Source of the DNA: Deltaproteobacteria bacterium
Lineage (GTDB): Bacteria; Myxococcota_A; UBA796; UBA9615
NCBI GenBank assembly: GCA_023954745.1
Contig: JAGSHC010000005.1
Location: forward strand, 4,550 to 68,549
Direction: 5' to 3'
Length of the DNA stretch: 64,000 nucleotides
Under the pieces are notes generated by a model. It saw only the letters and a list, made by a program, of their open reading frames with translations. It had not been told where the DNA came from and made no database searches. Both the position numbers and the translations under genes were made by a program. This document shows, piece by piece, positions 1-64,000 of this stretch (positions are counted from its first letter, which is position 1; each line of letters starts with the position of its first letter).

Positions 1-642
1 CGCACGATCCCGGTGCTGAACGAGGCGGTCGCGACCATCGAGGCCGGGGAGGTCGTGGCGGTCGTCGGCAAGTCCGGCTCGGGCAAGAGCACCCTGCTCC
101 AGCTCCTCGGGTTGCTCGACCAACCCACCGGGGGTCGCATCCTCTACGACGGGCGCGACCTTCGCTCCCAGCGGCCTGATGTGATAGAGGACTTCCGCAA
201 CCGGTACGTGGGTTTCGTGTTTCAGTTCCACCACCTGCTGCCGGAGTTCACTGCCACGGAGAATGTGATGATGCCCGCGCTGATTGCGGGCTGGTCGATG
301 GGGGACGCCCGCACGAGGGCCATCTCCCTGTTGGAGCGGGTCGGACTGGGTCCGCGCCTCGACCACGCGCCGGGCGAGTTGTCCGGCGGGGAGCAGCAGC
401 GGGTCGCGCTCGCGCGCGCGTTGTCTCTATCCCCATCCCTCGTCCTCGCTGACGAACCGACCGGAAACCTCGACCCACGAACCGCAAGCGACATCCACGA
501 GCTCCTCATCGAGCTCAACCAGGAGATCGGGACCACGCTGCTCGTCGCCACCCACAACATGGCCCTCGCCCGCATGCTGCCGCGCACGTTGACGCTGCAG
601 GACGGTGGGCTCGTGCCGTGGACCGAGGAGGAAGGAGCATGA
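1..642 (+). CDS. ABC transporter ATP-binding protein, LolD/FtsE-like; 5'-truncated by the window edge
   Basis: Walker [13 protein letters not shown] signature LSGGEQQRV, Walker [13 protein letters not shown] and H-loop ATHN are present. The reading frame is open back to position 1. The stop TGA overlaps the bamA ATG. Confidence 0.8.
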
Positions 643-3041
643 GCCGGCTTCTCGTCGTGTGCGCCCTGATGCTCGCGGTGCTCTCGCCGTCGCTGGCCTC
701 GGCCTGGGACTGGGAGGACCGCATCGGTGAGATTCGGGTCGGAGGCAACGAGAAGGTCGAGTCCGAGGCGATCCTCGAGATCATCCGGCTCCGCACGGGC
801 GACATCCTGCGCAAGGAGGCCATCGCCCAGTCCATCCGCGACACCTATCGCCTGAGGTACTTCAAAGACGTGCGCGTGGAGGTAGAGGACGGAGTCGACG
901 GCCCCATCGTCCTCATCGTCGTTGCTGAGAAGCCGTCCATCCGTGACGTCGTCATCAACGGCAACAAGAAGGTCACCACCGAAGACATCAAGGAGGTCAT
1001 GAACCTCCGACCGTTCTCGATTCTCTCCGAGGCCAAGGTGCGCAGCAATGCGCGGAAGGTGGAGGACCTGTATCTCGAGAAGGGCTTCTTCCTCGCCGAG
1101 GTCGACACGACCATCACCGACGAGGGCAGCAACGAGGTCACGATCACCTTCGACATTGCCGAGAACAAGAAGGTTCTCGTCAAGGAGGTCAACCTCGTCG
1201 GCTGCGAGAACGTCAAGGCGTCGTACATCAAGGCGCGTCTCCAGACGAAGCCAGCTGGGATTCTCCCCGGGCTGGGCCAGGGCGGCACCTACCGCCGCGA
1301 CACGCTGGACACCGACACCGAGATCATCCAGTACCTGTATTCCTCCTTCGGCTACGTCGATGCGCAGGTGAGCAAGCCCGAGGTCTTCCTCAGCCCCGAC
1401 AAGCGTTGGGTCTACGTCACGATGCACGTCGAAGAGGGAGAGAAGTACCGGGTCGGCACCGTCGACATCGAAGGGGACATGATCTTCCCCAAGGAGGACC
1501 TTCAGAAGCTCCTCCGGACGAAGACCGGTGAGGTCTACAACCGAGTGCAAGTCGCCGAGGACGTCCAGCGGGTCGTCGACAAGTACAGCGCCGAGGGCTT
1601 CGCCTTCGCCAACGTCATCCCGCTCCCTCGGCAGGACCGCGAGCGCAAGGTCATCGACCTGGTGTTCGATGTCGCCAAGGGCAACGAGATTCACCTCGAA
1701 GACGTCGTGATCACCGGCAACCTGTCCACCTGGGACAAGGTCATTCGCCGCGAGGTGCCGATGGTCGAGGGGCAGCTGTTCCGCGGCAATGACATCGAGC
1801 GCACTCGTCGCCGCCTGGAGCGCCTCGGCTACTTCGAAGAGGTGAAGATCACCACCCCCCGAGGGAGCGACCCGGACACCCTCGATCTCGCCATCGACGT
1901 GACCGAGAAGCCCACCGGGACCTTCTCGCTGGGCGCTGGGTTCAGCACCACCGAGTCGTTCGTGTTCACGGCCAACATCAGCCGGGCCAACTTCCTGGGC
2001 CTCGGCTACACGATGAGCCTGAACGCCAACCTCAGCCTGGGGCGCAACCTGGTCGAGCGCGGGTTCTTCAACGGCGAGAACAGCCAGCAGCAGATCAGCT
2101 TCTCGATCTTCGACCCGTACTTCCTCGACACCCGTTGGACTGCGTCACTGTCGATCTTCTCGGTGAACCGCACCTATCAGGTCAGCGAGTTCAGCCGGGG
2201 GCTCAACGTGAGCTTCGGTCACTACATCGGCAAGAACGACGATGCCCAGGCGTCGCTCCGCTACTCGCTCGAAACGGTGGGTCTGACGTCGTTGCGGGAG
2301 ACGCAGAAGCGCCAGTACGGCGGGCAGCTCTATCGGTCAGGCACCAAGAGCTCGCTCACCGCGTCCCTCATCTGGGACAAGCGCGACAACCGGATCACGC
2401 CCACGAAGGGCTTTTACCTGACCGGCTCTGCGGAACTCGCCGGTGGGTTCGGGACGAGGGCGAACGAAGAGACGGGGGAGGCCGCGAAGGTGGTCAACCT
2501 CCTCGGCGGCGACTTCCGGTTCCTGCGACTGCAGGCGAACTGGCGCTTCTTCTACCCACTGGGCACGCCCTTGCTGGTGTTCCGCTGGAACCTCTCCGTG
2601 GGCTACGTGAAGTCGCTCGACGGCACCCTGGTGCCCTTCACGGAGCGGTACCGCTCCGGTGGCATCAACTCGATTCGCGGCTTCCAGCCGCTGTCCCTCG
2701 GTCCGCAGGTCCGGTACCTGGTGAACAGCGACCCGGTGCACAGCAGCCGGTCGATCCCCATCGGCGGCACCGCCAGCCTGGTGAACAACCTCGAGATCGA
2801 GTTCCCAATCATTCCGCCGGCCCAGGTGCGCGGCGTCGTGTTCTTCGACAGCGGGAACGCGTTCGGTGGCCTCTACGGCACCGAGCCCTTCAACCCCGCC
2901 AATATTCGCCTGTCCGCCGGGTTCGGAGTCCGGTGGCGTTCGCCCATGGGTCCACTGCGTTTCGAGTGGGGCTTCCCCATCAATCGCAAGCCCGGGGAGC
3001 AAGGCCAGGTCTTCGAGTTCACCATTGGATCGTTCTTCTAG
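639..3041 (+). CDS. bamA: Outer membrane protein assembly factor BamA (Omp85)
   Basis: Signal peptide [22 protein letters not shown], then POTRA-like repeats and a C-terminal beta-barrel ending ...FTIGSFF. It is followed by skp as in the conserved bamA-skp cluster. I chose the ATG at 639, which overlaps the upstream stop. Confidence 0.9.
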
Positions 3042-3140
3042 GGCTGCCTAGAGAACCTCGCCGCGCGGGACCCGCGCGCCCGGCCGATCCGGTCGGTACC
3101 AGGGGGGCGGCCCTTTGCACCCGCCCCAAGGAGAGAGCCC

Positions 3141-3650
3141 ATGCGCCGTACGTTGCTTCTGATCACGCTGACCCTGTCCCTCCTCGCGCTGCCCTCCATG
3201 GCGAGCGCCCAGACGATGAAGCTCGGCGTCGTCGACTTCCAGGCTGCCCTCAACGATGTCGAAGAGGGCAAGAAGGCCCGCAAGGTCCTCGAGACCCGCT
3301 TCGAAGAGAAGCGCATGGGGCTCGAAGCTCGACGGACCGAGCTGGAGACGATGCGGGAGAACCTCGAGGCCCAGAAGGCCCTGCTCAGCGAAGACGCGCT
3401 GCGCGGCAAGGAGGCTGAGTTCAACACCCTCGCGGTGGAGTTCCAGCAGGATATGGTCGAGGCCCAGCAGGAGATGGCGCTGATGGAGCAGGAGCTCACC
3501 GGCGGCATCCTCGAGAAGCTGCTCAACGTGGCTCAGGCCATCGGCAAGGAGCAGGGCTACACGCTCATCGTCGAGGCGCAGGCCGTGGTCTTCGCCGACG
3601 ACAGCCTGGACATCACGAGCCAGGTCATCGCGCGCTTCAACACGAAGTAG
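3141..3650 (+). CDS. skp: Periplasmic chaperone Skp/OmpH
   Basis: 169 aa. Signal peptide ...LPSMASAQ, a coiled-coil-rich E/K/Q sequence of the OmpH family, and a position immediately 3' of bamA. Confidence 0.8.
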   Translation: MRRTLLLITLTLSLLALPSMASAQTMKLGVVDFQAALNDVEEGKKARKVLETRFEEKRMGLEARRTELETMRENLEAQKALLSEDALRGKEAEFNTLAVEFQQDMVEAQQEMALMEQELTGGILEKLLNVAQAIGKEQGYTLIVEAQAVVFADDSLDITSQVIARFNTK

Positions 3651-3674
3651 CCACCGACTCGCTCGGAGGGGCAC

Positions 3675-4145
3675 GTGACCGAACACTCGACTCCCGCAGT
3701 GGATCCCCGAGGGGTCCTCGCACTGCTACCGCACCGGTATCCCTTCCTGCTCGTCGACCGCGTCGAGACCTGGGAGAAGGACGCCAAGATCGTCGCCACG
3801 AAGAACGTCACCTGGAACGAGCCCTACTTCACGGGCCACTTCCCCGGTGACCCCGTGATGCCGGGCGTCCTTCAGGTCGAGGCCCTCGCCCAGGCGGCGG
3901 CCCTGCTCGGCATGCTGAGCAAGCCGGAGCTGACCGAGAAGGGTGGCGGCGTGCTGCTGATGGGCCTCGACAAGGTGCGCTTTCGGCGCAAGGTCGTACC
4001 GGGCGACGTGCTCACCCTCACCGTCGAGGTGACTCGTCAGCGTGGCGACATCTGGCGGGTCAAGGGCGCAGCGACCGTGAGCGGCGAGCGGGCGGCCGAG
4101 GCCGACATCATGGCGACGTTCGTCGGTCCCGAAGCGATCGGCTGA
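3675..4145 (+). CDS. fabZ: 3-hydroxyacyl-ACP dehydratase FabZ
   Basis: Hot-dog fold motifs LLPHRYPFLLVDRV and HFPGDPVMPGVL; 156 aa. Confidence 0.9.
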   Translation: MTEHSTPAVDPRGVLALLPHRYPFLLVDRVETWEKDAKIVATKNVTWNEPYFTGHFPGDPVMPGVLQVEALAQAAALLGMLSKPELTEKGGGVLLMGLDKVRFRRKVVPGDVLTLTVEVTRQRGDIWRVKGAATVSGERAAEADIMATFVGPEAIG

Positions 4146-4151
4146 GCCCCC

Positions 4152-5234
4152 GTGAGCACGCTGTTGCTCAGCGCCGGCGAGCGCAGTGGCGACCTGCTCG
4201 GCGGGGCCGTGCTCCGCTCGCTCCTTCAGCTCCAGCCTGACCTCAGCGTCACCGGCGTCGCTGGGCCGGCGATGCGGGCGGCTGGTCGCGACAGGCTGCA
4301 ACCCTTCGCCGACATCGATCAACTCTCAGGGGCTGGGCTCGTCGAGTTGGTCCCACGCCTTCCTTCCATCCTGGGGGTGCGGACGCTTCTGCGCGAGGCC
4401 ATCGAGCTTGGGCAGCCTCGGGCGGCGGTCCTCATCGACGCTCCCGATCTGCACCTCCCTCTGCTTGCGCGGGCGCGGCAGGCGGGCGTCCGAGCCATTC
4501 AGCTGGTGGCACCGCAGTTCTGGGCATGGAGGCCGGGGCGGGCTCGACGTCTCGCCGAGGGAGCCGACTGCGTTCTGTGCCTCTTCCGCTTCGAAACCCA
4601 GCGCCTCGAAGAGGTGGGGGCACGCGCCGTCTGGGTGGGACACCCCGTGGTCGAGCGGGCGGCTGATGCCCGCGCGGGGCGCAGGCAGGGGCGACGGCGC
4701 CTGGTGCTCTTGCCGGGGTCCCGGGCCCACGAACAGGCGCGACACGCCGAGGCGTTCGTCGAGGCGGCAAAGGAAGCGACCCGAGGACTGGACGTGCAAG
4801 TCGTGCTCTCATGGCCCTCGAAGCGTCCGTCTCCACCCGGGGTCGAGACGAGTGACGAAGAAGGAATCGCCCTGCTCGCCGGAGCAGACGCTGCCCTCGT
4901 CGCACCCGGTACCGCCACCCTGGAGGCCGCGATGGTGGATTGCCCGACGGTCGTTGCCGGTGCCCTGCATCCGGCGAGTGCCTTCGTCGCCCGCCGGCTC
5001 CTGCAGGTGGACCATGTGGCGCTGCCCAATCTCTTGCTCGGCACGCGTCGGGTGCCCGAAGTCCTCCAGGACCTCAGCGCACATCGCCTCGCTCCCGTGT
5101 TGAGGCGTGCCTTGGACCCGGAGGCGAGGCTCCAAGCCCGCGGGCTCCGAGAGGAACTGGCTGAGGTTCTCGGCCCCCCGGGGTTCGGCGATCGAGCGGC
5201 GCGGGCGATTCTCGAGAACTTGGAGATGGCGTGA
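4152..5234 (+). CDS. lpxB: Lipid-A-disaccharide synthase LpxB
   Basis: N-terminal SAGERSGDLLGGAVL motif of the GT19 LpxB family; ~360 aa; position after fabZ. Confidence 0.85.
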   Translation: MSTLLLSAGERSGDLLGGAVLRSLLQLQPDLSVTGVAGPAMRAAGRDRLQPFADIDQLSGAGLVELVPRLPSILGVRTLLREAIELGQPRAAVLIDAPDLHLPLLARARQAGVRAIQLVAPQFWAWRPGRARRLAEGADCVLCLFRFETQRLEEVGARAVWVGHPVVERAADARAGRRQGRRRLVLLPGSRAHEQARHAEAFVEAAKEATRGLDVQVVLSWPSKRPSPPGVETSDEEGIALLAGADAALVAPGTATLEAAMVDCPTVVAGALHPASAFVARRLLQVDHVALPNLLLGTRRVPEVLQDLSAHRLAPVLRRALDPEARLQARGLREELAEVLGPPGFGDRAARAILENLEMA

Positions 5235-6898
5235 CGTCCTGGCGGCGCACGGCGGCCCTGGTCCGTCCCTACGCGGGGCCGCTGGTGGCGGCGTCGGTCC
5301 TCGCCGCGGTCGTGGCTGGCTGCCGCGGGCTGCTCGTGTGGCTCGTGCGGGACGTGCTCAACGGACTCCTCGTGGACTCGGATGCTCGGCTCGCGCTGCT
5401 GATCCCGCTGGGCATCGTGCTGCTCTTCGCAGTGCAGGGGGCCGCCCGCGCCGGTCGTACCTGGCTCACCCGGCGCTCAGCGATTCAGGCCGAGGCTGCA
5501 CTGCGCCAGAGGCTCTTTGAGCACCTCCTAGGTCGTTCACCGGCGCGCCTCTCCGAAGACGGCGTCGGGGACCGCCTGAGTCGCTTGAGCCACGACGCGG
5601 GCAAGGTGCGCACGGCGATGGGCGCCGCGGTGACTGTGGTTCAGCGTCCACTGTCCGCGTTGGCGTTGCTGGCGGCGGCGGCGGTGATGGCGCCTTCGCT
5701 CTTCGTCTGGAGCCTGGTCGCCCTCCCGGCGGTCGCCGGGGTCATCGCGTGGAGCGGCCGGCGCACACGTAGCTCTTCGCTGGCTCACGCACGCTCTCTT
5801 GGGCGCCTCGAGACCCTCGCGCGGGACGCCTTGCGCGGCTTGCGGAGCATCCAGGCCCACAGCGCAGAGGACGCGGTGGCTCGGCAATTCGCGACCGACA
5901 ACGAGCAGCAGGTCCGCTCCGCGCTGCGCACCACCGGCTACCGCGTCGTAGGGCCGCCTCTCGTCGAGCTCTCCGGGGCCGTCGGCGTGGCAGCGGTCAT
6001 CGGGCTCGGCTCGGTTCAGGTCGCCCGTGGCGAACTGACGCCGGGAGCCCTCGTCGCGTTCCTGGTGGCTCTGGGGATGCTGAACGAACCGCTGAAGGGC
6101 TTCGCAGTGGCCCACGGACTCTGGTCGGACGCGCGAGGGGCGCTGGAGCGCGTGTTCGCGGAACTCGACACCTCCGATGCCCCCGTCGAGGGCGGCGTGC
6201 AGTTCGACTCCGACCGGGTGTGTCTGACCCTCGAGGCCATCTCGGTGGACCGCGGCAGGGGACCGGTGCTCGCAGGCGTCGATCTGGCCCTGGTCCCGGG
6301 AGAGATCGTGGTTCTCCACGGCGCCAACGGGGCGGGCAAGAGCACGCTCCTCGATGTGATCGCTGGGTTCTGCCCAGCGGATGGCGTCGTCCGTTGGAAT
6401 GGTGTGCCCGCGTCGGGGCTGAGCTTGCGCAGTCGCCGGAGTCACCTCGCCCTGGTGGACCAGCACACCTGGCTCGGGGTGGGGACGCTCCTCGACGCAG
6501 TACTGCTGGGGCGTCCCAGCGCGTCGCGAGAAGAGGCCCTCTCGGCTCTCCACGCGGTCGGCTTCGCCCCAGGAGAAGGACTGCTCGGTGAGCTTCCACA
6601 CGGGGTGGACACCCCGGTGGGGGACGCAGGCGCCGCTCTGTCAGGAGGAGAGCGGCAGCGCATCGCCCTCGCACGGGCACTCCTCCGAGATGCGCCCGTG
6701 CTGCTCCTGGACGAGCCCACCGCGCACCTCGACCCCGAGCATGGGGTCGACCTCCTCGACGTCCTTCGTCAGCTCGCGCCGGGGCGCACGGTGCTCATTG
6801 TCAGTCACTCCGAGCAACCGGATCTCATCGCAGATCGGGTCTTCGCGTTGCGGGACGGACGCGTCCGAGAGAGCTCTCGGCGGGCGGCGGCTTCGTGA
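5231..6898 (+). CDS. msbA: ABC exporter, fused permease-ATPase, MsbA-like lipid A flippase candidate
   Basis: N-terminal ~6 TM helices, then a C-terminal NBD ([38 protein letters not shown]). It has a GTGA start/stop overlap with lpxB and sits upstream of lpxK as in msbA-lpxK operons. Confidence 0.65.
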
Positions 6899-7521
6899 AC
6901 CGCCGGCGAATCGGACGAGGACTGCTGCTGTTGATCGCACCGTGGCTCGCCTCGCTCCGCATGAAGGTGGTCGGCCGCCGGCGGGTCGAGGAGCTGAGAG
7001 CCCATGGGGCGCCCTACCTCTACGCTCTGTGGCACTCGGACCAGTTGTTGGTCCTCCCGACCCACCGTCGAGACGACTGCACGGTGCTCGTCTCCCAGAG
7101 CGAAGACGGCGCGTTGCTCACGGGGGCCCTCGAAGGCTTGGGATACGAGGTCGTGCGCGGGTCGAGCTCCCGGGGCGGTGTGGCAGGCTGGCTGGGTCTT
7201 CGCCGGGCCATGAAGCGGGGGCGCACCCCGACGTTCGCCGTGGACGGGCCCCGGGGTCCTGCGCGTTCTGTCGCGGCGGGGGTCTTGGCATTGGCGCGGG
7301 CATCGGGCGCTCCCATCGTTCCGATCACGGCGTCGGCCCGGCGCGAGACCCGCACCCGAGGATGGGACCGGACCCGCGTGCCGTGGCCCGGGTCACGGGC
7401 GGTGGTGGTCTACGGCCGGCCGATCCGAGTCGCTCGGGAGGAAGAACTCTCGGACGCGGCGGCCCGCCTCGAAGCCTCTCTCCGCCATGCGAGCGACCGC
7501 GCCGAGAGACTCACGCGGTGA
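6895..7521 (+). CDS. DUF374 / lysophospholipid-acyltransferase-like protein
   Basis: ~208 aa with the YALWHSDQL motif typical of DUF374 proteins that usually accompany kdtA/lpxK. Its GTG start overlaps the upstream stop. Confidence 0.55.
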   Translation: MNRRRIGRGLLLLIAPWLASLRMKVVGRRRVEELRAHGAPYLYALWHSDQLLVLPTHRRDDCTVLVSQSEDGALLTGALEGLGYEVVRGSSSRGGVAGWLGLRRAMKRGRTPTFAVDGPRGPARSVAAGVLALARASGAPIVPITASARRETRTRGWDRTRVPWPGSRAVVVYGRPIRVAREEELSDAAARLEASLRHASDRAERLTR

Positions 7522-8462
7522 GTCGGTGGGCTCACGCGGCGACGGCGCCCCTCCGGCTGGTCACGCGCTTGCGTCGGGCCCGCGAAGAATCCTGGCCGGG
7601 ACTCCCGAGACCGTCGGTGTGTGTCGGAAACATCGCCCTGGGGGGGAGGGCGAAGACGCCGCTCACGGCCGGCCTCGTGGCTGCCTTGAAGGAGCGGGGC
7701 TTCAGGCCGGGGATCCTCGCCCGGGGCTACCCCCGCGTGAGTCGGTCGAGTCAGCCCGTCGTGATCACGCGTGAGGGTCCCGTCGAGCCACCTTGGCTCC
7801 AACAGCTGGTCGTGGGCGGTTCACAGAGCACCGCTCACGCTGCGGCAGGCGTCCTGGGGGAAGAGGCGCCGTGGCTGGCAGCCGTCGCCGGCGCACCCGT
7901 CGCCGTCCATCCGGTGAGGACTCACGCGGCTCACGCGCTCATCGGGAGTCACCCGCATGTCGACGTGCTCGTTCTGGACGACGGGTATCAGTCCGCGGTG
8001 CGGTGTGATGTGGACGTGGTGGTAGTGGATCCGGAGGTGGATCTGCGAGGGAGAGGGGCTCTGCGTGAGTCGCCAGACCTGCCCGACGGGTGCCTGATCG
8101 TCTCCCTTCGGGGCTCGCTGGTGAAGAAGCCGGGTGGGCTGCGAGACCTCCGCACAGGTGTCCCGATGGCTCGCCCGACCCACCCCCTTACGCTGTGCGC
8201 GGCCGTCGGCGACCCCATGTCGGTGGAGCGCACCGCGCTCGATGCTGGGGTCACGCTCGCTGGGTCGCTCCGGCTGCGCGACCACCACGGACCCTCCGCG
8301 AGACGTCTGCGCGACGTCTCGGGTCCGATCCTCGTCACCGAGAAGGACGCTGTCGGCTGGGCCTTCGCGTCGGGTCGCGACGGCGTGGTGCTCGGGCTCG
8401 AGCTCGAAGGCGTCGAGGCGATCGCCGGGGCCGTGGCACGACAGCTTGAGGCTGGCTCGTGA
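7518..8462 (+). CDS. lpxK: Tetraacyldisaccharide 4'-kinase LpxK
   Basis: P-loop-like VCVGNIALGGRAKTP, comparable to LpxK VGNLTVGGTGKTP. I chose an internal GTG start at 7518 overlapping the upstream TGA. The longer upstream ORF in this frame overlaps the DUF374 gene and was rejected. Confidence 0.75.
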   Translation: MSRWAHAATAPLRLVTRLRRAREESWPGLPRPSVCVGNIALGGRAKTPLTAGLVAALKERGFRPGILARGYPRVSRSSQPVVITREGPVEPPWLQQLVVGGSQSTAHAAAGVLGEEAPWLAAVAGAPVAVHPVRTHAAHALIGSHPHVDVLVLDDGYQSAVRCDVDVVVVDPEVDLRGRGALRESPDLPDGCLIVSLRGSLVKKPGGLRDLRTGVPMARPTHPLTLCAAVGDPMSVERTALDAGVTLAGSLRLRDHHGPSARRLRDVSGPILVTEKDAVGWAFASGRDGVVLGLELEGVEAIAGAVARQLEAGS

Positions 8463-9469
8463 GGCGCGTCCTGCATGTGGACCTGTCCCCCCGCTACCGA
8501 GGGGGACAGCGACAGCTCAGGCTCCTCGCCGTCGCTCAGCAACAGCAGGGGACCGATGCGCCGACCGTGGTGACGGCCTCGGAGCTCCTGCGAGAGCAGC
8601 TCCGGTCCGAGGGGGTCCCCGCCATTCGAGTCAGCGCTAACCCGGTGCTCGCGCTCCCGAGGATCCGGAGGCTCGTCGCCCAGTCCGAGATCCTCCATGC
8701 CCATGAAGCGCGCGCCCACGGGCTCTTGCGGGCTGCCCGGGGGAAGGGGTTGGTGGTGCACCGTCGCATCGACGACCCGCCATCCCCGCGCAGGACCACC
8801 CGCTGGAAGTACGCGGCCGGAACCGTGCTCTGCGTCTCTGAAGCGGTCCGGTCCGCCATGCGAACGTTTGGGGTGCCAGAGGAGCGGCTCCGTGTCGTCT
8901 ACAGCGCCGCGCCCTCCTCGGAGTCCCTGGAGCACGTCGCAGAGGCTGGCCCGCTGCGGGTGCTGGCCCTCGGCGCCCTCGTCGAGCACAAGGGCCACCT
9001 CGATCTCGTGCAGGCGGTGCGCCACCTCGACGTGCCCGTGGTCGTGGATGTCGTCGGGGGGGGGCCTCTCCGTCGCTCCCTGGAGCAGGACGCGCGCCCG
9101 CTGCCGATTCGGTTTCTAGGAGACCCTCGAGGGGTCATGCCCAGGTTCGAGACCTACGACCTTCTGGTCCACCCCTCGCGCACCGAAGGCCTCGGGACCG
9201 CCACCTTGGATGCCCAGGTGGCGGGCCTCCCCGTACTCGCGACGACAGCCGGGGGCCTGCCTGAGGCCGTGGCCCCCTCCGGGTGGCTCGTTGCGCCGCA
9301 GAGTCCAAGGGCGCTGGCCGCCCAACTCGCGGCGATTGCCGCCCTGCCCCGACAGGAACTCCGGGCGCGGGGCGCTGCTGCGCGGCAGTGGGCGTCGCGC
9401 CGATTCTCGGTGGCGCGGATGCGGGACGAGGTAGCCGCCGTCTATGCGGATGTAGACTCGCTGAAGTGA
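8459..9469 (+). CDS. Glycosyltransferase family 4 (likely LPS core or lipid glycosylation)
   Basis: GT4 C-terminal motif HPSRTEGLGTATLDAQVAGLPVLAT with E-x7-E. The GTG start overlaps the lpxK stop (GTGA). Confidence 0.7.
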   Translation: MRRVLHVDLSPRYRGGQRQLRLLAVAQQQQGTDAPTVVTASELLREQLRSEGVPAIRVSANPVLALPRIRRLVAQSEILHAHEARAHGLLRAARGKGLVVHRRIDDPPSPRRTTRWKYAAGTVLCVSEAVRSAMRTFGVPEERLRVVYSAAPSSESLEHVAEAGPLRVLALGALVEHKGHLDLVQAVRHLDVPVVVDVVGGGPLRRSLEQDARPLPIRFLGDPRGVMPRFETYDLLVHPSRTEGLGTATLDAQVAGLPVLATTAGGLPEAVAPSGWLVAPQSPRALAAQLAAIAALPRQELRARGAAARQWASRRFSVARMRDEVAAVYADVDSLK

Positions 9470-10710
9470 CCGAATACAAGACCGACTGTCGTCTCTTTAC
9501 CGGCTTCTCCCCCTGTCAGTTCCGCCGCTCGTGTGCGGACTGTCCGCACTACGCCCCGGTGGGAGAGCGGGTCCTCCTGATTCAGCTCGACGCCCTGGGG
9601 GACGTCCTGCGGATGACCGCGCTGCTGCCCGCGATCCGTCGTGCCTACCGTGATGCCCACATCACGTGGCTCACGCGTGGCGAGTCGGCTCCCCTCCTCG
9701 CCAACAATCCGCTGGTCGATCGGGTCTTGCTCCTTGGGGACGCGACAGTGGCGACCCTGGAGGCCCTCAGCTTCGACCGCGTGCTCTGTCCCGAGAAGAG
9801 CGTTCCGGCGTGCGCGCTTCTCGATGTGGCCCGCGCGCCAGTGAAGAAGGGGTTCGGCCTCGACGCGGGGGGAGCCATCGTGCCCCTCGACGAGGACGCC
9901 GAGCCCCTCTACCGACTCGGACTGGACAACCACGCGAAGTTCTTCGAGAACGAGAGCTCCGCCCAGGAACTCGCGGCGCGCGCCGTGGGGCTGCCCTGGC
10001 ACGGGGAGCGCTACGTGGTCGTGCTCGACGACGAGGAGCGCGCGGTCGCTCGCGCCGACCGGGAGGCTGCCCGGGTGCGTGACGACGAGGTGCTCATCGG
10101 TTGGAACAACGGCTGTGGGCCCCGCTACCCCTACAAGCGGCTGCTCGTCGACGACCAGGTGATGCTCATGAAGGCGACCTGGGAGCGCCTCACGGCGAAG
10201 GAGCGCACCGGCTTCGCGCTGCTAGGTGGTGGCACGGGGGACGGAGAGCGCAACCGGGAAGTGGCGCGCCGGCTCGCTCACGAAGGCATCGCCGTCACGG
10301 AGACGCCGACGACTGCGGGCCTACGCCGGGGGCTCGCTTCGGTGGCGGGGTGCGACATGGTCTTCTCTGGCGACACTCTCGGGCTGCACATGGCGATCGG
10401 GCTGCGCAAGCCGGTGGTCGCCTGGTTTGGGATCACCTGCCACCAGGAGATCGAGGTCTTCGGGCGCGGCGTGAAGGTTCTCGCGGACGTCCCCTGCCGC
10501 CCCTGCTGGCTCCAGTCGTGCGATCTGGAGACGAAGTGCTATCGCTCGCTTCCCTGGGATGACGTGGCCAGCGCAGTCGCCGAGATGGCCGGCGGGCTGC
10601 TTCGGGACGGGTCCTGGGAAGGGGAGTTGCTCATTGGGGAGCTGCTTCGCGAGGACCGGGTGCCGCCTCCACTGGGGAACTCTCCGGGGCCCATCCTCCA
10701 CGTCCTCTAG
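9466..10710 (+). CDS. Glycosyltransferase family 9 (ADP-heptose:LPS heptosyltransferase-like) with a Cys4 N-terminal extension
   Basis: GT9 N-terminal motif VLLIQLDALGDVLRMTALLPAIRRAYRDAHITWL and a C-terminal GDTLGLHMAIGLRKPVVAWFG. The GTG start at 9466 overlaps the upstream TGA. A ~35-aa leader carries C-x8-C-x6-C-x2-C. Confidence 0.7.
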   Translation: MTEYKTDCRLFTGFSPCQFRRSCADCPHYAPVGERVLLIQLDALGDVLRMTALLPAIRRAYRDAHITWLTRGESAPLLANNPLVDRVLLLGDATVATLEALSFDRVLCPEKSVPACALLDVARAPVKKGFGLDAGGAIVPLDEDAEPLYRLGLDNHAKFFENESSAQELAARAVGLPWHGERYVVVLDDEERAVARADREAARVRDDEVLIGWNNGCGPRYPYKRLLVDDQVMLMKATWERLTAKERTGFALLGGGTGDGERNREVARRLAHEGIAVTETPTTAGLRRGLASVAGCDMVFSGDTLGLHMAIGLRKPVVAWFGITCHQEIEVFGRGVKVLADVPCRPCWLQSCDLETKCYRSLPWDDVASAVAEMAGGLLRDGSWEGELLIGELLREDRVPPPLGNSPGPILHVL

Positions 10711-10812
10711 CGGCCCGCTCGGCCGTCTTTTTCCTCCTTCTCTCGAATGCCCACGGGAGCCGCTCCGTCCTAGGGACAGATGCGGCGATGTGCCGCTGAT
10801 TGGAGAGAAGCA

Positions 10813-11976
10813 ATGCTAAACAACCGAGTCTTTGTACCCGTTGTCTTGATCTTGTCCCTCTTGATGCCGACGGCTGCGTTCGCTGGCAGGAAGGGGCACT
10901 CCCGAGACCGGGACTACGCCCACGGGCGGAACCACCGAGCCCCTGTCGAGCAGGGGTACATCACAGTCCGTAACGACAACGATGCCGCCCTCGAAGTCCT
11001 TGTTCGCGGCAAGGTGCAGGGCGAGGTCGACGCCATGAGCACCGCGCGCTTTGGACCATTCCCCGAGGGGAACCACAAGGTGCGAGTACGCTTCAACCGC
11101 CGAGGACTTCGGTTCCCGGTCACCGTGCAAAAGGTGTACGTCGGACACGGCCCCGCCCGCGTCTTTGCCGCCCAGGCAGACGTCGGCCTCCTCAAGGTAC
11201 GCAACGACTGGGTCGAGCCCATGACCGTGGTGCTCAACGGCCGCTCGGTCGGGACCATCGGTGCGAACCAGAAGCAGCTGTTCAAGCTCAGAGACGCCTA
11301 CGGGCGGGTGGAGCTCCGCACTCCGCGGGGCACGACGGCGCTGACCAAGCACGTGAGCCTCCAGGGGCTGCAGCGAGACAGGGTCGCCATCGTTCCTCCG
11401 CGGGAGGGCACGGTGACCATCACCAACCCCAGCCGCCAGCACGCACTGGACATCCTCTGCGCGCGGGGCAGCGTGGTGGCGACCCTGCCTCCGAGCGCTC
11501 GACGCACGGTGATCCAGCCGGCGGGTGATGTGACGCTGACCGCCGCCTACCGCGGCCAGGCCATCCAGCGGACGACCGTCTTGAGCTCGCCGTACGACCG
11601 GTCGGCCTGGACTGTGGCCCTGCCGACCCGTTCGACGCTGGGGGTGCGGAACCCGAACCGGTTCTCGGTGGACGTCTTCGTCGGGGGCCAGTTCTTCGCG
11701 ACGGTGGCTGGCAACGACAAGCTGATGCTGGACAACGTGCCGGTGGGCCACATTCAGGTGGAACTCGTCGGTCAAGGCCGCCGCGGTGGCATCTCGCAGG
11801 TGGTCAGCACTCGGGTGGACGCCCTCAGTGGCGGCTTCCTCCCCATCCCGCAGGTGCGGGTGGCGGACGGGCGCGGCGGGTCGTCGAGCAGCTGCGACAG
11901 TGGATACGCCGAGGTCCCGCCCCGGGACACGAGCCGTCGAGGTCGGGGGCGGAGCCGGAGCTACGCCCGGAACTAG
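10813..11976 (+). CDS. Secreted hypothetical protein built from four ~75-aa internal repeats
   Basis: Signal peptide MLNNRVFVPVVLILSLLMPTAAFA with a GGAGAG RBS 6 nt upstream. Repeated modules begin ITVRNDN, LKVRNDW, VTITNPS and LGVRNPN. Confidence 0.55.
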   Translation: MLNNRVFVPVVLILSLLMPTAAFAGRKGHSRDRDYAHGRNHRAPVEQGYITVRNDNDAALEVLVRGKVQGEVDAMSTARFGPFPEGNHKVRVRFNRRGLRFPVTVQKVYVGHGPARVFAAQADVGLLKVRNDWVEPMTVVLNGRSVGTIGANQKQLFKLRDAYGRVELRTPRGTTALTKHVSLQGLQRDRVAIVPPREGTVTITNPSRQHALDILCARGSVVATLPPSARRTVIQPAGDVTLTAAYRGQAIQRTTVLSSPYDRSAWTVALPTRSTLGVRNPNRFSVDVFVGGQFFATVAGNDKLMLDNVPVGHIQVELVGQGRRGGISQVVSTRVDALSGGFLPIPQVRVADGRGGSSSSCDSGYAEVPPRDTSRRGRGRSRSYARN

Positions 11977-12000
11977 CTCTCCAGAGCAGCGCTGAGCAGG

Positions 12001-12032
12001 CGAGCCCGCTCCGATTCGTCGGGGCGGGCTCG
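12001..12032. terminator. GC-rich hairpin (9-bp perfect stem CGAGCCCGC/GCGGGCTCG, 14-nt loop) between convergent genes
   Basis: The inverted repeat is read directly from the sequence. It lies 25 nt after the plus-strand stop and 5 nt after the minus-strand stop. There is no T-tract, which is common in high-GC genomes. Confidence 0.35.
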
Positions 12033-12037
12033 TCGCT

Positions 12038-12538
12038 TCATGGGTCCGAGCGCCGCCAGGCCCACCACGCAAGGGGGACCAGGATCGGCCACGCGAAGAA
12101 GCCCACGTCGGAGTCGAACCAGCCGAGCTCGAGGGGCCGCATCGAGAAAGGGAACAGGTACCGGTAGGAGGGCCGGACATGCCACTGCATCACGTCGAGG
12201 AGGAGATGCGCTACGCCTCCCCCGAGCAGGAGGGCCGCGAGCCGTCGCCTGGGAACTCCATCGAGGAGGAACCTGGGGAGGCCGGCCGCGAGGGCGGTCA
12301 CCACGAACAGTAAACCCAGGGGCAGGTGCAACGCTCCAAACCCGGTCACGACCCAGTCCAGATCGACGCCTTGGGACACGGCGATGGGCTGGATGGTGCG
12401 GGAAATCGAGATGGCCGGGACCCGACTGACGATGTCGGGGAGCACTCCTCCGAAGACGAAGACCAGGAGTTCACGGCGTCGGAGACGGCCGGCCGGCAGC
12501 GCGACGTTGAGCAGCGTGTGGGTGAGCAGGTCAGGCAT
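12038..12538 (-). CDS. Membrane-bound metal-dependent hydrolase, YdjM/DUF457-like
   Basis: Starts MPDLLTHTLLNVAL, matching the MDxLTHxLLG signature of YdjM-like proteins. It has several TM helices. The start overlaps the upstream stop (ATGCCTGA). Confidence 0.5.
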   Translation of the reverse strand: MPDLLTHTLLNVALPAGRLRRRELLVFVFGGVLPDIVSRVPAISISRTIQPIAVSQGVDLDWVVTGFGALHLPLGLLFVVTALAAGLPRFLLDGVPRRRLAALLLGGGVAHLLLDVMQWHVRPSYRYLFPFSMRPLELGWFDSDVGFFAWPILVPLAWWAWRRSDP

Positions 12539-12971
12539 GGGAGGGCCGATGGCGCCACCGGCGCAGAACCCAGAACCCCAGAGCCAGGAGCCATGCCCCG
12601 AGCATCGCGATTCCCGTGACCTCCTTGAACCGGCGGTAGGGGTGTTCCTTGACCAGCTCTGGCACGACGACGAGGCCGCCGCCGTGGTAGCCGACAACCG
12701 AGATGATCGTGCCAGGGGAGGGGAGTGGCTCGTCGGGGAGCCAGGGGGTGACCTGCACGGGCCCCATCCAGCTTCGAAGGGACACGGTGTCGCCCTCTGC
12801 GGCGACGACCCTGGTGAACCCGAGATAGAGCTCGCGACCCTCGCAGGAGGCCGGGCGCGCCGCGCACTCGGCCAGGGACACCGATCGCGCGTCGATGGCC
12901 CGACCAAACAGACCGACGAACAGGAGGGCGCAAAGGACCGAGACGAGGGCGAGTCCGTGGCGCGGGGTCAT
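12531..12971 (-). CDS. Two-TM membrane protein, DUF3592-like
   Basis: An N-terminal TM (LALVSVLCALLFVGLF), a ~90-aa middle domain and a C-terminal TM (GIAMLGAWLLALGFWVL). It sits 2 nt downstream of the rhomboid gene. Confidence 0.4.
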   Translation of the reverse strand: MTPRHGLALVSVLCALLFVGLFGRAIDARSVSLAECAARPASCEGRELYLGFTRVVAAEGDTVSLRSWMGPVQVTPWLPDEPLPSPGTIISVVGYHGGGLVVVPELVKEHPYRRFKEVTGIAMLGAWLLALGFWVLRRWRHRPSHA

Positions 12972-12972
12972 G

Positions 12973-13716
12973 TCAGTGGTAGATCGGCCCGTCGTCGCCG
13001 ACGACCCGAAGGTGCGACGGCCGCTTCGGTTTCGGGTCCCGCCGCACGAGCGGCCGGCTCCCGTCGTCTCCGAACAACCTCAAGATCACCCACCCGAGCA
13101 GCAGCCCGATGAGGTGCGCCTCGTGGCTGACTCCGGGGCTCGGGAACCCAAGCTCCAGTCCCACTGCCATCGGGATCAGCCAGATGGCGTCGAACTCAAA
13201 GGGGATGAAGAGCAGGTTGATCGGCCGCTTGGGAAAGGTCAGCGCGAACACCGCCATGACGGTGTAGACCGCGCCCGATGCACCAAGGGACCGGGACCCC
13301 CAGACGAGAAAGGGAAGGTCCCAGCCGGTCAGGTGGAGGATGCCCTCGAGCGCTACTTGAACCAAGCCGCCGGCCACGCCAGAGCCCATATACAGCCAGA
13401 GGAAACGCTTGTACCCCCAGCGCTGCGCGATGGTCGACCCAAACATCCAGAGGATGAAGAGGTTCCCAGCCAGATGCCCAAACTCCGAGTGGAGGAACAG
13501 GCGCGTCAGAGGTTGCCAGAGCATTCCTCGGAAGAACTGCGTGCTCTGAAGCGCCCCGTACTCCTCGATGAAGGTCGTCCCGCCTCCGATGCCGATCACT
13601 CGCTGGAGCACAAAGACGGCAGCAGTGGCGATGAGCAGATGCTTGATCACCTGGGGGGTGGCGGTGGGCCCAAACCGGAATTGGGCACCGCCTTGCTGGC
13701 CACCGGAGCGACTCAT
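12973..13716 (-). CDS. Rhomboid family intramembrane serine protease (active)
   Basis: TM2 WQPLTRLFLHSEFGHLAGNLF, catalytic GASGAVY (GxSG) and HEAHLIGLLLG (catalytic His). The C-terminal tail is ...DDGPIYH. Confidence 0.8.
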   Translation of the reverse strand: MSRSGGQQGGAQFRFGPTATPQVIKHLLIATAAVFVLQRVIGIGGGTTFIEEYGALQSTQFFRGMLWQPLTRLFLHSEFGHLAGNLFILWMFGSTIAQRWGYKRFLWLYMGSGVAGGLVQVALEGILHLTGWDLPFLVWGSRSLGASGAVYTVMAVFALTFPKRPINLLFIPFEFDAIWLIPMAVGLELGFPSPGVSHEAHLIGLLLGWVILRLFGDDGSRPLVRRDPKPKRPSHLRVVGDDGPIYH

Positions 13717-13743
13717 GAACCACCTCCAGTGAGTGGCGCCAAC

Positions 13744-14580
13744 TCAGTGATAGATCGGGCCATCTGACCCTCCCTTCACGGTGTCCTCGACGGCGCGAAG
13801 AAGGCGGTCACCCTTCGCTCGGCGGGCGCGCCTCCGGGGGTCGAGTCGGTCGCGATAGCGCCAGAAGAGCCAGCCGCCAGCCATGCCTCCCAGCTCGTAG
13901 CCGCCGACTCCCGGTGCTGCTCCGAAGGGGACGAACATGCCCAGCGTGCGGCCGACGACGAGGAACGCCACTCCCACGGCGATCCACTTGAGCTTGACGG
14001 GCAAGACCATGAAGAAGCTCACGAATGCATCGGGCGTAAGCGAGCAATTCACAACAATGATCGCGAGCACGACTGCGCCGAAGCCGTAGTGGTATCCGGG
14101 GGGCTGCTGGATGAAGCCAAAGAGGGCCGCGCCCACGAGGGAGCCCACCGTCGCGGCCACCCACAGCTCCAGGAACCGCCTTCGCCCCAGGAACCGTTCG
14201 ACGGTGTGGCCGAAGAAGCCGAGCCCAAAGAACCCCAGGACGTACCCCCCGAGCCCCCAGGGGGGGTAGAGCAGCGGCCCCGTGACGAGCTGCCACCAGC
14301 GGAAGCCGACGCCCATGGGGGGGCCGCCTCCCCCAGGCGCGCTCAGGGCGAGCAGGTTGGCCAGCGGGACCCGGGTGCCGGCGATGCTGGGAGCGAACAG
14401 CGGTGCGGCGTCCGTGGGAATCAGCGAGATCACCCAGCCGATGGCCCAGAGCGCGCCATAGAACAACAGGATGCTCCGCCCCAGATCCGTGAACTGGAGT
14501 CGAAAGCTGCCACTACGGGGAAGCGCTGCGGGGGTTGCCGCCATCGTCTTGACCATGACCTCGAAGACTCCCCTTGACAA
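13744..14580 (-). CDS. Rhomboid-like membrane protein, probably a catalytically inactive pseudo-rhomboid paralog
   Basis: A polytopic membrane protein related to the adjacent rhomboid. The GxSG serine is replaced (GFGAVVL) and no TM6 His is recognisable. It has the same C-terminal ...SDGPIYH tail. Confidence 0.55.
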   Translation of the reverse strand: MSRGVFEVMVKTMAATPAALPRSGSFRLQFTDLGRSILLFYGALWAIGWVISLIPTDAAPLFAPSIAGTRVPLANLLALSAPGGGGPPMGVGFRWWQLVTGPLLYPPWGLGGYVLGFFGLGFFGHTVERFLGRRRFLELWVAATVGSLVGAALFGFIQQPPGYHYGFGAVVLAIIVVNCSLTPDAFVSFFMVLPVKLKWIAVGVAFLVVGRTLGMFVPFGAAPGVGGYELGGMAGGWLFWRYRDRLDPRRRARRAKGDRLLRAVEDTVKGGSDGPIYH

Positions 14581-14583
14581 TAC

Positions 14584-14607
14584 CTGTACATCCGTTCATT
14601 ACTGAAC
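14584..14607. promoter_or_regulatory. Putative LexA operator (SOS box) in the divergent lexA / rhomboid-operon promoter region
   Basis: CTGTACATCCGTTCATT matches the Myxococcus-type LexA box CTRHAMRYBYGTTCAGS (recalled from memory) at 15 of 17 positions. It overlaps a perfect inverted repeat GTTCA-N4-TGAAC (14594-14607). It lies ~55 nt upstream of the lexA start. Confidence 0.5.
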
Positions 14608-14656
14608 AAACGTGTAGACCCAGCGACGCCCGCTGGGATCGCGGAAGGAGCACCCC

Positions 14657-15334
14657 ATGAAGGGCTTGTCGTCGAGGCAGAGAGAGATCCTGGAGTACAT
14701 GCACGAGCGGCTGGTCGAGGATCAGGTGCTCCCGTCGTACCGCGAGATTGGTGACGCCATGGGCATCAAGTCCACAAATGGTGTGTCCGACCACGTCAAG
14801 GCCCTGGAACGAAAGGGGTATGTCTCGCGCCGTGGAGGCGGGGGCAGGGGAGCGCTTGCTCGGGCGCTGACCCTGACGGAGCAGGCACTCCTCGAACTCG
14901 GCATCACGGCAAACGAGCCCGACCCGATCCTCACGGGGGACGTGGTCCAGATCGGGGTGTACGGCCAGGTGGCGGCTGGGCAGCCCGTCCTCGCGGTGGA
15001 GAACCGTGAAGAGACTCTGTTCGTCGACTCGTGCATGGTGCCCGGCGGTGGTCAGGTCTTCGCGCTCCGCGTCTCCGGAGAGTCGATGATCAACGCGGGC
15101 ATCCTCCCGGGCGACTATCTCTTCATCCGCAAGCAGCGCACAGTCCGCAACGGGGAGATCGCGGTGGTCGTGATCGACGGGGACGCCACCGTGAAGACCT
15201 TCTTCCGAGAGGGAGACCGGATCCGCCTGCAGCCCGAGAACGACACGATGGAGCCGATCTACGTGGCGGCGTCCGAGTTCCGGGATGTGCAGGTCATGGG
15301 GGTTGTGTGCGGCGTCTATCGGAAGATGCACTGA
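14657..15334 (+). CDS. lexA: LexA repressor
   Basis: An N-terminal winged HTH, the AG cleavage site (VAAGQP), and an S24 peptidase domain with GESM (Ser) and VVVIDGDATVKTF (Lys). Confidence 0.9.
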   Translation: MKGLSSRQREILEYMHERLVEDQVLPSYREIGDAMGIKSTNGVSDHVKALERKGYVSRRGGGGRGALARALTLTEQALLELGITANEPDPILTGDVVQIGVYGQVAAGQPVLAVENREETLFVDSCMVPGGGQVFALRVSGESMINAGILPGDYLFIRKQRTVRNGEIAVVVIDGDATVKTFFREGDRIRLQPENDTMEPIYVAASEFRDVQVMGVVCGVYRKMH

Positions 15335-15407
15335 GCTTCGATTGACGGAGGCCGTCCAGAGTTCTATAGATCGCGCCGCTCCGAGAGGAGCCCACGAATC
15401 TCTTCGT

Positions 15408-15483
15408 GGGGGATTAGCTCAGCTGGGAGAGCGCAGCGTTCGCAACGCTGAGGTCAGGGGTTCGATCCCCCTATCCTCCACCA
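15408..15483 (+). tRNA. tRNA-Ala (anticodon CGC)
   Basis: I folded the cloverleaf by hand. The acceptor stem GGGGGAT/ATCCTCC has a G3:U70 pair, which is the alanine identity element. The D-arm is GCTC/GAGC, the anticodon loop is TTCGCAA, the T-loop is TTCGATC, and the 3' CCA is encoded. Confidence 0.9.
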
Positions 15484-15541
15484 ATCTCGACGAGGCCCTG
15501 GGGTAATGACACCCCGGGGCTTCGTTCCTTGGAGGCGTCGT

Positions 15542-16288
15542 ATGTCAGCTGCTCGTTGGCTCGCGCTCGCTGTCGTGTCGCTCGGGGGAGCGTGCAGCCC
15601 CGGCTGCGGCCCCGAGAAGGTCTCGCCCACTCCGTCCCTGGCCCAGGCTCCCGACGTCGCCCAGGAGCCCTCTGTGGGCTCTCCCGAGCCCACTCCAGTC
15701 CCTGAGTCTGCCGAGCCGGTCCCCAGCGCCGAGGTCGAGTCTGAGCCTGCGACACCGCCATCCACCCTCGAGGCGCGTCGTGCGGTGATGCGCGAGATCC
15801 TCGGACCGCAGGACCTCGGCACCTACGAAGTAGGCAGTGCCTACGACCTCGGAGCCATCAAGATGGCGAGCCTGGAGCGGAGCGGCGACGCGCAGCCGAT
15901 TACGGCGCTGTCCGTGGCGGCCCAGAATGCGGGCTTTTCGACGGGGCTGCTCCAGCGCGCCTTCACGACCGGTGAGGGCGACGGTGGTCAGACGCACCCG
16001 CTCGAGGTGCTCGGGTACGACCTGGTTCAACCGCGGGGCGTGGGCGCACTGACTCTCGGGTCGCGCAGCATGCCGAGACTCGACTACGCCTGGCTGCGGG
16101 TCGATGAGGACTCGGGCGTGCGAGAGAACGGCTCGGGGTCCGCGGTCTGGCTGCACTGCTCCGACGACTCTCCGGGGCCGGTGGGAGACCGGTTCGTTCT
16201 CGTCAGCTCGGAGATGCCGTCGGACCGATACAAGGGAGAGCGTCTCGAGGCGTTCCTCGCATCCCTCAACTGGTGTGCGGGTCCCTAA
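15542..16288 (+). CDS. Hypothetical lipoprotein with a Pro/Glu-rich linker
   Basis: Signal and lipobox MSAARWLALAVVSLGGAC, then a low-complexity P/E/S linker, then a globular C-terminal domain. Confidence 0.5.
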   Translation: MSAARWLALAVVSLGGACSPGCGPEKVSPTPSLAQAPDVAQEPSVGSPEPTPVPESAEPVPSAEVESEPATPPSTLEARRAVMREILGPQDLGTYEVGSAYDLGAIKMASLERSGDAQPITALSVAAQNAGFSTGLLQRAFTTGEGDGGQTHPLEVLGYDLVQPRGVGALTLGSRSMPRLDYAWLRVDEDSGVRENGSGSAVWLHCSDDSPGPVGDRFVLVSSEMPSDRYKGERLEAFLASLNWCAGP

Positions 16289-16300
16289 ATGGGCTTCTCT

Positions 16301-16385
16301 GTGCTCCAGGGCACCCCGATGTGCTCCAGGACACTCCCATGCACAACGTCCGATAATCAATATTATGTAAACTAATGAATTCGAA
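16301..16385. repeat. Tandem 20-bp direct repeat (GTGCTCCAGGgCACcCCgAT x2, 17/20 identical) followed by a ~35-bp AT-rich tract (~25% GC)
   Basis: Read directly from the sequence. It sits in a convergent intergenic region between the lipoprotein gene and bamB-like, and is very atypical for a 70% GC genome. Confidence 0.6.
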
Positions 16386-16474
16386 CCAGAGGGACGAGAG
16401 GCCTCAGGTTCAACGTGAGCATTGCGGTGCGAACCGCGGCGTCGTGGGCGCGAACCGGGCGGAACTGCCGCGGA

Positions 16475-17872
16475 CTACCAGCCCAGTGGGCGGTCCGCTC
16501 TCCAGCCGGGCTCTTCACTTCGGTCCGAGACGAGCCCACTCTCCGCGATGAGCGAGACGAGCAGTCCACCGCTGGTGGGAAACACAATCTGGCGCCCGTC
16601 CACGGCGATGGTGCTGGCGATGCCCGCGATGCGCGTCCCGTCCGATGGCCGCCACCGCCACTGGAGCTTGCCCTCGTAGCGGTCGAGCGCGTACAGGGAG
16701 CCGTCCACGTCGGCGACGAGGATGCTCCCGCCGGCCCGGGTCGGCGGCCCAAAGAGCCGGCCCTTCTTCTCCCAGGTCCACTCCACCTCGCCGGTCTCAG
16801 CGACGATGGACTGCACGCGGCCCTTGCTGTCTGACGTGTACACGGAGCCGCCAGCTTCGACCATCGAACTGACAGCGCCCGCGTCCTCGACGGTCCACAG
16901 GACGCGGCGCGTCTTGGGGTCGATGCCCATGACGGGCCCGTCGAACGCTCCGGCAACGAGGACTCCGTCCACCAGCAGCGGCTCCGCCTCGATGTCCGGG
17001 AACTGCCCCGAGCCCACGCGGGCCTCCCAGCGCAGACGACCCGACGCGGGGTCGAGCCCCACGACGACTCCGTCGGAGAACCCAGCCAGGACGACGCCCT
17101 CGGCCACCGTCGGCGCGGGCGAGCCGAGAATCGCGAGCTCCATGGAGGTCCGCGCGACTTCGCGCTTGTAGCTCCAGACCCACTTGCCCGTCGCGAGGTC
17201 GATCGCGGTGACCTGATCCCGCGCAGTGCTCACGAGGACCTGGTCTCCATTGACCACGGGGGTGCGGTACACGGCTCCCCCTGCGTCGTAGGGCGACTCC
17301 CACGCGGACTCGAAGGTCGCGTCCAGCCGCTGGATCTGCCCAAAGGTGTCGGCGACGATCCATCCACCGAGCACGGTGACGGACTCGCTCCTGGTCATGA
17401 ACTCGTCGGTCCCGGCAATGGGCACCTGGACTTCGCGGGACTCCTCGGCGAACAGCGGCAGGGGGGCCGCTTGCACGGGCCCCGAGGTGCTCAGTACGCG
17501 ACGGAGCAGGCCGTCGGCCCGGTCCATGACCAGCAGGCCGGCCTTGCGGGAGCTGCCCACCAGGAGCAGGTCCCCGTGGAGGGCCGGCACGCCGAGCTCC
17601 ATCCGGTCGAGAGCCCAGCGGCCCTCATCCGGCAACTCGTAGGTCCAGTCGTCCGAGAGCGGCAGCCGAAAGCCGCCGTCGTACTTCCGCTCGGCGCGCG
17701 TCTGCTCGCCAGCACCAGCGAAGAAGCCGTCGCCCGCCCATGCGTCGAGACGCACGGGGTTGGTGAGCTGCGGCTCGCTGGGCCCAGCCATCGACGCCGA
17801 GCGCCGACAGCCGGTCTGCGCCGCGACCGCAAGTGCGAGGCTCAGCGTGAGTGTGAGCTGTGCGGCTCTCAC
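16475..17872 (-). CDS. bamB: PQQ-repeat beta-propeller lipoprotein, BamB-like
   Basis: Lipoprotein signal LALAVAAQTGC and repeated PQQ-like blades (GxVYxxxxDGxLxAxDxxTGxxxW). It is linked to yfgM-like and der as in E. coli yfgM-bamB-der. Confidence 0.55.
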   Translation of the reverse strand: MRAAQLTLTLSLALAVAAQTGCRRSASMAGPSEPQLTNPVRLDAWAGDGFFAGAGEQTRAERKYDGGFRLPLSDDWTYELPDEGRWALDRMELGVPALHGDLLLVGSSRKAGLLVMDRADGLLRRVLSTSGPVQAAPLPLFAEESREVQVPIAGTDEFMTRSESVTVLGGWIVADTFGQIQRLDATFESAWESPYDAGGAVYRTPVVNGDQVLVSTARDQVTAIDLATGKWVWSYKREVARTSMELAILGSPAPTVAEGVVLAGFSDGVVVGLDPASGRLRWEARVGSGQFPDIEAEPLLVDGVLVAGAFDGPVMGIDPKTRRVLWTVEDAGAVSSMVEAGGSVYTSDSKGRVQSIVAETGEVEWTWEKKGRLFGPPTRAGGSILVADVDGSLYALDRYEGKLQWRWRPSDGTRIAGIASTIAVDGRQIVFPTSGGLLVSLIAESGLVSDRSEEPGWRADRPLGW

Positions 17873-17875
17873 GTG

Positions 17876-18673
17876 CTACTGCAGCGACGCCAGGCGGGCC
17901 TGCGCATCCGGGAGCAAGAGGCTGTCGGGGAACTCCTCCTCGAAGGTGGCGAGGAGGCCCTTTGCCTTGTCCTTGTCGCCGCTGGCGGCATGCACTCGAG
18001 CGAGATCGAGGGTGGCCTGCGCCTTCATGTCCCCCTTCGTCGCGCCGCGAAGGCTCTCGAGGATGCTTCCGGCTCCGGTGAAGTCGCCCTTTGCCTCGAG
18101 CACGTAGGCCTTGCCTACTTGTGCGCTGAGCCCCGTGAGGCTCTTGCCCGAAGCGACCGGCTCGTAGAAGCCGAGAGCCTCATCGTGCTTGCCGAGGCGG
18201 TATGCGATGCCGCCGGCGTCCACGCGGGCCTGATCGGCCTGCGGTGTCCCGTCGTACTCGTCGATGACGCCGGAGAGCGCGGTCAGGGCCTTGCCCAGAG
18301 CCTCGGTGTCCTCGGCGCCCACGTCGCTGGGAGGAGCGTTCAGCGCGGGAAGATCACGCCGCGCCTTGAACAGCGCCTCGGAGGCTTCCTGGGCCTTGTT
18401 GGCGGACATCGTGCCCATCAAGCCCCACACGAAGAGGAGCACGATGACGGCACCGACGGCCATCCCCAGCTCCTTGACGTGATCGAGCACCCAATCGATG
18501 AAAGGGCGACCCTGCTGCTGGAACTGGTCCGGCTGCTGGATCTCCTCGACGACTTCCTTGTGCTTCGTTCGTCGCTTGATGACCGCGTTTGCCCGCCGCT
18601 CCTTGCGGTTCATGGGGGCGTCGGGCGTAGGCCCTGCGGGGATTTCGTTGGGGTCAGGCTGCTCAGCGGCCAC
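17876..18673 (-). CDS. YfgM-like membrane-anchored TPR protein
   Basis: A basic cytoplasmic N-terminus, a single TM (GMAVGAVIVLLFVWGLMG) and a periplasmic TPR-like helical domain. It is adjacent to der and bamB. Confidence 0.5.
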   Translation of the reverse strand: MAAEQPDPNEIPAGPTPDAPMNRKERRANAVIKRRTKHKEVVEEIQQPDQFQQQGRPFIDWVLDHVKELGMAVGAVIVLLFVWGLMGTMSANKAQEASEALFKARRDLPALNAPPSDVGAEDTEALGKALTALSGVIDEYDGTPQADQARVDAGGIAYRLGKHDEALGFYEPVASGKSLTGLSAQVGKAYVLEAKGDFTGAGSILESLRGATKGDMKAQATLDLARVHAASGDKDKAKGLLATFEEEFPDSLLLPDAQARLASLQ

Positions 18674-18745
18674 TGGTCACTCTCCGAAGGGCTCCGGGGG
18701 CCTCCCCGGAGCGACGCGCACAAATACGCGAACGAGGCGCCTTGG

Positions 18746-20446
18746 TCAAGACCCGGAGCGGTCCTTGAACACAAGTCGCACCGGCGTTCCCGACAGGTCG
18801 AACGCCGCGCGCAGCTGGTTGTTCAAGAACCGCCGGTACGAGACCGGGAGCGCTTTGGGTTGGTTGCAGAAGAACGTGAAGGTCGGTGGGCGTATTCCCG
18901 TCTGGGTCACGTAGTAGAAGCGAACGGGCCGGTGCTTGTGCATCGGCGGGGGCGTGCGGCCCCAGATCTCGCGGCCCCAGCGGTTCAGTTGCCCGGTGGA
19001 GATCGTGTAGCGATGGGCGAGGTTCGCCCGGTCGATGGCCGCCCAAATCTTGTGCACGCCGCGCCCCGTGAGGGCCGACAGGAACATCACGTCGGCCCAG
19101 GCGATGTGGGGGAAGCGTCGCCGAAGCTGGAAGAGGAACTCGCGTCGCGGTCCCTCGCCCTTCGGCTTCAGATCCCACTTGTTCACCACGACGATGACCG
19201 CCCTCCCCTGCTCCGAGGCAACCGCCGCGAGGCGGGCCTCCTGCTCGGTGACGCCCTCTTCGCCGTCCACCAGGAGCATGACGACGTGGGCCGCCTCGAT
19301 GGTGCGTAGCGAGCGTCCGACGGTGAGCTTCTCGAGGCGGTCGTCGATGCGCCGGCGCTTGCGCACCCCGGCGGTGTCGATGAGCACGAACTTGTTCCCC
19401 TCGTGCTCGAAGTACACATCGACGGAGTCGCGGGTGGTCCCGGCCATGGGGGACGTGATCGAGCGCTGGTAGCCCAGCAGACGATTGAGGAGCGTGCTCT
19501 TTCCGACGTTGGGGCGCCCCAGCAGCGCAATGCGCGGGATGAAATCCTCCCGCTCTTCGGGCTCGAAGTCCGCGAGGTCCTCGGGATCGACGTCCTCGGC
19601 GTCAAAGGGCACGTCTTCGTCGTACAGCGGGCCCTCCCAGATGACCTCGACGCCGTCCTCGTCCATCACGACGCCGGGCTCGATGACCACGGGGTCCCCT
19701 TCCCCCTCGTCGGCCCAATCGGGCTCGGGGTCCGGCGCCTCGTCCTCGTCCCCGTCCCACGGCTCGGAGCCAGGGCCGCGGGCGGTCGTCGGCTCCATGG
19801 GCATGGCGTCGCCCAGCCGCATGAGTCGGCCGCCCTTCTCTGCCGTGCCCCTCTTCTCGCGACCGCGTCGCCGGCTGGGCTTCTCTCGCGCGCCCACGCC
19901 GTCCCAGGGGTCTTCGACGACACCGCGGGACTCCTCGTCTTCGGGCAGGACCGCAGCGATCGCGTCCTCGAGCTCTTCGAAGTTCAGCCCGTGCTCGGCG
20001 GAGACGTTGAAGAAGCCGTCTACGCCGAGGCGATAGAAGTCGGCCGTCATCACATCCGTCTTGGGGTGGTCCGCCTTGTTCAGGACGTAGAACACTGGCT
20101 GGGAGATTCCGCGCAGACGCTGGGCGATCTCCTCGTCGGTGGCGGTGAGGCCCGCCCGGATGTCCATGACGAACACGATGACGTCGGACTCCTCGATGGC
20201 GACGAGCGCCTGCTGCCGAATGAGGCGGGCCATGCGCTCGGTGGCGATCCCTTCTCGCTCCTCGAACCCCCCCGTGTCGCACAGAAGCACCGTGCGCTCG
20301 CCGATCTCGGCGAGAGCGTAGTTCCGGTCACGCGTGACCCCCGGGGTGTCCTGGACCAGGGCTTTCCGCCGCCCGAGGATGCGGTTGAAGATGGAGCTCT
20401 TTCCCACATTGGGGCGGCCCACGATGGCGACGACGGGCCGACTCAT
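18746..20446 (-). CDS. der: GTPase Der (EngA) with a ~130-aa acidic insertion between the two GTPase domains
   Basis: Two G-domains with GRPNVGKSS and GRPNVGKST P-loops, DTGG/DTAG and NKAD/NKWD motifs, and a KH-like C-terminus. An extra D/E/P-rich segment spans residues ~168-302. Confidence 0.9.
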   Translation of the reverse strand: MSRPVVAIVGRPNVGKSSIFNRILGRRKALVQDTPGVTRDRNYALAEIGERTVLLCDTGGFEEREGIATERMARLIRQQALVAIEESDVIVFVMDIRAGLTATDEEIAQRLRGISQPVFYVLNKADHPKTDVMTADFYRLGVDGFFNVSAEHGLNFEELEDAIAAVLPEDEESRGVVEDPWDGVGAREKPSRRRGREKRGTAEKGGRLMRLGDAMPMEPTTARGPGSEPWDGDEDEAPDPEPDWADEGEGDPVVIEPGVVMDEDGVEVIWEGPLYDEDVPFDAEDVDPEDLADFEPEEREDFIPRIALLGRPNVGKSTLLNRLLGYQRSITSPMAGTTRDSVDVYFEHEGNKFVLIDTAGVRKRRRIDDRLEKLTVGRSLRTIEAAHVVMLLVDGEEGVTEQEARLAAVASEQGRAVIVVVNKWDLKPKGEGPRREFLFQLRRRFPHIAWADVMFLSALTGRGVHKIWAAIDRANLAHRYTISTGQLNRWGREIWGRTPPPMHKHRPVRFYYVTQTGIRPPTFTFFCNQPKALPVSYRRFLNNQLRAAFDLSGTPVRLVFKDRSGS

Positions 20447-21369
20447 TCTCCCGCCCCCCCTCGGAAGTTCCCCAGGCGCTGCAGGAGGCTCCGATCATGC
20501 GTCCACTTGGACTTCGTTCCGACGGTCAACTGCAGGTACACCCGGCATCCGAGCAGGCGCTCGATGTCGAGTCGCGCCGCCGTGCCGATTTCCTTCAGCT
20601 TGCGCCCTCCTCGCCCGATCACCATGGCCTTCTGGGTGTCTCGCTCGACCCAGATGCGGGCCATGATCCGTACGAGGTCCTTGCCTTCCACCTCCTCGAA
20701 CTCCTCGACCTCCACCGCAGTGGCGTAGGGAATCTCCTGGCCGGTGAGGCGAAAGACCTTCTCACGGACGAGCTCGCTGACGATAAAGCGCTCGCTGACG
20801 TCGGTGAGCTGATCCTTCGGGAAGAAGGGTGGCGACTCGGGCAGACGACCGACGATCTCTCGAAGCAGGTCCCCTACCCCATCACCCTTCTCCGCGGACA
20901 CCGGAACGATGGCCTCCCAGGTTCCGGCCTGGTCCCAGGCCGCGAGGAGCGGGAGCAGGTCGGGGCGCTTTACGCGGTCGATCTTGTTGAGCACGGCCAC
21001 CACTGGGAGGTCGCGCTTCTCCAGCGCGTCCAGCACCAGTCGGTTCCGCTCGGGCAACGCGGCGCTGCCGGCGACGTCGATCATGAAGATGACGAGGTCC
21101 ACCTCGGACAACGCGTCCACGGCGGCGTCGACCATGCGCCGGTTGATGGGCGACTGGGCCTCGTGAATCCCCGGTGTATCCAGAAAGACGACTTGGGCGT
21201 CATCCCGGTTGTACAGACCGAGGATGCGGTTGCGGGTCGTTTGGGGCTTGCGGCTGACAATGCTGATCTTCTGCCCGAGCACACGATTTAGGAGCGTGCT
21301 CTTGCCCACATTGGGGCGGCCGATGATCGCTACGTAGCCGCAGCGGTGCTCGTTTGTTTCTTCGGACAT
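20443..21369 (-). CDS. era: GTPase Era
   Basis: GRPNVGKSTLLN, DTPG, NKID and a C-terminal KH domain (VIGRGGRKLKEIG). It has an ATGA overlap with der. Confidence 0.9.
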   Translation of the reverse strand: MSEETNEHRCGYVAIIGRPNVGKSTLLNRVLGQKISIVSRKPQTTRNRILGLYNRDDAQVVFLDTPGIHEAQSPINRRMVDAAVDALSEVDLVIFMIDVAGSAALPERNRLVLDALEKRDLPVVAVLNKIDRVKRPDLLPLLAAWDQAGTWEAIVPVSAEKGDGVGDLLREIVGRLPESPPFFPKDQLTDVSERFIVSELVREKVFRLTGQEIPYATAVEVEEFEEVEGKDLVRIMARIWVERDTQKAMVIGRGGRKLKEIGTAARLDIERLLGCRVYLQLTVGTKSKWTHDRSLLQRLGNFRGGAGE

Positions 21370-21396
21370 GACGGGTTCGCCTGGAACGGGGGGAGG

Positions 21397-22479
21397 TCAG
21401 GAAGCCTTGCGCGCTCCTCGGAGCGGTGGGACCTCGTCGCGCTCAACCAACCCCGCGATCGCGCGGATACGTCCTCTCGGCTGCTCACTCAGGGCGAGCA
21501 CGCGGATGGTGTCGAGGCGGAATCGCTCCTGAAAACCTCGAAGGGTGCTGTTCTCGTGACCGCGTAGCCAAGACTCTTCACGCGGGTGCACTACGAACGT
21601 CACGGCGCGTGTACCGAAGCTCCAGGCCGAAGTCAACGCGGCGCTGGCGGCTCCGCGAAGTAGTTCCGTCTCGACGCGGGTCCTCAAAGAGGGGTCGAAG
21701 GGCCCCGACAAGACCGGTGGTGCCTCCCACAAGTCCTGATCCGGCTGGAGCCCGACCCGAAGGACCGGGACCCCGGCGCTGCGCAGAGCACGGACCATCT
21801 CGCGGCAGGTCGTGATCGCTTCGCGGACCTCCATGGGGATCCAGCGACCGCGCCGATGGTGGGCGCCCAGGCGCGTCCCCCCCAACGCGAGGGCGGGGAG
21901 AATCCTGACACCGTCTGGCCGCGCACGAAGCACAGCGTCGACGGTCGTCATGGCCGACCGGTGCGAGCTCATGGGGAGACCGGGGGTCAGGACCGCGATG
22001 GCGCGGAGCCGGGCGCGATGCAGGCGCCCCAGAGCGTCGAGGCCAGCGCGGGCGGGTCGCGTGATCCCCAGAGCCCGAAGGGACTCCGGGTGCACCGTCA
22101 GCACATGCACCTCGACGGCCACCACCCCCCGGGCCCTGAACTCTCCGAGCGGCGCGCGCAGGACCGACTTCGGCCCCAGCGAGAGCCGAATGCCGCAGGC
22201 ACGACGACGACGCACTTCCGTCTCCGCCGCGTCGAGCAGCGCGGTGCGCGGAGCTCGGGGAAGAGCCCACAGGTCCCCGCCATAGAAGGCGATCTCGACC
22301 GGAGTGCCCCCCGACTTGAGGAGGGCCCGCTCCACGGCCTGGTGCACCGCCTCCGGTCTGGGGCTCGGGGCGGCGTGGCGGCGCGCATCCGGGCCAGTGG
22401 ACGGAGGACACAGCGGGCATCCGGGCTCGCAGTCAGTGTGGGGGAGCACGACCGGCGCGATGGTGTTCCGCCCCTTCAT
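21397..22479 (-). CDS. Radical SAM domain protein
   Basis: An N-terminal CEPGCPLC (Cx3Cx2C) motif followed by a TIM-barrel-like region (EIAFYGGD). It is wedged between rnc and era, with a 4-nt overlap with rnc. Confidence 0.45.
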   Translation of the reverse strand: MKGRNTIAPVVLPHTDCEPGCPLCPPSTGPDARRHAAPSPRPEAVHQAVERALLKSGGTPVEIAFYGGDLWALPRAPRTALLDAAETEVRRRRACGIRLSLGPKSVLRAPLGEFRARGVVAVEVHVLTVHPESLRALGITRPARAGLDALGRLHRARLRAIAVLTPGLPMSSHRSAMTTVDAVLRARPDGVRILPALALGGTRLGAHHRRGRWIPMEVREAITTCREMVRALRSAGVPVLRVGLQPDQDLWEAPPVLSGPFDPSLRTRVETELLRGAASAALTSAWSFGTRAVTFVVHPREESWLRGHENSTLRGFQERFRLDTIRVLALSEQPRGRIRAIAGLVERDEVPPLRGARKAS

Positions 22480-23186
22480 GTCCCCTTCCCGATCACCGCA
22501 TCCAGGGCAGCCTTCGCCGCCGCTTCGTAGGCCTCTCTCTTGCTGCTGCCGGCCCCCTGACCCAGCTCTGTATCACCGATGAGGACGGCCGAGAGGAACT
22601 CCGGGGAGTGGTCGGGCCCCGACCGCGAAAGAACCTCGTAGCGCGGGGTGCCGCGCCTCTGTTGCTGCAGCCGCTCCTGCAGCTCTGTACGTGGGTTTCG
22701 GGGGGACCAGGGGCCGCCGTCACGGTCCCGTCGAGCGAGGGAGTCGGCCATCAGCCGCGTGACGAACGCGCGGGCTGGATCGAAGCCACCGTCCCTGTAG
22801 ATGGCCCCGATGACCGCCTCGAGGGCGTCGCTGAGGATCGAGTCCTTCTCTCGGCCACCCTGGTCGGCCTCGCCTCGGCCCAACCGCAGATACTCCCCGA
22901 GCTCCAAGGTGCGCGCGTGGCGGCTGAGGCTCTCCGCTCGGACCAACATGGCCCGCGCCCGGGTAAGGCGCCCTTCGTCTACGTCGGGGAACTCGCGGAC
23001 GAGGTACTCGGCGATCACCAGGCCCAGCACGGCATCGCCGAGGAACTCGAGCCGCTCGTTGTCCACCGCGGCGGGGGTCTGATCGTGAGCCCATGAGCGA
23101 TGCACGAGGGCGCGGTCCAAGAGCTCGGGCCGAGCGAAGGAGTATCGGAGAGCGCCTTGGAGCGCTTGGAGGGCACCGGTGTTCAC
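22476..23186 (-). CDS. rnc: Ribonuclease III
   Basis: The RNase III signature ERLEFLGDAVLGLVIAEYL and a C-terminal dsRBD. Confidence 0.9.
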   Translation of the reverse strand: MNTGALQALQGALRYSFARPELLDRALVHRSWAHDQTPAAVDNERLEFLGDAVLGLVIAEYLVREFPDVDEGRLTRARAMLVRAESLSRHARTLELGEYLRLGRGEADQGGREKDSILSDALEAVIGAIYRDGGFDPARAFVTRLMADSLARRDRDGGPWSPRNPRTELQERLQQQRRGTPRYEVLSRSGPDHSPEFLSAVLIGDTELGQGAGSSKREAYEAAAKAALDAVIGKGT

Positions 23187-23198
23187 CGGCGGATCATG

Positions 23199-24674
23199 TC
23201 ACGGCGAGACGACCAGCGGGTCAGGCACGCCCGGAGCACCAGCAACCGCGGTGAAGCTGCTCGACGGGCCCACGACCCAGAACTGCCTCTCGGGGGACGC
23301 AATGGCGAGCTCCCGGTCCACACCGAGGCCCTGGGGGTCCCACAACAGCGCCAGGCGCACCCGGGGCTCGCCTGGAATCACCCGCACCACGCCATCGCCG
23401 GAGCCAGGCATCGTGCTGACGGAGAGGATGGGAAGCGGGGCGGCGAACTGCCCTCCCCCCGTTCCTCGGAGCATGTAGACCCGACCGTCGTCGTCGGCGC
23501 GCAGTCCCAGGAACAGGTCCGCGACGCCATCCCCGGTGCCATCCCCGAGGTCGATGGAGTCGTAGGCCATGGGCAGCACCGCGCGCACCACTCCGCCGCT
23601 CAGGCCACCGTTGCCATCGCCGATCCACAAGCGGCACTGCGCGGCCACGGCCTCTTCGGCGCAGATCAGGAGGTCCGAAGCCCCATCGAGGTTCACATCG
23701 ATCAGTCGGGGCGCGACGGCCCATCGCTCGCCTGCGGCCACCGCATCGATGGTGATGCTCGTAGTGCGTAGCTGGTACTCCCCGTCGCCTTCGCCGAGGT
23801 GCACGAAGATCGATCCCGCGCCTACGCTGTCGAGGAGCACGCTGACGAGATCCCCCGAACCATCGCCGTCCAGGTCTCCACCGGCGACGACCAGACTTCG
23901 ACTTCCCAAGGAGACCACCTCGTTGATGGGCCCGGTCCAGTCGCCCTCGCACGTCCGGGAGATGGACGCGACGTCGTCCGCATCGGGATCCGAGGGGTCC
24001 ACCTGCTGCCGCATCCATTCCGTCGCTCCGTCGCCGTCGAGGTCCACTGCGATGGCTGAGCCCACCACTCCGGAGGGGACCGGAGCCCCGAGGCCCTGAG
24101 GGTCACCCAGAGCCTCTCCGTCGACCGCCCAGACCCGCAGATCGCCTCCGGGGCCCGCGACGCCCACCCTCGGGGCGAGGTCGGCGGGGACCGGCTCGTC
24201 GGTGAGACCATCGCAGTCGTTGTCGACCCCATCGCACTCCTCGGCCAACTCCGGGGACACGTCGGCGCTCTCGTCGTCGCAGTCCCCTTCGCAGGGCCTC
24301 AGTCCATCGGTGTCGGAGTCGGACTCATCGTCTGGGACAAGCGCGTCGCAGTCGTTGTCGAGGCCATCGCAAAGCTCCGGGGCGCCGTCGAAGATCGTGG
24401 CGTCCTCGTCGTCGCAGTCAACGCAGTCGTGGGCCCCGTCCCCGTCGTCGTCGGCGAGCTCGCTGTCGTCGCCATCGACGAGGCCGTCGCAGTCGTTGTC
24501 CACCCCGTCGCAGACTTCGGGGAGACCGGGCGCGACCGCCGCGCTCGTGTCGTCGCAGTCTCCATCTGTCGGGAGCACGCCGTCCTGGTCACCGTCGATC
24601 GCCTCATCGGGATAGAACGCGTTCGGGGCACATCCCCCCAGAAGCGCGGAGAGCAGAAGGAGGACTCTGATCAT
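23199..24674 (-). CDS. Lipoprotein with MopE-like Cys-rich putative metal-binding repeats (CDGVDNDCDGxxDE) and C-terminal FG-GAP/VCBS-like repeats
   Basis: Lipobox LLSALLGGC. It has five or more copies of DxDxDGxxxxxDCDD...CDGxDNDCDG and several DLDGDGxxD Ca-binding-like repeats. It is translationally coupled (4-nt overlap) to the upstream paralog gene. Confidence 0.6.
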   Translation of the reverse strand: MIRVLLLLSALLGGCAPNAFYPDEAIDGDQDGVLPTDGDCDDTSAAVAPGLPEVCDGVDNDCDGLVDGDDSELADDDGDGAHDCVDCDDEDATIFDGAPELCDGLDNDCDALVPDDESDSDTDGLRPCEGDCDDESADVSPELAEECDGVDNDCDGLTDEPVPADLAPRVGVAGPGGDLRVWAVDGEALGDPQGLGAPVPSGVVGSAIAVDLDGDGATEWMRQQVDPSDPDADDVASISRTCEGDWTGPINEVVSLGSRSLVVAGGDLDGDGSGDLVSVLLDSVGAGSIFVHLGEGDGEYQLRTTSITIDAVAAGERWAVAPRLIDVNLDGASDLLICAEEAVAAQCRLWIGDGNGGLSGGVVRAVLPMAYDSIDLGDGTGDGVADLFLGLRADDDGRVYMLRGTGGGQFAAPLPILSVSTMPGSGDGVVRVIPGEPRVRLALLWDPQGLGVDRELAIASPERQFWVVGPSSSFTAVAGAPGVPDPLVVSP

Positions 24675-25912
24675 CGGACCCGGACCCCTACGTCGAACCC
24701 GCCGCCGGCCGTGAGATGCGGCTTCGCGTCACCGGCGCTGCGGGCACCCACCGGGGAGCTCTCCGACGCAAACGCGTACAGCGCGAGCACCGGTTGCACC
24801 GCCGCCCCGGGCTTCGCCCCCGCGATGCGAACGCCCAGCTCAGGCCCCTGCACAAGGTAGGCGGCCGGGCCGGCGTAGCCGTCGGGAAGCAAAGCAGCTG
24901 CAGCCCCGGCGCCCGCGAAGGACCACGCAAGGAGCGGTCCCAGAGCGATGGGGCCCGCAGGGAATGCAGCGGCGATCTCCAGCCGAACTCCAACCTGTCC
25001 TGCCGGAGGCGCACCTGACGCTCCCCGGAGTCGCTCGCCGCGAGTCACGCCCAACAGGAGCGCCGCGTCGAGGAGAAGCCGCTCGTTGGCGACTCCGAGC
25101 TGTGCCCCCACGAGAAACCTCGCGGAGGCCCCCGCGTTGCCCTGCTGCGCGAACCCCGCGCCTCCTGTCTGGATCATCAGCCCACCAGAGGGTGGCGGCG
25201 GCGCCACGACAGGCGAGGCCTTCTTGGGGGCGGGACTCCGAGCGGGGCGTCGCGTGCGGGCCTTGTCCTCCGACTTGCGCTCGCCATACACCCCCGAGCC
25301 CGACGATTCGACCGAGGGCCGAAGGTCCATCCGCGTCACGCCCTTGGCGACGACCTCGACGATGTGGGCGCCGACCCGATAGCTCCCCACGGGGAGGTAG
25401 ATGGAGGTGGATCCGTCCTCGAGCTCGCTCATTCTCTGGCGCGCGGCTTCGAACGCGCGCTTCAGCTCGGGGTCGAGGAGCGGGGTCGCCGGGGCCGGGC
25501 GAGTTGCCCCCGCCGCCGTGCCCCCGATGATGAGCACCTTGCCGAAACGGCTGGTGAGGAAGTCATGAAACTCCGCGAACTCGGGGTCGAGGCGCGGAGA
25601 GAGAGCCGCCGCCGTCTTGGCCGCCTCGACGGCCCCCGCCAGCTCGCCCAGCGAGTAGCGAGTGCGCGCGATCTGTTCGTGGAGCTCCGCCGCAGCCTGG
25701 CCCTCTGGCAGGAGAGCCGCGGCCTCGAACTCCGCGAGGGCCTGTCGCGCCTGACCCGACTGCAAAAAGAAGCGTCCCTGCGCCATGCGGTGGCCGAAGC
25801 TGCTCGCAGGGGTCGTCGTAGGCTCCTCCTCCTCGGCATGAGCCGAGCCTGGAACGAGCCCGAGGCACAGGGCGGCCAGCGCGAGGCTAGAAGCGGAGCG
25901 CGAGACCCACAT
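24671..25912 (-). CDS. Secreted protein: TPR-like helical N-domain plus Gly/Ala-rich C-domain (paralog 1)
   Basis: Signal peptide MWVSRSASSLALAALCLGLVPGSAHA. It shares the motifs FLQSGQARQALAEFEAA and LPVGSYRVGAHIVEV with the next gene. The start was chosen at the internal ATG, because the longer ORF has a junk-like S/R-rich N-terminus. Confidence 0.5.
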   Translation of the reverse strand: MWVSRSASSLALAALCLGLVPGSAHAEEEEPTTTPASSFGHRMAQGRFFLQSGQARQALAEFEAAALLPEGQAAAELHEQIARTRYSLGELAGAVEAAKTAAALSPRLDPEFAEFHDFLTSRFGKVLIIGGTAAGATRPAPATPLLDPELKRAFEAARQRMSELEDGSTSIYLPVGSYRVGAHIVEVVAKGVTRMDLRPSVESSGSGVYGERKSEDKARTRRPARSPAPKKASPVVAPPPPSGGLMIQTGGAGFAQQGNAGASARFLVGAQLGVANERLLLDAALLLGVTRGERLRGASGAPPAGQVGVRLEIAAAFPAGPIALGPLLAWSFAGAGAAAALLPDGYAGPAAYLVQGPELGVRIAGAKPGAAVQPVLALYAFASESSPVGARSAGDAKPHLTAGGGFDVGVRVR

Positions 25913-27152
25913 CGAGGCCACCTCCGATCCGCAGGAACTGCCGGGTGTCGAGGCCCACGAGCTCCGTGCCGAGTCCGGCGAGGAGGACTCCCTCGGCTCC
26001 AATGAAGCTGCCGCCGACCGCCTCGACCGACGCTCCGATACGAATCCCGACCCGCCGCGGGTCGCCGGCTGGGAGGATGAGCAGGTCGAGCCCGAGCAGT
26101 CCGCCGGCTCCCCCCGTGCCAAGGGCACACTCGCCCAGCCAGCCGTGCCCGGTGGCGGTCTGCAAGGTCTCGCAGCCGACCACCGCGGGGCCGAGGAGCC
26201 CGCCCAGGAACCCCAGGTGGGGGGTCAGCCATGCTCCTCCGCCCAGGCGCACGTCGAGACCCACGTCGAGAATGCCGACAATCTCTGCGCCCACCGACTG
26301 CCGGCCCGGGTTCGTGGGGGAGGTTGGGCTCACCGCGCGGGAGCCGGCCACGCGGGCGCGTCCCTGCACCCGCGCGGGACCCACGTGAACTCCGATGCCG
26401 AAGACCCCGCCCAGTCGCAAGGGAGAGGTGCCGACCGTGCCGCCGGGGATCCCGGTCAGCCCGACGTGGGCGCCCACGAAGAACTCTCGGGGCCCGCCCA
26501 AGGCGACGAAGCCCGCGTCGTCACCGCGCAATGCGCCGGTCTGGAACGGGACGTCCTCAGCGTCGAGCACCAGCGCGAAGGCTTCGCCCGCGGTCACCTC
26601 GAACTCGTGCGAGCCCAGCGAGTAGGTGCCGAAGGGCAGCCACACGGTGGGCTCGGTGAGTCCCTTCCGCCCAGTGCGTTCCACGAGGGCTGCGAGGGTC
26701 TCCTTCTGCTTCGGGTCGATGAGGAAGCCCGTGTGGGCGAGGTCCAGCGGGCGCGTTGGCAGCTCGCGGCCCTCCGGCGCGTACAACAGCAGGCGGCCGT
26801 AGGAGGAATAGAGACGATCCAGTTCAGCCTTTGCCTCACGCTGGGCTTCGTCGCCCAGTACCGAGGCCAGCTCCCACGCGTGGATTGCCAGGCCTACCCG
26901 GCCGGCCTTCTCAGCGGCATTGGCGAGCTTGCTGTGGCAAGGCCGTGAGACCTTGCCCTCCGCGGTGTCGCAGGCCTCCTCGAGGGAATCGGCCGCTTCG
27001 TCGAACTTCCCGAACTGGAACAGCAGGTCGGCCTGCCGACTGAGGAACTCGAAGGACTTCGGTTCCTCTTCCGTGGTCGATTGGGCGGTCGCTCCGTAGG
27101 GGGCCAGAGCCCACGCCAGGAAGCACACCGCGCTCAGGGCACGCAGGGTCAC
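25887..27152 (-). CDS. Secreted protein: TPR-like helical N-domain plus Gly-rich C-domain ending in Phe (paralog 2)
   Basis: A signal peptide, LLFQFGKFDEAADSLEEA, LPFGTYSLGSHEFEV, and a Gly-rich C-terminal half ending ...GLALRF (a C-terminal aromatic as in OM barrels). It lies 6 nt downstream of the short CpaF gene. Confidence 0.5.
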   Translation of the reverse strand: MTLRALSAVCFLAWALAPYGATAQSTTEEEPKSFEFLSRQADLLFQFGKFDEAADSLEEACDTAEGKVSRPCHSKLANAAEKAGRVGLAIHAWELASVLGDEAQREAKAELDRLYSSYGRLLLYAPEGRELPTRPLDLAHTGFLIDPKQKETLAALVERTGRKGLTEPTVWLPFGTYSLGSHEFEVTAGEAFALVLDAEDVPFQTGALRGDDAGFVALGGPREFFVGAHVGLTGIPGGTVGTSPLRLGGVFGIGVHVGPARVQGRARVAGSRAVSPTSPTNPGRQSVGAEIVGILDVGLDVRLGGGAWLTPHLGFLGGLLGPAVVGCETLQTATGHGWLGECALGTGGAGGLLGLDLLILPAGDPRRVGIRIGASVEAVGGSFIGAEGVLLAGLGTELVGLDTRQFLRIGGGLDVGLALRF

Positions 27153-27158
27153 CCGGAC

Positions 27159-28319
27159 TCAGGCCTCTTCGCTGGTCTTCGAGGCGCGCCGGCGATCCCG
27201 CTCGGCACGACGCGCGCGGGCCGCATCGAGCATCTCCTTGGGGAAGCGCAGCCCCGCGAGCTTGATCTGCTCGGCGAAGGACGGCAGACGGCCCGTCGGC
27301 TCCAGGCGTCCCAGGATCTTGCCGTCCTCGTCCTTGCCCTCGGCCTTGAACGTGAAGAGGTCTCGCACCTGGTACTGACCGTCCGCGAGCTCCAAAACCT
27401 CGGTGATGTGGGTGATCTTCCGGCTGCCGTCGTGGAAGCGGGCCTGCTGCACGACCACGTCGAGAGCCATGGCGATCTGACTTCGCAGCGCCCACAGGGG
27501 CAACTCCACGTCGCCCATGAGGCACAGCGTCTCGAGCCGGGACAGCGTCTCCATGGGCGTCGACGCGTGAGTCGTGGACATGGACCCCTTGTGGCCCGAG
27601 ACCATGGCCTGGATCATGTCCAGCGCCTCGCCGGAGCGGACCTCGCCGATGACCACCCGGTCGGGGCGCATCCGCATCGCTGAGCGGAAGAGGTTGCGAA
27701 TCGTGACGGCCCCCCTGCCCTGGCGGTCCGGCGGCCGAGACTCGTAGTAGAGGAGGTGCGGCTTCTGGAGCTGGAGCTCCGTGCTGTCCTCGATGACGAT
27801 GATTCGCTGGTCGTCGGGGATGAACGAGCTCATCACGTTCAGAAGGGAGGTCTTCCCCGAGCCTGTTCCTCCCGCGATGACGATGTTGCACTCGATCTTC
27901 ACGGCGGCGTCGAGGAACTCGGCCGCGGCGGGGGTCATGGACCCGAAGCCCAGCAGCTTCTCTACCGTCAGTGCTTCCCGGAAGAACTTGCGGATGGCGA
28001 TGCAGATGCCCTTGCGGGCGACGGGCGGCATCGTGATGTGCACGCGGCTGCCGTTGGGCAGGCGGGCGTCCAGCAAGGGGCTCTCCCAATCGATCACCCG
28101 CCCGACGTACTGGGCGATGTTCTTCGCGAGAGCAAACACGTGGTCCTCGTGGGCGAACTTCGCGTCCGTCAACTCGAGCTTCCCGCCCCGCTCCACAAAG
28201 ACCTCTTCGGGACCGTTGATGAGGATCTCAGAGACGGAGTTGTCGTCGAGGTGGTGCTGGATGGGCACGAGGTACAGCGCGAGAGTCTGCTCGAAGACGC
28301 TCTCGAGAGTGGCGGTCAT
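27159..28319 (-). CDS. CpaF/TadA-family secretion ATPase, minimal form without an N-terminal regulatory domain
   Basis: Walker A GGTGSGKTS, Asp box, Walker B RIIVIEDSTEL, and a His box GHKGSMSTTHA of the VirB11/CpaF family. Confidence 0.85.
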   Translation of the reverse strand: MTATLESVFEQTLALYLVPIQHHLDDNSVSEILINGPEEVFVERGGKLELTDAKFAHEDHVFALAKNIAQYVGRVIDWESPLLDARLPNGSRVHITMPPVARKGICIAIRKFFREALTVEKLLGFGSMTPAAAEFLDAAVKIECNIVIAGGTGSGKTSLLNVMSSFIPDDQRIIVIEDSTELQLQKPHLLYYESRPPDRQGRGAVTIRNLFRSAMRMRPDRVVIGEVRSGEALDMIQAMVSGHKGSMSTTHASTPMETLSRLETLCLMGDVELPLWALRSQIAMALDVVVQQARFHDGSRKITHITEVLELADGQYQVRDLFTFKAEGKDEDGKILGRLEPTGRLPSFAEQIKLAGLRFPKEMLDAARARRAERDRRRASKTSEEA

Positions 28320-28352
28320 GGTGCTCCTGGAGGTCGGGGGCGCAGCTCGGCG

Positions 28353-29792
28353 TCAGTTGCCGAAGACAGAGCCGCCCTTTTTGCCCCGCATCAACTTGTC
28401 GAGGACCTTCTTCTGCTTGCGACCGAACTGATAACGCTCGTCTTCCTTGTCCGGGAAGATGCGCTGCAGCCGCTCCATCTCTTCGAGGGCTCGGTCGTAG
28501 TTTCCTGCGGACTTCTCCCGCACGTAGGCCAGCTTGAGACGGCGGAACTCCTGGTCGAGCAGACCCTCAGCCTCGGCGATCTTCCGGTCCATCTCGCTGG
28601 CGAAGGCCGGCCAGTTTTCCGGGGGCACGAGCCCGAGCTGGCCCTTGGAGCGCTTCATGAACTCCACAGAGGTCCACAGGTTCTCGTCCGCGATCTGGTA
28701 CTCGCGGAGGTACGTGGAGCCGATGCCAAAGAGCCGCTGGGCCTCGGCGATGATCTCCTGGTCCGTCCGGTCGTTGCGGGGCGGGAGGATGATCTCCTCG
28801 GGCGTCGGGGTCGTCGTGCCCGGGCCCGGCGCCACGGGCGCGGTGCTTGGCTGGGTCAGCGCATAGGCGAACGACAGCAAGATGACGACGGCGGCGCCAA
28901 CCAGCACGACGTTGCGGATGAGGGGGAGGTTCGGCGGAGCCTTCTTGCCCTTCCCCTTTCCGCGGCCCTTCTTCTTCCGCTTCTTCGCGGTGATCACACC
29001 GGAGGAAGACCTGCGCGGGCCGGGAGCGCCCGGGCCCGGGGCCCGGCCTGGCGTCCCCGGCATCCCTGCGGACGAGGGCATCCCGGGAGCGGGAGGCATC
29101 CCCATGGACGAGCGACCCATGTTGGGGGGCATCCCCATCTGGGAGGGCGGACCCTGGGGCGGAACCCCCGGCGGCAGGCCGAACTGCGAGGGCGGGCCCT
29201 GGGGGGGGCCGCCGCGCGGTGGCGGTGGCGGCGCACCGAGGTGCGCGGGGTGCTGGCCGGAGAGGTGCCCGTAGGTGCCGGTCCCGATTCCTCCTGGAGG
29301 GGGCCCGGGAGGAGGCCCGGGGGGCAGTCCTCCGAGGGGGCCGGGAGGGTGCGTGTCCTGGCCACCGTGGGTGGGGCCTTGCTTGACGACGGTCGCCTCA
29401 GCCCCCGGCTTGGGGAGGGGCGCGCCCGCGCGCGAGTCCATCGAGCTCCCGGCGAACGCCACCGTCGCTTCGGGGTCCTGCTTCGCCGCTCCCTCCCGAG
29501 GGATACGCACCCGCAGCGCGATATCGCAGAACGTGATCAAGTCCCCGTCCTGCACGTAGACCCGCTCGATGGGACGGTCATTGAGGTACGTGTGGTTGAC
29601 GGTGCCGAGGTTCTCGAGGACGAGCTGGTCGCCTTGCCAACTCATCTCACACTGCTGGCGGCTCACATGCGGAGAGGACACCTGGAGTTGGCACTGGGAA
29701 CCCCTGCCGACAAGGATCGTGTCCTCGCGGAGGGAATAGGTCTCGCCGACATCTGGGCCGGCGAGGATTTCGACCTGGATCAGTCGCGCCAA
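28353..29792 (-). CDS. FHA domain - PG-rich linker - polyLys - TM - periplasmic domain protein (YscD/PrgH-like topology)
   Basis: An FHA signature (ILVGRGSQCQLQVSSPHVSRQQCEM...LENLGTVNHTYLND), ~150 aa of P/G-rich low complexity, KKRKKKGRGKGKGKK, a TM LIRNVVLVGAAVVILLSFAYAL, and a ~160-aa C-terminal domain. The start is uncertain. I chose an in-frame TTG (L49 of the track ORF), because the upstream 48 codons look non-coding (S/R-rich) and this choice leaves a 73-nt gap to tadC. Confidence 0.6.
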   Translation of the reverse strand: MARLIQVEILAGPDVGETYSLREDTILVGRGSQCQLQVSSPHVSRQQCEMSWQGDQLVLENLGTVNHTYLNDRPIERVYVQDGDLITFCDIALRVRIPREGAAKQDPEATVAFAGSSMDSRAGAPLPKPGAEATVVKQGPTHGGQDTHPPGPLGGLPPGPPPGPPPGGIGTGTYGHLSGQHPAHLGAPPPPPRGGPPQGPPSQFGLPPGVPPQGPPSQMGMPPNMGRSSMGMPPAPGMPSSAGMPGTPGRAPGPGAPGPRRSSSGVITAKKRKKKGRGKGKGKKAPPNLPLIRNVVLVGAAVVILLSFAYALTQPSTAPVAPGPGTTTPTPEEIILPPRNDRTDQEIIAEAQRLFGIGSTYLREYQIADENLWTSVEFMKRSKGQLGLVPPENWPAFASEMDRKIAEAEGLLDQEFRRLKLAYVREKSAGNYDRALEEMERLQRIFPDKEDERYQFGRKQKKVLDKLMRGKKGGSVFGN

Positions 29793-29865
29793 ACTCGTTC
29801 TCGTTGCCTTCGAAGAGTACCAGTGTTCACGCGACCGACGGAAAGCCCGCCGGTGCGCGATCGAG

Positions 29866-30780
29866 CTAGAAGAGCTCGCCCTTCGCGGCTCGTACGATGA
29901 TGCCGCCGAACAGCGTGAGCAAGACCGCACCGACAATGAAGAGCAGCGGCATGATCATCTTGACCGGTGCCTCGCCCGCGAGCTTCTCGGCGCGCTGGCT
30001 CCGCTTGAGGCGGATCGCCTGGGCCTGAATCCGCAGGATGTTCGTCAGAGGAGTACCCATCTGCTCAGCCTGGACCACGGAACTCACCAGGCCTGAGACG
30101 TAGTCCGATGGGATGCGGTCCTTGAGATTGATCAGGGCCTCACGCCGGGTGGTGCCCATCTTCACTTCCTGAAGCACGTACCGCATCTCCTCCACGAGGG
30201 GGCTGTCCGTGGAGTCCTTGTTGACGATGCGCTCGAGCGAACTGTTGAAGTCGAGACCTGCGCCGACGGACAGCGCGAGCACGTCGAGCATGTACGGCAG
30301 GTCCTTGTTGATGGACGTGATCCGCGTCATCACCTGCTCGTCGAGGTACATCACGGGGAAGTAGGCGCCGAACATCGCCGCGACCATGCACAGCGGGATG
30401 CGGGGGCTGCCGGTGACGCTGGTGTTGAAGAAGAACGCCAGTCCAAAGAAGCTCAAGGCGCTCAGGACGCCGAAGGCGAGGTACTCGTCGGGGGTGAAGC
30501 CCCCCATGTAGCCCGCCCGGGCCAGCCGATCCCGCAGGCCGTTGCGCAGATTCGTGATGGGGAGCAGCTCGCCCCAGAACGTGAAGATCTTCAGCGTGCT
30601 GATGAGGATGCGGTAGATGGGCGACTGCGCCATCAACTGCCGGCGCTTGTTCATCAGGTACCCGCGCTCGGGCACCGTGCCCCGATACTCCTCGTCCGGG
30701 AAGAACCCGAGACCGAAGAGGAACACCGCACCAATGGCCAGGAGGCCAGCGACGATGCTCAGCAGGGTGCTTGTGGCCAT
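29866..30780 (-). CDS. TadC-like inner-membrane platform protein (T2SS F family)
   Basis: ~304 aa polytopic membrane protein with a GspF-like cytoplasmic domain, positioned next to tadB. Confidence 0.7.
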   Translation of the reverse strand: MATSTLLSIVAGLLAIGAVFLFGLGFFPDEEYRGTVPERGYLMNKRRQLMAQSPIYRILISTLKIFTFWGELLPITNLRNGLRDRLARAGYMGGFTPDEYLAFGVLSALSFFGLAFFFNTSVTGSPRIPLCMVAAMFGAYFPVMYLDEQVMTRITSINKDLPYMLDVLALSVGAGLDFNSSLERIVNKDSTDSPLVEEMRYVLQEVKMGTTRREALINLKDRIPSDYVSGLVSSVVQAEQMGTPLTNILRIQAQAIRLKRSQRAEKLAGEAPVKMIMPLLFIVGAVLLTLFGGIIVRAAKGELF

Positions 30781-30793
30781 CGACCTGGCTCTC

Positions 30794-31651
30794 CTAGACG
30801 TCCACCGAGACGATCTTGCGAATCATGAAGATCCCGACAATCTCGAAGAGGGCGATGAAGAAGAGGATGATCCAGCCGATGGGGTCCTCCCAGAGGGGCG
30901 AGACCATGAGCGGGTCGACCTTGTAGATGAGCACCGCCATGCCGACGGGCAGCGACCCGAGGACCCAGGCCTGCATGCGGCCCTGAGCGGTCATCGTCTC
31001 GATCTTGTCCTCGAGGCGGCGGATGTCCCGAATCGCCTCGGCGGTGTCCTCGAACACCTGGGGCAAGTTGCCACCGGCGACACGCGCGACCTGCACCGAC
31101 GTGATCACGAGGTCGAGGTTCTTGCTGCGGACCCGCTCGCCCATGTTGTTCATGGCTTCATCGAGCGTCAGGCCCAGCTTGTGCTCCTTGAGCATCAAGC
31201 CGAACTCCTGGGCGATGGGCGGCGCGGTGTTGTCCACGAGGATGCCGATGGCCTGCGGCAGGGTGAGGCCGGCGCGCAGAGAGTTCGACATGGAGATGAG
31301 CGCGTCGGGGATCTGATCTTCGAGCCGCTCCAGGCGCTGTCGCTTCGCCCGGGCGAGGCCGAGCCACGGGAACAGCCCCACCAGAATCGAGACGAGCACG
31401 CCGTTGGCCGGCCCGAGCAGGTAGCTCACGAAGATGAACAAGACCGTCGTGATCGCGATGTGCGTGTAGAAGTACTTCTTCGGGTCGGTGCGCGAGTAGA
31501 TCGCATCCAGCGCCCGGTGCAGCCGCTCCAGATAGGAGCGCTCGAAGCGCTTCCAGCCCGTGATCAGCTCGGGGCCGTTGAGCCAGGCGAGCAGAAACAC
31601 AATCCCGCCAATGGCGAGCCCGATGACGGTGACGATGAGGGACGCGTCCAT
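30794..31651 (-). CDS. TadB-like inner-membrane platform protein
   Basis: ~285 aa with an N-terminal TM, a cytoplasmic GspF-like domain and C-terminal TMs. It has a TAATG overlap with the upstream ATPase gene. Confidence 0.7.
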   Translation of the reverse strand: MDASLIVTVIGLAIGGIVFLLAWLNGPELITGWKRFERSYLERLHRALDAIYSRTDPKKYFYTHIAITTVLFIFVSYLLGPANGVLVSILVGLFPWLGLARAKRQRLERLEDQIPDALISMSNSLRAGLTLPQAIGILVDNTAPPIAQEFGLMLKEHKLGLTLDEAMNNMGERVRSKNLDLVITSVQVARVAGGNLPQVFEDTAEAIRDIRRLEDKIETMTAQGRMQAWVLGSLPVGMAVLIYKVDPLMVSPLWEDPIGWIILFFIALFEIVGIFMIRKIVSVDV

Positions 31652-33528
31652 TAGATGAAGCTCCCGTCGGCGATGATGCCGGAGTTGATGAGGTCCGGGA
31701 TGAAGCTCGGGATGTACCCGGTGAGCACCATTTCCCCGACGATCTTCCCGTTGTCATCGATGCCGCGCTGCTGGAACTTGAAGATGTCCTCGAGCCGAAG
31801 CCGCCCGTCGTCATCGAGGCCCACGCACTCGGTGACATGGGTCACCCGGCGGGTGCCGTCCGAGAAGCGCGACTGCTGCACCACCACATGAATGGCGGCG
31901 GCGATCTGCTCGCGGATTGCCTTTACCGGCAGGTCCATTCCCGCCATGAGCACCATGGTCTCGAGGCGGCTCATCATGTCGGTGGGGGTGTTCGCGTGGC
32001 CCGTAGTGAGGGAGCCGTCGTGACCGGTGTTCATGGCCTGGAGCATGTCCAGGGCCTCTCCCCCGCGGCACTCACCCACGACGATGCGGTCGGGGCGCAT
32101 GCGCAAGGAGTTCTTCACGAGGTCGCGGATCTCGTAGGCCCCCTTCCCTTCGAGGTTGGCGGGTCGGGTCTCGAGGCTGACCACATGGTCCTGAGGCAGT
32201 CGCAGCTCCGCGGCGTCCTCGATGGTGACGATGCGCTCCTTGTTGGGAATGAAGCTGCTCAGGCAGTTGAGCAGTGTCGTCTTCCCGGAGCCGGTGCCGC
32301 CAGAGATGATGATGTTCTTGTGTCCGAGTACGCACTTCTCGAGGAAGCTCGCAATCTGCTGGGTCACCGAGCCGAACCCCACCAAGTCCTGCATGGTGAG
32401 GGACTTCTTGCCGAACTTCCGGATCGTGATGCAGGGGCCCTTGATGGCCAGGGGCGGGATGATCGCGTTGACGCGCGAGCCGTCCTTGAGGCGGGCGTCC
32501 ACTAGCGGTGAACTCTCGTCGATGCGGCGCCCCAGGGGCGTGATGATGCGCTCGATGACCGCCAGGACCGCTTCGTGGCTCGTGAAGGTCTTCCCGGTGA
32601 ACTCGATGTTCCCCGCGCGCTCCACGTAGATCTGGTCCTTGTTGACGACCATGATCTCCGTGATGGAGTCGTCGTCGAGGAAGTCCTCGAGGGGGCCGAG
32701 GCCGAGGGCCTCGTTGAGGACCTCTTTGATGAGCAGCTCGCGGTCGAGGTCGGGCTCAATGTCCGCTTCGAGCTCGGCGATGATGTCGAAGAGGAGGTTC
32801 CGCGCACGCTCGCGAAGGTCCTCTTCGGCCACCTTGTCCATGTCGAGAGTCTTGAGGTCCAGGTACTGGAGCAGGCGGCGGTGGACGCGCCGCTTCAGGT
32901 CGACGGGAGCGGAACGAGCTCCCATCCAGTGGCCCGCGATCTGAGGGCCGTCTGCGTGGGGCTGGTGTCCAGCTGCGACCGGCGCCTGGCCCTGATGCAG
33001 GACGAGGGCCCCGTCGGCGTGGGCCTGCTGCTCGTAGTACTCGGCGGGATACTGCTGTTGCTGCTGGGCGTAGGCCTGGTCGTAGCCCTGCTGCTGCACC
33101 GTCGCCTGGTGGGCGGCCGCTCCGGAGTCGGCGGGAACCTGGCCGTGGGCCTGCTGCTGATAGTACTCCGCCGGATACTCGCCCTGGCCGGCCGCCGCCT
33201 GGGCCCGGTTGTACTCGTCCCATGCCTGGTGAAGCTGCGCTTCGGTGTAGACCGAGAGCACGACGTTGCCGATGCCCACGCGGTCACCCACGTTGAGGAT
33301 CTGCTTGCCGAACACCCGCTCGCCGTTGACGAACGTTCCGTTGGTGGACCGGTCTGTGAGGGTCACGGACTCACCGTTCACGAGGAACTCGGCGTGGTAA
33401 CGCGAGACCTCCATGTAGGGGAGGACGAGTTCGTTGCCGCCCTCACGCCCCGCGCGGATGTGGTCCGTGTCGAAGTCCGACTGGACCTCCCGCTGGCTCT
33501 CCGGATCCCGGTAGACGATGCGGATCAA
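31651..33528 (-). CDS. FHA domain :: CpaF/TadA ATPase fusion with a Gln/Tyr-rich linker
   Basis: An N-terminal FHA (NELVLPYMEVSRYHAEFLVNGESVTLTDRSTNGTFVNGERV), ~90 aa of Q/Y/A low complexity, then a full CpaF core (GGTGSGKTT, IVTIEDAAEL, GHDGSLTTGHA). Confidence 0.85.
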   Translation of the reverse strand: MIRIVYRDPESQREVQSDFDTDHIRAGREGGNELVLPYMEVSRYHAEFLVNGESVTLTDRSTNGTFVNGERVFGKQILNVGDRVGIGNVVLSVYTEAQLHQAWDEYNRAQAAAGQGEYPAEYYQQQAHGQVPADSGAAAHQATVQQQGYDQAYAQQQQQYPAEYYEQQAHADGALVLHQGQAPVAAGHQPHADGPQIAGHWMGARSAPVDLKRRVHRRLLQYLDLKTLDMDKVAEEDLRERARNLLFDIIAELEADIEPDLDRELLIKEVLNEALGLGPLEDFLDDDSITEIMVVNKDQIYVERAGNIEFTGKTFTSHEAVLAVIERIITPLGRRIDESSPLVDARLKDGSRVNAIIPPLAIKGPCITIRKFGKKSLTMQDLVGFGSVTQQIASFLEKCVLGHKNIIISGGTGSGKTTLLNCLSSFIPNKERIVTIEDAAELRLPQDHVVSLETRPANLEGKGAYEIRDLVKNSLRMRPDRIVVGECRGGEALDMLQAMNTGHDGSLTTGHANTPTDMMSRLETMVLMAGMDLPVKAIREQIAAAIHVVVQQSRFSDGTRRVTHVTECVGLDDDGRLRLEDIFKFQQRGIDDNGKIVGEMVLTGYIPSFIPDLINSGIIADGSFI

Positions 33529-33535
33529 GCGTCAC

Positions 33536-34789
33536 CTACCACTTCGTCTCCGCCGCATCGTAGATGTCGAGCGTCTCGCGGATCTGCTTGCGCATCTGGC
33601 GACGGTCGGCGTCCAGGAGGACCGGGGTAAGTACGATGATCCCGTCGGTGTCGCCCTTCTGCCAGGAACGGCTGCCGAAGAGCACGCCGATGCCGGGAAT
33701 CTGGGAGAGGCCGGGGAGGCCGGTGATCTGACGCCCGTTGTCGCGTCGGAGGAAGCCGCTGAGCGCGAAGCTCTCGCCCTCGCGGAGCTGCACGTGCGCC
33801 GTGTGGTTCTGGCGGTTGATGGAGGGCACCACGCCGCCGAGCTCGAGCTCGCCGACCGTGCTGAACTCCACCGTGATCTTGAGGTCGATGTCCCCGTCGT
33901 CGTCGATGATGGGGAGCGCCTTCACGAGCAGACCCACGTCCCGCTCGAGGAACGTGCCCACGCCGGTGCCCTGAGCCACCGTCGAGAAGATCAGGGTCTT
34001 GCCGCGCTGGAAGGTCACCTCTTCGCCCGACACCGTCGTGAAGAAGTCCTTGTCGAGCACCCGGCGCACATCCGTGGTGGCGGTGAAGTCGTAGAGGTCG
34101 TCCGGGCGACGGAGGACGTTGCCGGCCTGATCGGTGATGTTTCCGATGCCGAACTGCACGTAGCTCAGGGTGTCCAGAACCAGCGAGATGGGCCCGTTGC
34201 CTGACCAGTCGATGCCGATGTCGTGGTCGCGGTTGCGGTTCACCTCGAGCACCTGGAAGTGCAGCTGGATCTGGGCCTTCCTGACGATGTCCCGCTCGTC
34301 GAGGATCACGAGGCTGTACACGTCCTTGTTGTTGGACGCGACGATCTCCTGCACCCGGGCGAAGTCGTCCCTCCGCTTGACCAGACCGTCGATGACCACC
34401 CTCTCGCCCGAGGTGAGGACCTCGACGCCCGGAATCTCCAGAAGGAGGGTCTCCACGTCGCGGCGCAGCCGCTCCACGTCGCCCAGGACGGTGATGTCGT
34501 AGTCGGTCTCGCCGACCTGCAGGCTGGAGTAGCCGGGACGCAGGGCGAAGATGACGATCTTGTCGCCGTCCTCGTGGCGCTTGGCCTCGATCACCTGGGG
34601 GTTGCCGACGCTGACGGTCTTGATGCGGCCGAGGAAGATCGTGATCGACTCGCCGACCCGCAAGACCTTCTCGATGCCAGCGTGCGCCTCCCCAGGCGTC
34701 GCCAACTGCACCGTCAGTGCCATCAACACGGCGATGAGCACCAGCCCGAGCCGCCGCGCTCCTCCTCCGAACTCGTTGTTCGCCTTCAA
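33536..34789 (-). CDS. Secretin CpaC/RcpA
   Basis: A signal peptide, N-domains and a C-terminal secretin domain (GLPGLSQIPGIGVLFGS...GIIVLTPVLLD). Confidence 0.8.
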   Translation of the reverse strand: MKANNEFGGGARRLGLVLIAVLMALTVQLATPGEAHAGIEKVLRVGESITIFLGRIKTVSVGNPQVIEAKRHEDGDKIVIFALRPGYSSLQVGETDYDITVLGDVERLRRDVETLLLEIPGVEVLTSGERVVIDGLVKRRDDFARVQEIVASNNKDVYSLVILDERDIVRKAQIQLHFQVLEVNRNRDHDIGIDWSGNGPISLVLDTLSYVQFGIGNITDQAGNVLRRPDDLYDFTATTDVRRVLDKDFFTTVSGEEVTFQRGKTLIFSTVAQGTGVGTFLERDVGLLVKALPIIDDDGDIDLKITVEFSTVGELELGGVVPSINRQNHTAHVQLREGESFALSGFLRRDNGRQITGLPGLSQIPGIGVLFGSRSWQKGDTDGIIVLTPVLLDADRRQMRKQIRETLDIYDAAETKW

Positions 34790-34818
34790 CTGCTGCTCCG
34801 CTCCCCGTGCACCCGCGC

Positions 34819-35679
34819 TCAGCGCCGGCGGCCTCCGGGCGTCAGGATGGTGATTCCCTCGTCGCGCTTCTTCTGGATTCTACGACGTTCCTTCGGCTGG
34901 AAGATGTCCGCGAAGTTCTTGCCACTGAGTTCCATCTCAGTGTTCACGTCTTCCTCGTTCCGCATGGTGATCGAAAGCTCGCCCCGGTCCTGGGCAAACA
35001 CGAGGAGTTCAGCCTCCTCCGGGGTGACGAGCACCGTCACGGTGTCGATCCTCACCCTACCCCCGCGGGCGTTTCCGCCCCCGGTGTCCGCGATGGCGCG
35101 GCCGGTGCCGAGCTGGGCGCCGACGGCGAGTACGGTCACGTTCTGAAGGAGGGTGACCGTCTCCACGTCCCCTTCCCCGGGCTTCTGGAAGGTGCCGAGA
35201 ATGTCGACGTGGTCCTTCGGCCGAAGCAGCCCACCGAAGCTGGTGACGCGGTCCACCGGCAGAGCCAGCGCACGCATCTTCTCCGAGATCACCCGGGAGA
35301 GCTTCGCCTCGCTCTGGGTCGAGGCGAGGTCGGTTGTGAGGATGGGGTCTCCCCGCTTGACGCTGTACGAGGTGGTCTGGCCGATGACGTCATCCGCCAG
35401 GCCCTTCTGCAGGTGGCGCGGCGGTAGGTAGTTCTGCGGGTACTCACGGGTCATGAGCATCGAGCGCTCCAGGACCGTGAAGGCAGGGACATCCTCCTTG
35501 GCGACCAGGATCGGCACCCGCTTGCCGGCGACACCGAGCTCTTCCTTGAGGTTCGCCTTGTAGAGCTGCATCAGCACGACTGCGAGCAGCGCGAGGATTC
35601 CGGAGAACAGCAGGACGATCTTACGATTCACGGTTGCCCTTCCGAGCGGGGGGAGCTGCCCCGCCTCGTCTCGCCGCAT
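34819..35679 (-). CDS. CpaB/RcpC Flp pilus assembly protein (SAF domain)
   Basis: An N-terminal TM, a SAF-like region and a C-terminal CpaB-type domain. It is adjacent to the secretin. Confidence 0.65.
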   Translation of the reverse strand: MRRDEAGQLPPLGRATVNRKIVLLFSGILALLAVVLMQLYKANLKEELGVAGKRVPILVAKEDVPAFTVLERSMLMTREYPQNYLPPRHLQKGLADDVIGQTTSYSVKRGDPILTTDLASTQSEAKLSRVISEKMRALALPVDRVTSFGGLLRPKDHVDILGTFQKPGEGDVETVTLLQNVTVLAVGAQLGTGRAIADTGGGNARGGRVRIDTVTVLVTPEEAELLVFAQDRGELSITMRNEEDVNTEMELSGKNFADIFQPKERRRIQKKRDEGITILTPGGRRR

Positions 35680-35844
35680 TGAAGAAAACCGGGGCTACCG
35701 GGCTTCCTCAATGCGTGGGCGAGTCTACAACAAAGCCTACCCAGGGGTGGCCGCGGGACCGGACACAGGGTTGGCACGTTGTGAGGAAGGAGCCGCTGTA
35801 CGCGCTGTGCGCGGGTTCGTGCCCTGGTTGCAGGGCCTACCAAA

Positions 35845-36858
35845 TCAGGTGCGGTGGTAGACGACGACCGTGCTCGTGACGCTGTTCTCAGCGGACTCTT
35901 CGAGGGAGATGTACGCCTCGCGCCCGTCCTTGAGGAACAGGAACGTGTTTGGCGAGTCCATCTGCTCTTCCATCTTCTCGCGGCCGGCCATGAAGTTCTG
36001 GGAGAGGCCCCAGCCCTCGAGCTCCATCGCCTGCAGGAAGTGATTCTCGGCCTGGTCGATGGACGAAGCGCCCCGGTAGATGTGGATGGAGTAGTCGGCG
36101 TCGCCCAACTCCTGCCCGAACGTGATCAGCCGGAAGCTTCCGCGAGGGCGCGGAATGTCCTCGATGTCGTAGCCGACCCCATCCTGACGCCGCTTCGGCC
36201 GCATGTTCTTGCGGTTGAAGTTTTCGTCGGGCCACACGTTCATGTACTGAGTGCCGCCGTTGGCGTCGTCGGCGAAGGCCACCACGATCTTCGCGTCGCC
36301 CAGGGCAGAGACCTCACCAGTCTTGTCGAAGTTCTCGAAGCGGGTCTTCATGTCGGCAGACCACTCGGCCTCGCCTTCCTTGCCCGTGACGATGGTCGCG
36401 AAGGCGCCCCACTTCTCGCCATCCAGGCGCACGTAGCGCTGGTTGATGAGCTTCTCGGTCTCTTCGATGCGGCGGGCGTGCTCGGCCCGGTCCTTGGCGT
36501 TCTTGACCGTCTTCAGCAGCCGGTCCTTGGTGGCCTGGTCAGCCACCTCGCGGACGTCACCCTTGTACATGTTCTCGTAGTAGTCGAGCAGTGTGTCGAT
36601 GGGCTTGCTGGACCGGTACTGCGTGTAATAGAGGGTGTTGCCGTTGAGGTACACCTCGTTGACGTCCCCGTCCTTCACGCGGGTCTTCATGTAGGCCGGA
36701 ACGCCCTCGAGGGCGCGTCCCAGGTCCATGTACACCTCGGCGGCGGCGGTGGGCGGGCGCGGGGTCATGAAGTGGCCGAAGCCGAACACGCCCACGACGA
36801 GCACGCAGATGAGGACGACGCGGAAGCCGCGAGCGGACAGAGTGCGGAAGACGTTCAT
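35845..36858 (-). CDS. Hypothetical membrane-anchored periplasmic protein with K/E/D/N/Y-rich composition
   Basis: An N-terminal TM (VVLICVLVVGVFGFGHF) and a ~300-aa soluble domain with amino-acid usage unlike the neighbouring genes. I recognise no family. Confidence 0.4.
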   Translation of the reverse strand: MNVFRTLSARGFRVVLICVLVVGVFGFGHFMTPRPPTAAAEVYMDLGRALEGVPAYMKTRVKDGDVNEVYLNGNTLYYTQYRSSKPIDTLLDYYENMYKGDVREVADQATKDRLLKTVKNAKDRAEHARRIEETEKLINQRYVRLDGEKWGAFATIVTGKEGEAEWSADMKTRFENFDKTGEVSALGDAKIVVAFADDANGGTQYMNVWPDENFNRKNMRPKRRQDGVGYDIEDIPRPRGSFRLITFGQELGDADYSIHIYRGASSIDQAENHFLQAMELEGWGLSQNFMAGREKMEEQMDSPNTFLFLKDGREAYISLEESAENSVTSTVVVYHRT

Positions 36859-36871
36859 CTCTGGACTCCTC

Positions 36872-37468
36872 TCAGTACGAAGAGAGCGCGACGGCGGACC
36901 ACGCCATCAACGCGCCCTTGACGGCCATGATCTGGAGGTCGCCATAGGTCTGCTTCTTGTGCCACGTGCCACCCGACACGAAGTGCCGACTCCTCACGTG
37001 GGTGCCGCCAGGCAGCGTGTTGTCGAGGATGGAGTTGGGGGCATAGGTCGCGCCCACCTCGAAACCTCTCGTCTGGCTGGCGAACGAGAGCATGTTGCTC
37101 AGCGACGAGGCCATGTTCAGCGGGCCCGAGCTGGGGAAGCTCGAGTTCGCGGAGCTGGGGTTGGCCGCGGGGTCGAAGGGCGCCAACTCGACGTAGGTCG
37201 GGTTGTGGTCCGTCATCGGGTAGTACGCCTGGGCCCGGCTCATGATCTGGCTGTCTTCGAGGTCCGTCTCGGCGACGCTGGCGGTGGCGGTGGCCATGTA
37301 GCGCGCGGCCATGTGGCAAGTGAGCTTGAGCTCGTATGCCTTACCGAACCACAGGATGCCCTCGATCATCGCGAGCAGGACGAAGACCCAGATGACGAAC
37401 TCCGCCATCGCCTGTCCTCGCTGGCCCTTGCCATCCCGTGCGTCTCGGATTCGTTGAATGGAAAGCAT
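36872..37468 (-). CDS. TadE-like pseudopilin
   Basis: An N-terminal GQAMAEFVIWVFVLLAMIEG TadE motif (G-x4-EF). Confidence 0.6.
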   Translation of the reverse strand: MLSIQRIRDARDGKGQRGQAMAEFVIWVFVLLAMIEGILWFGKAYELKLTCHMAARYMATATASVAETDLEDSQIMSRAQAYYPMTDHNPTYVELAPFDPAANPSSANSSFPSSGPLNMASSLSNMLSFASQTRGFEVGATYAPNSILDNTLPGGTHVRSRHFVSGGTWHKKQTYGDLQIMAVKGALMAWSAVALSSY

Positions 37469-37477
37469 GTCCGTCTC

Positions 37478-38965
37478 CTAGTGCGCGATGACTGCGTCGA
37501 CGCCCGAGCCCGAGAGCGCGGTGAGGGAACCAACCAGGCCGCCCACGCCGCCGGGGGCGCCCTCGCTGGTGCTGCCGGCGCCCGGAATCCAGCCAGCGGC
37601 TGCGCTCGCGGTGTCCGAGCCCATGGTCACGGGGGCGAGGTGCGTGCGCCAGTGGGGGCTGAAGAGTCCGCCGTCACTGTGCGGGCTGTAGATCTGGGCC
37701 TGGGCGACAGTGATCATCCCGACCGTGTCGCCGTAGGTGTTCTGGAACACATCGGGGATGAACTTCGCGGCGATGTCGTCCGGCGTCTTGTAGGCGAATC
37801 CGTAGTAGTCACGCCGCTCTTCCCAGTCCTCCGCGAGGATGAACGGTTGGACGTTGGGGTTGCCCGAGTCCAGGAAGGCGAAGAAGGCTCCGAGGTAATA
37901 GAACGGGTTCGGGATGGAGAAGTTCTCGTCGTCGCACCAGAGGCACCACCCGGGGGCGTCCACCTCGAAGTTGACGGAGCTGGGCCCGAAGCTGCCGCCG
38001 CACATCACCGCGTACCTCGCCCACACCGCCATGATGAACATGACGTTGGTGAAGTGATACGGCGCCTTGCTGGCCCAGAATGCGTGATACGGAATCTGCA
38101 TCTCGCCCCAGAGCGGACCGCCCAGGCCCACCGCGGCGAGGATGTCCGACGCGATGTCCCGGAAGTCCCCCGCGTAGGAGAAGCCACTGATCTCGTCGAC
38201 AGCGGCTGCGAGCGACCCTCCCAGGCTGTACTGGATCTCGTTGTAGCCGCCAGCGTTCTCGCCGCTCAGCGTGCAGGAGCAGAGGTCTTCGAGCTCGCCC
38301 TGCTCTTCGGGGATCGAGGGCGGATACATGATCCCGAAGGCCGCGCCGTTCTTCATGGCGAGGCGTGCGCTCTCGATCTCGGCGATCCAGGGGAAGAGGT
38401 TGTCGACGTTCTCTTCGACGTCCGACAGGGTCTCCATGATGTCCCAGATGAAGTCCTCGTCGTCCTCTGTCTCCATGAGCACGCCCGGCAGCTGCAGGGT
38501 GTCGATGAAGGCGTCCACGGGAATCTGGAACTGGCCGGTCATGGCGGCGACTGCGGCCCAGAAGGCCTCGATGGCCGGGCTGAGGAGCAGCGCCGTCAAG
38601 GCAGTCCAGAACACGGCCTTGAGGTAGATCTCCTGGGCGAGGAGCATCGCCATGAAGATGTTCATCATGGAGTTGAGGTTCATCGCCCGGGCGATCCAGG
38701 TGCTCCCGGAGAGCACGGCTGCATCCGCCGCGGACTGCGCCTGCATCTTGTCGTGCAGCAGCGCCCCGCTGTTGATCACCATGAAGGTGAAGCAAGCGAG
38801 CAGGAACAGGATCAGCGCGATGTAGACGATGGACTGGCCGCCCTCGTCCCGGTGCACGTCGCTCAGTCGCGTGCGGGCACGCTCGAGCAGGCTGTGAAGT
38901 GATCGGGTCACGTCCATCTCCCTACATGTCCCAGAAGCCGCTGATCGGCGGGTCGCCGGTCTCAC
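37478..38965 (-). CDS. TadG-like protein (Tad_N pilus-assembly N-terminal domain)
   Basis: GGQSIVYIALILFLLACFTFMVINSGALLHDKMQAQSAADAAVLSGSTW resembles the TadG-like N-domain, followed by a large ~400-aa C-terminal domain. The start may be the internal ATG (MDVTRS) at ~38917. Confidence 0.5.
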   Translation of the reverse strand: MRPATRRSAASGTCREMDVTRSLHSLLERARTRLSDVHRDEGGQSIVYIALILFLLACFTFMVINSGALLHDKMQAQSAADAAVLSGSTWIARAMNLNSMMNIFMAMLLAQEIYLKAVFWTALTALLLSPAIEAFWAAVAAMTGQFQIPVDAFIDTLQLPGVLMETEDDEDFIWDIMETLSDVEENVDNLFPWIAEIESARLAMKNGAAFGIMYPPSIPEEQGELEDLCSCTLSGENAGGYNEIQYSLGGSLAAAVDEISGFSYAGDFRDIASDILAAVGLGGPLWGEMQIPYHAFWASKAPYHFTNVMFIMAVWARYAVMCGGSFGPSSVNFEVDAPGWCLWCDDENFSIPNPFYYLGAFFAFLDSGNPNVQPFILAEDWEERRDYYGFAYKTPDDIAAKFIPDVFQNTYGDTVGMITVAQAQIYSPHSDGGLFSPHWRTHLAPVTMGSDTASAAAGWIPGAGSTSEGAPGGVGGLVGSLTALSGSGVDAVIAH

Positions 38966-39929
38966 CCTCGAGGGGCAGGACGGCGTGGGCTCTAATCTCG
39001 GTGTACTGACCGGGAAGGTTCAAGCTGAAGAACGGCGGCAGCGACAGGAGTGACCAGTCGTCGCCGATGAAGCGGTTGACGAGCGGAATCGCCAGGTAGA
39101 AGCGGTGGCTCACGATGACGCCCACGTCGCTCTCCGTGGGCCAATCCCAGGTGGCGGTGCCGGAGACCTCGGTGCCCCCGCTCTCATCCGCCTTGTAGAG
39201 GGCGGCGCTCGTGGCGAAGGTGGAGTAGGCGTAGCGCTGCAGTGCGCTGTCTACGTACTCACCGGCGATGCCGAGGCCGCTCATCATCTGGCTGAAGGTC
39301 GAGAAGGCCGAGCTGATGATGTCGCCCACGAAGGGCAGGCCGTCGAGCACCACGCTCGCTCGGGGCGAGATGGGCACGCAGGCCATGGCGGCGGCCTGGT
39401 TCACCTTGTCGTACTTGTCACCGCCGTCGACGTTGATGCTGTGCTTCGGCTCTCCGCCCACTTCGCTGGGGATGTAGACGATGGCGGCGCGCGCGGCGGA
39501 GAAGGCGGCGTAGGTGACGACGTTCTTCGCCTGGTACATGAGCGCGAGCTGCATGAGGATGAGCGTCGTGATGAGCACGATGGGGAAGCTGATGGCGAAC
39601 TCGGTCATCGCCTGACCGCGGGTCCCCAGGGAGAGGCTGCGCCGTGCCCGGGCGCTCAGGAAGAAGCCCGCCGTCGCCTTCGCGAGGACCCAGGCCATCT
39701 TCCCGCCTGCGACGAGCGCGGCGGCGGCCATGAGGCCGAAGAGCATGATGTCGGCGTTGTAGAGGGGCTGCACCAGAGGCGTCGCGGCGTCGTAGGCTGT
39801 GGCCATGCCGCTCCCGAGGAGCGCGACGCTCTCCCGGCCCCAGGTGGTGCCGCCGGACCAGCTCGCGAGACCCAAGGAGAGGGCGGCGAAGCCAGTGGCC
39901 GACAGGGCGATGCGTGTGTGAGGAGTCAT
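38922..39929 (-). CDS. TadE/TadF-like pseudopilin with an N-terminal extension
   Basis: GQAMTEFAISFPIVLITTLILMQ motif. The start is ambiguous: ATG at 39929 (MTPHTRI, with two extra TMs) or ATG at 39698 (MAWVLAK, the canonical length). Confidence 0.5.
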   Translation of the reverse strand: MTPHTRIALSATGFAALSLGLASWSGGTTWGRESVALLGSGMATAYDAATPLVQPLYNADIMLFGLMAAAALVAGGKMAWVLAKATAGFFLSARARRSLSLGTRGQAMTEFAISFPIVLITTLILMQLALMYQAKNVVTYAAFSAARAAIVYIPSEVGGEPKHSINVDGGDKYDKVNQAAAMACVPISPRASVVLDGLPFVGDIISSAFSTFSQMMSGLGIAGEYVDSALQRYAYSTFATSAALYKADESGGTEVSGTATWDWPTESDVGVIVSHRFYLAIPLVNRFIGDDWSLLSLPPFFSLNLPGQYTEIRAHAVLPLEGETGDPPISGFWDM

Positions 39930-39943
39930 CTCTGCGCTCCGTC

Positions 39944-40495
39944 TCAGAAGTCCAGCCCGAGGAACGAACCGACGCCGAGCTGGATCTCGACGAGGGCCCA
40001 CGCCCAGCCGCCCACGATGGCGACTCCAAGCGGGAAGGCATCACTGTTCTGCTCGTCGAGCTCTTCGGGCTCGAGGAACGGAACCAGCGACGTGAAGATG
40101 TATCGCCACATGTTCTTGAGGGACCGCAGCAGCTTGCCCTTCCAGATCATGATTCCGAGGGCCATGACGCCCGAGAGCAGCCCCATGTAGAGGAGCCCCA
40201 GGATGGTGGCGTGCAGTCCGGTGAGGGCACCGAGCCCGGCGGCGAGCTTGACGTCCCCTCCCCCGATGCCGCCGAACATCATTCCCAGGAAGAGGATGAG
40301 GAATCCGAGGCCGAAGCCCTGGAGCGAGGAGACGAAGCCGCCGAGTCCGCCGGTGGCGAACCCGAGAGCGAGACCGAGCAGGATGGCGGGGTACGTGAGC
40401 GCGTTGGGGATGCGGCCTTGCTTCACGTCGGAGTACAAGGCTCCGGCCATGACGGCTGCACTCGCGGTCATCGTCACCATCTGCATCGTCTCCAT
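39944..40495 (-). CDS. Prepilin peptidase CpaA/TadV (A24 family)
   Basis: A polytopic protein with GGGDVKL and a second catalytic Asp region, positioned next to the pilin genes. Confidence 0.8.
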   Translation of the reverse strand: METMQMVTMTASAAVMAGALYSDVKQGRIPNALTYPAILLGLALGFATGGLGGFVSSLQGFGLGFLILFLGMMFGGIGGGDVKLAAGLGALTGLHATILGLLYMGLLSGVMALGIMIWKGKLLRSLKNMWRYIFTSLVPFLEPEELDEQNSDAFPLGVAIVGGWAWALVEIQLGVGSFLGLDF

Positions 40496-40627
40496 GGTTG
40501 AGGGTGGTTCCTGTCGAGCGTCGGGTCAGGCCTGGAGCGGTGACCCGCGTTCCTGCGGAGGAGAGGCGTCAGCCTCAAGAGGGGGAATCGGTTTCCTGGC
40601 GGGCGAGGTCAAGGAGCCGCAAGGGAC

Positions 40628-40643
40628 GCGTATTTCAATACGC
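40628..40643. promoter_or_regulatory. 16-bp palindrome GCGTATTtcAATACGC, 3' of the flp1 pilin gene and 5' of the prepilin peptidase gene
   Basis: A perfect inverted repeat read from the sequence. It is AT-rich for this genome and looks like a candidate operator. Confidence 0.3.
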
Positions 40644-40684
40644 AACCGAGCGAGCGACGCCGACATCGCCCGCCAGGGAGCCGA

Positions 40685-40903
40685 TTACAGGTTGGAGTCG
40701 ACGTTGTCGATCTCTCCGTCGGCCGTCTCGAACAGGCCCTTGATCTTGCCGCCGAAGGACACGGCGATGGCGATGCAGACCACGGCGATGGCGACGAGGA
40801 TGATGACGTACTCGGTCATGCCCTGGCCGCGCTCGTCGCTGTGGAGGCGGGCGAAGGCGTTCTTGGCGGAGTCGGCGACGATGGCGAGGTTGCGAGCGAT
40901 CAT
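40685..40903 (-). CDS. Flp-family type IVb pilin
   Basis: Leader ...HSDERGQG followed by MTEYVIILVAIAVVCIAIAV (the Flp motif, G then xxxxEY, and a hydrophobic helix); 72 aa. Confidence 0.75.
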   Translation of the reverse strand: MIARNLAIVADSAKNAFARLHSDERGQGMTEYVIILVAIAVVCIAIAVSFGGKIKGLFETADGEIDNVDSNL

Positions 40904-40973
40904 TTGGGTGTCTCCTTGAGGTCGGTGGCGTTCATGTAGGGAGCGCGGCTCCCCCGGTTGTTGGTTTCGAGGA

Positions 40974-41159
40974 CTAGGGAATGGGGAGGCTGATCCACGT
41001 GGCGGCGAACGCGTAGTAACGCTCGAAGGCCTCCTGCAGCGCGCCCATCACGGGGATGAGGCCGATGAAGACGGCCACGACGAGCACGATGTACTCGGTC
41101 ATTGCCTGTCCTCGCATGGAGGAGGTGCGGGTCGTTGAGGGAGCGCGAAGCAGCTGCAT
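40974..41159 (-). CDS. Flp-family type IVb pilin (second copy)
   Basis: ...SSMRGQA followed by MTEYIVLVVAVFIGLIPVMG. The start was chosen at the ATG MQLLRAP. A longer in-frame start at 41216 is possible. Confidence 0.7.
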   Translation of the reverse strand: MQLLRAPSTTRTSSMRGQAMTEYIVLVVAVFIGLIPVMGALQEAFERYYAFAATWISLPIP

Positions 41160-41216
41160 GGTCGAGGCTTCTCCCGCTCGATGCCTCGCGTTCAATCGTC
41201 GCGGCGGTCCGAGCAA

Positions 41217-41307
41217 GGGAAAGCTACCGGGGGGTTCGCGAGGGCGTCAACAAAATCACGCGAAACCCTTTGCATTTCGTTGACAAGTCGTTTGACAACA
41301 GAGGTAT
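41217..41307. promoter_or_regulatory. AT-rich putative promoter/leader region upstream of the flp2 pilin gene
   Basis: ~45% GC versus ~70% in the flanks. On the opposite strand it contains tandem TTGACA hexamers (TTGACAagtcgTTTGACA). I found no convincing sigma54 -24/-12 element. Confidence 0.3.
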
Positions 41308-41742
41308 CTAGCTGAAAAACCACAACAAAATTGCAAACACCAGCGAGGTAACAAGAAAGGCCCAAGGGAGAAGACTGCTTCCGGCGCCGCCCGACGGGAC
41401 GGTTCCGAGGTCGAGTTGGTCCCCCGGCTCGGTCTGGCTCTGTGCGATTACTCCCACGGGCAACTCAATCGCCCGCTGAGCCCGCAAGTAGAGGCGGGTG
41501 AAGCCCAGGGGCTTGAGGTTCGTGATGGCCCGAAGGACGAGCCCGTCCCGGTCGACGAAGATCACGTCCAGCGCGAAGCGCATCCCGAACATGTGCACGG
41601 AGTTGCACGGCGAGATGATGAGGGCCTCGCCGGGCTCCAGCCCGTCCGAGTCGAGCAAGCCCCGCGCGCGGTCGGCGCCCGTCACCGCCCAGCGTTCCCG
41701 GTCGGCCAGCACCGTCCCGCGCGTGACGTTGCGGATGCTCAC
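41308..41742 (-). CDS. DUF192 (COG1430) domain protein with a C-terminal TM
   Basis: The core GEALIISPCNSVHMFGMRFALDVIFVDRDGLVL is typical of DUF192, which often accompanies Tad loci. I chose a GTG start at 41742. The longer ORF has a junk-like N-terminus. Confidence 0.5.
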   Translation of the reverse strand: MSIRNVTRGTVLADRERWAVTGADRARGLLDSDGLEPGEALIISPCNSVHMFGMRFALDVIFVDRDGLVLRAITNLKPLGFTRLYLRAQRAIELPVGVIAQSQTEPGDQLDLGTVPSGGAGSSLLPWAFLVTSLVFAILLWFFS

Positions 41743-41746
41743 TGGA

Positions 41747-42853
41747 TCAGGAGGGGGGGAGCGTAAACAGCCACACCCGACGCCAGGCTTGAGCCTCCGA
41801 GCCCCGCATGCCCTGGGACACAAACGCGACGGTGACTCGCCCCTCGCCGTCCTTGCCGACGTTGGGCTCGGAGTTGTTGACTGTGCCGGTCTGCAACGCG
41901 CGGGAGAGCTTGCTCGCAACGTCCACGATCATCAGGGGGTCCCCCGCGTTCGGGTCGTCCTTGACGGTGACGATGGAGCGCGAGTCCGGCGTCCACGCCG
42001 GACCGCGGCGCTCGTTGGGGATGACGTCCTCGAGGAGCTTCTGGGGGATTCCATCACCACTGGCGGCCGCCACGTAGAGGTCGAAGTGGGTGCGGTCCTC
42101 CTTGTGGTGATTGCTGTAGAAGGCGATCCGGCGGCCGTCGGGAGACCAGGACGGCTTAAGCTGCGTGGCCTTCCAGGCCGTGAGGGCCCGTGCCGTGGGC
42201 GACGCTGCGCTCACGTCATCGATGACGTGGATGTTGGCCCCATCCTCGTTGAGCGAGGAGTACGCCAGCGCGCTGCGGTTGGGCGCGAAGTCGGCGTAGA
42301 ACTCCAGGCCAGGGTCTGCCGTGAGGCGCCTCGGCGGCGCTTCGAGCTCGAAGATGTCGATGAGGTAGAGGTCCCCTTCCCCGGTGCGGGCCGAACTGAA
42401 CGCGAGGTAGCGCGAGTCGGAGGAAAAGACGGCGCCGCCCTCCTTCTCTTCGCTGCCGATGGGGGTGGTGACCCCCTTGATGTACAGGTCGAACTCGTCG
42501 TCGGCCCCGGAGCTGGCGAAGGCGTAGAGCCCACCTCGACTCGCCCACGAGAACTCGTGGTTTACCTGCTTGCGCTCCAGGAAACGGCCTCCGAGACCCG
42601 AGCTCCCTGACGGCGGGAGGACCTCCTCTTCCCGACCCGTGCGCGCCTCCACCATGAACAGCGACGTGACCTTCTCCCGGGGAAAGGTCACCTCATAGGC
42701 CACCTGGGCACCGTCGGGGGACCAGCGGGGATTGAGCGCGTTGCCCTCACGATCCGGAGAGAGCGGTGTCGCGGTCTGGCCTGCCACCGCGCCGGGGACG
42801 GGCAGCAGCAGCAGCGCAGAGAGCGACATCCAACCAAACAGCTTGCTCATCAT
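41747..42853 (-). CDS. Periplasmic TolB-like (PD40/WD40-like) beta-propeller protein
   Basis: Signal peptide MMSKLFGWMSLSALLLLPVPGAVAG and repeated WSPDG..(I/V)A(F/Y) blades. The start overlaps the stop of the upstream ABC ATPase gene. Confidence 0.6.
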   Translation of the reverse strand: MMSKLFGWMSLSALLLLPVPGAVAGQTATPLSPDREGNALNPRWSPDGAQVAYEVTFPREKVTSLFMVEARTGREEEVLPPSGSSGLGGRFLERKQVNHEFSWASRGGLYAFASSGADDEFDLYIKGVTTPIGSEEKEGGAVFSSDSRYLAFSSARTGEGDLYLIDIFELEAPPRRLTADPGLEFYADFAPNRSALAYSSLNEDGANIHVIDDVSAASPTARALTAWKATQLKPSWSPDGRRIAFYSNHHKEDRTHFDLYVAAASGDGIPQKLLEDVIPNERRGPAWTPDSRSIVTVKDDPNAGDPLMIVDVASKLSRALQTGTVNNSEPNVGKDGEGRVTVAFVSQGMRGSEAQAWRRVWLFTLPPS

Positions 42854-43821
42854 TCCTCCGAGGACACCGCGGTCCGTGCCCAGCACGCCACCCGATGCCC
42901 CACTCCGATGGGGGTCAGCTCCGGCTCGGTGGTCCGGCACCGCTCCCAGAGCGCATGGCCGGGCTCCACCTCGTGGCAGGAGCCGCGGTAGCGGCAACCT
43001 TCCGCTTCGTCGGTCCGGTCCGGAACCATGATCGCACGACTTCCGGGCGCAAGCGACGTGGAGAGGAGGCGCTCCGTGTACGGATGCCTCTTCCCGGGGT
43101 GCACGCTCGTATCCAGCTGCCTCGAGGGCATCTCTTCCACCACCTTGCCGCGATTCATCACCAACACACGGTCAGACACATATCGGACGACATCCAGCTC
43201 ATGGGAGATGAAGATCCACGCCTGTCCGGGCCGCCGAGCCTCCAGCATCACCTTGAGAACGTCAGCCTTCACGGACGCGTCGAGGCCCGCCGTCGGCTCG
43301 TCTGCGATGACGATGCGCGGCTCGGGAAGCAAGCACCGGGCAACGCCCACCCGCCGTCGCTCTCCGCCAGACAGCTCCCTCGGTCGCCGGTCCGCCCGGC
43401 CTTCGAGCCGGAAGCGAGCGAGAGTCTCGGCGATGATCGTGTCTTCGTTCCCCTTCTGGTCGGGGCGGTGGAGTCGCAAGGTCTCCCGGAGGTGTTCGCT
43501 GACGGTCATGCCGGGGTTCAGGGCGGCAGCCGCCGACTGGTAGATCATCTGGGCGCGGGTGCGGGCAAGGCGGAGCTGGCGCGCGTCCAGGGCGCCAAAG
43601 TCCTCGCCGAGGAACTCGATGGCCCCACCGTCGGGCTCGATGATGCGAAGCAGCAGCTTCCCGAGGGTGGTCTTGCCGGAGCCGGACTCCCCCACCAGCC
43701 CGAGGACCTCGCCCGAATGAAGCGTGAGGTCCACCCCATCGACCGCGCGAAGCCCTGGCGCGCCGTCGCTTCCAGCGAAGGTCTTGTGCAGACCGGTGGC
43801 GCAGAGCGCGATCTCTCTCAT
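42850..43821 (-). CDS. Oligo/dipeptide ABC transporter ATP-binding protein (DppF/OppF-like)
   Basis: GESGSGKTT, LSGGERRRV and a C-terminal oligopeptide-transporter extension with Cys residues. Confidence 0.8.
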   Translation of the reverse strand: MREIALCATGLHKTFAGSDGAPGLRAVDGVDLTLHSGEVLGLVGESGSGKTTLGKLLLRIIEPDGGAIEFLGEDFGALDARQLRLARTRAQMIYQSAAAALNPGMTVSEHLRETLRLHRPDQKGNEDTIIAETLARFRLEGRADRRPRELSGGERRRVGVARCLLPEPRIVIADEPTAGLDASVKADVLKVMLEARRPGQAWIFISHELDVVRYVSDRVLVMNRGKVVEEMPSRQLDTSVHPGKRHPYTERLLSTSLAPGSRAIMVPDRTDEAEGCRYRGSCHEVEPGHALWERCRTTEPELTPIGVGHRVACWARTAVSSEE

Positions 43822-44834
43822 CGGCGACTCAGGAAGCAGGCGACGCGATGTCCATCACCAAAGGGCACGAGCGGCGGGACCTCGCTGTAGCAGCGCTCCT
43901 GGTCGTGTTCGCGACCCACGGCCATGCGAGCGCAGCGCTTTACGTAAGGGCACGACGCGCCTGCGGGCCCGCTCGGGGCACGAAGAGAGGGAGGGGGCGG
44001 ACGCCCCTCCTCCAGCGCGAGGACCCGTGCCTGCAGCTCCCGCGAGTAGGGGTGCTCGCCCGGGCCTGGCTCGAAGAACGCGCTGCGGGGCCCGTCCTCC
44101 ACGAGCCGACCCTGATAGAGAACCAGGACCCGGTCCGCCATGTGTCGGACGACGGCGAAGTCGTGGGTGATCAGGAGGAGAGTGAGGCCCTGTTCGTCCT
44201 GGAGGCGAGCCAGCAGGTCCAGCACTTCGCGGCGGACGGACCAGTCGAGTCCAGTAGTTGGTTCGTCCGCCACCAGGAAGCGCGGTTCCGTCGCGAGGGC
44301 GACCGCCACGGCGACCCGTTGGGCCATGCCCCCCGACAGCTCGTGTGGATGAAGCTCGGCGACGGCGCGGGGGTTGGGCAGGGCCACCTGGGCAAGCCAG
44401 TGCTCGGCGCGCTCCCGGCGCTCTGCCGTGCTGGCCCGCGGCCGGGCGACCCGCACCGAGTCAGCGACCTGGCGCCCCACGGTTTGGTACGGGTCGAGTG
44501 CCTCGAGAGGGTGCTGGAAGACGTAGCCGGCCCAGCCCGGGCGTACGGTTGTCAGCGAGCGCCGGCGTCCCGGACGTCGGGGCGCCAAGGCTGCCTCCCC
44601 CTCCTCGGTCCACGCCGTGGCGCGCCCTTGCATCACACCTGGCTTCGCTGAGGTGATGCCCAGCAGCGAGCGCATGAGCACGGTCTTTCCGCTCCCCGAC
44701 TCCCCCACCAGCGCGACGACCTCGCCTCGGCCGAGGGAAAACGACACGTCATCGACGACCACGACCTCCTGGCCGTCGAGAGGATCGGTCACCCCGACGC
44801 TGAGGTTCTCGACGCGGAGTAGAGGGGTGCTCAT
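43818..44834 (-). CDS. Oligo/dipeptide ABC transporter ATP-binding protein (DppD/OppD-like)
   Basis: GESGSGKTV, LSGGMAQRV, ADEPTTGLD. The start was set at the ATG MSTPLL, which gives an ATGA overlap with the permease gene. Confidence 0.8.
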   Translation of the reverse strand: MSTPLLRVENLSVGVTDPLDGQEVVVVDDVSFSLGRGEVVALVGESGSGKTVLMRSLLGITSAKPGVMQGRATAWTEEGEAALAPRRPGRRRSLTTVRPGWAGYVFQHPLEALDPYQTVGRQVADSVRVARPRASTAERRERAEHWLAQVALPNPRAVAELHPHELSGGMAQRVAVAVALATEPRFLVADEPTTGLDWSVRREVLDLLARLQDEQGLTLLLITHDFAVVRHMADRVLVLYQGRLVEDGPRSAFFEPGPGEHPYSRELQARVLALEEGRPPPPSLRAPSGPAGASCPYVKRCARMAVGREHDQERCYSEVPPLVPFGDGHRVACFLSRR

Positions 44835-45742
44835 CCTCGGGTCTCCGCGAAGTGGCGTGCCAAGGCCAGGAGCCCACCGATCGATACGACGATGGCGAGG
44901 GTGGGGGCGAGGAGCGCCAGGGCGGCGCCCTCGTTGATGGCCCGCTCCAGCCCAAGAGCGATGTCCCACGGGGCCCAGCTGTCGGGCCGGGCCAGAGACC
45001 GCACGTGAATCACCTGGCTGCGCACATCGGAGAGGATGTTCCCCCACGAGGGACGCGGCGGCGGCACACCGTAGTCGCCGAGGTAGGAGAGGGACGTCTC
45101 CACGAGGAGGAACGAGGCGAAGAGCAGGCAGCACTGGCGAAGGACGAGTTCACGGCAGTTGGCCCACAGGATATGCACGAAGAGAATCCGGTGGTCGGGC
45201 AGCCCATGGGCTCGCGCTGCCTCGACGAACTGTGCGCGCTGAAAGGTGAGGACCCGCTCCGAGAGCTCCTGGGCGAGTTGGGGCACAAAGGAGATCGCCA
45301 CCAACAGCGCCAGCACGTACAGCCTCAGGCCGGCCCACTCGGCAGGGTCGGAGACCGACACCATGAAGATCGCGACGACCACCACGACCAAGACCAGCCG
45401 GGGCCACGCCCCGACGATCGTGAGACCCAGGCGTGCCACGGCCGTGGCCTTGGCCCGAGGCCAGAATCCGATGGCAGCTCCGAGGGGGACCCCTACCAGG
45501 AGGGCCACGAGCACGGCGAACAGCCCCGGAACGGCAAAGGCTTCAGTGGATTCGATCATGCGCACCAACAGGTCTCGCCCGAGCTGATCGGTGCCGAGAA
45601 GGTGGGCTGAGGACGGGCCCAATAGCGGTGCGTCGGTCGGCTCGGCGGGGTCCACGTGCACGAAGAGCGCGAGCAGGCGCACCCCGACCAGGATGGACAC
45701 GACGATGGCGCCCAGGACTGCGCTCAGGGAGCGAAGCCTCAT
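44831..45742 (-). CDS. ABC peptide transporter permease (DppC/OppC-like)
   Basis: A six-TM BPD_transp_1-type permease. It overlaps its neighbours by 4 nt. Confidence 0.75.
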   Translation of the reverse strand: MRLRSLSAVLGAIVVSILVGVRLLALFVHVDPAEPTDAPLLGPSSAHLLGTDQLGRDLLVRMIESTEAFAVPGLFAVLVALLVGVPLGAAIGFWPRAKATAVARLGLTIVGAWPRLVLVVVVVAIFMVSVSDPAEWAGLRLYVLALLVAISFVPQLAQELSERVLTFQRAQFVEAARAHGLPDHRILFVHILWANCRELVLRQCCLLFASFLLVETSLSYLGDYGVPPPRPSWGNILSDVRSQVIHVRSLARPDSWAPWDIALGLERAINEGAALALLAPTLAIVVSIGGLLALARHFAETRG

Positions 45743-46608
45743 GCAACGCCCCGAGAGAGGTCCCGCCGGTCCTTGCGTACCCGAGGGTCGACCAGCACGC
45801 GCAGCACATCGACGCCCAGCGACGCCCCGGCGACGAGGGCGGTCACGAACACTGTGATCGCGACGAGTAGCGGCAAGTCCGCGGTGTCCGCCGCCCGGTA
45901 CCCGATGAGACCCAGCCCCTGGATCCCCAGGACCATCTCCAGCACGAGCACGCCTCCGATGAGCCAGGCGGTCCGCGAGGCCGCGATCTGGGCCACCGGG
46001 AGCGCCATGTGAGCGAGCACGTGCTTCCAGACCGACGTGCCCCGGAGCCGCGCTGACTGGATGAAGTCGCGCTCACGCAGCCGCCGGTACTCGGAGTCCA
46101 GTCCAAGGAGCACGTCCGACAGCATGCCGTCTCCCATGGCGAGGATGACCACAGCGGCGAAGCTCTGGCGTGGTCCCTCGGGCGGCACGGCAAAGAGCAC
46201 CAGGGCGAGATAGCCGAGCAGGAACACGGGACAAAGGGAGAGGGCGTGGAGCGCCCCTCGGAGCACCCGGCCAAGACGACCGAGCCGGTCACCGATGGCA
46301 AGGACGAGCACCGCGCCGCTGCCCAGAGACAAGATCAGGGCCATGGCGATGAGGGGCAAGGATCGCAGCGCCCCCCGCCAGACCATCTCGTGCACCGGGA
46401 CTCCCCGATACGAGCGTCCGAGGTCCCCGGTGAACACGCCGCGCCAGAAGGACACAAGCCAGTCGAGGAACGAGGCGTTGCCGGTTTCGGCGGCCTTCTC
46501 GGCTGCTCCGGGCACCGTCCAGAGCAGCCCGCCGAACACGACAGAGCTGACGAACACCACGAGGGCGAAGGAGAGCGCTCGACGACCGAGGAGTCGGAGC
46601 GCGGGCAT
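45739..46608 (-). CDS. ABC peptide transporter permease (DppB/OppB-like)
   Basis: Permease with a C-terminal ...VLVDPRVR. The start was set at the ATG MPALRLLGRR. The longer ORF has a junk-like R/G-rich N-terminus. Confidence 0.65.
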   Translation of the reverse strand: MPALRLLGRRALSFALVVFVSSVVFGGLLWTVPGAAEKAAETGNASFLDWLVSFWRGVFTGDLGRSYRGVPVHEMVWRGALRSLPLIAMALILSLGSGAVLVLAIGDRLGRLGRVLRGALHALSLCPVFLLGYLALVLFAVPPEGPRQSFAAVVILAMGDGMLSDVLLGLDSEYRRLRERDFIQSARLRGTSVWKHVLAHMALPVAQIAASRTAWLIGGVLVLEMVLGIQGLGLIGYRAADTADLPLLVAITVFVTALVAGASLGVDVLRVLVDPRVRKDRRDLSRGVA

Positions 46609-46628
46609 CGAACTGCCCAAGGCCGTGG

Positions 46629-48185
46629 CTACCGGCCTCCGACGGCCGTCATCGTCCAGTCCGGGAACTGGGAGAAGTAATAGAACGGCTGGATGAAGAC
46701 CGATTCCACTTCGCGGCGCAGCGCGGTGTAGGAGCGAAGGCTCCAGAGGAAGACGTAGGGCGACTCCTGGGCCAGCTGCCGATGCACTTCCTGCATGTAG
46801 ACGACCTTCGCGGCGGGGTCCGTCTCGGCGATGGCCTTCTCGAGGAGAGAGTCCACCTCCTTGTTCGCGAAGCCCACGAAGTTCTGGGTGCCGTCGCTGT
46901 GGAAGAGGTCGTAGATGTTCTCGTTCTTGTCGAAGGACCAGCTGTCGAGCACCAGGTCGAAGTCGCGCTCGCTGAAGACCTTCTCGTTCCACACCGCCTT
47001 GTCCATGGCGACGGGGTCGGACGCGTCCAGACCGAAGCGGCGGAGCTGCGCCTGCAGGTTGAGCGCCACCGTCTGGCCCTGATCGCCCATGCCGGCGCGG
47101 TAGAAGATGCGCAGCTTCAGAGCCTCGCCCTTCATCTTCCACTGGGACTCGCCCTCGCGCTCGTAGCCCGCCGTCTCCATCAGCTGGGTGGCCTCGGCGA
47201 CGTCGTGATCGACGAGCTTCACCGACTCGGCGTGGTTGTAGTACTTGCTGGACGGAACGAACGGACCCGAGATGCGGTAGCCCTCGCCGATCAGCGCCAG
47301 CGAGGCGTCGAAGTCCACGGCCCGCGCGATGGCAGCCCGCACGGGGTCCTCCTTCAGGGCCGAGTTCTTGAAGTTCATGCCGAGGTACCACCACGACTTG
47401 CTCTGGTAGGGGATCAAGTCCGCGTTTCGACTGCGCTCGACCTCGGCGAGGTACTGCGAGGGCACATTCACCATCGCCTGGATGTAGCCGTACCCCAGCG
47501 AACTGACCTGCTGGTTCTTGTCCGGCATCTCGCGGACCTTGACCTCAGAGACGGCCGGCTTGCGCATGGCCTCGTTGTTCGCCTGGAGCGACCAGGTCCC
47601 GAGGTCCTGGGCCTTGAGGGTGTACGGACCGGAGGTGGTGGGCTTGAACCAGAAGGGGTGGGTGCGCGGCACCGCCGGAGTCTCGAAGCGATGGGCCGGG
47701 AGGATCTTGAAGTAGAACTTCTCCAGGGGCTCGAACTCGGGATCGTGGAACGTCAGCTTGACCGTGGTCTTCGCAGTGGCTTCGGCCTTCTTGATGAAGG
47801 CGAGGCGCGAGCGGTCGGGGCTGTCGGTCTTCGGGTTCTGGTAGGCCTTGATGCTGAAGACGACGTCTTCGGCAGTGATCGGCAGTCCATCCGACCAGCG
47901 CAGGCCCTCCTTGATGAAGACCTGCATCTCCATCTTGTCCTGCGAGAGGTCGTAGGCGTCGGCAAGGCGCGGCTCGGGGTAGCCGTCGTAGCCCGGGCCC
48001 CAGAGCGACTCGAAGAGCAGCTCGTTCAAGCGCGTCTCCGCCATCGACAGCTCATGGAGCGGATTCAGCGAATACGCGAGCTCGTCCTCGGCGAACTCAA
48101 AGCCTTCCGCACCGGCGTGCCCGGACGCAGAGAGCATGAGCCCCGCGAGAGCGAGGACGGTGGCTGAACGAAACGTGATGCTCAT
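46629..48185 (-). CDS. ABC transporter substrate-binding protein, family 5 (peptide/nickel)
   Basis: Signal peptide MSITFRSATVLALAGLMLSASGHAGA and the SBP_bac_5 architecture (~518 aa). Confidence 0.75.
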   Translation of the reverse strand: MSITFRSATVLALAGLMLSASGHAGAEGFEFAEDELAYSLNPLHELSMAETRLNELLFESLWGPGYDGYPEPRLADAYDLSQDKMEMQVFIKEGLRWSDGLPITAEDVVFSIKAYQNPKTDSPDRSRLAFIKKAEATAKTTVKLTFHDPEFEPLEKFYFKILPAHRFETPAVPRTHPFWFKPTTSGPYTLKAQDLGTWSLQANNEAMRKPAVSEVKVREMPDKNQQVSSLGYGYIQAMVNVPSQYLAEVERSRNADLIPYQSKSWWYLGMNFKNSALKEDPVRAAIARAVDFDASLALIGEGYRISGPFVPSSKYYNHAESVKLVDHDVAEATQLMETAGYEREGESQWKMKGEALKLRIFYRAGMGDQGQTVALNLQAQLRRFGLDASDPVAMDKAVWNEKVFSERDFDLVLDSWSFDKNENIYDLFHSDGTQNFVGFANKEVDSLLEKAIAETDPAAKVVYMQEVHRQLAQESPYVFLWSLRSYTALRREVESVFIQPFYYFSQFPDWTMTAVGGR

Positions 48186-48267
48186 CCTCGTCAAATTCCC
48201 CGACCCAATGGTACGCAAAGTCGCTTCTCCGTGCTCGCGCGGCGCTGATTCTGCCAGTGCGCGACGT

Positions 48268-49797
48268 CTACTGCTGACTGGTCTTCCCCTGGACGCCAAT
48301 CCCGCTGGCCGCGTCCAGTTGGCCCAACTGGTAGGCGGCACCCGCAAGACCTGGGAACCGCTCGACCAGTGGATGGAGGTATTCCCGGCCCACGCCGGGG
48401 CGTCGTCCCGCGCTGTGCACGCCCCCCAGACGCACCAGAAACCCTGCGTCGTTTCGATGGGAGATTCGCGTCATGTCGTCCCCTGCCCCACTCGACGCCA
48501 CGTCGAGACTTCGTTCCCCCAGCCTCAAGGCCACGACGGGGGCGCCTGCGTCGGAGACCTCGATCATGCGTCGCCTGAGGAGTTGGTCAGCGAACCTTCG
48601 AGACAGCTCGAGGTCGCGTACGAGGCTCTTTCCGTCAGGCGAGCTGGCGAGCCCCTCGAGGCTCTGGCCCAGGCTTTGGTCGAGGCGAGCCTCGAAGCGC
48701 AGGACACGGTCGACGTCCGCGGGCGTGAGTCCCTCCGTGAGGCGCTCCGCGGGAACTGCCGCCGCAACGCGGGCGAGCAGCGAGGACCCCCCGGGGAGCC
48801 CCCAGCTCGCTCGGAGATCCGCGCCGTCGAGCCAGGCCCCCCCGAACCAGGTGAGGGCGGGTTCGACCGTTCCCTTCGCCGGGGTTGGTGGGGCGAGGGT
48901 CGGCGCGGCCTCACCCCAGGCATCGTGGGCGATGGAGACGAGCTCTTGCCCAGCTTCGCCAGCGGCCCCGGCATGGGTCAGGACGCTGAGGAGCTCCGCG
49001 CGCAGGCGGGCCCTCGAGACCTCCGGATCCCACCAGGAGATCGTGAACTCCAGCCCCGCTGCGGCGTCCTCGCCTAGAGGATCGACGTAATCGGGGCTGG
49101 CGGTGTCGAGGGTGCTGGAGGCCGGCTGTTCGCCAGCAGCGAGCGTCGCGCCGGCCGCCAGCCGTTCGGCCAGGGGGCTGGGAAGACCAGCCGGTGGGGC
49201 GGTCCCCGAGGAGCGGGCCTCGAGCAGCGCAAGGAGCGCCGTCCCCGGAGCTGGGTCGACTCCTTCCCCAGGCGTCCAGGCGCGGGCTCGTTTCAGCGAG
49301 GCTGAAGTCCCCTCCCCGTTGGGGGCAAGGGCTTGCAAGGACAGCGCTGCGAGGAGGGGCTCGTAGGCACCCACTCGAATGCGGTCCGCGCGCAAGGCGC
49401 GGTACTCGACCCCCTCGGGGACGATGCGCTCCTGCAGGTCCCGGGCGGCGACCAGGACGTCCGCGCGGGCGAGGGCGACGCGAGCCAGGCCGAGCTGCAC
49501 TGCGGGGTGGGTGGAGTCCGGGGACGCGAGGAACGCAGCCTCTGCCTGGGAGAGCTCGCCGCGGAACAGGGCCAGCCACCCTTCGCCGCCCGGTCCGTCA
49601 ATGAGGCCTGCGACTGCGTCGGGCTGGGATGGCACGGCGGCGTACCAGGTGCCTGCCACGACAGATGCGAGGGCGTCCCGGTCTTCGCTGGCCACGGCGG
49701 GCGGGGCGCCCTCGTCGGAGGGGCCACAGCCGGCGGTGACGAGACCGAGAGTAGCGAGGAGGAGTGCCGGTCCGCGCCTTGCGCGGAGCCGCGTCAA
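48268..49797 (-). CDS. Ala-rich hypothetical lipoprotein
   Basis: Lipobox LLLATLGLVTAGC. A ~500-aa A/L/G-rich helical protein with a 4-nt overlap with the kinase gene upstream. Confidence 0.45.
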   Translation of the reverse strand: MTRLRARRGPALLLATLGLVTAGCGPSDEGAPPAVASEDRDALASVVAGTWYAAVPSQPDAVAGLIDGPGGEGWLALFRGELSQAEAAFLASPDSTHPAVQLGLARVALARADVLVAARDLQERIVPEGVEYRALRADRIRVGAYEPLLAALSLQALAPNGEGTSASLKRARAWTPGEGVDPAPGTALLALLEARSSGTAPPAGLPSPLAERLAAGATLAAGEQPASSTLDTASPDYVDPLGEDAAAGLEFTISWWDPEVSRARLRAELLSVLTHAGAAGEAGQELVSIAHDAWGEAAPTLAPPTPAKGTVEPALTWFGGAWLDGADLRASWGLPGGSSLLARVAAAVPAERLTEGLTPADVDRVLRFEARLDQSLGQSLEGLASSPDGKSLVRDLELSRRFADQLLRRRMIEVSDAGAPVVALRLGERSLDVASSGAGDDMTRISHRNDAGFLVRLGGVHSAGRRPGVGREYLHPLVERFPGLAGAAYQLGQLDAASGIGVQGKTSQQ

Positions 49798-52700
49798 AGG
49801 GCTCCCTCGGACAGATCCTGGAGTGCAGCGATGGCGTCCTCGGCTCGGGTCGCCTCACGGGGCCGGTACGTGTTGTTGGCCATGTGGCGGTAGCGCTTCC
49901 ACACCGCGATCGCGTCGGACAGGTAGTCCAGGTTCTCGGTGCCCTGGTACAGGCCCTTGTAGGACTTGGCCTGGATCTCCCAGATCTTGAGCTGTCGGTC
50001 GGTCCGTGATCGCGCGGGGATGTCCTGCGCATGGAGTTCCGCGACCCGAGAGGTCTCCAGGGCGTCTTCGTAGCGCCCCTGGCGGAGGTGGCACTTGCTC
50101 ATCTCCAGGTTCCACTGCGGGTCTGCGTAGTTCCCGGGCTGTCCGAGCACCTCGCCGGCGAGGTCGCAGTGCTTTGCGCCATCGCCGGTCGCTTCGAACT
50201 GCGCGAGGAGCACGGCGCGGCTGTTCTCGTAGGAAGACGCCGAGGGGGCAATGGCTTCGAGCTGCTCGATGGCGTCTGCCTCGAGGCGGCCACGGCGCGC
50301 GGCGTCGCTGTAGTCGTCGATCACCTGCTGTGCGCTCGGCGCGTCGACCATGGCGACGGCGTCGTCGGAGGTCGCGCTGTCGCTCGATCCGGAGTCCTCG
50401 TCGCCGTAGGGGGAGCGCACGTCGCTCGAGGCAGTGTCCCAGTCATCGCTGGACGACGAGCCTGAGTCGCTGCTCGATGAGGCGGTGGCGTCGCTGCGGG
50501 GCGAGGAGCCACTGGAACGCGACGAACCCGACGAACCGCTAGACCCGGACGAACTCGACGAGCCACCGGTGTATCGAGGCTCTGCGGCGCGGGACGAGGA
50601 ACCAGAGTCCGAGCTCGCCGATCGGCTACTGCTCGATCCCGTGTCGCGCGAAGACGAACGCGACGTGGTGTCCCGGGCGGACGAACTCGAGCTTCGGGAG
50701 TCGGAGGCCCTTGCCGAGGAACTCGAACTGCGCGCGCTCGCCCCCCCTGTGTTCGACGTCGAAGACCGGCTGCTCGAGGCCGAGGCGCGCGAGTCCGAGG
50801 AGCGGCTGCCGGAGCTGCTCCGGTCGCTGGTGTTGGACCGCGACGACGCCACGGCCGCGGGGGTCGGGTCGGGGTCTCGCTCCGGCGTGGGCGCTGCGGC
50901 CTCGGCGTCAGAGCCGGCGTCGGCCACCGCGTCTCCGCTGTCGCCTGATGCCTCGGACTCCGAGGCGCCCTCGGCGCTGGCGGAGTCCTGGGCCTTTGCG
51001 TCGGCCTCTTCCGTGGATGCAGCATCCTGACCAGCGAGAGGCTCCGCGCCCGTCTCGAGATCACCCGTCGCGATGGCATCCCCACCCGGGTCACTGCCCG
51101 GGAGCATCAGCCACACGACCGCGCCGAGCAGCAAGACCACGACGGCCACGGCTACGTACACGGCCATGTTGCTGCCGCCCTCGTCCCAGTCGTCGTACCC
51201 GTCGTCGTACCCGTCGTCCGCTCCGTCCACGTCCATCATCACCGGTTCGGGCGAGCTGTTGGCGGCTCTAGCCACCGGAGCAGCCTGGACCGGTGCTGGC
51301 TTCGGCGGAGGCGGCGCAGCGGCAACGGGCGGCGGTGGCGGTGCCGCCACCGGCTTCGGCTTGATGGGAGGAGTCGGGACGCCCGCGGGAGGAATGGTGG
51401 GCTTGCTGGCGGCCATCGACGCGGTTGCGGCCACGTTCGCCCCAGCCGCCCCAGCCGCCCCAGCCGCCGCCGCAGCTGCGGCCTTCGCCTTGTCCCTCTT
51501 CTTCTGGCGACGTGATCGCTTGCCCTTCGGAGCCGGTGCCCCGGGATTCGTGGCCCGCGCAGCGGGGGACTGAGAGGCAGCTGCGAGCTCGGCCCGGGCC
51601 TGAAGTCCCGTCGCCGAGGGGGGGGCTGCCACGTCGTCGGAGACCGTCTTCGCCTGGGTCGGGGTGCGGGGAAGAGGCGGCTGAGGGGGAGCCGTGGGCG
51701 CGTTCCCCGGCTCCGTCTTCGCCATGTTGGTGAGAGAGACGGGTGGCGGCGGCGCTGCCTTCAGGTTCTTCTTGGACTCGGTGTCCTTGAGCACCAGGGC
51801 CTTCAGAGCCGCGACGGACTCCGCAAACGCGACCTCCTGTGCGGGCGTCTCCTCCACAGTGCTCGCCGGCTCGGGGGGCGCGGCGTCGGGAAGGTCAACA
51901 GGCTCGTCGGGCTCGTCGACGTTGGCCGTCGCGAGGTTTGTTCCCTCGGAGAGGCGCCCGGCGGCGTCCCGGGCGAGCTGCGTGATCTTCGCCATGTACT
52001 CGCGGAGGTGCGACGGCGAGAGGTCGACCTTCATCTGTTCCGCGACGAAGCGCAGGTCCTTGAGGACGAGGCCCATGCTCTGGTACCGAAGCTCGCGCTT
52101 CCGAGCGAGCATCCGCAGCAGAATCATCCGAAGTCCGGGCTCGATGCCCTTCTTGGTGATGTCCTTGAGCCCGACGTTGAGGTCCTTGATGGAGTTGATG
52201 ACCGTCAGGTAGTTGGTGCCATCGACCAGCTTCTCGAGCGTCAACATCTCCCAGAAGACGGCGCCGAGGCTGAAGATGTCGCTCGCGGGCGTGAGGTTCT
52301 GCTCTCCGCTCGCCTGCTCGGGCGACATGTAGTTGGCGGTGCCCTTGACCACCGAGCCGGTGTTGCTGGTGTCGCCCACGCGCGCAATACCGAAGTCCGT
52401 CAGCTTGACGATCCCGCGATTGCTGATGAGCACGTTGCTCGGCTTGATGTCCCGGTGGATGAGCCGGATCGGCTTGCCGTCCATGTCCGTCGCCGAGTGG
52501 GCGAAGTCCAGGGCTTCACAAAGAGACAGGGCGATGTGGAAGAAGATCGACAGCGGGAATCGGAGGTCGTGGTCCCGGTGCACCTGGATCGCCTGTGCAA
52601 CATCGATCCCGTCGATGTACTCCATGACGATGTAGTAGTCGTCGTCGATCCGGCGAAGGTCGTTTACTCGCACGATGTTGGTGTGCTGGAGCTGCCCGAG

Positions 52701-52898
52701 CAGCTTCGCCTCTTGGACCAACTGACGAATGAAGTACTGGTCGAGGGCGAAGCCGCCGTGAAGCCGCTTCAGGGCCACGAGGGTCTTGAAGTCCTCGTCG
52801 CCTTCACGCTCGGCGAGGAAGACTTCGGCCATCCCGCCCTCGCCGATCTTTCTCAGCAGGGTGAACTCGCCGCGCTTCTGAGGGAACGTCAACATCAC
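49794..52898 (-). CDS. Membrane Ser/Thr protein kinase with a P/A-rich linker, TM, long Ser-rich and TPR-like extracytoplasmic region (1034 aa)
   Basis: Hanks kinase motifs GEGGMAEVF, VALKRL, HRDIKPSNVL, DFGIA and SPEQ. The TM is MAVYVAVAVVVLLLGAVVWLMLPG. It has a >150-aa stretch of S/R/D/T simple sequence and a C-terminal helical repeat domain. Confidence 0.8.
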   Translation of the reverse strand: MMLTFPQKRGEFTLLRKIGEGGMAEVFLAEREGDEDFKTLVALKRLHGGFALDQYFIRQLVQEAKLLGQLQHTNIVRVNDLRRIDDDYYIVMEYIDGIDVAQAIQVHRDHDLRFPLSIFFHIALSLCEALDFAHSATDMDGKPIRLIHRDIKPSNVLISNRGIVKLTDFGIARVGDTSNTGSVVKGTANYMSPEQASGEQNLTPASDIFSLGAVFWEMLTLEKLVDGTNYLTVINSIKDLNVGLKDITKKGIEPGLRMILLRMLARKRELRYQSMGLVLKDLRFVAEQMKVDLSPSHLREYMAKITQLARDAAGRLSEGTNLATANVDEPDEPVDLPDAAPPEPASTVEETPAQEVAFAESVAALKALVLKDTESKKNLKAAPPPPVSLTNMAKTEPGNAPTAPPQPPLPRTPTQAKTVSDDVAAPPSATGLQARAELAAASQSPAARATNPGAPAPKGKRSRRQKKRDKAKAAAAAAAGAAGAAGANVAATASMAASKPTIPPAGVPTPPIKPKPVAAPPPPPVAAAPPPPKPAPVQAAPVARAANSSPEPVMMDVDGADDGYDDGYDDWDEGGSNMAVYVAVAVVVLLLGAVVWLMLPGSDPGGDAIATGDLETGAEPLAGQDAASTEEADAKAQDSASAEGASESEASGDSGDAVADAGSDAEAAAPTPERDPDPTPAAVASSRSNTSDRSSSGSRSSDSRASASSSRSSTSNTGGASARSSSSSARASDSRSSSSSARDTTSRSSSRDTGSSSSRSASSDSGSSSRAAEPRYTGGSSSSSGSSGSSGSSRSSGSSPRSDATASSSSDSGSSSSDDWDTASSDVRSPYGDEDSGSSDSATSDDAVAMVDAPSAQQVIDDYSDAARRGRLEADAIEQLEAIAPSASSYENSRAVLLAQFEATGDGAKHCDLAGEVLGQPGNYADPQWNLEMSKCHLRQGRYEDALETSRVAELHAQDIPARSRTDRQLKIWEIQAKSYKGLYQGTENLDYLSDAIAVWKRYRHMANNTYRPREATRAEDAIAALQDLSEGAL

Positions 52899-55108
52899 AG
52901 CACCTCATCCGACGGGGCCGCATGACCCCGAGGAAGTGTATCGGAGCGCACGTACTCGCTGCCCGCCAACCCCTGGATCGACGCCACCTGGGTCGTGGAG
53001 TTCCCAAAAAGCGCGGCGCTGGGGCCGTACTTCTTGACCAAGAGCAGCGCGAGGATCGCGAGCAGAAGGACAATCACGATGATCAGTGCCCCGATGACAT
53101 TCGGTGGCACGCCCTTGCGGCGTCGCTTGGGCGTCGTCCTACGCTTCCCGCCCCGCCCCTTCGTCTTGCGCCGCTTCGTCGGGCGCTTTCGCGCCCTCTT
53201 GGGACGCCGCTTCGGCTTCCTTGGAGCCGCTGGTGGGGCCTGCCAGGAGCCGGAGGCGCGCGCGACCGCCGCTGCTTCGGGCCCCATCGTCGGCTCCGGA
53301 ACCGCCTCGAGCGCGTTCGCGGTTTGGGTCGGCGGCGGGGGGCCGGCGTAGAAACGGGTGGGGTCGTCGAGATCGGTGCGCGGTGCGCTCGTGCGGGCTG
53401 CGCTGTGCGGGACCGCTGGCGCGGGCCCACTCGGACGAGACTGGGGAGGAGCCGACACGCCCGCGATCTGCGGCATGGGGCCTCCGGGGAGCGGACGTGT
53501 CCTGTCCTCATCGCCTCCCGTGACCGCACGCATCTCTCCCGTGCCGTACACCCCGGATTGAGCCGGGGTGGGGCCTGCGTAGACCCGTGTGCGATCAATG
53601 TCGTCCCAGTCGCTCGCCGGGGCAGGTCGAGCAATGGAGGCGTGGCTTGCCGCCTGTGGCCGCGCCGGCGGGGGCGTGGGGGCGTCGGCCGCGAGCGCCG
53701 CCGGGTTCGGGACAGGCGTGCCGCCGACGGGGGTTCCGCTGATGAACTGCGAACTCATTGGAGGCGGAGGCGCGGCGAGGGTCGCGGCGTCCAGGGGGTC
53801 GCGCGAGCCGGGGCGCTGCGGGCGGGGGGCGGGGGCCTCCTTGGGCGGGAGGGCGACCAGCCCTTGCGCCGTCGCGGTAGGAAGTTGCTGCACCTCGCCC
53901 GTCGACTCCAATGCCGCGATGGCGATGTAGGAGTCGAGCAGGTCCTTCCGAACCGCCTGGGTCACCGGGCCGCTGCGTTCCAGGCGCTGCTGGGGCACGG
54001 GGGTCGGCGGTGTCGCAGGGCCCACTGCTCCCAGTGGCTGCGATGTGGGCGGAGGAGGAGGAGGAGGAGGAGGAGCCACTGGCTCCGGCGGGGCCGGGGT
54101 GGGGCCGAGTTGCCGGGCGGCGCCCTCGTTGGGGAGTGCGGTCAGCCCGACGTTGCTCAGAGTCACACGACCCGGGGCGCGGCCCAGGATGCCCATGAGG
54201 CGGCCGACGTACGCTCGGATTCGGTGCCAGGAGAGGTCCACCTTGAGGCGGTCCGCCACGAACTGCAGGTCGTTCCGGACGTTGTCCATCTCGGAGTACC
54301 GCGACGCGGCGTCCGAGGAGAGCATCTTCGCGATGACGACACGCAGGCCGGGCTCTACCCCGAGCTGGGCGAGTTCTTCGACGGAGACGCGGCGCTCGCG
54401 CACCTGGTGGATCGCCTTGAGGTAGTTGTCCCCGTCGATGAGGGGGCGGCCCGTCAACATCTCGTAGAAGACGGAGCCCAAGGAGTACACGTCCGAGGCT
54501 CCAGTGAGCCGCTCCTCTCCGAAGGCCTGCTCTGGGGACATGTAGTTGGCGGTCCCCTGGACGAGGCCCCCGGTCACTGAGCCGTCCCCCACGTGGGCGA
54601 TGCCGAAGTCCGTCAGCTTCACGATGCCACGTCGGCTGAGCATCACGTTGCTGGGCTTGATGTCGCGGTGGATCAGAGGCGTCGGATTGCCGGACGGGTC
54701 CACGGCGTTGTGGGCGTAGGCGAGCGCCTCCGTGAGGCTCAGGGCGACGTGGAAGAAGAAGGGGCGGGGAATCCGGGTCTTGCGGGTGCGGTGGACCTTG
54801 ATGACGGCGGCGAGATCGATGCCGTCCACGAACTCCATGACCACGTAGTACTCGTCGCCGATGCGGCGCAGGTCGAAGACCTTGACGATGTTGTTGTGCT
54901 CGAGCTGTCCGAGCAGCCGCGCTTCCCGGACCAACTGGCGGATGAAGTAGCTGTCCATGGCGAGGCCACGGTGCAGTCGCTTGAGCGCCACGCGCGTGCG
55001 GAAGCCGTCGTCCCCCAGGCGCTCTGCCAGGAAGACGTCTGCCATTCCCCCTTCACCGATCTTGTGAAGGAGGCGGAATTCACCCCGCGTTCCGAGCGCT
55101 TCGGTCAT
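52895..55108 (-). CDS. Membrane Ser/Thr protein kinase, paralog of the downstream kinase, with a Pro-rich region and a C-terminal TM (737 aa)
   Basis: The kinase domain is highly similar to the neighbour (GEGGMADVF, HRDIKPSNVM, DFGIA). It has a poly-Pro tract, the basic cluster RKPKRRPKRARKRPTKRRKTKGRGGKRR, and then a TM VIGALIIVIVLLLAILALLLV. Confidence 0.8.
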   Translation of the reverse strand: MTEALGTRGEFRLLHKIGEGGMADVFLAERLGDDGFRTRVALKRLHRGLAMDSYFIRQLVREARLLGQLEHNNIVKVFDLRRIGDEYYVVMEFVDGIDLAAVIKVHRTRKTRIPRPFFFHVALSLTEALAYAHNAVDPSGNPTPLIHRDIKPSNVMLSRRGIVKLTDFGIAHVGDGSVTGGLVQGTANYMSPEQAFGEERLTGASDVYSLGSVFYEMLTGRPLIDGDNYLKAIHQVRERRVSVEELAQLGVEPGLRVVIAKMLSSDAASRYSEMDNVRNDLQFVADRLKVDLSWHRIRAYVGRLMGILGRAPGRVTLSNVGLTALPNEGAARQLGPTPAPPEPVAPPPPPPPPPTSQPLGAVGPATPPTPVPQQRLERSGPVTQAVRKDLLDSYIAIAALESTGEVQQLPTATAQGLVALPPKEAPAPRPQRPGSRDPLDAATLAAPPPPMSSQFISGTPVGGTPVPNPAALAADAPTPPPARPQAASHASIARPAPASDWDDIDRTRVYAGPTPAQSGVYGTGEMRAVTGGDEDRTRPLPGGPMPQIAGVSAPPQSRPSGPAPAVPHSAARTSAPRTDLDDPTRFYAGPPPPTQTANALEAVPEPTMGPEAAAVARASGSWQAPPAAPRKPKRRPKRARKRPTKRRKTKGRGGKRRTTPKRRRKGVPPNVIGALIIVIVLLLAILALLLVKKYGPSAALFGNSTTQVASIQGLAGSEYVRSDTLPRGHAAPSDEVL

Positions 55109-55132
55109 CCATTCCCGCCAGCGGCGCTGGCT

Positions 55133-55642
55133 TTACTCGCCCTGGCGCAGAACGCCGGTCCCAGTGTTGGTCTCGCCCAGGCTCGTATCGACGAGATTGC
55201 CGACGTCCTCGACATCAATGGTGTCTGGGTAGAGCGTGGTGTCCACTTGGAGCGTCCCCCGGTCGTACAGGACCGCGTCCCGCCAGATGTGGTAGCCCGG
55301 CTTGTAGATGGTGACTTCGTAGTAGTACCCCGGCGGCATCCCCAGGTCGGTGCCCGCTTCATCAGACACGTGGTCGACGACCCAGCGGCCGCCCTCGGTG
55401 GTCACTGCGAGCCCCCGGGTGCCGTCAGGCAGGGTCTCCGTCGTGCCACGCCCGCGCTCCATACTTTCGTCTGGTGCTTGAGGAAGGATCGATATCTTCG
55501 CGAAAGGAATGGGCTTTCCCTCGGCGTCGAGCACGAGGCCGGACAGCATGTCTGGCTCCTTGCCCTTGCCCTTGCCGCCGCCCGTCGTCACACAGCCAGC
55601 GAGAAGCAACGCCGCCGCCACTGTGACGATGAGGGAGGACAT
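55133..55642 (-). CDS. Small lipoprotein with a carboxypeptidase-regulatory-like beta domain
   Basis: Lipobox AAALLLAGC, then GLVLDAEGKPIPFAKISI... The start was set at the internal ATG MSSLIV. Confidence 0.4.
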   Translation of the reverse strand: MSSLIVTVAAALLLAGCVTTGGGKGKGKEPDMLSGLVLDAEGKPIPFAKISILPQAPDESMERGRGTTETLPDGTRGLAVTTEGGRWVVDHVSDEAGTDLGMPPGYYYEVTIYKPGYHIWRDAVLYDRGTLQVDTTLYPDTIDVEDVGNLVDTSLGETNTGTGVLRQGE

Positions 55643-55748
55643 CGCTGCTTTGCGTCTGGTCACGTGGGTCTCCTTGCGCTGACGTCGATATAGCAAAGCC
55701 CGGGGGAGCGGTCGCTCCTACCCGGGCCGTGCGCACCGCGAGGGTGAA

Positions 55749-56123
55749 TCACTGAGGACGTGGAAGCACGCCGTTGTCGTCCTCGGTCGGGTCCAGGGAT
55801 GCACCGTTGGGTGCGTAGTCGCTGCACCCAGCGGCCGTCGTCAGCTGACTGAGGTTGTCGGCGCACTGCAGGCGCACGGTGCGCTGGTCTTCCACCGGCT
55901 GGATTCCGATCGTCGCAGTGACGCGGGCCTGGCACGTGGTGATGTAGTCGTTGGCGTCGTCGTAGCCAAAGTCGGCCCACAGGGCCTCCCAGTGCTCCAG
56001 ACACGAGTCGACGTAGCGGGCGTTCTCCACGCAGAGCGTCTGGCAGACCGGCTGACAGCCGGAGAACAGCGCAGCACCGCCGATGGCGGCAAGCGTGACT
56101 AGGAACCGGGACAGAACGCGCAT
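55749..56123 (-). CDS. Small Cys-rich lipoprotein
   Basis: MRVLSRFLVTLAAIGGAALFSGC, then eight more Cys in ~100 aa. The start was set at the internal ATG. Confidence 0.4.
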   Translation of the reverse strand: MRVLSRFLVTLAAIGGAALFSGCQPVCQTLCVENARYVDSCLEHWEALWADFGYDDANDYITTCQARVTATIGIQPVEDQRTVRLQCADNLSQLTTAAGCSDYAPNGASLDPTEDDNGVLPRPQ

Positions 56124-56225
56124 CGAGCCCTCCTGCTCAGCAACGTTGGACATTCGCGCGGGCGAAGCCCGAGGCCTGAATTCTGGCACGTTGGCTCAGC
56201 GCAGTACACCGAGACCGCGACCATA

Positions 56226-57362
56226 TTACCGGGGGGCAGTCGCCTGTCTGGTCACGAGAGAGGAACGGCTGGCCCTTGCGCGCGCCACTGTGCCCCCACC
56301 CAGGACCTCGGAACCCGCCCCATAAAGCACCGCCGCCTGGCCCGGCGCGAGCGATCGAACCGGCCGCCGGAGCACCGCCTCGACCTCAGTCCCCACTTCC
56401 GTCCAGGAGTCCACGGGTGCGGAGCCGCCCCGGTAGCGGACCTTGAGGGACGTGGGCTCGTCCGCCGCCGGTCGACGGAGCCAGCTCCACTCCTCGATGG
56501 AGACCTCGGTGGCGCCGAGTCTCTCGGCACTGGCGACAACCAGTCGCCCGCGTCCGGCGTCGATCTCCCGCACATACAGAGGCTCCGCCGATGCGATGCC
56601 GAGGCCTTTGCGCTGTCCGACGGTGAACGAGTGCACTCCCTGATGGGTTCCGAGCACCCTCCCCTCCTCATCGACGATGGCCCCGGGATCCCCTGCCCCA
56701 CCGTGACGCGACACGAATCCGGCGACGTCCCCGTCCGGGATGAAGCAGATGTCCTGCGAGTCCGGCTTGTTTCTTGTCCGCACCTCGAGCCGCTCCGCCT
56801 CCGCGCGGACCTCCGCCTTGGTCATGCCCCCCAGCGGCATGCAGAGGCGGTCGAGGGCTGGTCGGGTGGTTCCTCCGAGGAAGTAGCTCTGGTCCTTCCC
56901 GGGATCGACGCCCGCGAGCAGCCTCGCGCGGCCGGTGTCGTCGAGGACCACCTGTGCGTAGTGGCCCGTGGCCACCCAGTGGGCATCGAGCTCCGCCGCC
57001 CGGTCCATCAGGCGGTCAAACTTGAGGTGGTTGTTGCAGCGCACGCAAGGGTTGGGAGTGAGGCCCTGTTGATAGGCCTTCACGAACGGCTCGATCACCT
57101 GGGCCGCAAACGGGGCTCGGTAGTTCAACAGGTAGTGCGGAACGCCGAGATCGCGGCACACCCGCCGGGCGTCGAGGATGTCGTCCGGTGTGCAGCAGCC
57201 TCCGTCGGGGCCATTGGGGTCCGGGTCCTCCCACAAGGAGAGGGTGATGCCGACGACGTCGCACCCGGCCTCCGCGAGCATCGCGGCGGCGACGGAGCTG
57301 TCCACGCCACCGCTCATCGCGACGACAACCCGTTCTCCGGGTCGCGGCGCGGCGGTTCTCAC
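56226..57362 (-). CDS. mnmA: tRNA-specific 2-thiouridylase MnmA
   Basis: PP-loop RVVVAMSGGVDSSV and the catalytic Cys region NPCVRCN. The GTG start overlaps the upstream TGA (GTGA). Confidence 0.85.
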   Translation of the reverse strand: MRTAAPRPGERVVVAMSGGVDSSVAAAMLAEAGCDVVGITLSLWEDPDPNGPDGGCCTPDDILDARRVCRDLGVPHYLLNYRAPFAAQVIEPFVKAYQQGLTPNPCVRCNNHLKFDRLMDRAAELDAHWVATGHYAQVVLDDTGRARLLAGVDPGKDQSYFLGGTTRPALDRLCMPLGGMTKAEVRAEAERLEVRTRNKPDSQDICFIPDGDVAGFVSRHGGAGDPGAIVDEEGRVLGTHQGVHSFTVGQRKGLGIASAEPLYVREIDAGRGRLVVASAERLGATEVSIEEWSWLRRPAADEPTSLKVRYRGGSAPVDSWTEVGTEVEAVLRRPVRSLAPGQAAVLYGAGSEVLGGGTVARARASRSSLVTRQATAPR

Positions 57363-58516
57363 GCGGTGGCCTGCAGCGCGCGAAGCTTGGCGACCTCGGC
57401 GACGACAGCGTCGATGACCTCGTCCACCTGCGCCTCGTCGTTCCCGGTCCCCAAGGAGAAGCGGATCGCCGCCGCCAGCCACTCGTCCCCCTGCTCGAGG
57501 GCCACGAGCACATGACTCGGATCCAAGGAGCCCGACGTGCAGGCGGACCCGGTACTGATGGCGATTCCGCGCAGGTCGAGGTTGAGGACGTGCGCTGCCC
57601 CGGCGACCCCCGAGAAGGAGAGGTTGGTGGTGTTCGGGAGGCGACCGTCGGGGTCGCCGTTGACCCGCACCCGCTCGACACGACTGACAATCCCTTCTTC
57701 GAGGCGGTCACGCAGCCTCGATACGTCCTGCTCCCAGCCCGAGGCGAGGCGCTCTCCTGCGAGGGCGGCGGCCTTGCCGAATCCGACGATCCCCGCCGCG
57801 TTGTAGGTGCCGCAGCGTCGGCCGCGCTCCTGCCCCCCGCCTCGGATGTAGGGCTCGAACGGCGTCTTCCGCTTCACCCAGAGGGCACCACACCCCTTCG
57901 GGCCGCAGATCTTGTGCGCCGAGATTGAGAGCAGATCGACCCCGAGGGAGCCCACGTCGATGGGCACCTTTCCAAGGGCGTTGACGGCGTCGCAGTGCAC
58001 CAGGGCGCCGTGCTCGTGGGCGATCTCAGAGATGGCCGTGATGTCGTTGATGTTCCCGATCTCGTTGTTCGCGAGCATCAGCGACACCAGGGTGGTGTCG
58101 TCGGCAATGGCCTCCCGCACCTCGTCCAGGTCGTGCCGCCCTCGTCCGTCGACCCCGAGCAGGGTGACGCGGACGTCGTGGGCGGTCTCCAGCCACTTGG
58201 CCATGTCGAGGATGGCCTTGTGCTCGATGGACGAGGTCACGAGGTGGCGCCCCCGAGGTCGCGCAGCGAGCACGCCCATCAGCGCGGTGTTGTCCGACTC
58301 GGTTCCTCCGCTCGTGAAGAACAGGTCTCTGGCGCGGGCTCCGATGAGATCGGCCACCTGGTCCCGGGCGTCGTCGATGAGGCCCGCGGGCTCGCGTCCA
58401 GCCCAGTGAATGGATGACGGGTTCCCCCAGTGCTCGCTGTAGAGCGGCCACATCGCATCCAGCACGGGCTTGGCCACGGGGGTCGTCGCGTTGTGGTCCA
58501 TGTAGATGCGGCTCAT
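57359..58516 (-). CDS. Cysteine desulfurase (IscS/NifS family)
   Basis: IYMDHNATTP, the PLP-Lys region SISAHKICGPKG, and the active-site loop SACTSGS. The start was set at the ATG MSRIYMDH. Confidence 0.85.
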   Translation of the reverse strand: MSRIYMDHNATTPVAKPVLDAMWPLYSEHWGNPSSIHWAGREPAGLIDDARDQVADLIGARARDLFFTSGGTESDNTALMGVLAARPRGRHLVTSSIEHKAILDMAKWLETAHDVRVTLLGVDGRGRHDLDEVREAIADDTTLVSLMLANNEIGNINDITAISEIAHEHGALVHCDAVNALGKVPIDVGSLGVDLLSISAHKICGPKGCGALWVKRKTPFEPYIRGGGQERGRRCGTYNAAGIVGFGKAAALAGERLASGWEQDVSRLRDRLEEGIVSRVERVRVNGDPDGRLPNTTNLSFSGVAGAAHVLNLDLRGIAISTGSACTSGSLDPSHVLVALEQGDEWLAAAIRFSLGTGNDEAQVDEVIDAVVAEVAKLRALQATA

Positions 58517-58896
58517 CGAGGCTCCTCGTCTGGCCCCCCCACGGCGCGCTCTGCGCTCGGGAATCGGATGCGGGGGGTCAACAGCGCGGCCATCTTGATT
58601 CCGATTCCGGGCACCTGCAACAAGTCCGAGGGGCTGCGCAAGGCCCCGTCGGCAGCGGCGCGACTGAGGACGGCGGCTCGCGACGGCCCCACTGCTGGGA
58701 GAGCCTCCCAGGCGAGTGGGTCCGCACAGGTGGCAGGGATCTGCCAACCGATGGCGACGGCGTCCGCGATGGAGTCGGGTTGGTCCGGTGGCTCGAAGCC
58801 TGCTGTGACGCGCTCGGAGGGGAGCAGGATCCCCACGGCCAGAATCAGTCCGAGGACCGTGGCTCCCACGGCATGGCTGCGTTGCTGATCATCCAC
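58513..58896 (-). CDS. Small membrane protein with a helix-hairpin-helix motif (ComEA-like)
   Basis: TM GATVLGLILAVGILL and a C-terminal LLQVPGIGIKMAALL HhH. A GTG start at 58896 has a GGGGGAG RBS, but it would overlap the tsaE 3' end by ~50 nt, so the call is tentative. Confidence 0.35.
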   Translation of the reverse strand: MDDQQRSHAVGATVLGLILAVGILLPSERVTAGFEPPDQPDSIADAVAIGWQIPATCADPLAWEALPAVGPSRAAVLSRAAADGALRSPSDLLQVPGIGIKMAALLTPRIRFPSAERAVGGPDEEPR

Positions 58897-59378
58897 GGTC
58901 GTGCTCCCCCTGGTGGACTGCGCTCCTGCAGCCACCGCAACTCGCCGCCGTCGCCTTCGGCAACCGTCACGCGGCGCTGTCCCTCTTCGTGTTCGAGGCG
59001 GATCCACAACGCATTGGGGGGGATGAGCTCGGGCAGGCGTCCGGCCCACTCGACGACTCCGATGCCGTCGCCGTCACAGAGACGGTCGACTAGACCGATG
59101 TCTTCGGCTTCGCTGATGTCCCCGAGTCGGTACAGGTCTACGTGCAGCAGGGGCACGCGCGTGGGGTACTCGTTGCAGACAGTGAACGTCGGGCTTTGTA
59201 CCGGAACGCCCGCCGGTAGGTCCAGAGCTTCCGCGAGCCCCTGCACGAGAGTCGTCTTACCTGAGCCGAGGGGGCCCACCAAGGCGAGAACATCGCCGGG
59301 GAACAGCGCCTCGCCGAGCAGAAGCCCCAGCGCTCTGGTGGCTGCGGCGTCGGGCAGGAGCGTCGTGATGGCGCTCAC
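58845..59378 (-). CDS. tsaE: tRNA t6A biosynthesis ATPase TsaE (YjeE)
   Basis: GPLGSGKTTLVQGL, SPTFTVCNEY, HVDLYRL. Confidence 0.75.
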   Translation of the reverse strand: MSAITTLLPDAAATRALGLLLGEALFPGDVLALVGPLGSGKTTLVQGLAEALDLPAGVPVQSPTFTVCNEYPTRVPLLHVDLYRLGDISEAEDIGLVDRLCDGDGIGVVEWAGRLPELIPPNALWIRLEHEEGQRRVTVAEGDGGELRWLQERSPPGGARPWMISNAAMPWEPRSSD

Positions 59379-60946
59379 CAGGCCCTCCAGCCGGAAGGGA
59401 GCGCGAGAAAGGGCGGTGGCGTGTGCTCGGCAGCAGCCAGGGCCGCACCGAGGGCTTCCGCGATGTCGGACGCCAACACGGAAGGCTCCCCGAGCTGCTC
59501 GGCGGCTCGGTCCCCTGCGAGGCCGTGCCAGAAGACCCCGGCGGGAGCAGCCTCCTCTGGGGAGAGGCCTCGGGCCAGGAGGGCTCCGATCACGCCGGTC
59601 AGGACGTCGCCAGACCCAGCGGTGCCCATGCCGGGGTTTCCGGTGGGGTTGAGCAGGGTGTCTTCGACGCGCCCCACGAGGGTCCCTGCACCCTTGAGCA
59701 CGGCCACGGAGTGAGTCAGGATCTGGAGCGCCCGGACGCTCCCAAGTCGGTCCGACTGGACCTCACCGCTCGAGCTCCCGAGCAACCGCGAAGCCTCCCC
59801 GGGGTGGGGGGTGACCACTCGCGCACCCGTGGCCGGCCAAGGCGAACCCACCATGACGTTCAGCCCGTCGGCGTCGACCACGGACGGGATCTGGAGAGCG
59901 CGGAGCAAGGCAGTGATGAAGGTCCGCGCGCCGTCGCTGGTCCCCACGCCGGGGCCGACCGCGACGGCGTCTCGGGTCGCCGCGAGGGCCAGGATCGGGT
60001 CGAGGGAGCTCTCATCGAAGCCCCCCTCCCCTGCGGCGATGCGCTCGACCATCACTTCGGGGCGGAGGTTGGCGAGGGAGTCGACGGGAACTCCCCGGGG
60101 CAGCGCGAGGGTCACGAGCCCTGCCCCTGCCCGAAGCGCTGCTTCGCAGCAGAGCCGTGCAGCCCCGACCTTCCCGGGGCCCCCGGCGACGACGAGGAGG
60201 TGCCCAAAGGTGCCCTTGTGCGCTGCGGCTTCTCGGGGCGCCAGGGATGCGAGGACCGAAGCATCGATGAGTCGGGGGGCGTCTTCGACGACATCTGGCC
60301 ACCGAGCGATGGGGATGCCGATGTCGGCGACGACGAGCTCGCCTCGCTGAGAGGCTCCCGGCTCGGTGAAGTGTCCGATCTTCGGGGCGCCGAACGTGAC
60401 GGTCACGTCCGCGCGGCACGCCCTTCCGAGGACCCTCCCCGTGCGCCCGTCGACCCCCGACGGAATGTCCACCGCGAGGAGCGGAAGGCCCGCGTCGTTG
60501 GCGGCGCGGATGTACGCCCCGGCCACGCCGGTCACCTCCCGATCCAGTCCAGTCCCAAAGAGGGCATCCACCACCACGCCAAATGCGTCGAAGGGCAAGT
60601 CCGCATCGGGGGCGTGCACCGGGACATCGACCGCCTGGGCGAGCTCCAGCTGCCTGCGCGCGTCTCCATCCAGCTGGTCCGGAGCGCGGGTGAGCAGCGC
60701 TTCAGCCTCAATCCCAAGGCAGGCGAGCCGGCGAGCGATGGCCAAGCCATCTCCGCCGTTGTTCCCAGGTCCGCAGAGCACGAGAACCCCCCGCTGTGCA
60801 GCTTGCTCGCTCCAGCGCTCAAGCACGGCCTGCACGCAGGCGGTTGCCGCCGTCTCCATGAGAACGAGCCCAGGAACCCCGAGTTCGTCGATGGTCCGGC
60901 GGTCCATCTCCGCCATCTGGCGGGGGGTCAATAGCGGCACGGACAC
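59375..60946 (-). CDS. nnr: Bifunctional NAD(P)H-hydrate repair enzyme Nnr (YjeF-N epimerase plus carbohydrate-kinase-like dehydratase)
   Basis: N-terminal LVLCGPGNNGGDGLAIARRL and a C-terminal dehydratase domain (HKGTFGHLLVVAGGPGKVGAARL ... GSGDVLTGVIGALLA). Confidence 0.8.
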   Translation of the reverse strand: MSVPLLTPRQMAEMDRRTIDELGVPGLVLMETAATACVQAVLERWSEQAAQRGVLVLCGPGNNGGDGLAIARRLACLGIEAEALLTRAPDQLDGDARRQLELAQAVDVPVHAPDADLPFDAFGVVVDALFGTGLDREVTGVAGAYIRAANDAGLPLLAVDIPSGVDGRTGRVLGRACRADVTVTFGAPKIGHFTEPGASQRGELVVADIGIPIARWPDVVEDAPRLIDASVLASLAPREAAAHKGTFGHLLVVAGGPGKVGAARLCCEAALRAGAGLVTLALPRGVPVDSLANLRPEVMVERIAAGEGGFDESSLDPILALAATRDAVAVGPGVGTSDGARTFITALLRALQIPSVVDADGLNVMVGSPWPATGARVVTPHPGEASRLLGSSSGEVQSDRLGSVRALQILTHSVAVLKGAGTLVGRVEDTLLNPTGNPGMGTAGSGDVLTGVIGALLARGLSPEEAAPAGVFWHGLAGDRAAEQLGEPSVLASDIAEALGAALAAAEHTPPPFLALPSGWRAW

Positions 60947-60949
60947 CGG

Positions 60950-62290
60950 CTACGCCTCGGGAGGGATGCACTCGCGAGCACATGCCTCGATGCGGTCGGC
61001 CCAGGTGTCCACGAGCCCCCTCGCGGGACCCTCTACCTGGATGCGCAGGACGGGCTCGGTCCCCGAGTACCGCAGAAGTCGACGGGCGCCGCCGGCGTGC
61101 AAGGCGGCATCTGCTTCCTCGAGGAGCGCCACGAGGGGCGGCAAGGAGTCCAGGGCCGGGCGGGCCCCGACGCGGACTGAGCGCTTGCTGGACGGGTCGC
61201 GGGGGATGGCGCCCAGGAGGGCGCTCAAGGGCTCGTCGGCAAGCCGTGCCTGGCGGAGGACCTCCAGCGCCACCCGAATACCGTCCCCGGTGGGGCACAG
61301 GTGAGGCGTCAGGACGTGGCCGGAACTCTCCCCTCCAATGACTGCTCCGCTGGTCTCCATCAGCGCAGCGACGTTGCGGTCCCCCACGGCGGAGCGGAGC
61401 AGACTCACTCCTCGATCGGCGAGGTAGCGCTCGAGCCCCGAGTTGGTGGTGACGGTGCCCACGACGACGTCTCCGGCCAGCTGGCCGGCGCGAAGGAGTC
61501 CGTCGGCGAGGAATCCGAGGATCGGGTCGCCGTCGTGGACCACGCCGCGCTCGTCGACGAGGGTCACGCGGTCGCCGTCGCCGTCGACGGACACTCCCGC
61601 CCAGGCTCCGTGCTTCACGACGGCCGCCGCCAGCTCTTCGGGGTGGACTGCTCCGCAGCCGTCGTTGATGTTCCGGCCCGTGGGCGGCGGGCTCGACCGG
61701 CGCACCTCGGCCCCTGCCGCTGAGAGCGAGAGAGGAAGGGCCTCAAAGGCCGCTCCCGCCGCGCTGTCAGCGACGACGAGTCGACCATCGAGTCGACCTC
61801 CTCCAGCGAAGGCGCCCGCGAGTGACTCGAGGTAGTCCGGAAGAACCTTGGCGCCCTTCACGGCTCCAAATCGGTCGGTCTCGCGGACCTCGCCCAGGCG
61901 GGCTTCAGCTGCTCGCTGTACGGCGTCGGGCGTCTTGCTGCCGTCGGCGGCGAAGAGCTTCAACCCGTTGTCGAACCACGGGTTGTGGCTCGCGGTGATC
62001 ATCACTCCGCCGAGGAGCCCGTCCGTTCGCGCCATCCACCAGCTGAGAGCTGGGGTGGGCACGACCCCGAGATCGATCACGTCGCAACCCGCGGACGTGA
62101 GGCCAGCGGCCACCACCGAGGCGAGCATCGGGCCGGACTCCCGCGTGTCTCGGGCGATCGCCACCGCGCCGTCCCCCAGCATCGAGCGGACGGTCACGCC
62201 GAAGGCGGTGGCGAGGGCCAGAGCTCCCTCGGGGGACAGCGGGCCCACTCCGGCCTTGCCTCGTACTCCATCGGTCCCAAACAGGCTCAC
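60950..62290 (-). CDS. glmM: Phosphoglucosamine mutase GlmM
   Basis: MSLFGTDGVRGKAG and the active-site TASHNP. Confidence 0.85.
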   Translation of the reverse strand: MSLFGTDGVRGKAGVGPLSPEGALALATAFGVTVRSMLGDGAVAIARDTRESGPMLASVVAAGLTSAGCDVIDLGVVPTPALSWWMARTDGLLGGVMITASHNPWFDNGLKLFAADGSKTPDAVQRAAEARLGEVRETDRFGAVKGAKVLPDYLESLAGAFAGGGRLDGRLVVADSAAGAAFEALPLSLSAAGAEVRRSSPPPTGRNINDGCGAVHPEELAAAVVKHGAWAGVSVDGDGDRVTLVDERGVVHDGDPILGFLADGLLRAGQLAGDVVVGTVTTNSGLERYLADRGVSLLRSAVGDRNVAALMETSGAVIGGESSGHVLTPHLCPTGDGIRVALEVLRQARLADEPLSALLGAIPRDPSSKRSVRVGARPALDSLPPLVALLEEADAALHAGGARRLLRYSGTEPVLRIQVEGPARGLVDTWADRIEACARECIPPEA

Positions 62291-63351
62291 GGTTCCTCCT
62301 CCGGTTCATCGGGGGTTGCGCCCTCTTCTGGGATGGCGGAATCGGGGGTCTCGACCAGCTCGCTGCGGAGGACGATGGCCGAGGGAGAGACCGCAACCAC
62401 CTCGATTCTCTCCCCTCGCGGGTGGTCGATGCGCAGGGTCAGCCCCAGCTCGCCTTCGGCGCGCGCACCGGGTGCCCAGCCCACGCTCGATTCTTCCCCC
62501 ACCGCGGGCAGCTTCCCAACGGGCCCACCAAGCTCCAGGGTGAGGTTCTCCGTACGCAGCAGATCGAGCACGGGGACGGGGCCCTTGAGCGTGACCAGGG
62601 CCGCGGTGGGTTCGAGGAGTAGCCCGAGTCGAGCGGAGAGTCCGCGGGAGAGCGACACCCGCACCGCGCCGTATTCTCGTTCTGCCATCACCTCTTCCAC
62701 CACCAACTTCACGCTGACGCTCGAGGCACTCTCCGGAAGGAGGTGGAGGCCGGTGGTGTCGAGCGCGAGGTCGCCGTCGAAGCCCTGGGCGTAGCGATCG
62801 AGCCGAAGCGGAGTGGTTTGGATCGACGTGAGCTCCGCCAGCTCCGACTTCGCGCCAGCGAGAGCGACCTCCGCGGGCACCACTGAGCGCTCCGTCTCCA
62901 CGAATCCAGCCGGAAGGCTGCCGCGCACGCGAATCTGCACCGGGACCAGTCTCCGGTCCTGTTCATCGAAGGAGAACCGGATCATCGCCGGCGACACCGT
63001 GGAGATGCGTAGGCGCTCGGGAAAGCTCGAGGGGGGCTGTCGGAAGCTGTATTCGGTCGTCCCGGAGTTCGCCTCCTCGAGGTCGACGACATACCGAAGG
63101 TCCAGGTCCTGGGTCCGACTGAGGGCGGTGCGTGTGCCCGAGGCGACGATCACGACCTGCTCAGGCAGCGGGTCGTCATTCATCAACACGAGATCGGCGG
63201 GGAAGAGGTATTCCACGGGGACGCGGAAGGTGGCCTCCTCGTTCTCCTCCCCGTGCGAGTAGAGGAACGACAGCACCGCGAGGACCAGGGCGAGCACCTT
63301 CAGGCCCAGGTTCTGCGTAAGCATCAAGCGGATTCGGCTGAGCACCTTCAC
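62287..63351 (-). CDS. cdaR: YbbR-domain protein, CdaR-like regulator of diadenylate cyclase
   Basis: An N-terminal TM (LKVLALVLAVLSFLY) and repeated YbbR-like beta domains. It sits between the DAC gene and glmM in the canonical cdaA-cdaR-glmM order. Confidence 0.65.
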   Translation of the reverse strand: MKVLSRIRLMLTQNLGLKVLALVLAVLSFLYSHGEENEEATFRVPVEYLFPADLVLMNDDPLPEQVVIVASGTRTALSRTQDLDLRYVVDLEEANSGTTEYSFRQPPSSFPERLRISTVSPAMIRFSFDEQDRRLVPVQIRVRGSLPAGFVETERSVVPAEVALAGAKSELAELTSIQTTPLRLDRYAQGFDGDLALDTTGLHLLPESASSVSVKLVVEEVMAEREYGAVRVSLSRGLSARLGLLLEPTAALVTLKGPVPVLDLLRTENLTLELGGPVGKLPAVGEESSVGWAPGARAEGELGLTLRIDHPRGERIEVVAVSPSAIVLRSELVETPDSAIPEEGATPDEPEEEP

Positions 63352-64000
63352 GCGTGGCCATCCTTGTCGGCGATGGTCTCCGTCGAGCCACTGCTCGCAG
63401 CGCCATTGCGCTTCACCGGTCGGCTCGTCCCGGTGAGGGTCAGGCCCCGAGACTCCTCAGCCTCCTCCGCTTCGAGCTGAAGGAGGCGCTGGACTTCGAG
63501 GCGGAGCTCATCGGGGGTGTCCACGATGTGCAGGTCGCCCTTGAAGGCGATGCTGACGCGGCGCCGCTCCTCCGAGACGCAGAAGATGAGGGAGTCCGTC
63601 TCCTCGGTCAGCCCCATGGCCGCGCGGTGCCTCGTCCCCAGAGAGCGGTCGATGTCGGTGCGCCGGGTGAGCGGAAGGAATGCGCCGGCCACCCAGATGC
63701 CGCCCTCGCGCACCACCACCGCCCCATCGTGGATGGGGCTGGTGGGCTGGAAGATCGCGACGAGCAGCTCCTCGCTCAAGGACGCATTGAGCACCGTGGC
63801 GTCGTCCTCGAGCTCGTCGAGGTTGGCGGCGCGCTCCACCACGATGAGGGCTCCCTTGCCCTGGTCGGCGAGCCGGAAGCAGGCGCGCGCGACCTGTTGG
63901 TAGAGGCCCTCGCGGCTGTCGCTGGGTGCCCGGCCGAGCCACGGCCCTCCCACGCGGGCCAGGCCGCGGCGAATGTCCTCCTGGAAGAGGATGATCACGG
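63348..64000 (-). CDS. cdaA: Diadenylate cyclase CdaA (DAC domain), 5' end beyond the window
   Basis: DAC motifs GALIVVER, HDGAVVV and GTRHRAAMGLTEETD. The ORF is open to the window edge, and the expected N-terminal TM segments are not yet visible. Confidence 0.7.
   Translation of the reverse strand, partial: VIILFQEDIRRGLARVGGPWLGRAPSDSREGLYQQVARACFRLADQGKGALIVVERAANLDELEDDATVLNASLSEELLVAIFQPTSPIHDGAVVVREGGIWVAGAFLPLTRRTDIDRSLGTRHRAAMGLTEETDSLIFCVSEERRRVSIAFKGDLHIVDTPDELRLEVQRLLQLEAEEAEESRGLTLTGTSRPVKRNGAASSGSTETIADKDGHA

Follow-up and report, generated by a model that had tools for sequence, protein, structure and literature searches.

Directly downstream of the short second CpaF gene of a Kil-like Tad locus in a deltaproteobacterial sequence lie three tightly packed genes (A, B and C; 23199-27152, minus strand), and the question is whether their products serve the Tad machine or belong to a different envelope system. 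The window, that is, the whole stretch of DNA analyzed, is 64,000 nucleotides long, and the entire data set consists of metagenome-assembled sequences of uncultured organisms. All three genes are real and conserved. With moderate confidence, A and B are interpreted as periplasmic scaffolds that are anchored in the outer membrane and belong to an older ABC importer/PD40 module, the adjacency to Tad genes being derived.

Gene organization and borders

Gene A (25887..27152) encodes a protein of 421 aa from a GTG start at 27152; gene B, a paralog of A (24671..25912), encodes 413 aa from an ATG at 25912 that is preceded by GGAGG; and gene C (23199..24674) encodes a lipoprotein of 491 aa, all on the minus strand. 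Between the stop of the short CpaF gene (cpaF2, at 27159) and the GTG of A there is a gap of 6 nt, in agreement with the preliminary description; the 4-nt overlaps that it gave for the next two junctions hold for B/C (ATGA, 4 nt) but not for A/B, where the overlap is 26 nt and recurs in L001, L003, L005 and L009. In the other clade members fetched, the spacing from cpaF2 to A ranges from -4 to +7 nt, and no clade member departs from the physical coupling of these two genes, not even L032, whose A is down to 32% identity. As read from the sequences, so tight and conserved a junction is the pattern expected of co-expressed partners and would count against the link of the trio to Tad being secondary. 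No promoter or terminator, named earlier as evidence against the coupling, was found between the Tad genes and the trio. The trio is not an operon tail, as it had been called: rnc begins 12 nt past C, and packed co-directional genes (rnc, a radical-SAM gene, era, der, a YfgM-like TPR_21 gene and bamB, from Pfam matches; 16475..23186, minus strand) run on to 16475. This rnc-through-bamB block is syntenic in all clade loci.

Proteins A and B

A BLASTP comparison of A and B yields 27% identity across the N-terminal 170 aa (E 1e-7), and both AF2 models (pLDDT 88 for A and 86 for B) have the same architecture, which bears out the proposed paralogy. In A, a type I signal peptide (aa 1-23, ATA/QS) is followed by a TPR-like domain (aa 34-117, nt 26802-27053), a conserved alpha/beta domain with the signature DPxxK...LPxGxY (aa 118-195, nt 26568-26801) and a modelled outer-membrane beta-barrel of eight antiparallel transmembrane strands (aa 222-421, nt 25890-26489). 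The corresponding parts of B are a type I signal peptide ending in AHA/EEEE, a TPR domain (aa 39-122, nt 25547-25798), an alpha/beta domain (aa 123-196, nt 25325-25546), a disordered Pro/Lys-rich linker (aa 197-241) and a barrel modelled with the same eight strands (aa 242-413, nt 24674-25189), all these features being encoded on the minus strand. The earlier structural guess, signal-peptide TPR proteins with an outer-membrane barrel, thus appears correct at the level of the models. The product said to end in Phe is that of gene A, which carries a C-terminal aromatic beta-signal (...ALRF); all A orthologues in the alignment end in ...LRF. The B-family alignment contains no terminal aromatic residue, the endings being VRVR, VRIR, GGPR and similar. 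Protein A also has the conserved Cys pairs C61/C72 and C327/C342. Among the 31 homolog clusters of B, one (P0014) is 100% identical but was deposited 42 aa shorter. Q40, D146, P147, K150, P173, G175 and Y177 are invariant in A and B and belong to motifs that are also kept in the relatives from Tad-less loci, which suggests that the conserved features predate the Tad adjacency. Given the even number of barrel strands, both termini would be periplasmic, and so would the TPR and alpha/beta domains. According to the models, the two paralogs are outer-membrane proteins, and the family to which they belong is undescribed.

The top structural matches of the A and B models are non-pore anchors, and a Foldseek search started with B finds NspA and OmpA among the matches. 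With NspA, OmpW, the N-domains of OmpA/OprF and OmpX/Ail, A and B share a signal peptide and Gly-rich strands, and A also the C-terminal Phe; in contrast to these small eight-stranded barrels, A has a long Cys-bridged beta5-beta6 hairpin, and B lacks the terminal aromatic residue. The domain order is the reverse of that in OmpA, where the barrel comes first and the periplasmic domain second, whereas in A and B a 190-aa TPR plus alpha/beta module precedes the barrel. Sequence similarity to such barrels is not detectable in a PDB profile search, which retrieves consensus TPR proteins only. An N-terminal periplasmic TPR region followed by a C-terminal outer-membrane barrel is also found in Slam, BcsC, PgaA and PelB, and Slam genes adjoin the genes of lipoprotein substrates, as B adjoins C. 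The barrels of these four proteins have 14-18 strands, form translocation pores and come with long TPR arrays; with eight-stranded barrels modelled as closed anchors, A and B were rejected as translocators of the Slam/BcsC type, for which 14-18 strands are required. The models further resemble the TadD/PilF pilotins (PMC10499894) in the outer-membrane-tethered periplasmic TPR module, and in this clade A and B have Tad genes next to them in a locus otherwise devoid of a pilotin. Unlike TadD and PilF, they are predicted to have a barrel anchor rather than to be lipoproteins, they possess three TPRs and an extra domain, and their relatives elsewhere are encoded outside Tad loci; TadD and PilF were matched neither by sequence nor among the top-ranked structural hits. 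The assignment of A and B as TadD-type pilotins is disfavored on two counts, namely type I signal peptides with no lipobox in place of those of an outer-membrane lipoprotein, and a tad linkage that is confined to one clade and does not extend across lineages.

Protein C

The description of C as a MopE/FG-GAP lipoprotein is upheld by matches to PF11617, Cu-binding_MopE (92.1 bits, E 2.3e-26, three stretches; gathering cut-off 27 bits), and PF13517, FG-GAP_3 (38.4 bits, E 1.9e-9, two stretches; cut-off 26.9 bits), and by a lipobox, LLGG-C15 with Ala at +2, that is read straight from the sequence (MIRVLLLLSALLGG-C15-APN). C is a lipoprotein, and its location is probably the outer membrane. Its Cys-rich MopE repeats (aa 39-160, nt 24195-24560, minus strand) number three, with CDGxDNDCD cores at aa 55, 102 and 147, rather than the five or more previously counted, and from 1 to 7 cores are present in the C orthologues. 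They are followed by FG-GAP/Ca-binding-type repeats (aa about 200-400, nt 23475-24077, minus strand) with DxDxDG motifs at aa 211, 267 and 326. A PDB profile search with C identifies no relative by sequence. C shares the repeat with MopE proper, copper binding being known for MopE itself and not for the PF11617 repeat generally.

Genomic context of the TPR-barrel family

As judged by sequence, A and B are members of an unannotated family with about 400 aa per protein. A search of the A/B profile against 1.84e9 representatives yields 189 matches at E<=1e-10, mostly 390-420 aa in length and aligned to profile positions of about 10-200. The motifs of A and B are common to all 20 family sequences inspected, and A and B have the traits of the family, namely a signal peptide, a QxxFF-type TPR, a DPxLK...LPxGxY domain and a C-terminal barrel; the last residue is F, W or L in 83 of the 99 full-length representatives. 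In 11 of the 12 remote loci, the TPR-barrel gene is located beside ABC importer genes and/or a PD40 gene, the twelfth (L027) containing the TPR-barrel match alone, and Tad genes are absent from all 12 within the flanks examined. The typical order is Ser/Thr kinase, Opp-like ABC importer, and then the TPR-barrel and PD40 genes, which vary in order, with the kinase at the head of the array wherever the contig reaches that far. In L021, a PD40 gene is followed by a TPR-barrel gene, a paralog of 728 aa (hhalign against the A/B profile, probability 96.7%, E 4e-10) and a MopE protein gene; going by the sequence matches, this is the order of the window minus the Tad locus.

Next to the Tad locus, on its upstream side and likewise on the minus strand, the window carries the same genes: two Ser/Thr kinases (49794-52898 and 52895-55108; Pkinase 1e-40) and hyp509, together at 48268..55108; an Opp/Dpp-type ABC importer (42850..48347) that consists of SBP_bac_5 (46629-48347), two permeases and two ATPases; and a secreted PD40 (TolB-like) beta-propeller protein (41747..42997; PD40 1.2e-23), all assigned with Pfam. 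The importer genes have collinear tblastn matches in L021-L031; hyp509 and the N- and C-terminal regions of the first kinase match L021, L022, L025, L026 and L029; and the PD40 protein shows 32-40% identity (E 1e-42 to 1e-72) to those encoded next to the remote TPR-barrel genes. These module genes directly abut the Tad locus, which parts A from PD40, a nesting that is seen in the window, the sequence of the other clade loci ending short of this region. The Tad locus thus appears to lie inside an older module, and because it is located between PD40 and A, the Tad adjacency is likely to be derived, and none of A, B and C is likely to be a core Tad component. The presence of relatives in kinase/peptide-ABC-importer/PD40 modules without Tad genes also makes the Tad link of the trio look secondary. 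The dissociation goes both ways, with the module found without Tad genes in the remote loci and a Kil-like Tad locus found without the trio in L020. At 0.81-0.85, the GC3 of the trio is closer to that of the ABC/PD40 genes (0.78-0.89) than to that of the Tad genes (0.86-0.96), which weakly favors membership in the module. Comparative genomics (the Tad-less remote module, L021 and L020) offers no support for the pilotin, adhesin or effector roles in Tad that had been suggested for the trio.

We propose that the trio is the distal part of a conserved older envelope module. The module would comprise Ser/Thr kinase(s), a conserved hypothetical protein, an ABC importer of the Opp-like, SBP-dependent type and a PD40 propeller, together with one or more TPR-barrel proteins and in some cases a MopE protein; in this clade, PD40 and A are separated by the Kil-like Tad locus, which spans about 14.7 kb from DUF192 to the short CpaF. 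The eight-stranded OmpA/NspA-like barrel would anchor A and B, and the TPR and alpha/beta part would form a periplasmic docking platform for the inferred partners, the periplasmic PD40 propeller and/or the solute-binding protein. The importer-associated machinery could thereby be tethered to the outer membrane, much as Pal, TolB and CpoB link it to an inner-membrane complex, and C might be a fast-evolving, repeat-variable partner at the envelope or the surface. The analogy with Tol-Pal (TolB PD40 propeller, Pal anchor, CpoB/YbgF TPR) would consist in the combination of PD40, an outer-membrane-anchored protein and TPR, encoded after inner-membrane transport components. Unlike in Tol-Pal, the inner-membrane part is an Opp-type ABC importer, and Ser/Thr kinases are encoded at the head of the module.

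The Kil-like Tad locus and alternative interpretations

The Tad locus (28353..41216, minus strand; Pfam and ORF translations) encodes, in this order, two flp pilins, a prepilin peptidase, TadE/TadG-like proteins, hyp337, RcpC, a short secretin (417 aa, 33536-34789), an FHA-fused CpaF (625 aa), TadB, TadC and an FHA-TM protein. A DUF192 gene occupies the PD40-flp interval (41308..41919, minus strand; PF02643 1.5e-15), and at the other end is the short second CpaF/TadA-type ATPase, which is devoid of the FHA domain (386 aa, 27159..28319, minus strand; T2SSE 8.8e-52, TIGR03819 4e-83) and shows identity of at least 69% within the clade and at most 60% to other lineages. Neither TadZ nor a TadD-like lipoprotein was found in the window's locus. 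The Kil system of M. xanthus is similar in its FHA-fused CpaF, extra FHA proteins, short secretin and lack of TadZ and TadD (PMC8460266); unlike in that system, the Tad genes of the window are contiguous in one locus and include the second, FHA-less ATPase. Kil cluster 1 of M. xanthus encodes the propeller-type predicted outer-membrane lipoproteins MXAN_3102 and 3103 (PMC8460266).

A possible but doubtful alternative is that A and/or B have been co-opted in this clade as barrel-anchored pilotin or RcpB-like factors for the Kil-like Tad machine; their periplasmic TPR would bind the short secretin at its conserved tail, with the barrel taking over the anchoring role of the TadD lipid. The spacing of 6 nt between cpaF2 and A, the adjacency kept across the clade and the uninterrupted passage from the Tad genes into the trio are compatible with this role. 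So is the secretin tail (...YDAAETKW in the window), near-invariant across the clade as ETLD[IV]YDAA[ED]xK[WF]: in P. aeruginosa, the C-terminal tail of the secretin is the pilotin-binding site, and TadD, a TPR protein, binds RcpA at its four C-terminal residues (PMC10499894). Furthermore, where the window has no TadD-like lipoprotein, a TPR lipoprotein of that type (209 aa) is encoded directly upstream of cpaF2 in L020, which matches the window in its set of Kil-like genes, the second ATPase (59% identity) among them, but has no homologs of A, B or C; TadD and RcpB are missing from the M. xanthus Kil system as well (PMC8460266). However, outside the clade members of the family never adjoin Tad genes (0 of 12 loci), the motifs conserved in A and B also occur in the Tad-less relatives, and neither A nor B is a lipoprotein. 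Moreover, A and B evolve fast (32-67% identity) whereas the secretin and its tail are near-invariant, which is unexpected for a peptide-in-groove pair. Somewhat less probable again is a combined scheme, in which a predation-type Kil-like Tad machine is nested in and wired to a peptide-import module controlled by Ser/Thr kinases, with the TPR-barrel proteins recruited as barrel-anchored pilotins. If that is the case, A and B would dock the invariant tail of an N0-less secretin and would thereby take the place of TadD/RcpB, whose absence is likewise unexplained in the Kil system of Myxococcus.

It is improbable that the trio comprises housekeeping outer-membrane proteins, e.g., biogenesis helpers, that are tied to rnc, era, der, yfgM and bamB and unrelated to Tad or the ABC module. 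The mere 12 nt between C and rnc, the synteny of the block in every clade locus and the YfgM-like and BamB genes downstream would fit such a role, but the window's rnc, era, der, yfgM and bamB have no tblastn match in the remote loci searched as DNA, and the locus listing for P0219 is likewise free of these genes. The rnc-era and yfgM-bamB-der arrangements are widespread housekeeping arrangements, and they exist without genes of the A, B and C type.

Finally, the location of the trio downstream of the Tad genes, the fast evolution of A, B and C, the variable number of MopE cores in C orthologues and the FG-GAP repeats of C, which are common in adhesins, could suggest that the Tad machine exports or displays the three as surface adhesins or effectors, but this is very improbable, and delivery as effectors appears unlikely from the sequences, because the ordinary Sec-type or lipoprotein signals of A, B and C and the BAM-type C-terminal Phe of A point to export routes of their own, the class III signal peptides of the pilins that Tad/T4P machines polymerize are absent from all three, and L021 encodes A/B homologs together with a MopE-repeat protein in a Tad-less locus.

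Gene arrangement and boundaries

The window (G+C content 64–72%) contains a single unbroken array of genes on the minus strand that extends from about 55.1 kb to 16.5 kb. In the order of transcription, the array begins with a module headed by two Ser/Thr kinases (52895–55108 and 49794–52898) and continues with hyp509 (a conserved hypothetical protein), an Opp-type ABC importer that consists of an SBP_bac_5 protein, two permeases and two ATPases (42850–48347), and a secreted PD40 propeller (41747–42997). These genes are followed by a DUF192 gene and by the Kil-like Tad locus (28353–41216), which encodes two flp pilins, a prepilin peptidase, TadE/TadG-like proteins, hyp337, RcpC, a short secretin of 417 aa, an FHA-fused CpaF of 625 aa (31651–33528), TadB, TadC and an FHA-TM protein. 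A short FHA-less CpaF of 386 aa (cpaF2, 27159–28319) comes next and, directly after it, the three genes analyzed here, A (25887–27152), B (24671–25912) and C (23199–24674); the array ends with rnc, a radical-SAM gene, era, der and the genes for a YfgM-like TPR protein and BamB.

The preliminary description delineated the three genes at 23199–27152 correctly, and the 6-nt spacing between the short CpaF gene and A holds as well. The 4-nt overlaps that it listed are accurate for B and C, which share the sequence ATGA, but not for A and B, which overlap by 26 nt; B starts with the ATG at 25912, preceded by GGAGG, and gene calls in four loci of the same clade (L001, L003, L005 and L009) show an overlap of equal length. 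Given that rnc begins 12 nt past C, the trio is not the tail of an operon, contrary to the original proposal. A scan of positions 17000–36900 finds no promoter or terminator signal above the shuffle expectation between the Tad genes and the trio (no promoter-like sites by consensus, and terminator-like sites rarer than after shuffling), a result that neither divides these genes nor proves that they form an operon.

Among 5.8e9 proteins, B and the short CpaF have 100% identical copies in a metagenome-assembled genome (MAG) that bears the label ‘Deltaproteobacteria bacterium’ (locus tags KDA24_), whereas the best match of A, which lies on the same deposited 80,873-bp contig, is only 67% identical, so that A seems to be missing from the protein calls of the public deposit. 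The deposited version of B, at 371 aa, is 42 aa short and accordingly lacks the signal peptide.

A and B represent a family of TPR-barrel proteins

The suggested paralogy of A and B is borne out by a BLASTP comparison, which finds the two proteins 27% identical across their N-terminal 170 residues (E 1e-7). Both proteins possess the signal peptide and the TPR-like helical part that had been noticed in the sequence; in AlphaFold2 models built from a 43-sequence alignment spanning both families (pLDDT 88.0 and 86.3), the latter consists of six helices, that is, three TPRs. The two models have a common architecture, in which the TPRs are followed by a small alpha/beta domain, a low-confidence linker (Pro/Lys-rich in B) and eight long beta-strands. 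The C-terminal Phe ascribed to one of the two paralogs is found in A, whose orthologues in the alignment all terminate in LRF; the B orthologues have no aromatic C-terminal residue. In addition, A has a conserved pair of Cys residues in the TPR domain and a second such pair at the tip of the long beta5–beta6 hairpin.

An NCBIfam search yields no matches for A, B or C, and when the mid-domains of A, B and two remote homologs are searched on their own against Pfam, nothing credible emerges, the best hit being PRC-barrel with an E-value of 0.04. A PDB search with the A/B profile retrieves generic TPR proteins only. Close relatives are few: among the 5.8e9 proteins, A has 13 clusters and B has 31, and all of them derive from metagenomes or MAGs; nine loci with close relatives are present in GTDB species representatives. 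An exhaustive search of 1.84e9 representatives with the A+B family profile detects 687 matches at E<=1e-3, 189 of these at E<=1e-10. The weaker matches are mostly secreted proteins of about 390–420 aa that align to profile positions of about 10–200 and share the motifs QARFFxKKGW, (L/F)DPxLK and LPxGxYxxNG; F, W or L is the last residue in 83 of the 99 full-length representatives. Judging from these lengths, motifs and C-terminal residues, A and B belong to a sizeable unannotated family of one predicted architecture. This new family of predicted outer-membrane proteins, with about 190 fifty-percent clusters at E<=1e-10, lacks a Pfam or NCBIfam model and has an unusual domain order, namely a periplasmic TPR domain followed by an alpha/beta domain and an 8-stranded barrel.

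In terms of known kinds of proteins, A and B are putative barrel proteins of the outer membrane with periplasmic TPR domains, and C is a MopE/FG-GAP lipoprotein. The lipoprotein assignment of C stands, with the lipobox LLGG-C15, but the number of MopE repeats is three rather than the five or more originally counted. Profile searches recover both expected domains, PF11617 (MopE; 92 bits, three repeats) and PF13517 (FG-GAP; 38 bits, with DxDxDG motifs); a sequence search of the PDB with C finds nothing. Among the C orthologues from loci L001–L018, protein length ranges from 491 to 866 aa and the number of MopE CxGxD[ND]DC[DN] cores from 1 to 7, a case of repeat copy-number variation.

Distant relatives belong to a Tad-less module

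The neighborhoods of 12 distant family members, all metagenomic and obtained with two related queries, were collected by three direct look-ups and a metagenome scan that contributed nine loci. Eleven of these neighborhoods include part or all of a module whose genes encode, in order, a Ser/Thr kinase, a CarboxypepD_reg-like protein, a hypothetical protein, SBP_bac_5, two permeases, two ABC ATPases, a TPR-barrel protein and PD40; the twelfth (L027) contains the TPR-barrel match alone. Tad genes are not detected in any of the 12 loci. The SBP_bac_5 protein, permeases, ATPases, PD40, hyp509 and kinase of the window all have collinear matches in the distant loci, and the PD40 proteins are 32–40% identical (E 1e-42 to 1e-72). 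The most telling case is L021, in which the ABC genes are followed by genes for PD40, a TPR-barrel protein (P0230), a 728-aa protein whose N-terminus matches the A/B profile with an hhalign probability of 96.7% (E 4e-10), and a 954-aa MopE-repeat protein; this is the PD40, A, B, C arrangement of the window minus the Tad locus. The bearers of the module are uncultured, high-GC, mostly marine bacteria, and NCBI lists one relative as ‘Myxococcales bacterium’. The kinase/Opp-like importer/PD40/TPR-barrel module is conserved and previously undescribed.

Conversely, a Kil-like Tad locus occurs without the trio. The short CpaF is at least 69% identical within the clade and at most 60% identical to all others, and the relatives at 55–60% identity come from Polyangia, Myxococcales, Persicimonas and Sumerlaeota records. 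In L020, a locus with a short CpaF of 59% identity, the genes for RcpC, secretin, FHA-CpaF, TadB, TadC, an FHA protein and the short CpaF are present, homologs of A, B and C are not found, and the short CpaF gene is followed by those for an FHA-TM protein and a small lipoprotein. The 411-aa product of the gene after cpaF2 in this locus, considered as a possible A/B homolog, is not one (hhalign probability 0.3% against the A/B profile) but this FHA-TM protein. Another relative in the 55–60% range, the cpaF2-like gene of L019, lies on a 7.5-Mb contig as an isolated gene beside one for a Ser/Thr kinase and is uninformative.

Taken together, the occurrence of the family without Tad genes and of a Kil-like Tad locus without the family, along with the location of the ABC/PD40 genes directly upstream of the Tad locus in the window, indicate that A, B and C are most likely distal genes of an older STK/ABC/PD40 module. 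In this clade, the Tad locus (from DUF192 to cpaF2, about 14.7 kb) would have come to separate A from PD40; the nesting is seen only in the window, the other clade loci beginning at tadE2 or rcpC. Two weaker observations agree with this assignment. The GC3 values of A, B and C (0.81–0.85) group with those of the ABC/PD40 module (0.78–0.89) and not with those of the Tad genes (0.86–0.96), and the residues invariant in A and B fall in motifs that are also retained in Tad-less relatives. Most housekeeping genes of the array likewise have a GC3 below that of the Tad genes, and the higher values of the latter could reflect expression level or a different origin.

The analysis documents the fold, the family and the gene contexts; as an inferred mechanism under this assignment, the 8-stranded barrel would anchor A and B in the outer membrane, the periplasmic TPR and alpha/beta platform would dock the PD40 propeller and/or the binding protein, a logic that resembles Pal/TolB/CpoB, and C would be a variable lipoprotein partner at the outer membrane. 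Tight translational coupling to a secretion ATPase is not proof of functional membership: here, what is most likely an older module encloses a 14.7-kb Tad locus.

Conservation in the clade and alternative roles

The gene order RcpC…cpaF2, A, B, C, rnc…bamB is identical in every clade locus of sufficient length, including L032, where A is only 32% identical; with such uniform synteny, the functional partners of A, B and C cannot be distinguished from it. Across the clade, the Tad core proteins (RcpC, secretin, both CpaFs, TadB and TadC) show 64–93% identity, rnc, era and der 46–84%, and A, B and C 32–67%. The higher identity of the Tad core compared to era, der and rnc suggests that the Kil-like machine is under strong constraint. 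Two contigs of the MAG CAZUHI01 (L016 and L017) have identical tblastn coordinates and scores over about 19.6 of 21 kb, which is probably due to assembly or binning redundancy rather than true duplication.

The view of the trio as Tad accessory genes is unsupported, given that the distant relatives reside in a Tad-less module and that the Tad locus of L020 lacks the trio. The main alternative, which we consider less likely, is that A and B were co-opted as a pilotin for the Kil-like Tad machine. L020 encodes a 209-aa TadD-like TPR lipoprotein (FAFAG-C; L020:9375–10004) directly upstream of the short CpaF, and the Tad locus of the window contains no counterpart of it. FHA527, a window protein in which an FHA domain is joined through a Pro-rich linker to a TM segment and a helical domain, is not a TPR lipoprotein; examined as a hidden TadD-like fusion, it shows no similarity to that of L020. 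The secretin ends in a stretch of about 14 residues, ETLD[IV]YDAA[ED]xK[WF] (33536–33580; the last 15 residues of the window's secretin are ...RETLDIYDAAETKW), that is near-invariant in the clade, TadD of P. aeruginosa binds the last four residues of RcpA (PMC10499894), and TadD and RcpB are reportedly absent from the Kil system of M. xanthus as well (PMC8460266). However, A and B change fast compared to this secretin tail, they are not lipoproteins, and their conserved motifs predate the adjacency to Tad. For Kil-like Tad systems, whose outer-membrane assembly factors are missing, the findings narrow the field and supply a concrete candidate pair, the A/B TPR domains and the invariant secretin tail. 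The Tad machine is unlikely to deliver A, B and C, given that each of them carries a targeting signal of its own (Sec, Lol or BAM). The distant loci lend no support to a housekeeping role connected with rnc or bamB.

Other features of the array

The only Rfam/ARAGORN match in the 64-kb window is a tRNA-Ala (CGC) on the plus strand (15408–15483), and no rRNA gene is found there. The C-terminal region of the 1034-aa kinase (aa about 750–1030) is conserved in its counterparts at the head of the module in L022, L025 and L026. The two CpaF/TadA-type ATPases, FHA-fused (625 aa) and short (386 aa), are about 47–50% identical to one another. The membrane-anchored protein hyp337 (35845–36858), encoded between the TadE-like genes and RcpC, has no Pfam match and is retained across the clade; its C-terminal half is similar to the product of an L020 gene adjacent to pilin and TadG genes (27% identity, E 7e-14), so that hyp337 may be an unrecognized Tad-associated component.

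What the first reader, a model, noticed from the sequence alone, without database searches (positions are those of the whole stretch)
27159..28319. Second, minimal CpaF paralog: a possible dedicated retraction or accessory motor
Tad systems normally have a single bifunctional CpaF. Here a 386-aa CpaF paralog lacks any N-terminal regulatory domain but keeps the Walker A, Asp box, Walker B and His box. It sits 3.3 kb downstream of the FHA-fused CpaF in the same operon. Two motors in one Tad locus is reminiscent of the PilB/PilT division of labour.
Basis: inference. Interest (0 to 1): 0.5.

Follow-up and report, generated by a model that had tools for sequence, protein, structure and literature searches.

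The report
Second, stripped-down Tad pilus motor
A pilus gene cluster of an uncultured bacterium encodes, besides its usual motor protein, a second intact motor that lacks the usual front domain; this motor belongs to an old, widespread branch of the family that the papers I searched do not describe, and its job (possibly pulling the pilus back in) is untested.

Summary
Window 27159-28319 (-) is a 386-aa CpaF-family ATPase, 49% identical to the FHA-fused CpaF 3.3 kb upstream, in one tightly packed Tad/Kil-like operon. All catalytic residues and arginine fingers are intact. The protein is not degenerate and not strain-specific. The same FHA-CpaF ... TadB-TadC-FHA(-TPR)-short-CpaF layout recurs in at least 12 further loci. 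The short proteins form a separate clade (100% NJ bootstrap) that lacks the three-helix-bundle (N1) domain. Yen et al. 2025 call that domain part of the minimum CpaF architecture.

It is therefore not a local duplicate but a member of an old N1-less subfamily, also found in Bacteriovoracia, Planctomycetota, Chloroflexota and Sumerlaeota.

The PilB/PilT-like reading is only weakly supported. In the short clade, the residues by which Caulobacter CpaF contacts the platform are relaxed on both faces. These are loop 8, pore-loop E331 and R387. An apparent complementary loss of R387 in the long partner did not survive wider sampling. The second ATPase is present or absent among closely related loci, so it is an accessory module. 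It recurs next to FHA proteins and Ser/Thr kinases.

Verdict: real, conserved, function open; a new variant of a known system.

The parts
27159..28319 (-). Short (386 aa) N1/3HB-less CpaF-family ATPase: the finding
28324..28328 (-). AGGAG Shine-Dalgarno, 4 nt before the ATG of the short ATPase
   Evidence: read from the sequence
27846..27872 (-). Walker A GGTGSGKTS (K156, T157)
27774..27803 (-). Asp box IIVIEDSTEL (E177, D178, E181)
27636..27674 (-). RMRPDR (arginine-finger R218, equivalent to CpaF R347) plus Walker B IGEVR (E226)
   Evidence: PMC12019362
27561..27599 (-). His box SGHKGSMSTTHAS (H243, H251)
28077..28139 (-). Helix alpha5 with the clade-specific NIAQYVG motif, and a non-canonical loop 8 (RVIDWESP)
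27705..27743 (-). Extended pore loop ESRPPDRQGRGAV; the conserved CpaF E331 is replaced by Q
28353..29936 (-). FHA domain, Pro/Gly-rich linker, TM helix and C-terminal domain (YscD/PrgH-like cytoplasmic domain hit); directly upstream of the short ATPase. The true start is probably downstream of the TadC stop.
29866..30780 (-). TadC/CpaH-like platform protein (T2SSF)
30794..31651 (-). TadB/CpaG-like platform protein (T2SSF)
31651..33528 (-). Long FHA-IDR-3HB-NTD-CAD CpaF (KilF-like), with canonical hinge GLGPLE, loop 8 GRRIDESSP and pore loop NLEGKG
33536..34789 (-). Short secretin (CpaC/KilC-like)
34819..35679 (-). CpaB/RcpC
35845..36858 (-). Conserved unknown 337-aa protein of the locus (homologs in L007, L039)
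36872..40001 (-). Three TadE/TadG-like minor-pilin genes (36872-37468, 37478-38965, 38922-40001)
39944..40495 (-). Prepilin peptidase (Peptidase_A24)
40685..41216 (-). Two Flp-type pilin genes (40685-40903 and 40974-41216), both with the G/MTEY processing motif
23199..27152 (-). Three downstream genes in the same orientation: two paralogous secreted TPR/Gly-rich proteins (25887-27152, 24671-26128) and a MopE/FG-GAP protein (23199-24674). The first starts 6 nt after the stop of the short ATPase.

Best explanation
The gene encodes a catalytically competent hexameric secretion-type ATPase of a distinct CpaF subfamily that lacks the three-helix bundle (N1). It is co-transcribed with, and most likely works on, the same Kil-like Tad pilus machine as the neighbouring FHA-CpaF.

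Shown: intact active site and arginine fingers; CpaF fold without N1; fixed operon position after TadB-TadC-FHA(-TPR) in many loci; membership of an old separate clade; presence or absence among close relatives, which marks it as an accessory module.

Inferred: the long FHA-CpaF keeps every canonical extension-face element (hinge, loop 8, pore-loop Glu) and is the extension motor, as KilF is in Myxococcus. The short ATPase has lost N1 and those canonical contacts, so it powers a different step. The most plausible step is pilus retraction, disassembly or machine reset, in the manner of the N1-less PilT/PilU/BfpF motors. It may be docked or gated through the FHA-domain scaffold proteins encoded just upstream, by phosphothreonine signalling.

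Rough confidences for the parts: active ATPase about 0.85; part of this Tad machine about 0.75; retraction-type role about 0.3.
For: Catalytic and inter-subunit residues are invariant in 26 homologs at 55-88% identity and map onto CpaF K287/T288/E312/E357/R217/R223/R347 (PMC12019362). The protein has the CpaF fold and scores E = 1e-98 to CpaF against 1.7e-42 to VirB11 and about 1e-6 to PilT. The operon is tight: RBS present, 6-nt gap to the next gene, no intergenic terminator-like sites. The same layout is seen in the P0034 contig, L003, L004, L005, L007, L009, L011, L039, L070, L088, L090 and L059. The split of the short clade from all other CpaFs has 100/100 bootstrap. The long partner is canonical at the hinge, loop 8 and pore loop, while the short clade is relaxed there. 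N1-less architecture is the rule for dedicated retraction ATPases, which engage the platform by the opposite face (10.64898/2026.02.24.707734). The short clade recurs next to FHA proteins, once with FHA fused directly to it (L090), and next to Ser/Thr kinases (L001; L034).
Against: The short clade does not conserve the Caulobacter retraction-face residues N384/R387 either (R in 13/38; L/V/I in Bacteriovoracia). Its alpha5 on the extension face carries a nearly invariant clade-specific motif (NIAQYVG), so that face is still under constraint. The apparent loss of R387 in long partners did not track the presence of a second ATPase in four further loci. Members of the clade also occur as isolated genes outside Tad loci (L001, L006, L035, L045). 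Retraction of Kil-type pili has not been demonstrated in the papers read. No experiment exists for any member of the clade.
Confidence: 0.4

Rival explanations
1. It is a second extension (assembly) motor: an alternative ATPase that polymerises a different pilin or tip set, or works under other conditions, on the same platform.
For: The locus has two Flp pilins and three TadE/G-like minor pilins. In Planctomycetota and Chloroflexota the short-clade gene sits next to a prepilin peptidase and a TadE-like gene with no other ATPase seen nearby (L054, L015). Helix alpha5 on the extension face is strongly conserved within the clade. Bdellovibrio carries extra tadA paralogs (10.64898/2026.07.08.737194).
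Against: N1 and the hinge glycines, which are required in Caulobacter (G147A/G149A is inactive, PMC11300603), are absent. Loop 8 R206/D208/E209 and pore-loop E331, the predicted platform contacts for extension, are not conserved. The long partner already has all of them.
Confidence: 0.2
2. It is an ATPase with a non-motor or non-pilus job that is merely linked to the locus. Examples are a phospho-regulated switch or remodelling ATPase in the Ser/Thr-kinase/FHA signalling that triggers machine assembly, or an energiser of effector export.
For: The gene is adjacent to a Pkinase gene in two phyla (L001; L034). It is always preceded by FHA or TPR proteins in Kil-like loci. L090 has a direct FHA fusion. 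Both platform-contact faces defined in Caulobacter are relaxed. In Bacteriovoracia the gene is isolated yet 78-100% conserved. The T6SS Fha1/PpkA/ClpV system offers an analogy (my own knowledge; PMC8460266 discusses the FHA cascade).
Against: The closest relatives by far are pilus motors. The gene repeatedly co-occurs with secretin, prepilin peptidase and TadE genes in several phyla. The beta13-beta14 turn and C-terminal motif, which face the platform in the inversion model, are well conserved.
Confidence: 0.2
3. It is a partner or modulator of the long ATPase, acting through mixed hexamers or stacked rings that tune KilF-like activity, rather than an independent motor.
For: The two genes are co-transcribed. 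All inter-subunit arginine fingers and D215 are retained in both proteins. The short protein keeps a remnant of the last N1 helix (aa 5-16).
Against: The proteins are only 49% identical and belong to clades separated since before the phyla diverged. Members of the clade exist without any long partner nearby. I know of no precedent for mixed hexamers in this ATPase family.
Confidence: 0.1
4. It is a decaying or functionless duplicate.
For: The second ATPase is absent from some closely related Kil-like loci (L089, L091).
Against: Every catalytic motif is invariant, and 120 database clusters at 50-100% identity have lengths of mostly 360-390 aa. The reading frame is intact with an RBS. Bacteriovoracia homologs are 78-100% identical across genera.
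Confidence: 0.02

Closest known systems
Caulobacter crescentus CpaF (TadA), PDB 8rjf/8rkd/9e24
   Same: Best sequence match (E = 1e-98, about 50% identity over NTD+CAD) and best fold match (TM 0.76-0.77). Same Walker A/B, Asp and His boxes, arginine fingers, beta13-beta14 turn and C-terminal motif. Encoded in a tad locus.
   Different: No IDR and no 3HB (N1). Hinge G147/G149, loop 8 R206/D208/E209, pore-loop E331, N384 and R387 are not conserved in the clade. Clade-specific states include N198, A200, D329, S372 and GKT-S. Yen et al. list three CpaF architectures, all with the 3HB, and 3HB truncations were not expressed in Caulobacter (PMC12019362).
Myxococcus xanthus Kil system (KilF, KilC, KilB, KilG/H, KilD)
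   Same: The window locus has an FHA-fused CpaF, a short secretin, CpaB, two T2SSF platform proteins, several FHA proteins, Flp and minor pilins. The nearest named relatives of the long ATPase are Cystobacterineae KilF orthologs.
   Different: Kil is described as having a single ATPase and two separate gene clusters (PMC8460266). Here everything is in one locus and a second, N1-less ATPase follows the FHA gene. A role in predation is unknown for this organism.
PilT / PilU / BfpF retraction ATPases of type IVa/IVb pili
   Same: Two-domain (N2D+CTD) hexameric ATPases without the N1 domain of the extension motor. They are encoded alongside an N1-bearing extension ATPase.
   Different: They are only distantly related (E about 1e-6; TIGR01420 scores 47 bits against a cut-off of 319). 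The short protein descends from the CpaF/Tad lineage, not from PilT. No retraction evidence exists.
Bdellovibrio bacteriovorus extra tadA paralogs (tadA2, isolated tadA3) and TadZA
   Same: This is a precedent for several TadA-family genes in one predator genome. Bacteriovoracia carry an isolated N1-less member that groups with the short clade (10.64898/2026.07.08.737194).
   Different: Those paralogs lie outside the main tad operon, and tadA2 is dispensable. I could not test whether tadA3 is the N1-less type. The main Bdellovibrio motor is a TadZ-TadA fusion.
VirB11/TrbB type IV secretion ATPases
   Same: Similar size, no N1 domain, and shared AG-x-TGSGKT and SGHGGS states. VirB11 attached weakly to the short clade in the rooted NJ tree (bootstrap 57).
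   Different: Much weaker similarity than to CpaF (E = 1.7e-42). The score is below the VirB11 and TrbB model cut-offs, and the long paralog scores no lower than the short one on these models (VirB11 about equal, TrbB higher). No T4SS genes are nearby.

Membership tests
CpaF/TadA family (Tad pilus motor ATPases) | T2SSE ATPase core with Walker A, Asp box, Walker B and His box, plus NTD/CAD arginine fingers | tested here: met
CpaF/TadA family (Tad pilus motor ATPases) | Closest sequence and fold relative is CpaF, rather than VirB11, FlaI or PilT | tested here: met
CpaF/TadA family (Tad pilus motor ATPases) | Three-helix bundle (N1), stated to be part of the minimum architecture (PMC12019362) | tested here: not met
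   The ORF cannot be extended. The alignment starts at CpaF residue 150. The AF2 model has one helix before the NTD.
CpaF/TadA family (Tad pilus motor ATPases) | Conserved platform-contact residues (hinge G147/G149, loop 8 G204/R205/R206/D208, pore loop E331/G334) | tested here: not met
   G204 and G334 are kept. The hinge glycines, R206, D208, E209 and E331 are relaxed in the clade.
CpaF/TadA family (Tad pilus motor ATPases) | Encoded in a tad locus with TadB/TadC, CpaB, secretin, Flp and prepilin peptidase | tested here: met
CpaF/TadA family (Tad pilus motor ATPases) | Hexamer with ATPase activity that drives pilus dynamics | not testable with these tools
   Needs biochemistry and genetics.
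PilT/PilU-type retraction ATPases | Sequence membership (TIGR01420 pilT_fam) | tested here: not met
   47.3 bits against a cut-off of 319.1
PilT/PilU-type retraction ATPases | N1-less two-domain architecture alongside an N1-bearing extension motor | tested here: met
   (analogy of architecture only)
PilT/PilU-type retraction ATPases | Conserved platform-binding surface on the C-terminal face (AIRNLIRE in PilT; P386/R387, the beta13-beta14 turn and the C-terminal motif in CpaF) | tested here: inconclusive
   The beta13-beta14 turn and C-terminal motif are conserved, but R387 and N384 are not.
PilT/PilU-type retraction ATPases | Required for retraction but not for assembly | not testable with these tools
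   Needs a deletion mutant and pilus imaging.
VirB11/TrbB T4SS ATPases | Score above the family cut-off, and T4SS gene context | tested here: not met
   TIGR02788 scores 221.7 against a cut-off of 249.95 and TrbB scores 195 against 304.55. The neighbours are tad genes.
Kil system of Myxococcus (Tad-like killing apparatus) | FHA-fused motor ATPase, FHA-rich accessory genes, short secretin, CpaB and two platform proteins | tested here: met
Kil system of Myxococcus (Tad-like killing apparatus) | Single ATPase; genes split into two clusters (PMC8460266) | tested here: not met
   Two ATPases in one contiguous locus.
Kil system of Myxococcus (Tad-like killing apparatus) | Contact-dependent prey killing | not testable with these tools
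   Uncultured MAG.

The most novel reading that the evidence does not exclude
The Tad/Epd lineage is currently defined by one bifunctional ATPase, proposed in a 2026 preprint to work by inverting on the platform. In this reading, that lineage has independently evolved a two-motor arrangement. An N1-bearing FHA-CpaF extends the pilus. An N1-less CpaF-derived hexamer, recruited through FHA/phosphothreonine scaffolds, retracts or resets it. This would be a convergent counterpart of PilB/PilT, present in Kil-like machines and in other phyla.
Probability: 0.25. Interest if true: 0.8.

Novelty: new variant of a known kind. Interest (0 to 1): 0.55.

Why it matters
How a Tad pilus both extends and retracts with one ATPase is an active question. 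Competing structural models were published in 2024-2026, and the latest proposes that CpaF flips over on the platform. A naturally occurring, conserved CpaF-type motor that lacks N1 would be a ready-made test case. In that model, N1 is the domain whose steric clash with the platform N-termini promotes the switch from the extension to the retraction orientation. Such a motor sitting beside a full-length one would show whether the two activities can be separated onto two proteins in this lineage.

The finding also shows that the published three-class view of CpaF architecture is incomplete. It adds an unrecognised component to Kil-like machines related to the Myxococcus prey-killing apparatus. 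Members of the same N1-less clade are very highly conserved in culturable predators (Bacteriovorax, Halobacteriovorax), which makes experiments feasible.

Tried and rejected
1. Complementary degeneration test. The long partners in two-ATPase loci seemed to have lost R387, whose R387A mutation stops visible retraction in Caulobacter. R was found in 2/8 co-resident long paralogs and 7/58 in the window's clade, against 48/62 in more distant KilF-like proteins. I rejected this as evidence for three reasons. Most of the 48 R sequences come from one Cystobacterineae lineage. Of four further loci, only L088 fitted. L090 keeps R although it has a second ATPase, and L089 and L091 lack R although no second ATPase is in the operon.

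3. Rooting with FlaI, archaeal GspE and VirB11 fragments taken from PDB alignments. The canonical clade is monophyletic at 67% and short+VirB11 at 57%. I treat the root position as unresolved, because long-branch attraction is possible and the method was NJ with a simple distance correction.

4. No NCBIfam or Pfam model is specific for the clade. All equivalog models scored below their cut-offs.

5. The gene downstream of the short ATPase is conserved only within the window's own clade: 35% identity to the L005 gene and 10-16% to the L003 and L004 genes. It says nothing about function.

6. The TPR gene that precedes the short ATPase in L003 and L004 has no counterpart in the window's FHA-TM protein. 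The FHA-TM protein itself is orthologous to L003's FHA protein.

7. Literature searches for a second Kil/Tad ATPase found no description of one. MXAN_4647 returned nothing.
Full report
OBSERVATION. The ORF at 27159-28319 on the minus strand starts with ATG and encodes 386 aa. It is the longest ORF possible in that frame, so no N-terminal domain can be hidden upstream. It matches Pfam T2SSE at E = 8.8e-52. It is 49% identical over 345 residues to the ATPase part of the 625-aa FHA-CpaF at 31651-33528. Its best solved relative is Caulobacter CpaF at E = 1e-98. VirB11 scores 1.7e-42 and PilT about 1e-6. The alignment begins at CpaF residue 150, which is after the disordered region and the three-helix bundle.

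An AlphaFold2 model built on 26 homologs has mean pLDDT 88.7. It shows one helix (aa 5-16) before the NTD beta-strands and no helical bundle. Its best fold matches are CpaF 8rjf/9e24 at TM 0.76-0.77. An AGGAG lies 4 nt before the ATG. The next gene starts 6 nt after the stop. No terminator-like site falls between genes.

THE LOCUS. On the minus strand, from 41216 down to 23199, the genes are as follows:
- two Flp pilins
- a prepilin peptidase
- three TadE/TadG-like genes
- an unknown 337-aa gene
- CpaB
- a short secretin
- FHA-CpaF
- TadB and TadC
- an FHA-TM protein
- the short ATPase
- two paralogous secreted TPR/Gly-rich proteins
- a MopE/FG-GAP protein

After these come rnc, a radical-SAM gene, era and der. 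The locus is a complete Tad system of the Kil type. The nearest named relatives of the long ATPase are KilF orthologs of Cystobacter, Archangium and Hyalangium. The Archangium locus reads KilA-KilC-KilF-KilD, as in Myxococcus (PMC8460266). The window protein is identical to a 'CpaF family protein' of a Deltaproteobacteria MAG.

IS IT DEGENERATE OR STRAIN-SPECIFIC? Neither. In 26 homologs at 55-88% identity, the following are all invariant (residue roles from PMC12019362):
- the Walker A lysine and threonine
- the Asp-box acidic residues
- the Walker B glutamate
- both His-box histidines
- the equivalents of CpaF arginine fingers R217, R223 and R347

The equivalent of D215 (D84) is nearly invariant, present in at least 90% of the 26.

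The protein database holds 120 listed clusters at 50-100% identity, almost all 360-390 aa long.

Genomic context was read for relatives at 57-73% identity. The P0034 contig, L003, L004 and L005 all show CpaB-secretin-FHA-CpaF-TadB-TadC-FHA(-TPR)-short ATPase. The same pairing is seen in L007, L009, L011, L039 and L070 (Polyangia and other Myxococcota MAGs), in L059, and in L088. In L090, the second ATPase at that position has an FHA domain fused directly to the N1-less core. I take this to mean they lie on the same contig; this is an inference.

WHAT KIND OF CpaF IS IT? A neighbour-joining tree of 119 ATPase cores separates 38 N1-less proteins from 81 others with 100/100 bootstrap. The 81 include every long partner, the Bdellovibrio TadZ-TadA fusions and Caulobacter CpaF. 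The long partners group with other FHA-type CpaFs. The two genes of one locus are therefore not recent duplicates.

The N1-less clade contains members from these groups:
- Myxococcota
- Bradymonadales (Persicimonas)
- Bacteriovoracia/Bdellovibrionales
- Planctomycetota
- Chloroflexota
- Sumerlaeota

I added outgroup fragments of FlaI, archaeal GspE and VirB11. The canonical CpaFs were then monophyletic in 67% of replicates, and VirB11 attached weakly to the short clade (57%). The position of the root is unresolved. The method was NJ with a simple distance correction, so the deep order should not be over-read.

Yen et al. (PMC12019362) sorted 292 CpaF orthologs into three architectures, all containing the 3HB. 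They called 3HB-NTD-CAD the minimum, and Caulobacter constructs without the 3HB were not expressed. The clade found here falls outside that scheme. I found no paper describing it. A 2026 preprint mentions dispensable or isolated tadA paralogs in Bdellovibrio without characterising them.

SEQUENCE TESTS OF THE MOTOR HYPOTHESIS. I mapped the clade onto the elements defined in Caulobacter. The extension face consists of the hinge G147/G149, helix alpha5, loop 8 (R205, R206, D208) and the pore loop (E331-G334) (PMC11300603, PMC12019362). The retraction face consists of P386/R387, the beta13-beta14 turn and the C-terminal motif (10.64898/2026.02.24.707734).

The long partner is canonical at every extension-face element. 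In the short clade the hinge glycines, R206, D208, E209 and E331 are not conserved. On the other face, N384 and R387 are not conserved either. The beta13-beta14 turn and the C-terminal motif are conserved. Helix alpha5 is nearly invariant but carries different residues (NIAQYVG; R198 to N, V200 to A). The short ATPase is therefore unlikely to contact the platform the way Caulobacter CpaF does in either orientation. One of its surfaces has been re-specified rather than lost.

A tempting result was that long partners often lack R387. R was present in 2/8 co-resident long paralogs. It was present in 7/58 of the window's clade, against 48/62 in more distant KilF-like proteins. On inspection, most of the R-bearing set is one Cystobacterineae lineage. 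Four additional loci gave one case that fits (L088) and three that do not (L089, L090, L091). I do not count this as support.

CONTEXT CLUES.
- The second ATPase is present in L090 but absent from the closely related L091, and it is also absent from L089. It is therefore an accessory module rather than a core part.
- In Kil-like loci it always follows FHA or FHA/TPR proteins, which resemble KilD and the PrgH/YscD-like FHA proteins of the Myxococcus clusters.
- Outside such loci, it is followed by a Ser/Thr kinase in a 7.5-Mb genome (L001, unnamed record; its short ATPase clusters with a Persicimonas homolog) and in a Pirellulaceae MAG.
- It is followed by a prepilin peptidase and a TadE-like gene in Phycisphaeraceae and Anaerolineaceae MAGs.
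- It stands alone after a cupredoxin-like ORF in Bacteriovoracia. There, homologs from Bacteriovorax stolpii to Halobacteriovorax marinus are 78-100% identical to the query.
- That Bacteriovoracia branch keeps more canonical motifs (GRRID, GKTT, GHDGS) but also lacks N1 and R387.

INTERPRETATION. Three things are shown. This is an intact CpaF-type ATPase without N1. It is conserved as the last cytoplasmic component of a subset of Kil-like Tad operons. It belongs to an old separate subfamily.

The rest is inferred. The protein probably acts on the same machine in a step other than canonical extension. Retraction or reset is the most economical guess, because N1-less hexamers are the retraction motors elsewhere in the superfamily. 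Docking or gating through FHA/phosphothreonine interactions is plausible.

The rivals are a second assembly motor, a signalling or secretion ATPase, and a modulator of the long ATPase. They cannot be excluded with sequence data. A dead duplicate is excluded by the conservation.

CAVEATS. Gene calls in fetched loci are longest-ORF calls, or the collection's own calls. Contexts cover only +/-10 kb, so 'no second ATPase' means not in the locus. Almost all sequences come from MAGs. Counts of sequences are not counts of independent events.

NOVELTY AND SCORE. The system is a known kind (Tad/Kil pilus machine) in a variant not described in the papers I could search. It carries a conserved second motor from an uncharacterised 3HB-less CpaF subfamily. 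It bears directly on the current debate about how Tad pili retract, but it has no functional evidence yet. Interest 0.55.

Noticed in passing
L090:18039-19490 (+): The second ATPase of a Kil-like locus has an FHA domain fused directly to an N1-less CpaF core (483 aa). FHA ends near aa 87 and T2SSE starts at aa 127, leaving no room for a 3HB. It groups with the short clade (98% of replicates).
   Followed up: partly
L001:11187-13271 and L034:3324-5249: A Ser/Thr protein kinase gene lies immediately downstream of an N1-less CpaF in two loci: L001 (7.5-Mb genome, unnamed record) and a Pirellulaceae MAG. In L034 a secretin follows. L088 also has two kinase genes next to its flp gene.
   Followed up: partly
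window 40685-40903 and 40974-41216 (-): Two tandem Flp-type pilin genes, both with the G/MTEY processing motif. Only the first is recognised by Pfam, and weakly.
   Followed up: partly
window 28353-29936 (-): The FHA protein has a Pro/Gly-rich low-complexity linker of about 200 aa, one TM helix and a C-terminal domain. It also hits the T3SS YscD/PrgH cytoplasmic-domain model. The listed ORF start overlaps TadC by 70 nt, so the real start is probably later.
   Followed up: partly
window 25887-27152 and 24671-26128 (-): Two paralogous proteins (phmmer E = 2e-9) with a signal peptide, an N-terminal TPR-like region and a Gly/Ala-rich C-terminal half. The first ends in ...LALRF, which resembles an outer-membrane beta-barrel terminus. 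No family match. The listed ORFs overlap by about 240 nt, so the start of the second is probably internal.
   Followed up: no
window 23199-24674 (-): A lipoprotein-like protein with three MopE-type Cys/Asp-rich metal-binding motifs and FG-GAP repeats closes the operon. A larger homolog occupies the same place on the P0034 contig.
   Followed up: no
window 18746-23186 (-): The rnc, radical-SAM, era and der genes lie directly downstream of the Tad locus. The same synteny is kept in relatives at 72-73% identity (L005 and the P0034 contig).
   Followed up: no
window 41308-41919 (-); L091:13489-13824: A DUF192 gene sits next to the Flp genes in the window. Another DUF192 gene sits between TadC and the FHA gene in L091. 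This is a possible recurrent accessory of these loci.
   Followed up: no
L019:8473-11068; L085:2246-3718 and 9548-11074; L051:9668-11110 and 16250-17395: Other Tad-type loci (Anaerolineales, Pseudarthrobacter, a Chloroflexi MAG) also carry two CpaF genes of the canonical clade. The 'one ATPase per Tad locus' rule therefore has further exceptions. The second gene of L051 is short (381 aa) but is not in the N1-less clade.
   Followed up: no
P0121-P0128: Several database representatives of 800-1600 aa contain two to four CpaF-like stretches in one predicted protein. They may be tandem fusions or gene-calling or assembly artefacts.
   Followed up: no
L035:9566-9988 and L045:8940-9380: In Bacteriovoracia and Bdellovibrionales, the isolated N1-less CpaF gene is preceded in both loci by a small cupredoxin-like ORF.
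   Followed up: no

Follow-up and report, generated by a model that had tools for sequence, protein, structure and literature searches.

A probable KilF-type motor ATPase carrying an FHA domain on a disordered, tyrosine-rich linker in a Kil-like Tad pilus cluster

The window analysed here is a stretch of 64,000 nucleotides from a Deltaproteobacteria bacterium (GCA_023954745.1, JAGSHC010000005.1:4550-68549), in which a complete Tad-type gene cluster contains the gene for a motor ATPase of 625 amino acids (31651..33528). This gene, the other Tad genes and the two kinase genes described below lie on the minus strand. It is a single intact open reading frame with a TTG start, and the N-terminus of the protein, MIRIVYRDPESQREV, agrees with the homologue consensus. 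The polypeptide begins with an FHA domain (residues 1-95; 33244..33528), followed by a helix (residues 96-112, EAQLHQAWDEYNRAQAA; 33193..33243), a disordered linker rich in Gln, Ala, Gly, Tyr and His (approximately residues 113-203; 32920..33192) and a complete CpaF/TadA core consisting of NTD1, NTD2 and CTD. Pfam places FHA at residues 25-87 (E 1.6e-15) and T2SSE at residues 275-552 (E 5.7e-60), and an AlphaFold2 model built on a 70-sequence alignment gives the same order, with disorder at residues 115-202 between the folded parts. The initial annotation had named this frame an FHA::CpaF fusion and the main Tad ATPase, which is borne out by the reading frame, the Pfam domains and the surrounding cluster.

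Upstream of the ATPase gene lie a short secretin of 417 amino acids (33536..34789), in which Pfam finds pil_N and Secretin domains and no Secretin_N, an RcpC/CpaB homologue (34819..35679), three genes for TadE/TadG-like minor pilins (36872-37468, 37478-38965 and 38922-40001), a Peptidase_A24 prepilin peptidase (39944..40495) and two Flp-type pilin genes (40685-40903 and 40974-41216), the last recognised by a G/xMTEY motif and by a Flp_Fap match on the orthologue in related locus L082. Downstream lie the platform proteins TadB (30794-31651) and TadC (29866-30780), together spanning 29866..31651, then a membrane-anchored protein (28353..29936) with an FHA domain, a Pro/Gly-rich linker, one transmembrane helix and a periplasmic domain, and a second, short CpaF-like ATPase of 386 amino acids (27159..28319) that has NTD2 and CTD only and is conserved in loci L001, L012, L082 and L083. 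A TPR protein is encoded at 25887-27152. No cluster ORF gave a ParA/MinD-type match that would indicate TadZ, and scans for Rfam families and tRNAs returned tRNA-Ala only.

The core of the ATPase has the features expected of the CpaF/TadA family, both in its domains and catalytic motifs and in its setting beside TadB/TadC, RcpC/CpaB, a secretin, a prepilin peptidase and Flp pilins. NTD1 is a three-helix region (residues 209-275; 32704..32904) with predicted helices at 209-222, 235-252 and 263-275, while NTD2 and the RecA-like CTD occupy residues 276-625 (31654..32703) and carry Walker A (GTGSGKTT, residues 411-418), Walker B (E486) and an intact His box. K416, E486, H503 and H511 are invariant columns in the alignment of 70 homologues, and a phmmer search against the PDB aligned residues 225-605 with CpaF at E 5e-117. 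The NCBIfam model TIGR03819, for the TadA-family conjugal-transfer-associated ATPase, scored 334.4 bits, below its trusted cut-off of 373.15; since it describes a narrower subfamily, this is no argument against CpaF membership. The C-terminal 415 residues are a complete CpaF/TadA that, by homology, forms a hexamer under the TadB/TadC platform and powers the polymerisation of Flp pilins through the short secretin, and possibly their depolymerisation too.

The FHA domain scores 57.8 bits against PF00498, which passes the Pfam gathering threshold of 20.7, and is modelled with a pLDDT of ~95; the helix that follows has a pLDDT of 82-92 and a sequence conserved in the closest clade. The best match among solved structures is Rv1747 FHA-1 (6cah, E 7e-10), and the match to TIGR03354, the T6SS Fha model, is weak. 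The residues of the phosphothreonine pocket, G27, R28, S42, H45 and N63, are invariant in 70 homologues down to ~50% identity, as is G64. GR lies in the β3-β4 loop, SxxH in the β4-β5 loop and N(G)T in the β6-β7 loop, so that all canonical contacts are in place and align with those of the phosphothreonine-binding FHA domains of Rv1747, GarA and OdhI. The GR...S.HA motif pointed out earlier is found as G27 R28 and S42 R43 Y44 H45 A46. Because the pocket is invariant across these homologues it is plausible, judging from sequence, that the domain reads phosphothreonine.

Two single-transmembrane Ser/Thr kinases of 1034 and 737 amino acids (49794..52898 and 52895..55108) are candidates for the upstream signal. 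They form their own overlapping gene string, and genes for an Opp-type ABC transporter, a PD40 protein and a DUF192 protein stand before the Tad cluster is reached. Among the window ORFs scanned there is no kinase or PP2C phosphatase inside the Tad cluster, and no PP2C elsewhere in the window. Loci L001, L005 and L081 have no kinase within 10 kb, although in L012 a pair of kinases lies at an upstream distance of 5-9 kb. The initial annotation had matched the two membrane kinases to the FHA motor. Both do exist, with one predicted transmembrane helix each and the nearer ending 16.3 kb upstream of the ATPase start, but only proximity links them to the motor, and because unrelated genes intervene a kinase-to-ATPase link is not established.

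A precedent for this arrangement is the Tad-like, prey-killing Kil system of Myxococcus xanthus. Seef et al. 2021 (eLife; PMC8460266) described its ATPase, KilF, as "fused to an N-terminal FHA domain", reported that KilF clusters at prey contacts and hypothesised phospho-signalling via the FHA domain; a 2025 review still refers to the FHA domains as "promising candidates" that lack a known kinase or ligand. The window protein is most likely a KilF-type motor of a Kil-like Tad pilus in an uncultured Myxococcota-type bacterium. An exact search for the protein in public assemblies returned no match, and the bacterium is placed as Myxococcota-like through loci L001, L005 and L012. With a probability of about 0.72 we read the protein more fully as a KilF-type ATPase that powers a Kil-like pilus of the Tad (type IVc) class and is under the control of Ser/Thr-kinase signalling through its FHA domain. 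That domain would read phosphothreonine from the end of a flexible leash, itself an enlarged, clade-specific form of the disordered NTD0 that every CpaF has, and would dock the motor onto a Thr-phosphorylated partner, such that kinase signalling gates motor recruitment and pilus assembly; a role of this kind has been suggested before for the FHA proteins of the Myxococcus Kil system. Candidate partners are the juxtamembrane region of a kinase, a component of the machine or the linker's own Thr143. Phospho-Thr control of the pilus motor had been proposed for this locus before, and the invariant pocket keeps that part of the proposal plausible.

In the linker, residues 113-203 contain 21 Gln, 19 Ala, 11 Gly, 8 Tyr and 7 His, with one Asn and neither Lys nor Arg, and 9 Tyr fall inside 60 residues with a fraction of charged residues of 0.09. 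Over the wider stretch of residues 96-215 (n=120) the counts are 26 Ala, 24 Gln, 11 Gly, 9 Tyr and 8 His, while in the remaining 505 residues of the ATPase Gln makes up 3% and Tyr 1.6%. The pLDDT is below 50 at residues 115-202, so the earlier description of a Q/Y/A low-complexity linker of ~90 amino acids is accurate, and the string quoted for it, QQQGYDQAYAQQQQQYPAEYYEQQAH, lies at residues 145-170. It had also been called prion-like. The classical criterion of Michelitsch and Weissman reportedly asks for 30 or more Q+N per window of 80 residues, and the linker fails it with a maximum of 21 per 80 amino acids (window starting at residue 110); a Tyr-rich, disordered stretch is compatible with prion-like behaviour and not diagnostic of it. 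The linker had further been called unusual, but it is no peculiarity of this gene: about 45 homologue clusters have a Q/Y-rich linker with a specific, conserved motif, and the stretch corresponds to the disordered NTD0 of ordinary CpaF.

That motif occurs twice, as YPAEYYQQQAH at residues 118-128 (33145..33177) and YPAEYYEQQAH at residues 160-170 (33019..33051), and the motif appears nowhere else in a six-frame translation of the window. Of the 46 closest homologue clusters, about 44 keep the form YPAEYYQQQA[Y/H] between flanks that diverge, and its columns Y118, P119, A120, E121, Y123, Q124, Q125 and A127 are kept in 28-37 of 44 clade members. These elements are probably short partner-binding or self-association sites. 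We rejected a recent tandem duplication of DNA as the source of the two copies: the only repeat there is a trivial 12-bp array, and the copies differ at synonymous sites, which shows that any duplication is not recent. The linker's only Thr lies in the block T143-V-Q-Q-Q-G-Y-D (33079..33102), and T-x-Q-Q-x-x-Y-D is found in 11/13 of the closest homologues. In a MAFFT alignment the T143 column holds Thr in 29/44 sequences, with an ambiguous alignment of the farther homologues, whose TNALVP or TALVP may instead match the Thr-free DGALVLH of the window (residues 172-178). A phospho-acceptor Thr conserved throughout the clade was therefore discarded, and only the block within the 13 closest homologues can be regarded, on these alignments, as a reliably conserved Thr. 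AlphaFold2 found no confident contact of the linker or motif with FHA, ATPase or any other domain, which leaves cis-autoinhibition by the linker without structural support, and we set that model aside.

An alternative that we regard as possible, if doubtful, is that the Q/Y/A stretch is a passive tether, a drifted NTD0 spacer that gives the FHA domain its reach and whose composition has no specific function. Relatives differ widely in the length and chemistry of this region, which may be 22 amino acids long, acidic and rich in E/D/Y, composed of A/G/P without Tyr, or Q/Y-rich; the pLDDT is low along its whole length; and NTD0 of CpaF is dispensable for pilus extension. Against this, the YPAEYYQQQA[Y/H] motif persists between diverging flanks, a similar E[Y/F]YEE core is found in Archangium-type KilF, and loss of NTD0 in Caulobacter lowers retraction. 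The enrichment in Tyr also opposes the 66% GC bias, as Tyr codons are AT-rich.

A more ambitious alternative, which we consider unlikely, is that the motor protein is a phospho-switchable driver of condensates or clusters; the initial annotation had suggested condensate-like clustering through the linker. Each hexamer would present six FHA domains and six Tyr-rich linkers, each linker with a phosphorylatable Thr, and multivalent FHA-phosphothreonine contacts together with Tyr "sticker" contacts would nucleate condensate-like motor clusters at the envelope. Such behaviour has been demonstrated for Rv1747, and T6SS Fha has been proposed to act in this way. Several observations are consistent with this. 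The closest solved FHA domain is that of Rv1747, whose FHA domains and phosphorylated disordered linker phase-separate under STPK control; condensates of T6SS Fha, which combines FHA with an intrinsically disordered region, start the assembly of that machine; KilF gathers into bright, dynamic clusters where prey is touched; and the linker itself combines closely spaced Tyr, few charges and no Lys or Arg with a lone Thr block kept in the closest homologues. However, the Q+N content is under the classical threshold, the linker is Ala-rich and not Ser/Gly-rich, related ATPases function with 22-residue or acidic linkers, machine assembly alone can account for the KilF clusters, and the conservation of the Thr rests on an ambiguous alignment. 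The specific version in which the FHA domain, the T143 block and the repeated YPAEYYQQQAY motifs make up a kinase-switchable, multivalent self-association module, six copies of which per hexamer nucleate condensate-like Tad/Kil motor clusters at envelope contacts, is a shade less likely again. If true it would parallel the phase separation of Rv1747 and T6SS Fha in a form fused to and intrinsic to the motor, and could explain how Kil machines come to be assembled on demand where prey is touched.

Some FHA-like domains, such as those of YscD and PrgH, work without phosphate. The FHA fold of the window protein might likewise be a phospho-independent scaffold that serves as a structural ring or adaptor, as the FHA-like domains on the cytoplasmic side of T3SS YscD/PrgH do, and a Pfam match to Yop-YscD_cpl (E 4.5e-10), the PrgH-like annotation of the M. 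xanthus neighbour MXAN_4649 and a cluster that has no kinase point in this direction. We nevertheless think it quite improbable, because R28, S42, H45 and N63, all canonical phosphothreonine contacts, are present and invariant, and because the true FHA model outscores the YscD model, whose match is the weaker at 40.1 bits.

The fusion itself is both real and widespread. Single-ORF FHA::CpaF architecture is common to more than 110 homologue clusters from independent NCBI, JGI, ENA and Logan assemblies, relatives at 50-95% identity in independent assemblies all have the fused ORF, the closer ones keep the whole gene order around it, and the GC3 of the FHA, linker and core segments (0.92, 0.83 and 0.91) is that of one continuous coding frame. 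The initial annotation had proposed that separate FHA and cpaF genes in relatives would refute the fusion, and we found none among these. Given this uniform GC3, the single frame, the conserved N-terminus and the fused genes called in L081, L082 and L083, the idea that FHA and cpaF are two genes joined by a frameshift or by an error of assembly is refuted and has next to no chance of being correct. A census of FHA-T2SSE fusions, also proposed earlier, found FHA::CpaF in 29/83 fetched loci, including Acidithiobacillus, Burkholderiales, Lentisphaeria and Anaerolineales; in the contig scan that served as the census, the ultra-conserved core motif DMLQAMNT dominated the matches, many of which were CpaFs lacking FHA. 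The architecture is not novel, given this spread and the published KilF (PMC8460266). The sole new part is the detail of the linker, and since FHA::CpaF reaches well outside the predatory Myxococcota and Bdellovibrionota, the architecture is a weaker pointer to predation than might be assumed.

Within this spread the KilF-type motor reading draws on gene order and core similarity, assessed through the syntenic Archangium KilF and not the M. xanthus sequence. The Archangium locus (L081) has the order KilA-KilC-KilF-KilD, and its ATPase core is 65% identical to the window protein, compared with 53-60% for CpaFs without FHA. A neighbour-joining ordering, made with no bootstrap, groups the FHA-bearing ATPases together with the window protein beside the Archangium KilF group. 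M. xanthus KilF (MXAN_3107; PMC8460266) has the same layout of N-terminal FHA, disordered Tyr-containing linker and CpaF core. Both ATPases are encoded beside a short secretin, prepilin peptidase, TadB/C, CpaB and Flp pilins, and beside further FHA proteins, of which M. xanthus has several and the window one (28353-29936); both systems lack TadZ/CpaE, and in both the secretin is without N0, an absence taken for the window from Pfam alone. The differences are that the window linker is Q/A/Y-rich with YPAEYYQQQAY motifs, while that of KilF is acidic, E/D/Y-rich and has a C-terminal RMPASLASALAK motif; that the FHA domains are only ~37% identical; that the window genes form one consolidated cluster and the Kil genes two; and that the window has a second T2SSE ATPase (27159-28319) and a Tad/TadG-like gene (37478-38965), where the Kil criteria of Seef et al. 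(PMC8460266) are a single ATPase and the absence of TadG. Because of the single cluster, the TadG-like gene and the second ATPase, a predatory function is not to be assumed.

The locus yields no new principle, and its value lies in comparative handles on the question of how a Kil/Tad killing pilus is switched on only at predator-prey contact. These are a consolidated single-cluster Kil-like system, an invariant phosphothreonine pocket that defines point mutants, the YPAEYYQQQA[Y/H] motif and the lone Thr as candidate partner-binding or phospho-acceptor sites, and the relative L012 with two kinases beside its cluster.

Other known systems share parts of this design. Caulobacter crescentus CpaF (PDB 8rkd, 8rjf and 9e24; PMC11300603) aligns with the window protein over NTD1, NTD2 and the RecA-like CTD, and likewise has a disordered NTD0 ahead of NTD1 (Hohl et al. 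2024); NTD0 of CpaF varies between species and affects retraction. In Caulobacter CpaF an FHA domain is absent, NTD0 measures 79 amino acids and lacks the Q/Y motifs, and the Caulobacter system uses TadZ/CpaE for polar placement. Rv1747 of Mycobacterium tuberculosis likewise joins FHA to a membrane-associated NTPase machine through a linker that is disordered, and phosphorylation of its linker Thr by STPKs drives clustering or phase separation. It differs in having two FHA domains and an ABC transporter, whereas the window protein has one FHA domain per protomer of a hexameric ATPase and putative acceptor sites. In the PpkA-PppA threonine phosphorylation pathway of T6SS, Fha/TagH, for which condensates have been reported, is an FHA protein with a disordered region that acts downstream of a membrane Ser/Thr kinase to start the assembly of a contact-triggered envelope weapon, but it is a separate scaffold not fused to the motor ATPase, and its kinase is encoded inside the T6SS cluster. 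Finally, the Bdellovibrio TadZA (bioRxiv 10.64898/2026.07.08.737194) is a predator Tad ATPase whose N-terminal localisation or regulatory module sits on a flexible linker needed for partner binding, the fused module there being a ParA/MinD-like TadZ that binds RomR and not an FHA domain.

The open reading frame at 31651-33528 (-) is present exactly as the initial annotation described it and encodes a 625-residue protein, beginning with a TTG codon 8 nt past the stop of the upstream secretin gene. Pfam matches FHA at residues 25-87 (E 1.6e-15) and the ATPase family T2SSE at 275-552 (E 5.7e-60), and both the low-complexity string and the GR...SRYHA signature claimed for the protein are found in it. 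GC3 is high throughout (FHA 0.92, linker 0.83, core 0.91), and the gene is therefore a single continuous coding frame. A frameshift or join artefact, with separate FHA and cpaF genes in relatives, is ruled out by the relatives themselves. PF00498 and PF00437 occur in one protein of 533-647 amino acids in nearly all of the best 120 matches from a search of 5.8 billion proteins, which derive from NCBI, JGI, ENA and Logan assemblies, and the fused gene is called in two independent metagenomes (loci L082 and L083; 89% identical protein), where the order of about 20 neighbouring genes is the same.

An AlphaFold2 model based on a 70-sequence alignment (mean pLDDT 78) comprises an FHA beta-sandwich at residues 1-95 (pLDDT about 95), a confident helix directly after it (EAQLHQAWDEYNRAQAA, residues 96-112, window 33193-33243 (-)), a low-confidence stretch at residues 115-202 (pLDDT <50), three helices at residues 209-275 and, C-terminal to these, an alpha/beta NTD2 and a RecA-like CTD; the model contains no confident intramolecular docking. 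The helix at 96-112 is kept in the closest clade as EEQLQAAWDEYNRAQAA and may serve the FHA module in dimerisation or as a cap. The solved Tad ATPase of Caulobacter, CpaF (Hohl et al. 2024, PMC11300603), matches residues 225-605 (E 5e-117), and K416 of Walker A, E486 of Walker B and the histidines of the His box do not vary among the aligned homologues.

Six positions of the FHA domain (G27, R28, S42, H45, N63 and G64), chosen as the pThr-contacting residues of characterised FHA domains, are invariant in 70 homologues down to about 50% identity. These pocket residues align with those of Rv1747 FHA-1, GarA and OdhI, the closest solved match being Rv1747 FHA-1 (E 7e-10), which makes a true pThr reader likelier than a YscD/PrgH-like scaffold acting without phosphate, although there is also a weaker YscD-type Pfam match.

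Residues 96-215 (120 amino acids) contain 26 Ala, 24 Gln, 11 Gly, 9 Tyr and 8 His, while the rest of the protein is 3% Gln and 1.6% Tyr. Residues 1-79 of Caulobacter CpaF (NTD0) are likewise disordered and species-variable, and the linker is therefore an enlarged NTD0 with the FHA domain added at its far end. In Caulobacter, pilus extension proceeds without NTD0 and retraction drops on its loss. In the closest homologue clusters, about 45 with cores 80-96% identical, the linker ranges from 67 to 123 amino acids and the flanks diverge, yet one or two copies of a Y-P-A-E-Y-Y-Q-Q-Q-A-Y/H motif persist. The window protein has two, at residues 118-128 and 160-170, which differ at synonymous sites; no third YPAEYYQQQA[Y/H] site was found elsewhere in the window. 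The linker has 9 Tyr, residues 113-203 lack Lys and Arg, and its single Thr, T143, belongs to a T-x-Q-Q-x-x-Y-D block that 11 of the 13 closest homologues share; how this Thr aligns with TNALVP or TALVP of farther homologues is ambiguous. The linker is more than random low complexity. The data support a disordered, Tyr-rich stretch with conserved short motifs; they do not support the earlier prion-like label, because the maximum of 21 Q+N per 80 residues is under the classical 30 per 80.

Linkers differ among relatives. KilF is the FHA-fused ATPase of the Tad-like Kil prey-killing apparatus described in Myxococcus xanthus (Seef et al. 2021, eLife, PMC8460266). In Archangium-type KilF the linker is acidic and contains a related PPE-E-E-[Y/F]-Y-E-E-E core as well as RMPASLASALAK, which is also conserved; the linkers of other relatives consist of A/G/P without Tyr or are just 22 residues long. 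Two elements are common to Archangium-, Cystobacter- and Hyalangium-type KilF linkers (homologues P0071-P0120): T-R-T-A-P-P-E-E-E-[Y/F]-Y-E-E-E and, immediately before NTD1, ARMPASLASALAKNKKRVDPR. The latter may correspond to the CpaF H0 helix, itself a proposed nucleotide-pocket gate.

The FHA::CpaF gene lies inside a complete Tad-type cluster, entirely on the (-) strand, which runs from two Flp pilins, a prepilin peptidase and three TadE/TadG-like minor pilins through a gene without assigned function, RcpC/CpaB, a 417-aa secretin, FHA::CpaF, TadB and TadC to a membrane-anchored FHA protein, a second short T2SSE ATPase, a TPR protein, another gene without assigned function and a MopE/FG-GAP protein. 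No TadZ/CpaE is found in the cluster. Housekeeping genes surround it, including bamA, lpxB, lexA, bamB, der, era, rnc, mnmA and glmM; a tRNA-Ala (CGC) at 15408-15483 (+), between lexA and an unannotated ORF, is the sole Rfam/ARAGORN match in the window.

The second CpaF-like ATPase (27159-28319 (-), 386 aa) is 49% identical to FHA::CpaF over NTD2 and CTD, lacks the FHA domain, disordered region and NTD1, and has intact Walker A and B motifs; it may serve as an auxiliary motor or one dedicated to retraction. The ORF listed for the membrane-anchored protein (28353-29936 (-)) overlaps tadC at its start, and translation probably begins further downstream. From the N-terminus the protein consists of an FHA domain, a long stretch rich in Pro and Gly (PPGPPPGPPPGG...), a juxtamembrane segment rich in Lys, a single TM helix (343-361) and about 165 residues of periplasmic domain. 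In topology it is like YscD/PrgH or GltG, and M. xanthus MXAN_4649, a neighbour of kilH, is similar to it. The gene for the protein with MopE-type metal-binding motifs and FG-GAP repeats (23199-24674 (-)) is the last of the cluster, directly ahead of rnc, and keeps this position in L082 and L083; its product may therefore be secreted or displayed at the surface in connection with the pilus system.

The initial annotation also tied the ATPase to two membrane Ser/Thr kinases about 16 kb upstream (49794-52898 and 52895-55108, both (-)). The kinases are real, with one predicted TM helix each, and a functional link is possible, but their proximity is weak evidence because myxobacterial genomes hold on the order of a hundred such kinases each. 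They overlap each other by 4 nt, as the string does a downstream 509-aa ORF without Pfam match (48268-49797), and an Opp-type ABC transporter, a PD40 protein and DUF192 separate them from the Tad cluster. The 1034-aa kinase carries a poly-Ser/Asp/Gly stretch of roughly 150 residues (about 690-830) outside the membrane, and the 737-aa kinase an extremely basic run, RKPKRRPKRARKRPTKRRKTKGRGGKRRTTPKRRRKG, immediately before its TM helix. In L001, L005 and L081 (Archangium gephyra) the 10 kb around the ATPase gene contain no kinase. L012, a Deltaproteobacteria MAG with a 61%-identical protein, is the only fetched relative with kinases near its Tad cluster. Its two Ser/Thr kinases and a TPR protein are encoded 5-9 kb upstream of FHA::CpaF (420-5683), and only one unrelated gene (UPF0047) comes between them and the prepilin peptidase.

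The proposed census of FHA-T2SSE architectures, made with an HMM from the FHA columns, found FHA::CpaF encoded in 29 of 83 fetched loci of various lineages, including Acidithiobacillus isolates, Quisquiliibacterium, several Burkholderiales and Gammaproteobacteria MAGs, Lentisphaeria and one Anaerolineales MAG. Non-predatory lineages account for L006, L008, L011, L015, L018, L019, L020, L021, L028, L029, L033, L038, L072 and L073, and the architecture is therefore spread wider than the 'predatory delta-proteobacteria' range reported for Kil-like systems. About nine Bdellovibrionales, Oligoflexia and Omnitrophota loci (L007, L010, L013, L014, L024, L031, L036, L043, L080) have CpaF homologues with a ~300-aa N-terminal extension without FHA, probably the TadZ::TadA fusion recently reported in Bdellovibrio (bioRxiv 10.64898/2026.07.08.737194). 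N-terminal regulatory fusions to CpaF are thus common, and the FHA version is not limited to predators.

The observation of the fusion is confirmed and its earlier interpretation supported in part. The evidence best fits a KilF-type Tad motor in which the tethered pThr reader would gate recruitment or activity, with the motif-bearing NTD0 as a putative partner-binding or self-association element. Condensate-like clustering is a reasonable though speculative idea by analogy, because the FHA and IDR modules of Rv1747 and T6SS Fha drive kinase-controlled clustering. For Kil, a contact-triggered phospho-signalling cascade was proposed with the T6SS as analogy (Seef et al. 2021, PMC8460266); in later work KilP pilus polymerisation needs KilF, which clusters where prey is contacted, and a 2025 review still lists the FHA proteins as untested candidates. 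In A. gephyra the order peptidase, secretin, FHA::ATPase, FHA/TPR protein corresponds to KilA-KilC-KilF-KilD, and its ATPase core shares 65% identity with that of the window protein, compared with 53-60% for CpaFs without FHA. Neighbour-joining of core sequences (no bootstrap) groups the window protein with L082, L083, L001, L012 and L005, which the Archangium group adjoins. The FHA::CpaF architecture itself is already published and widespread; what this locus adds is a clade-specific Q/Y linker carrying a conserved motif and a Thr block, together with a consolidated Kil-like cluster that encodes two ATPases.
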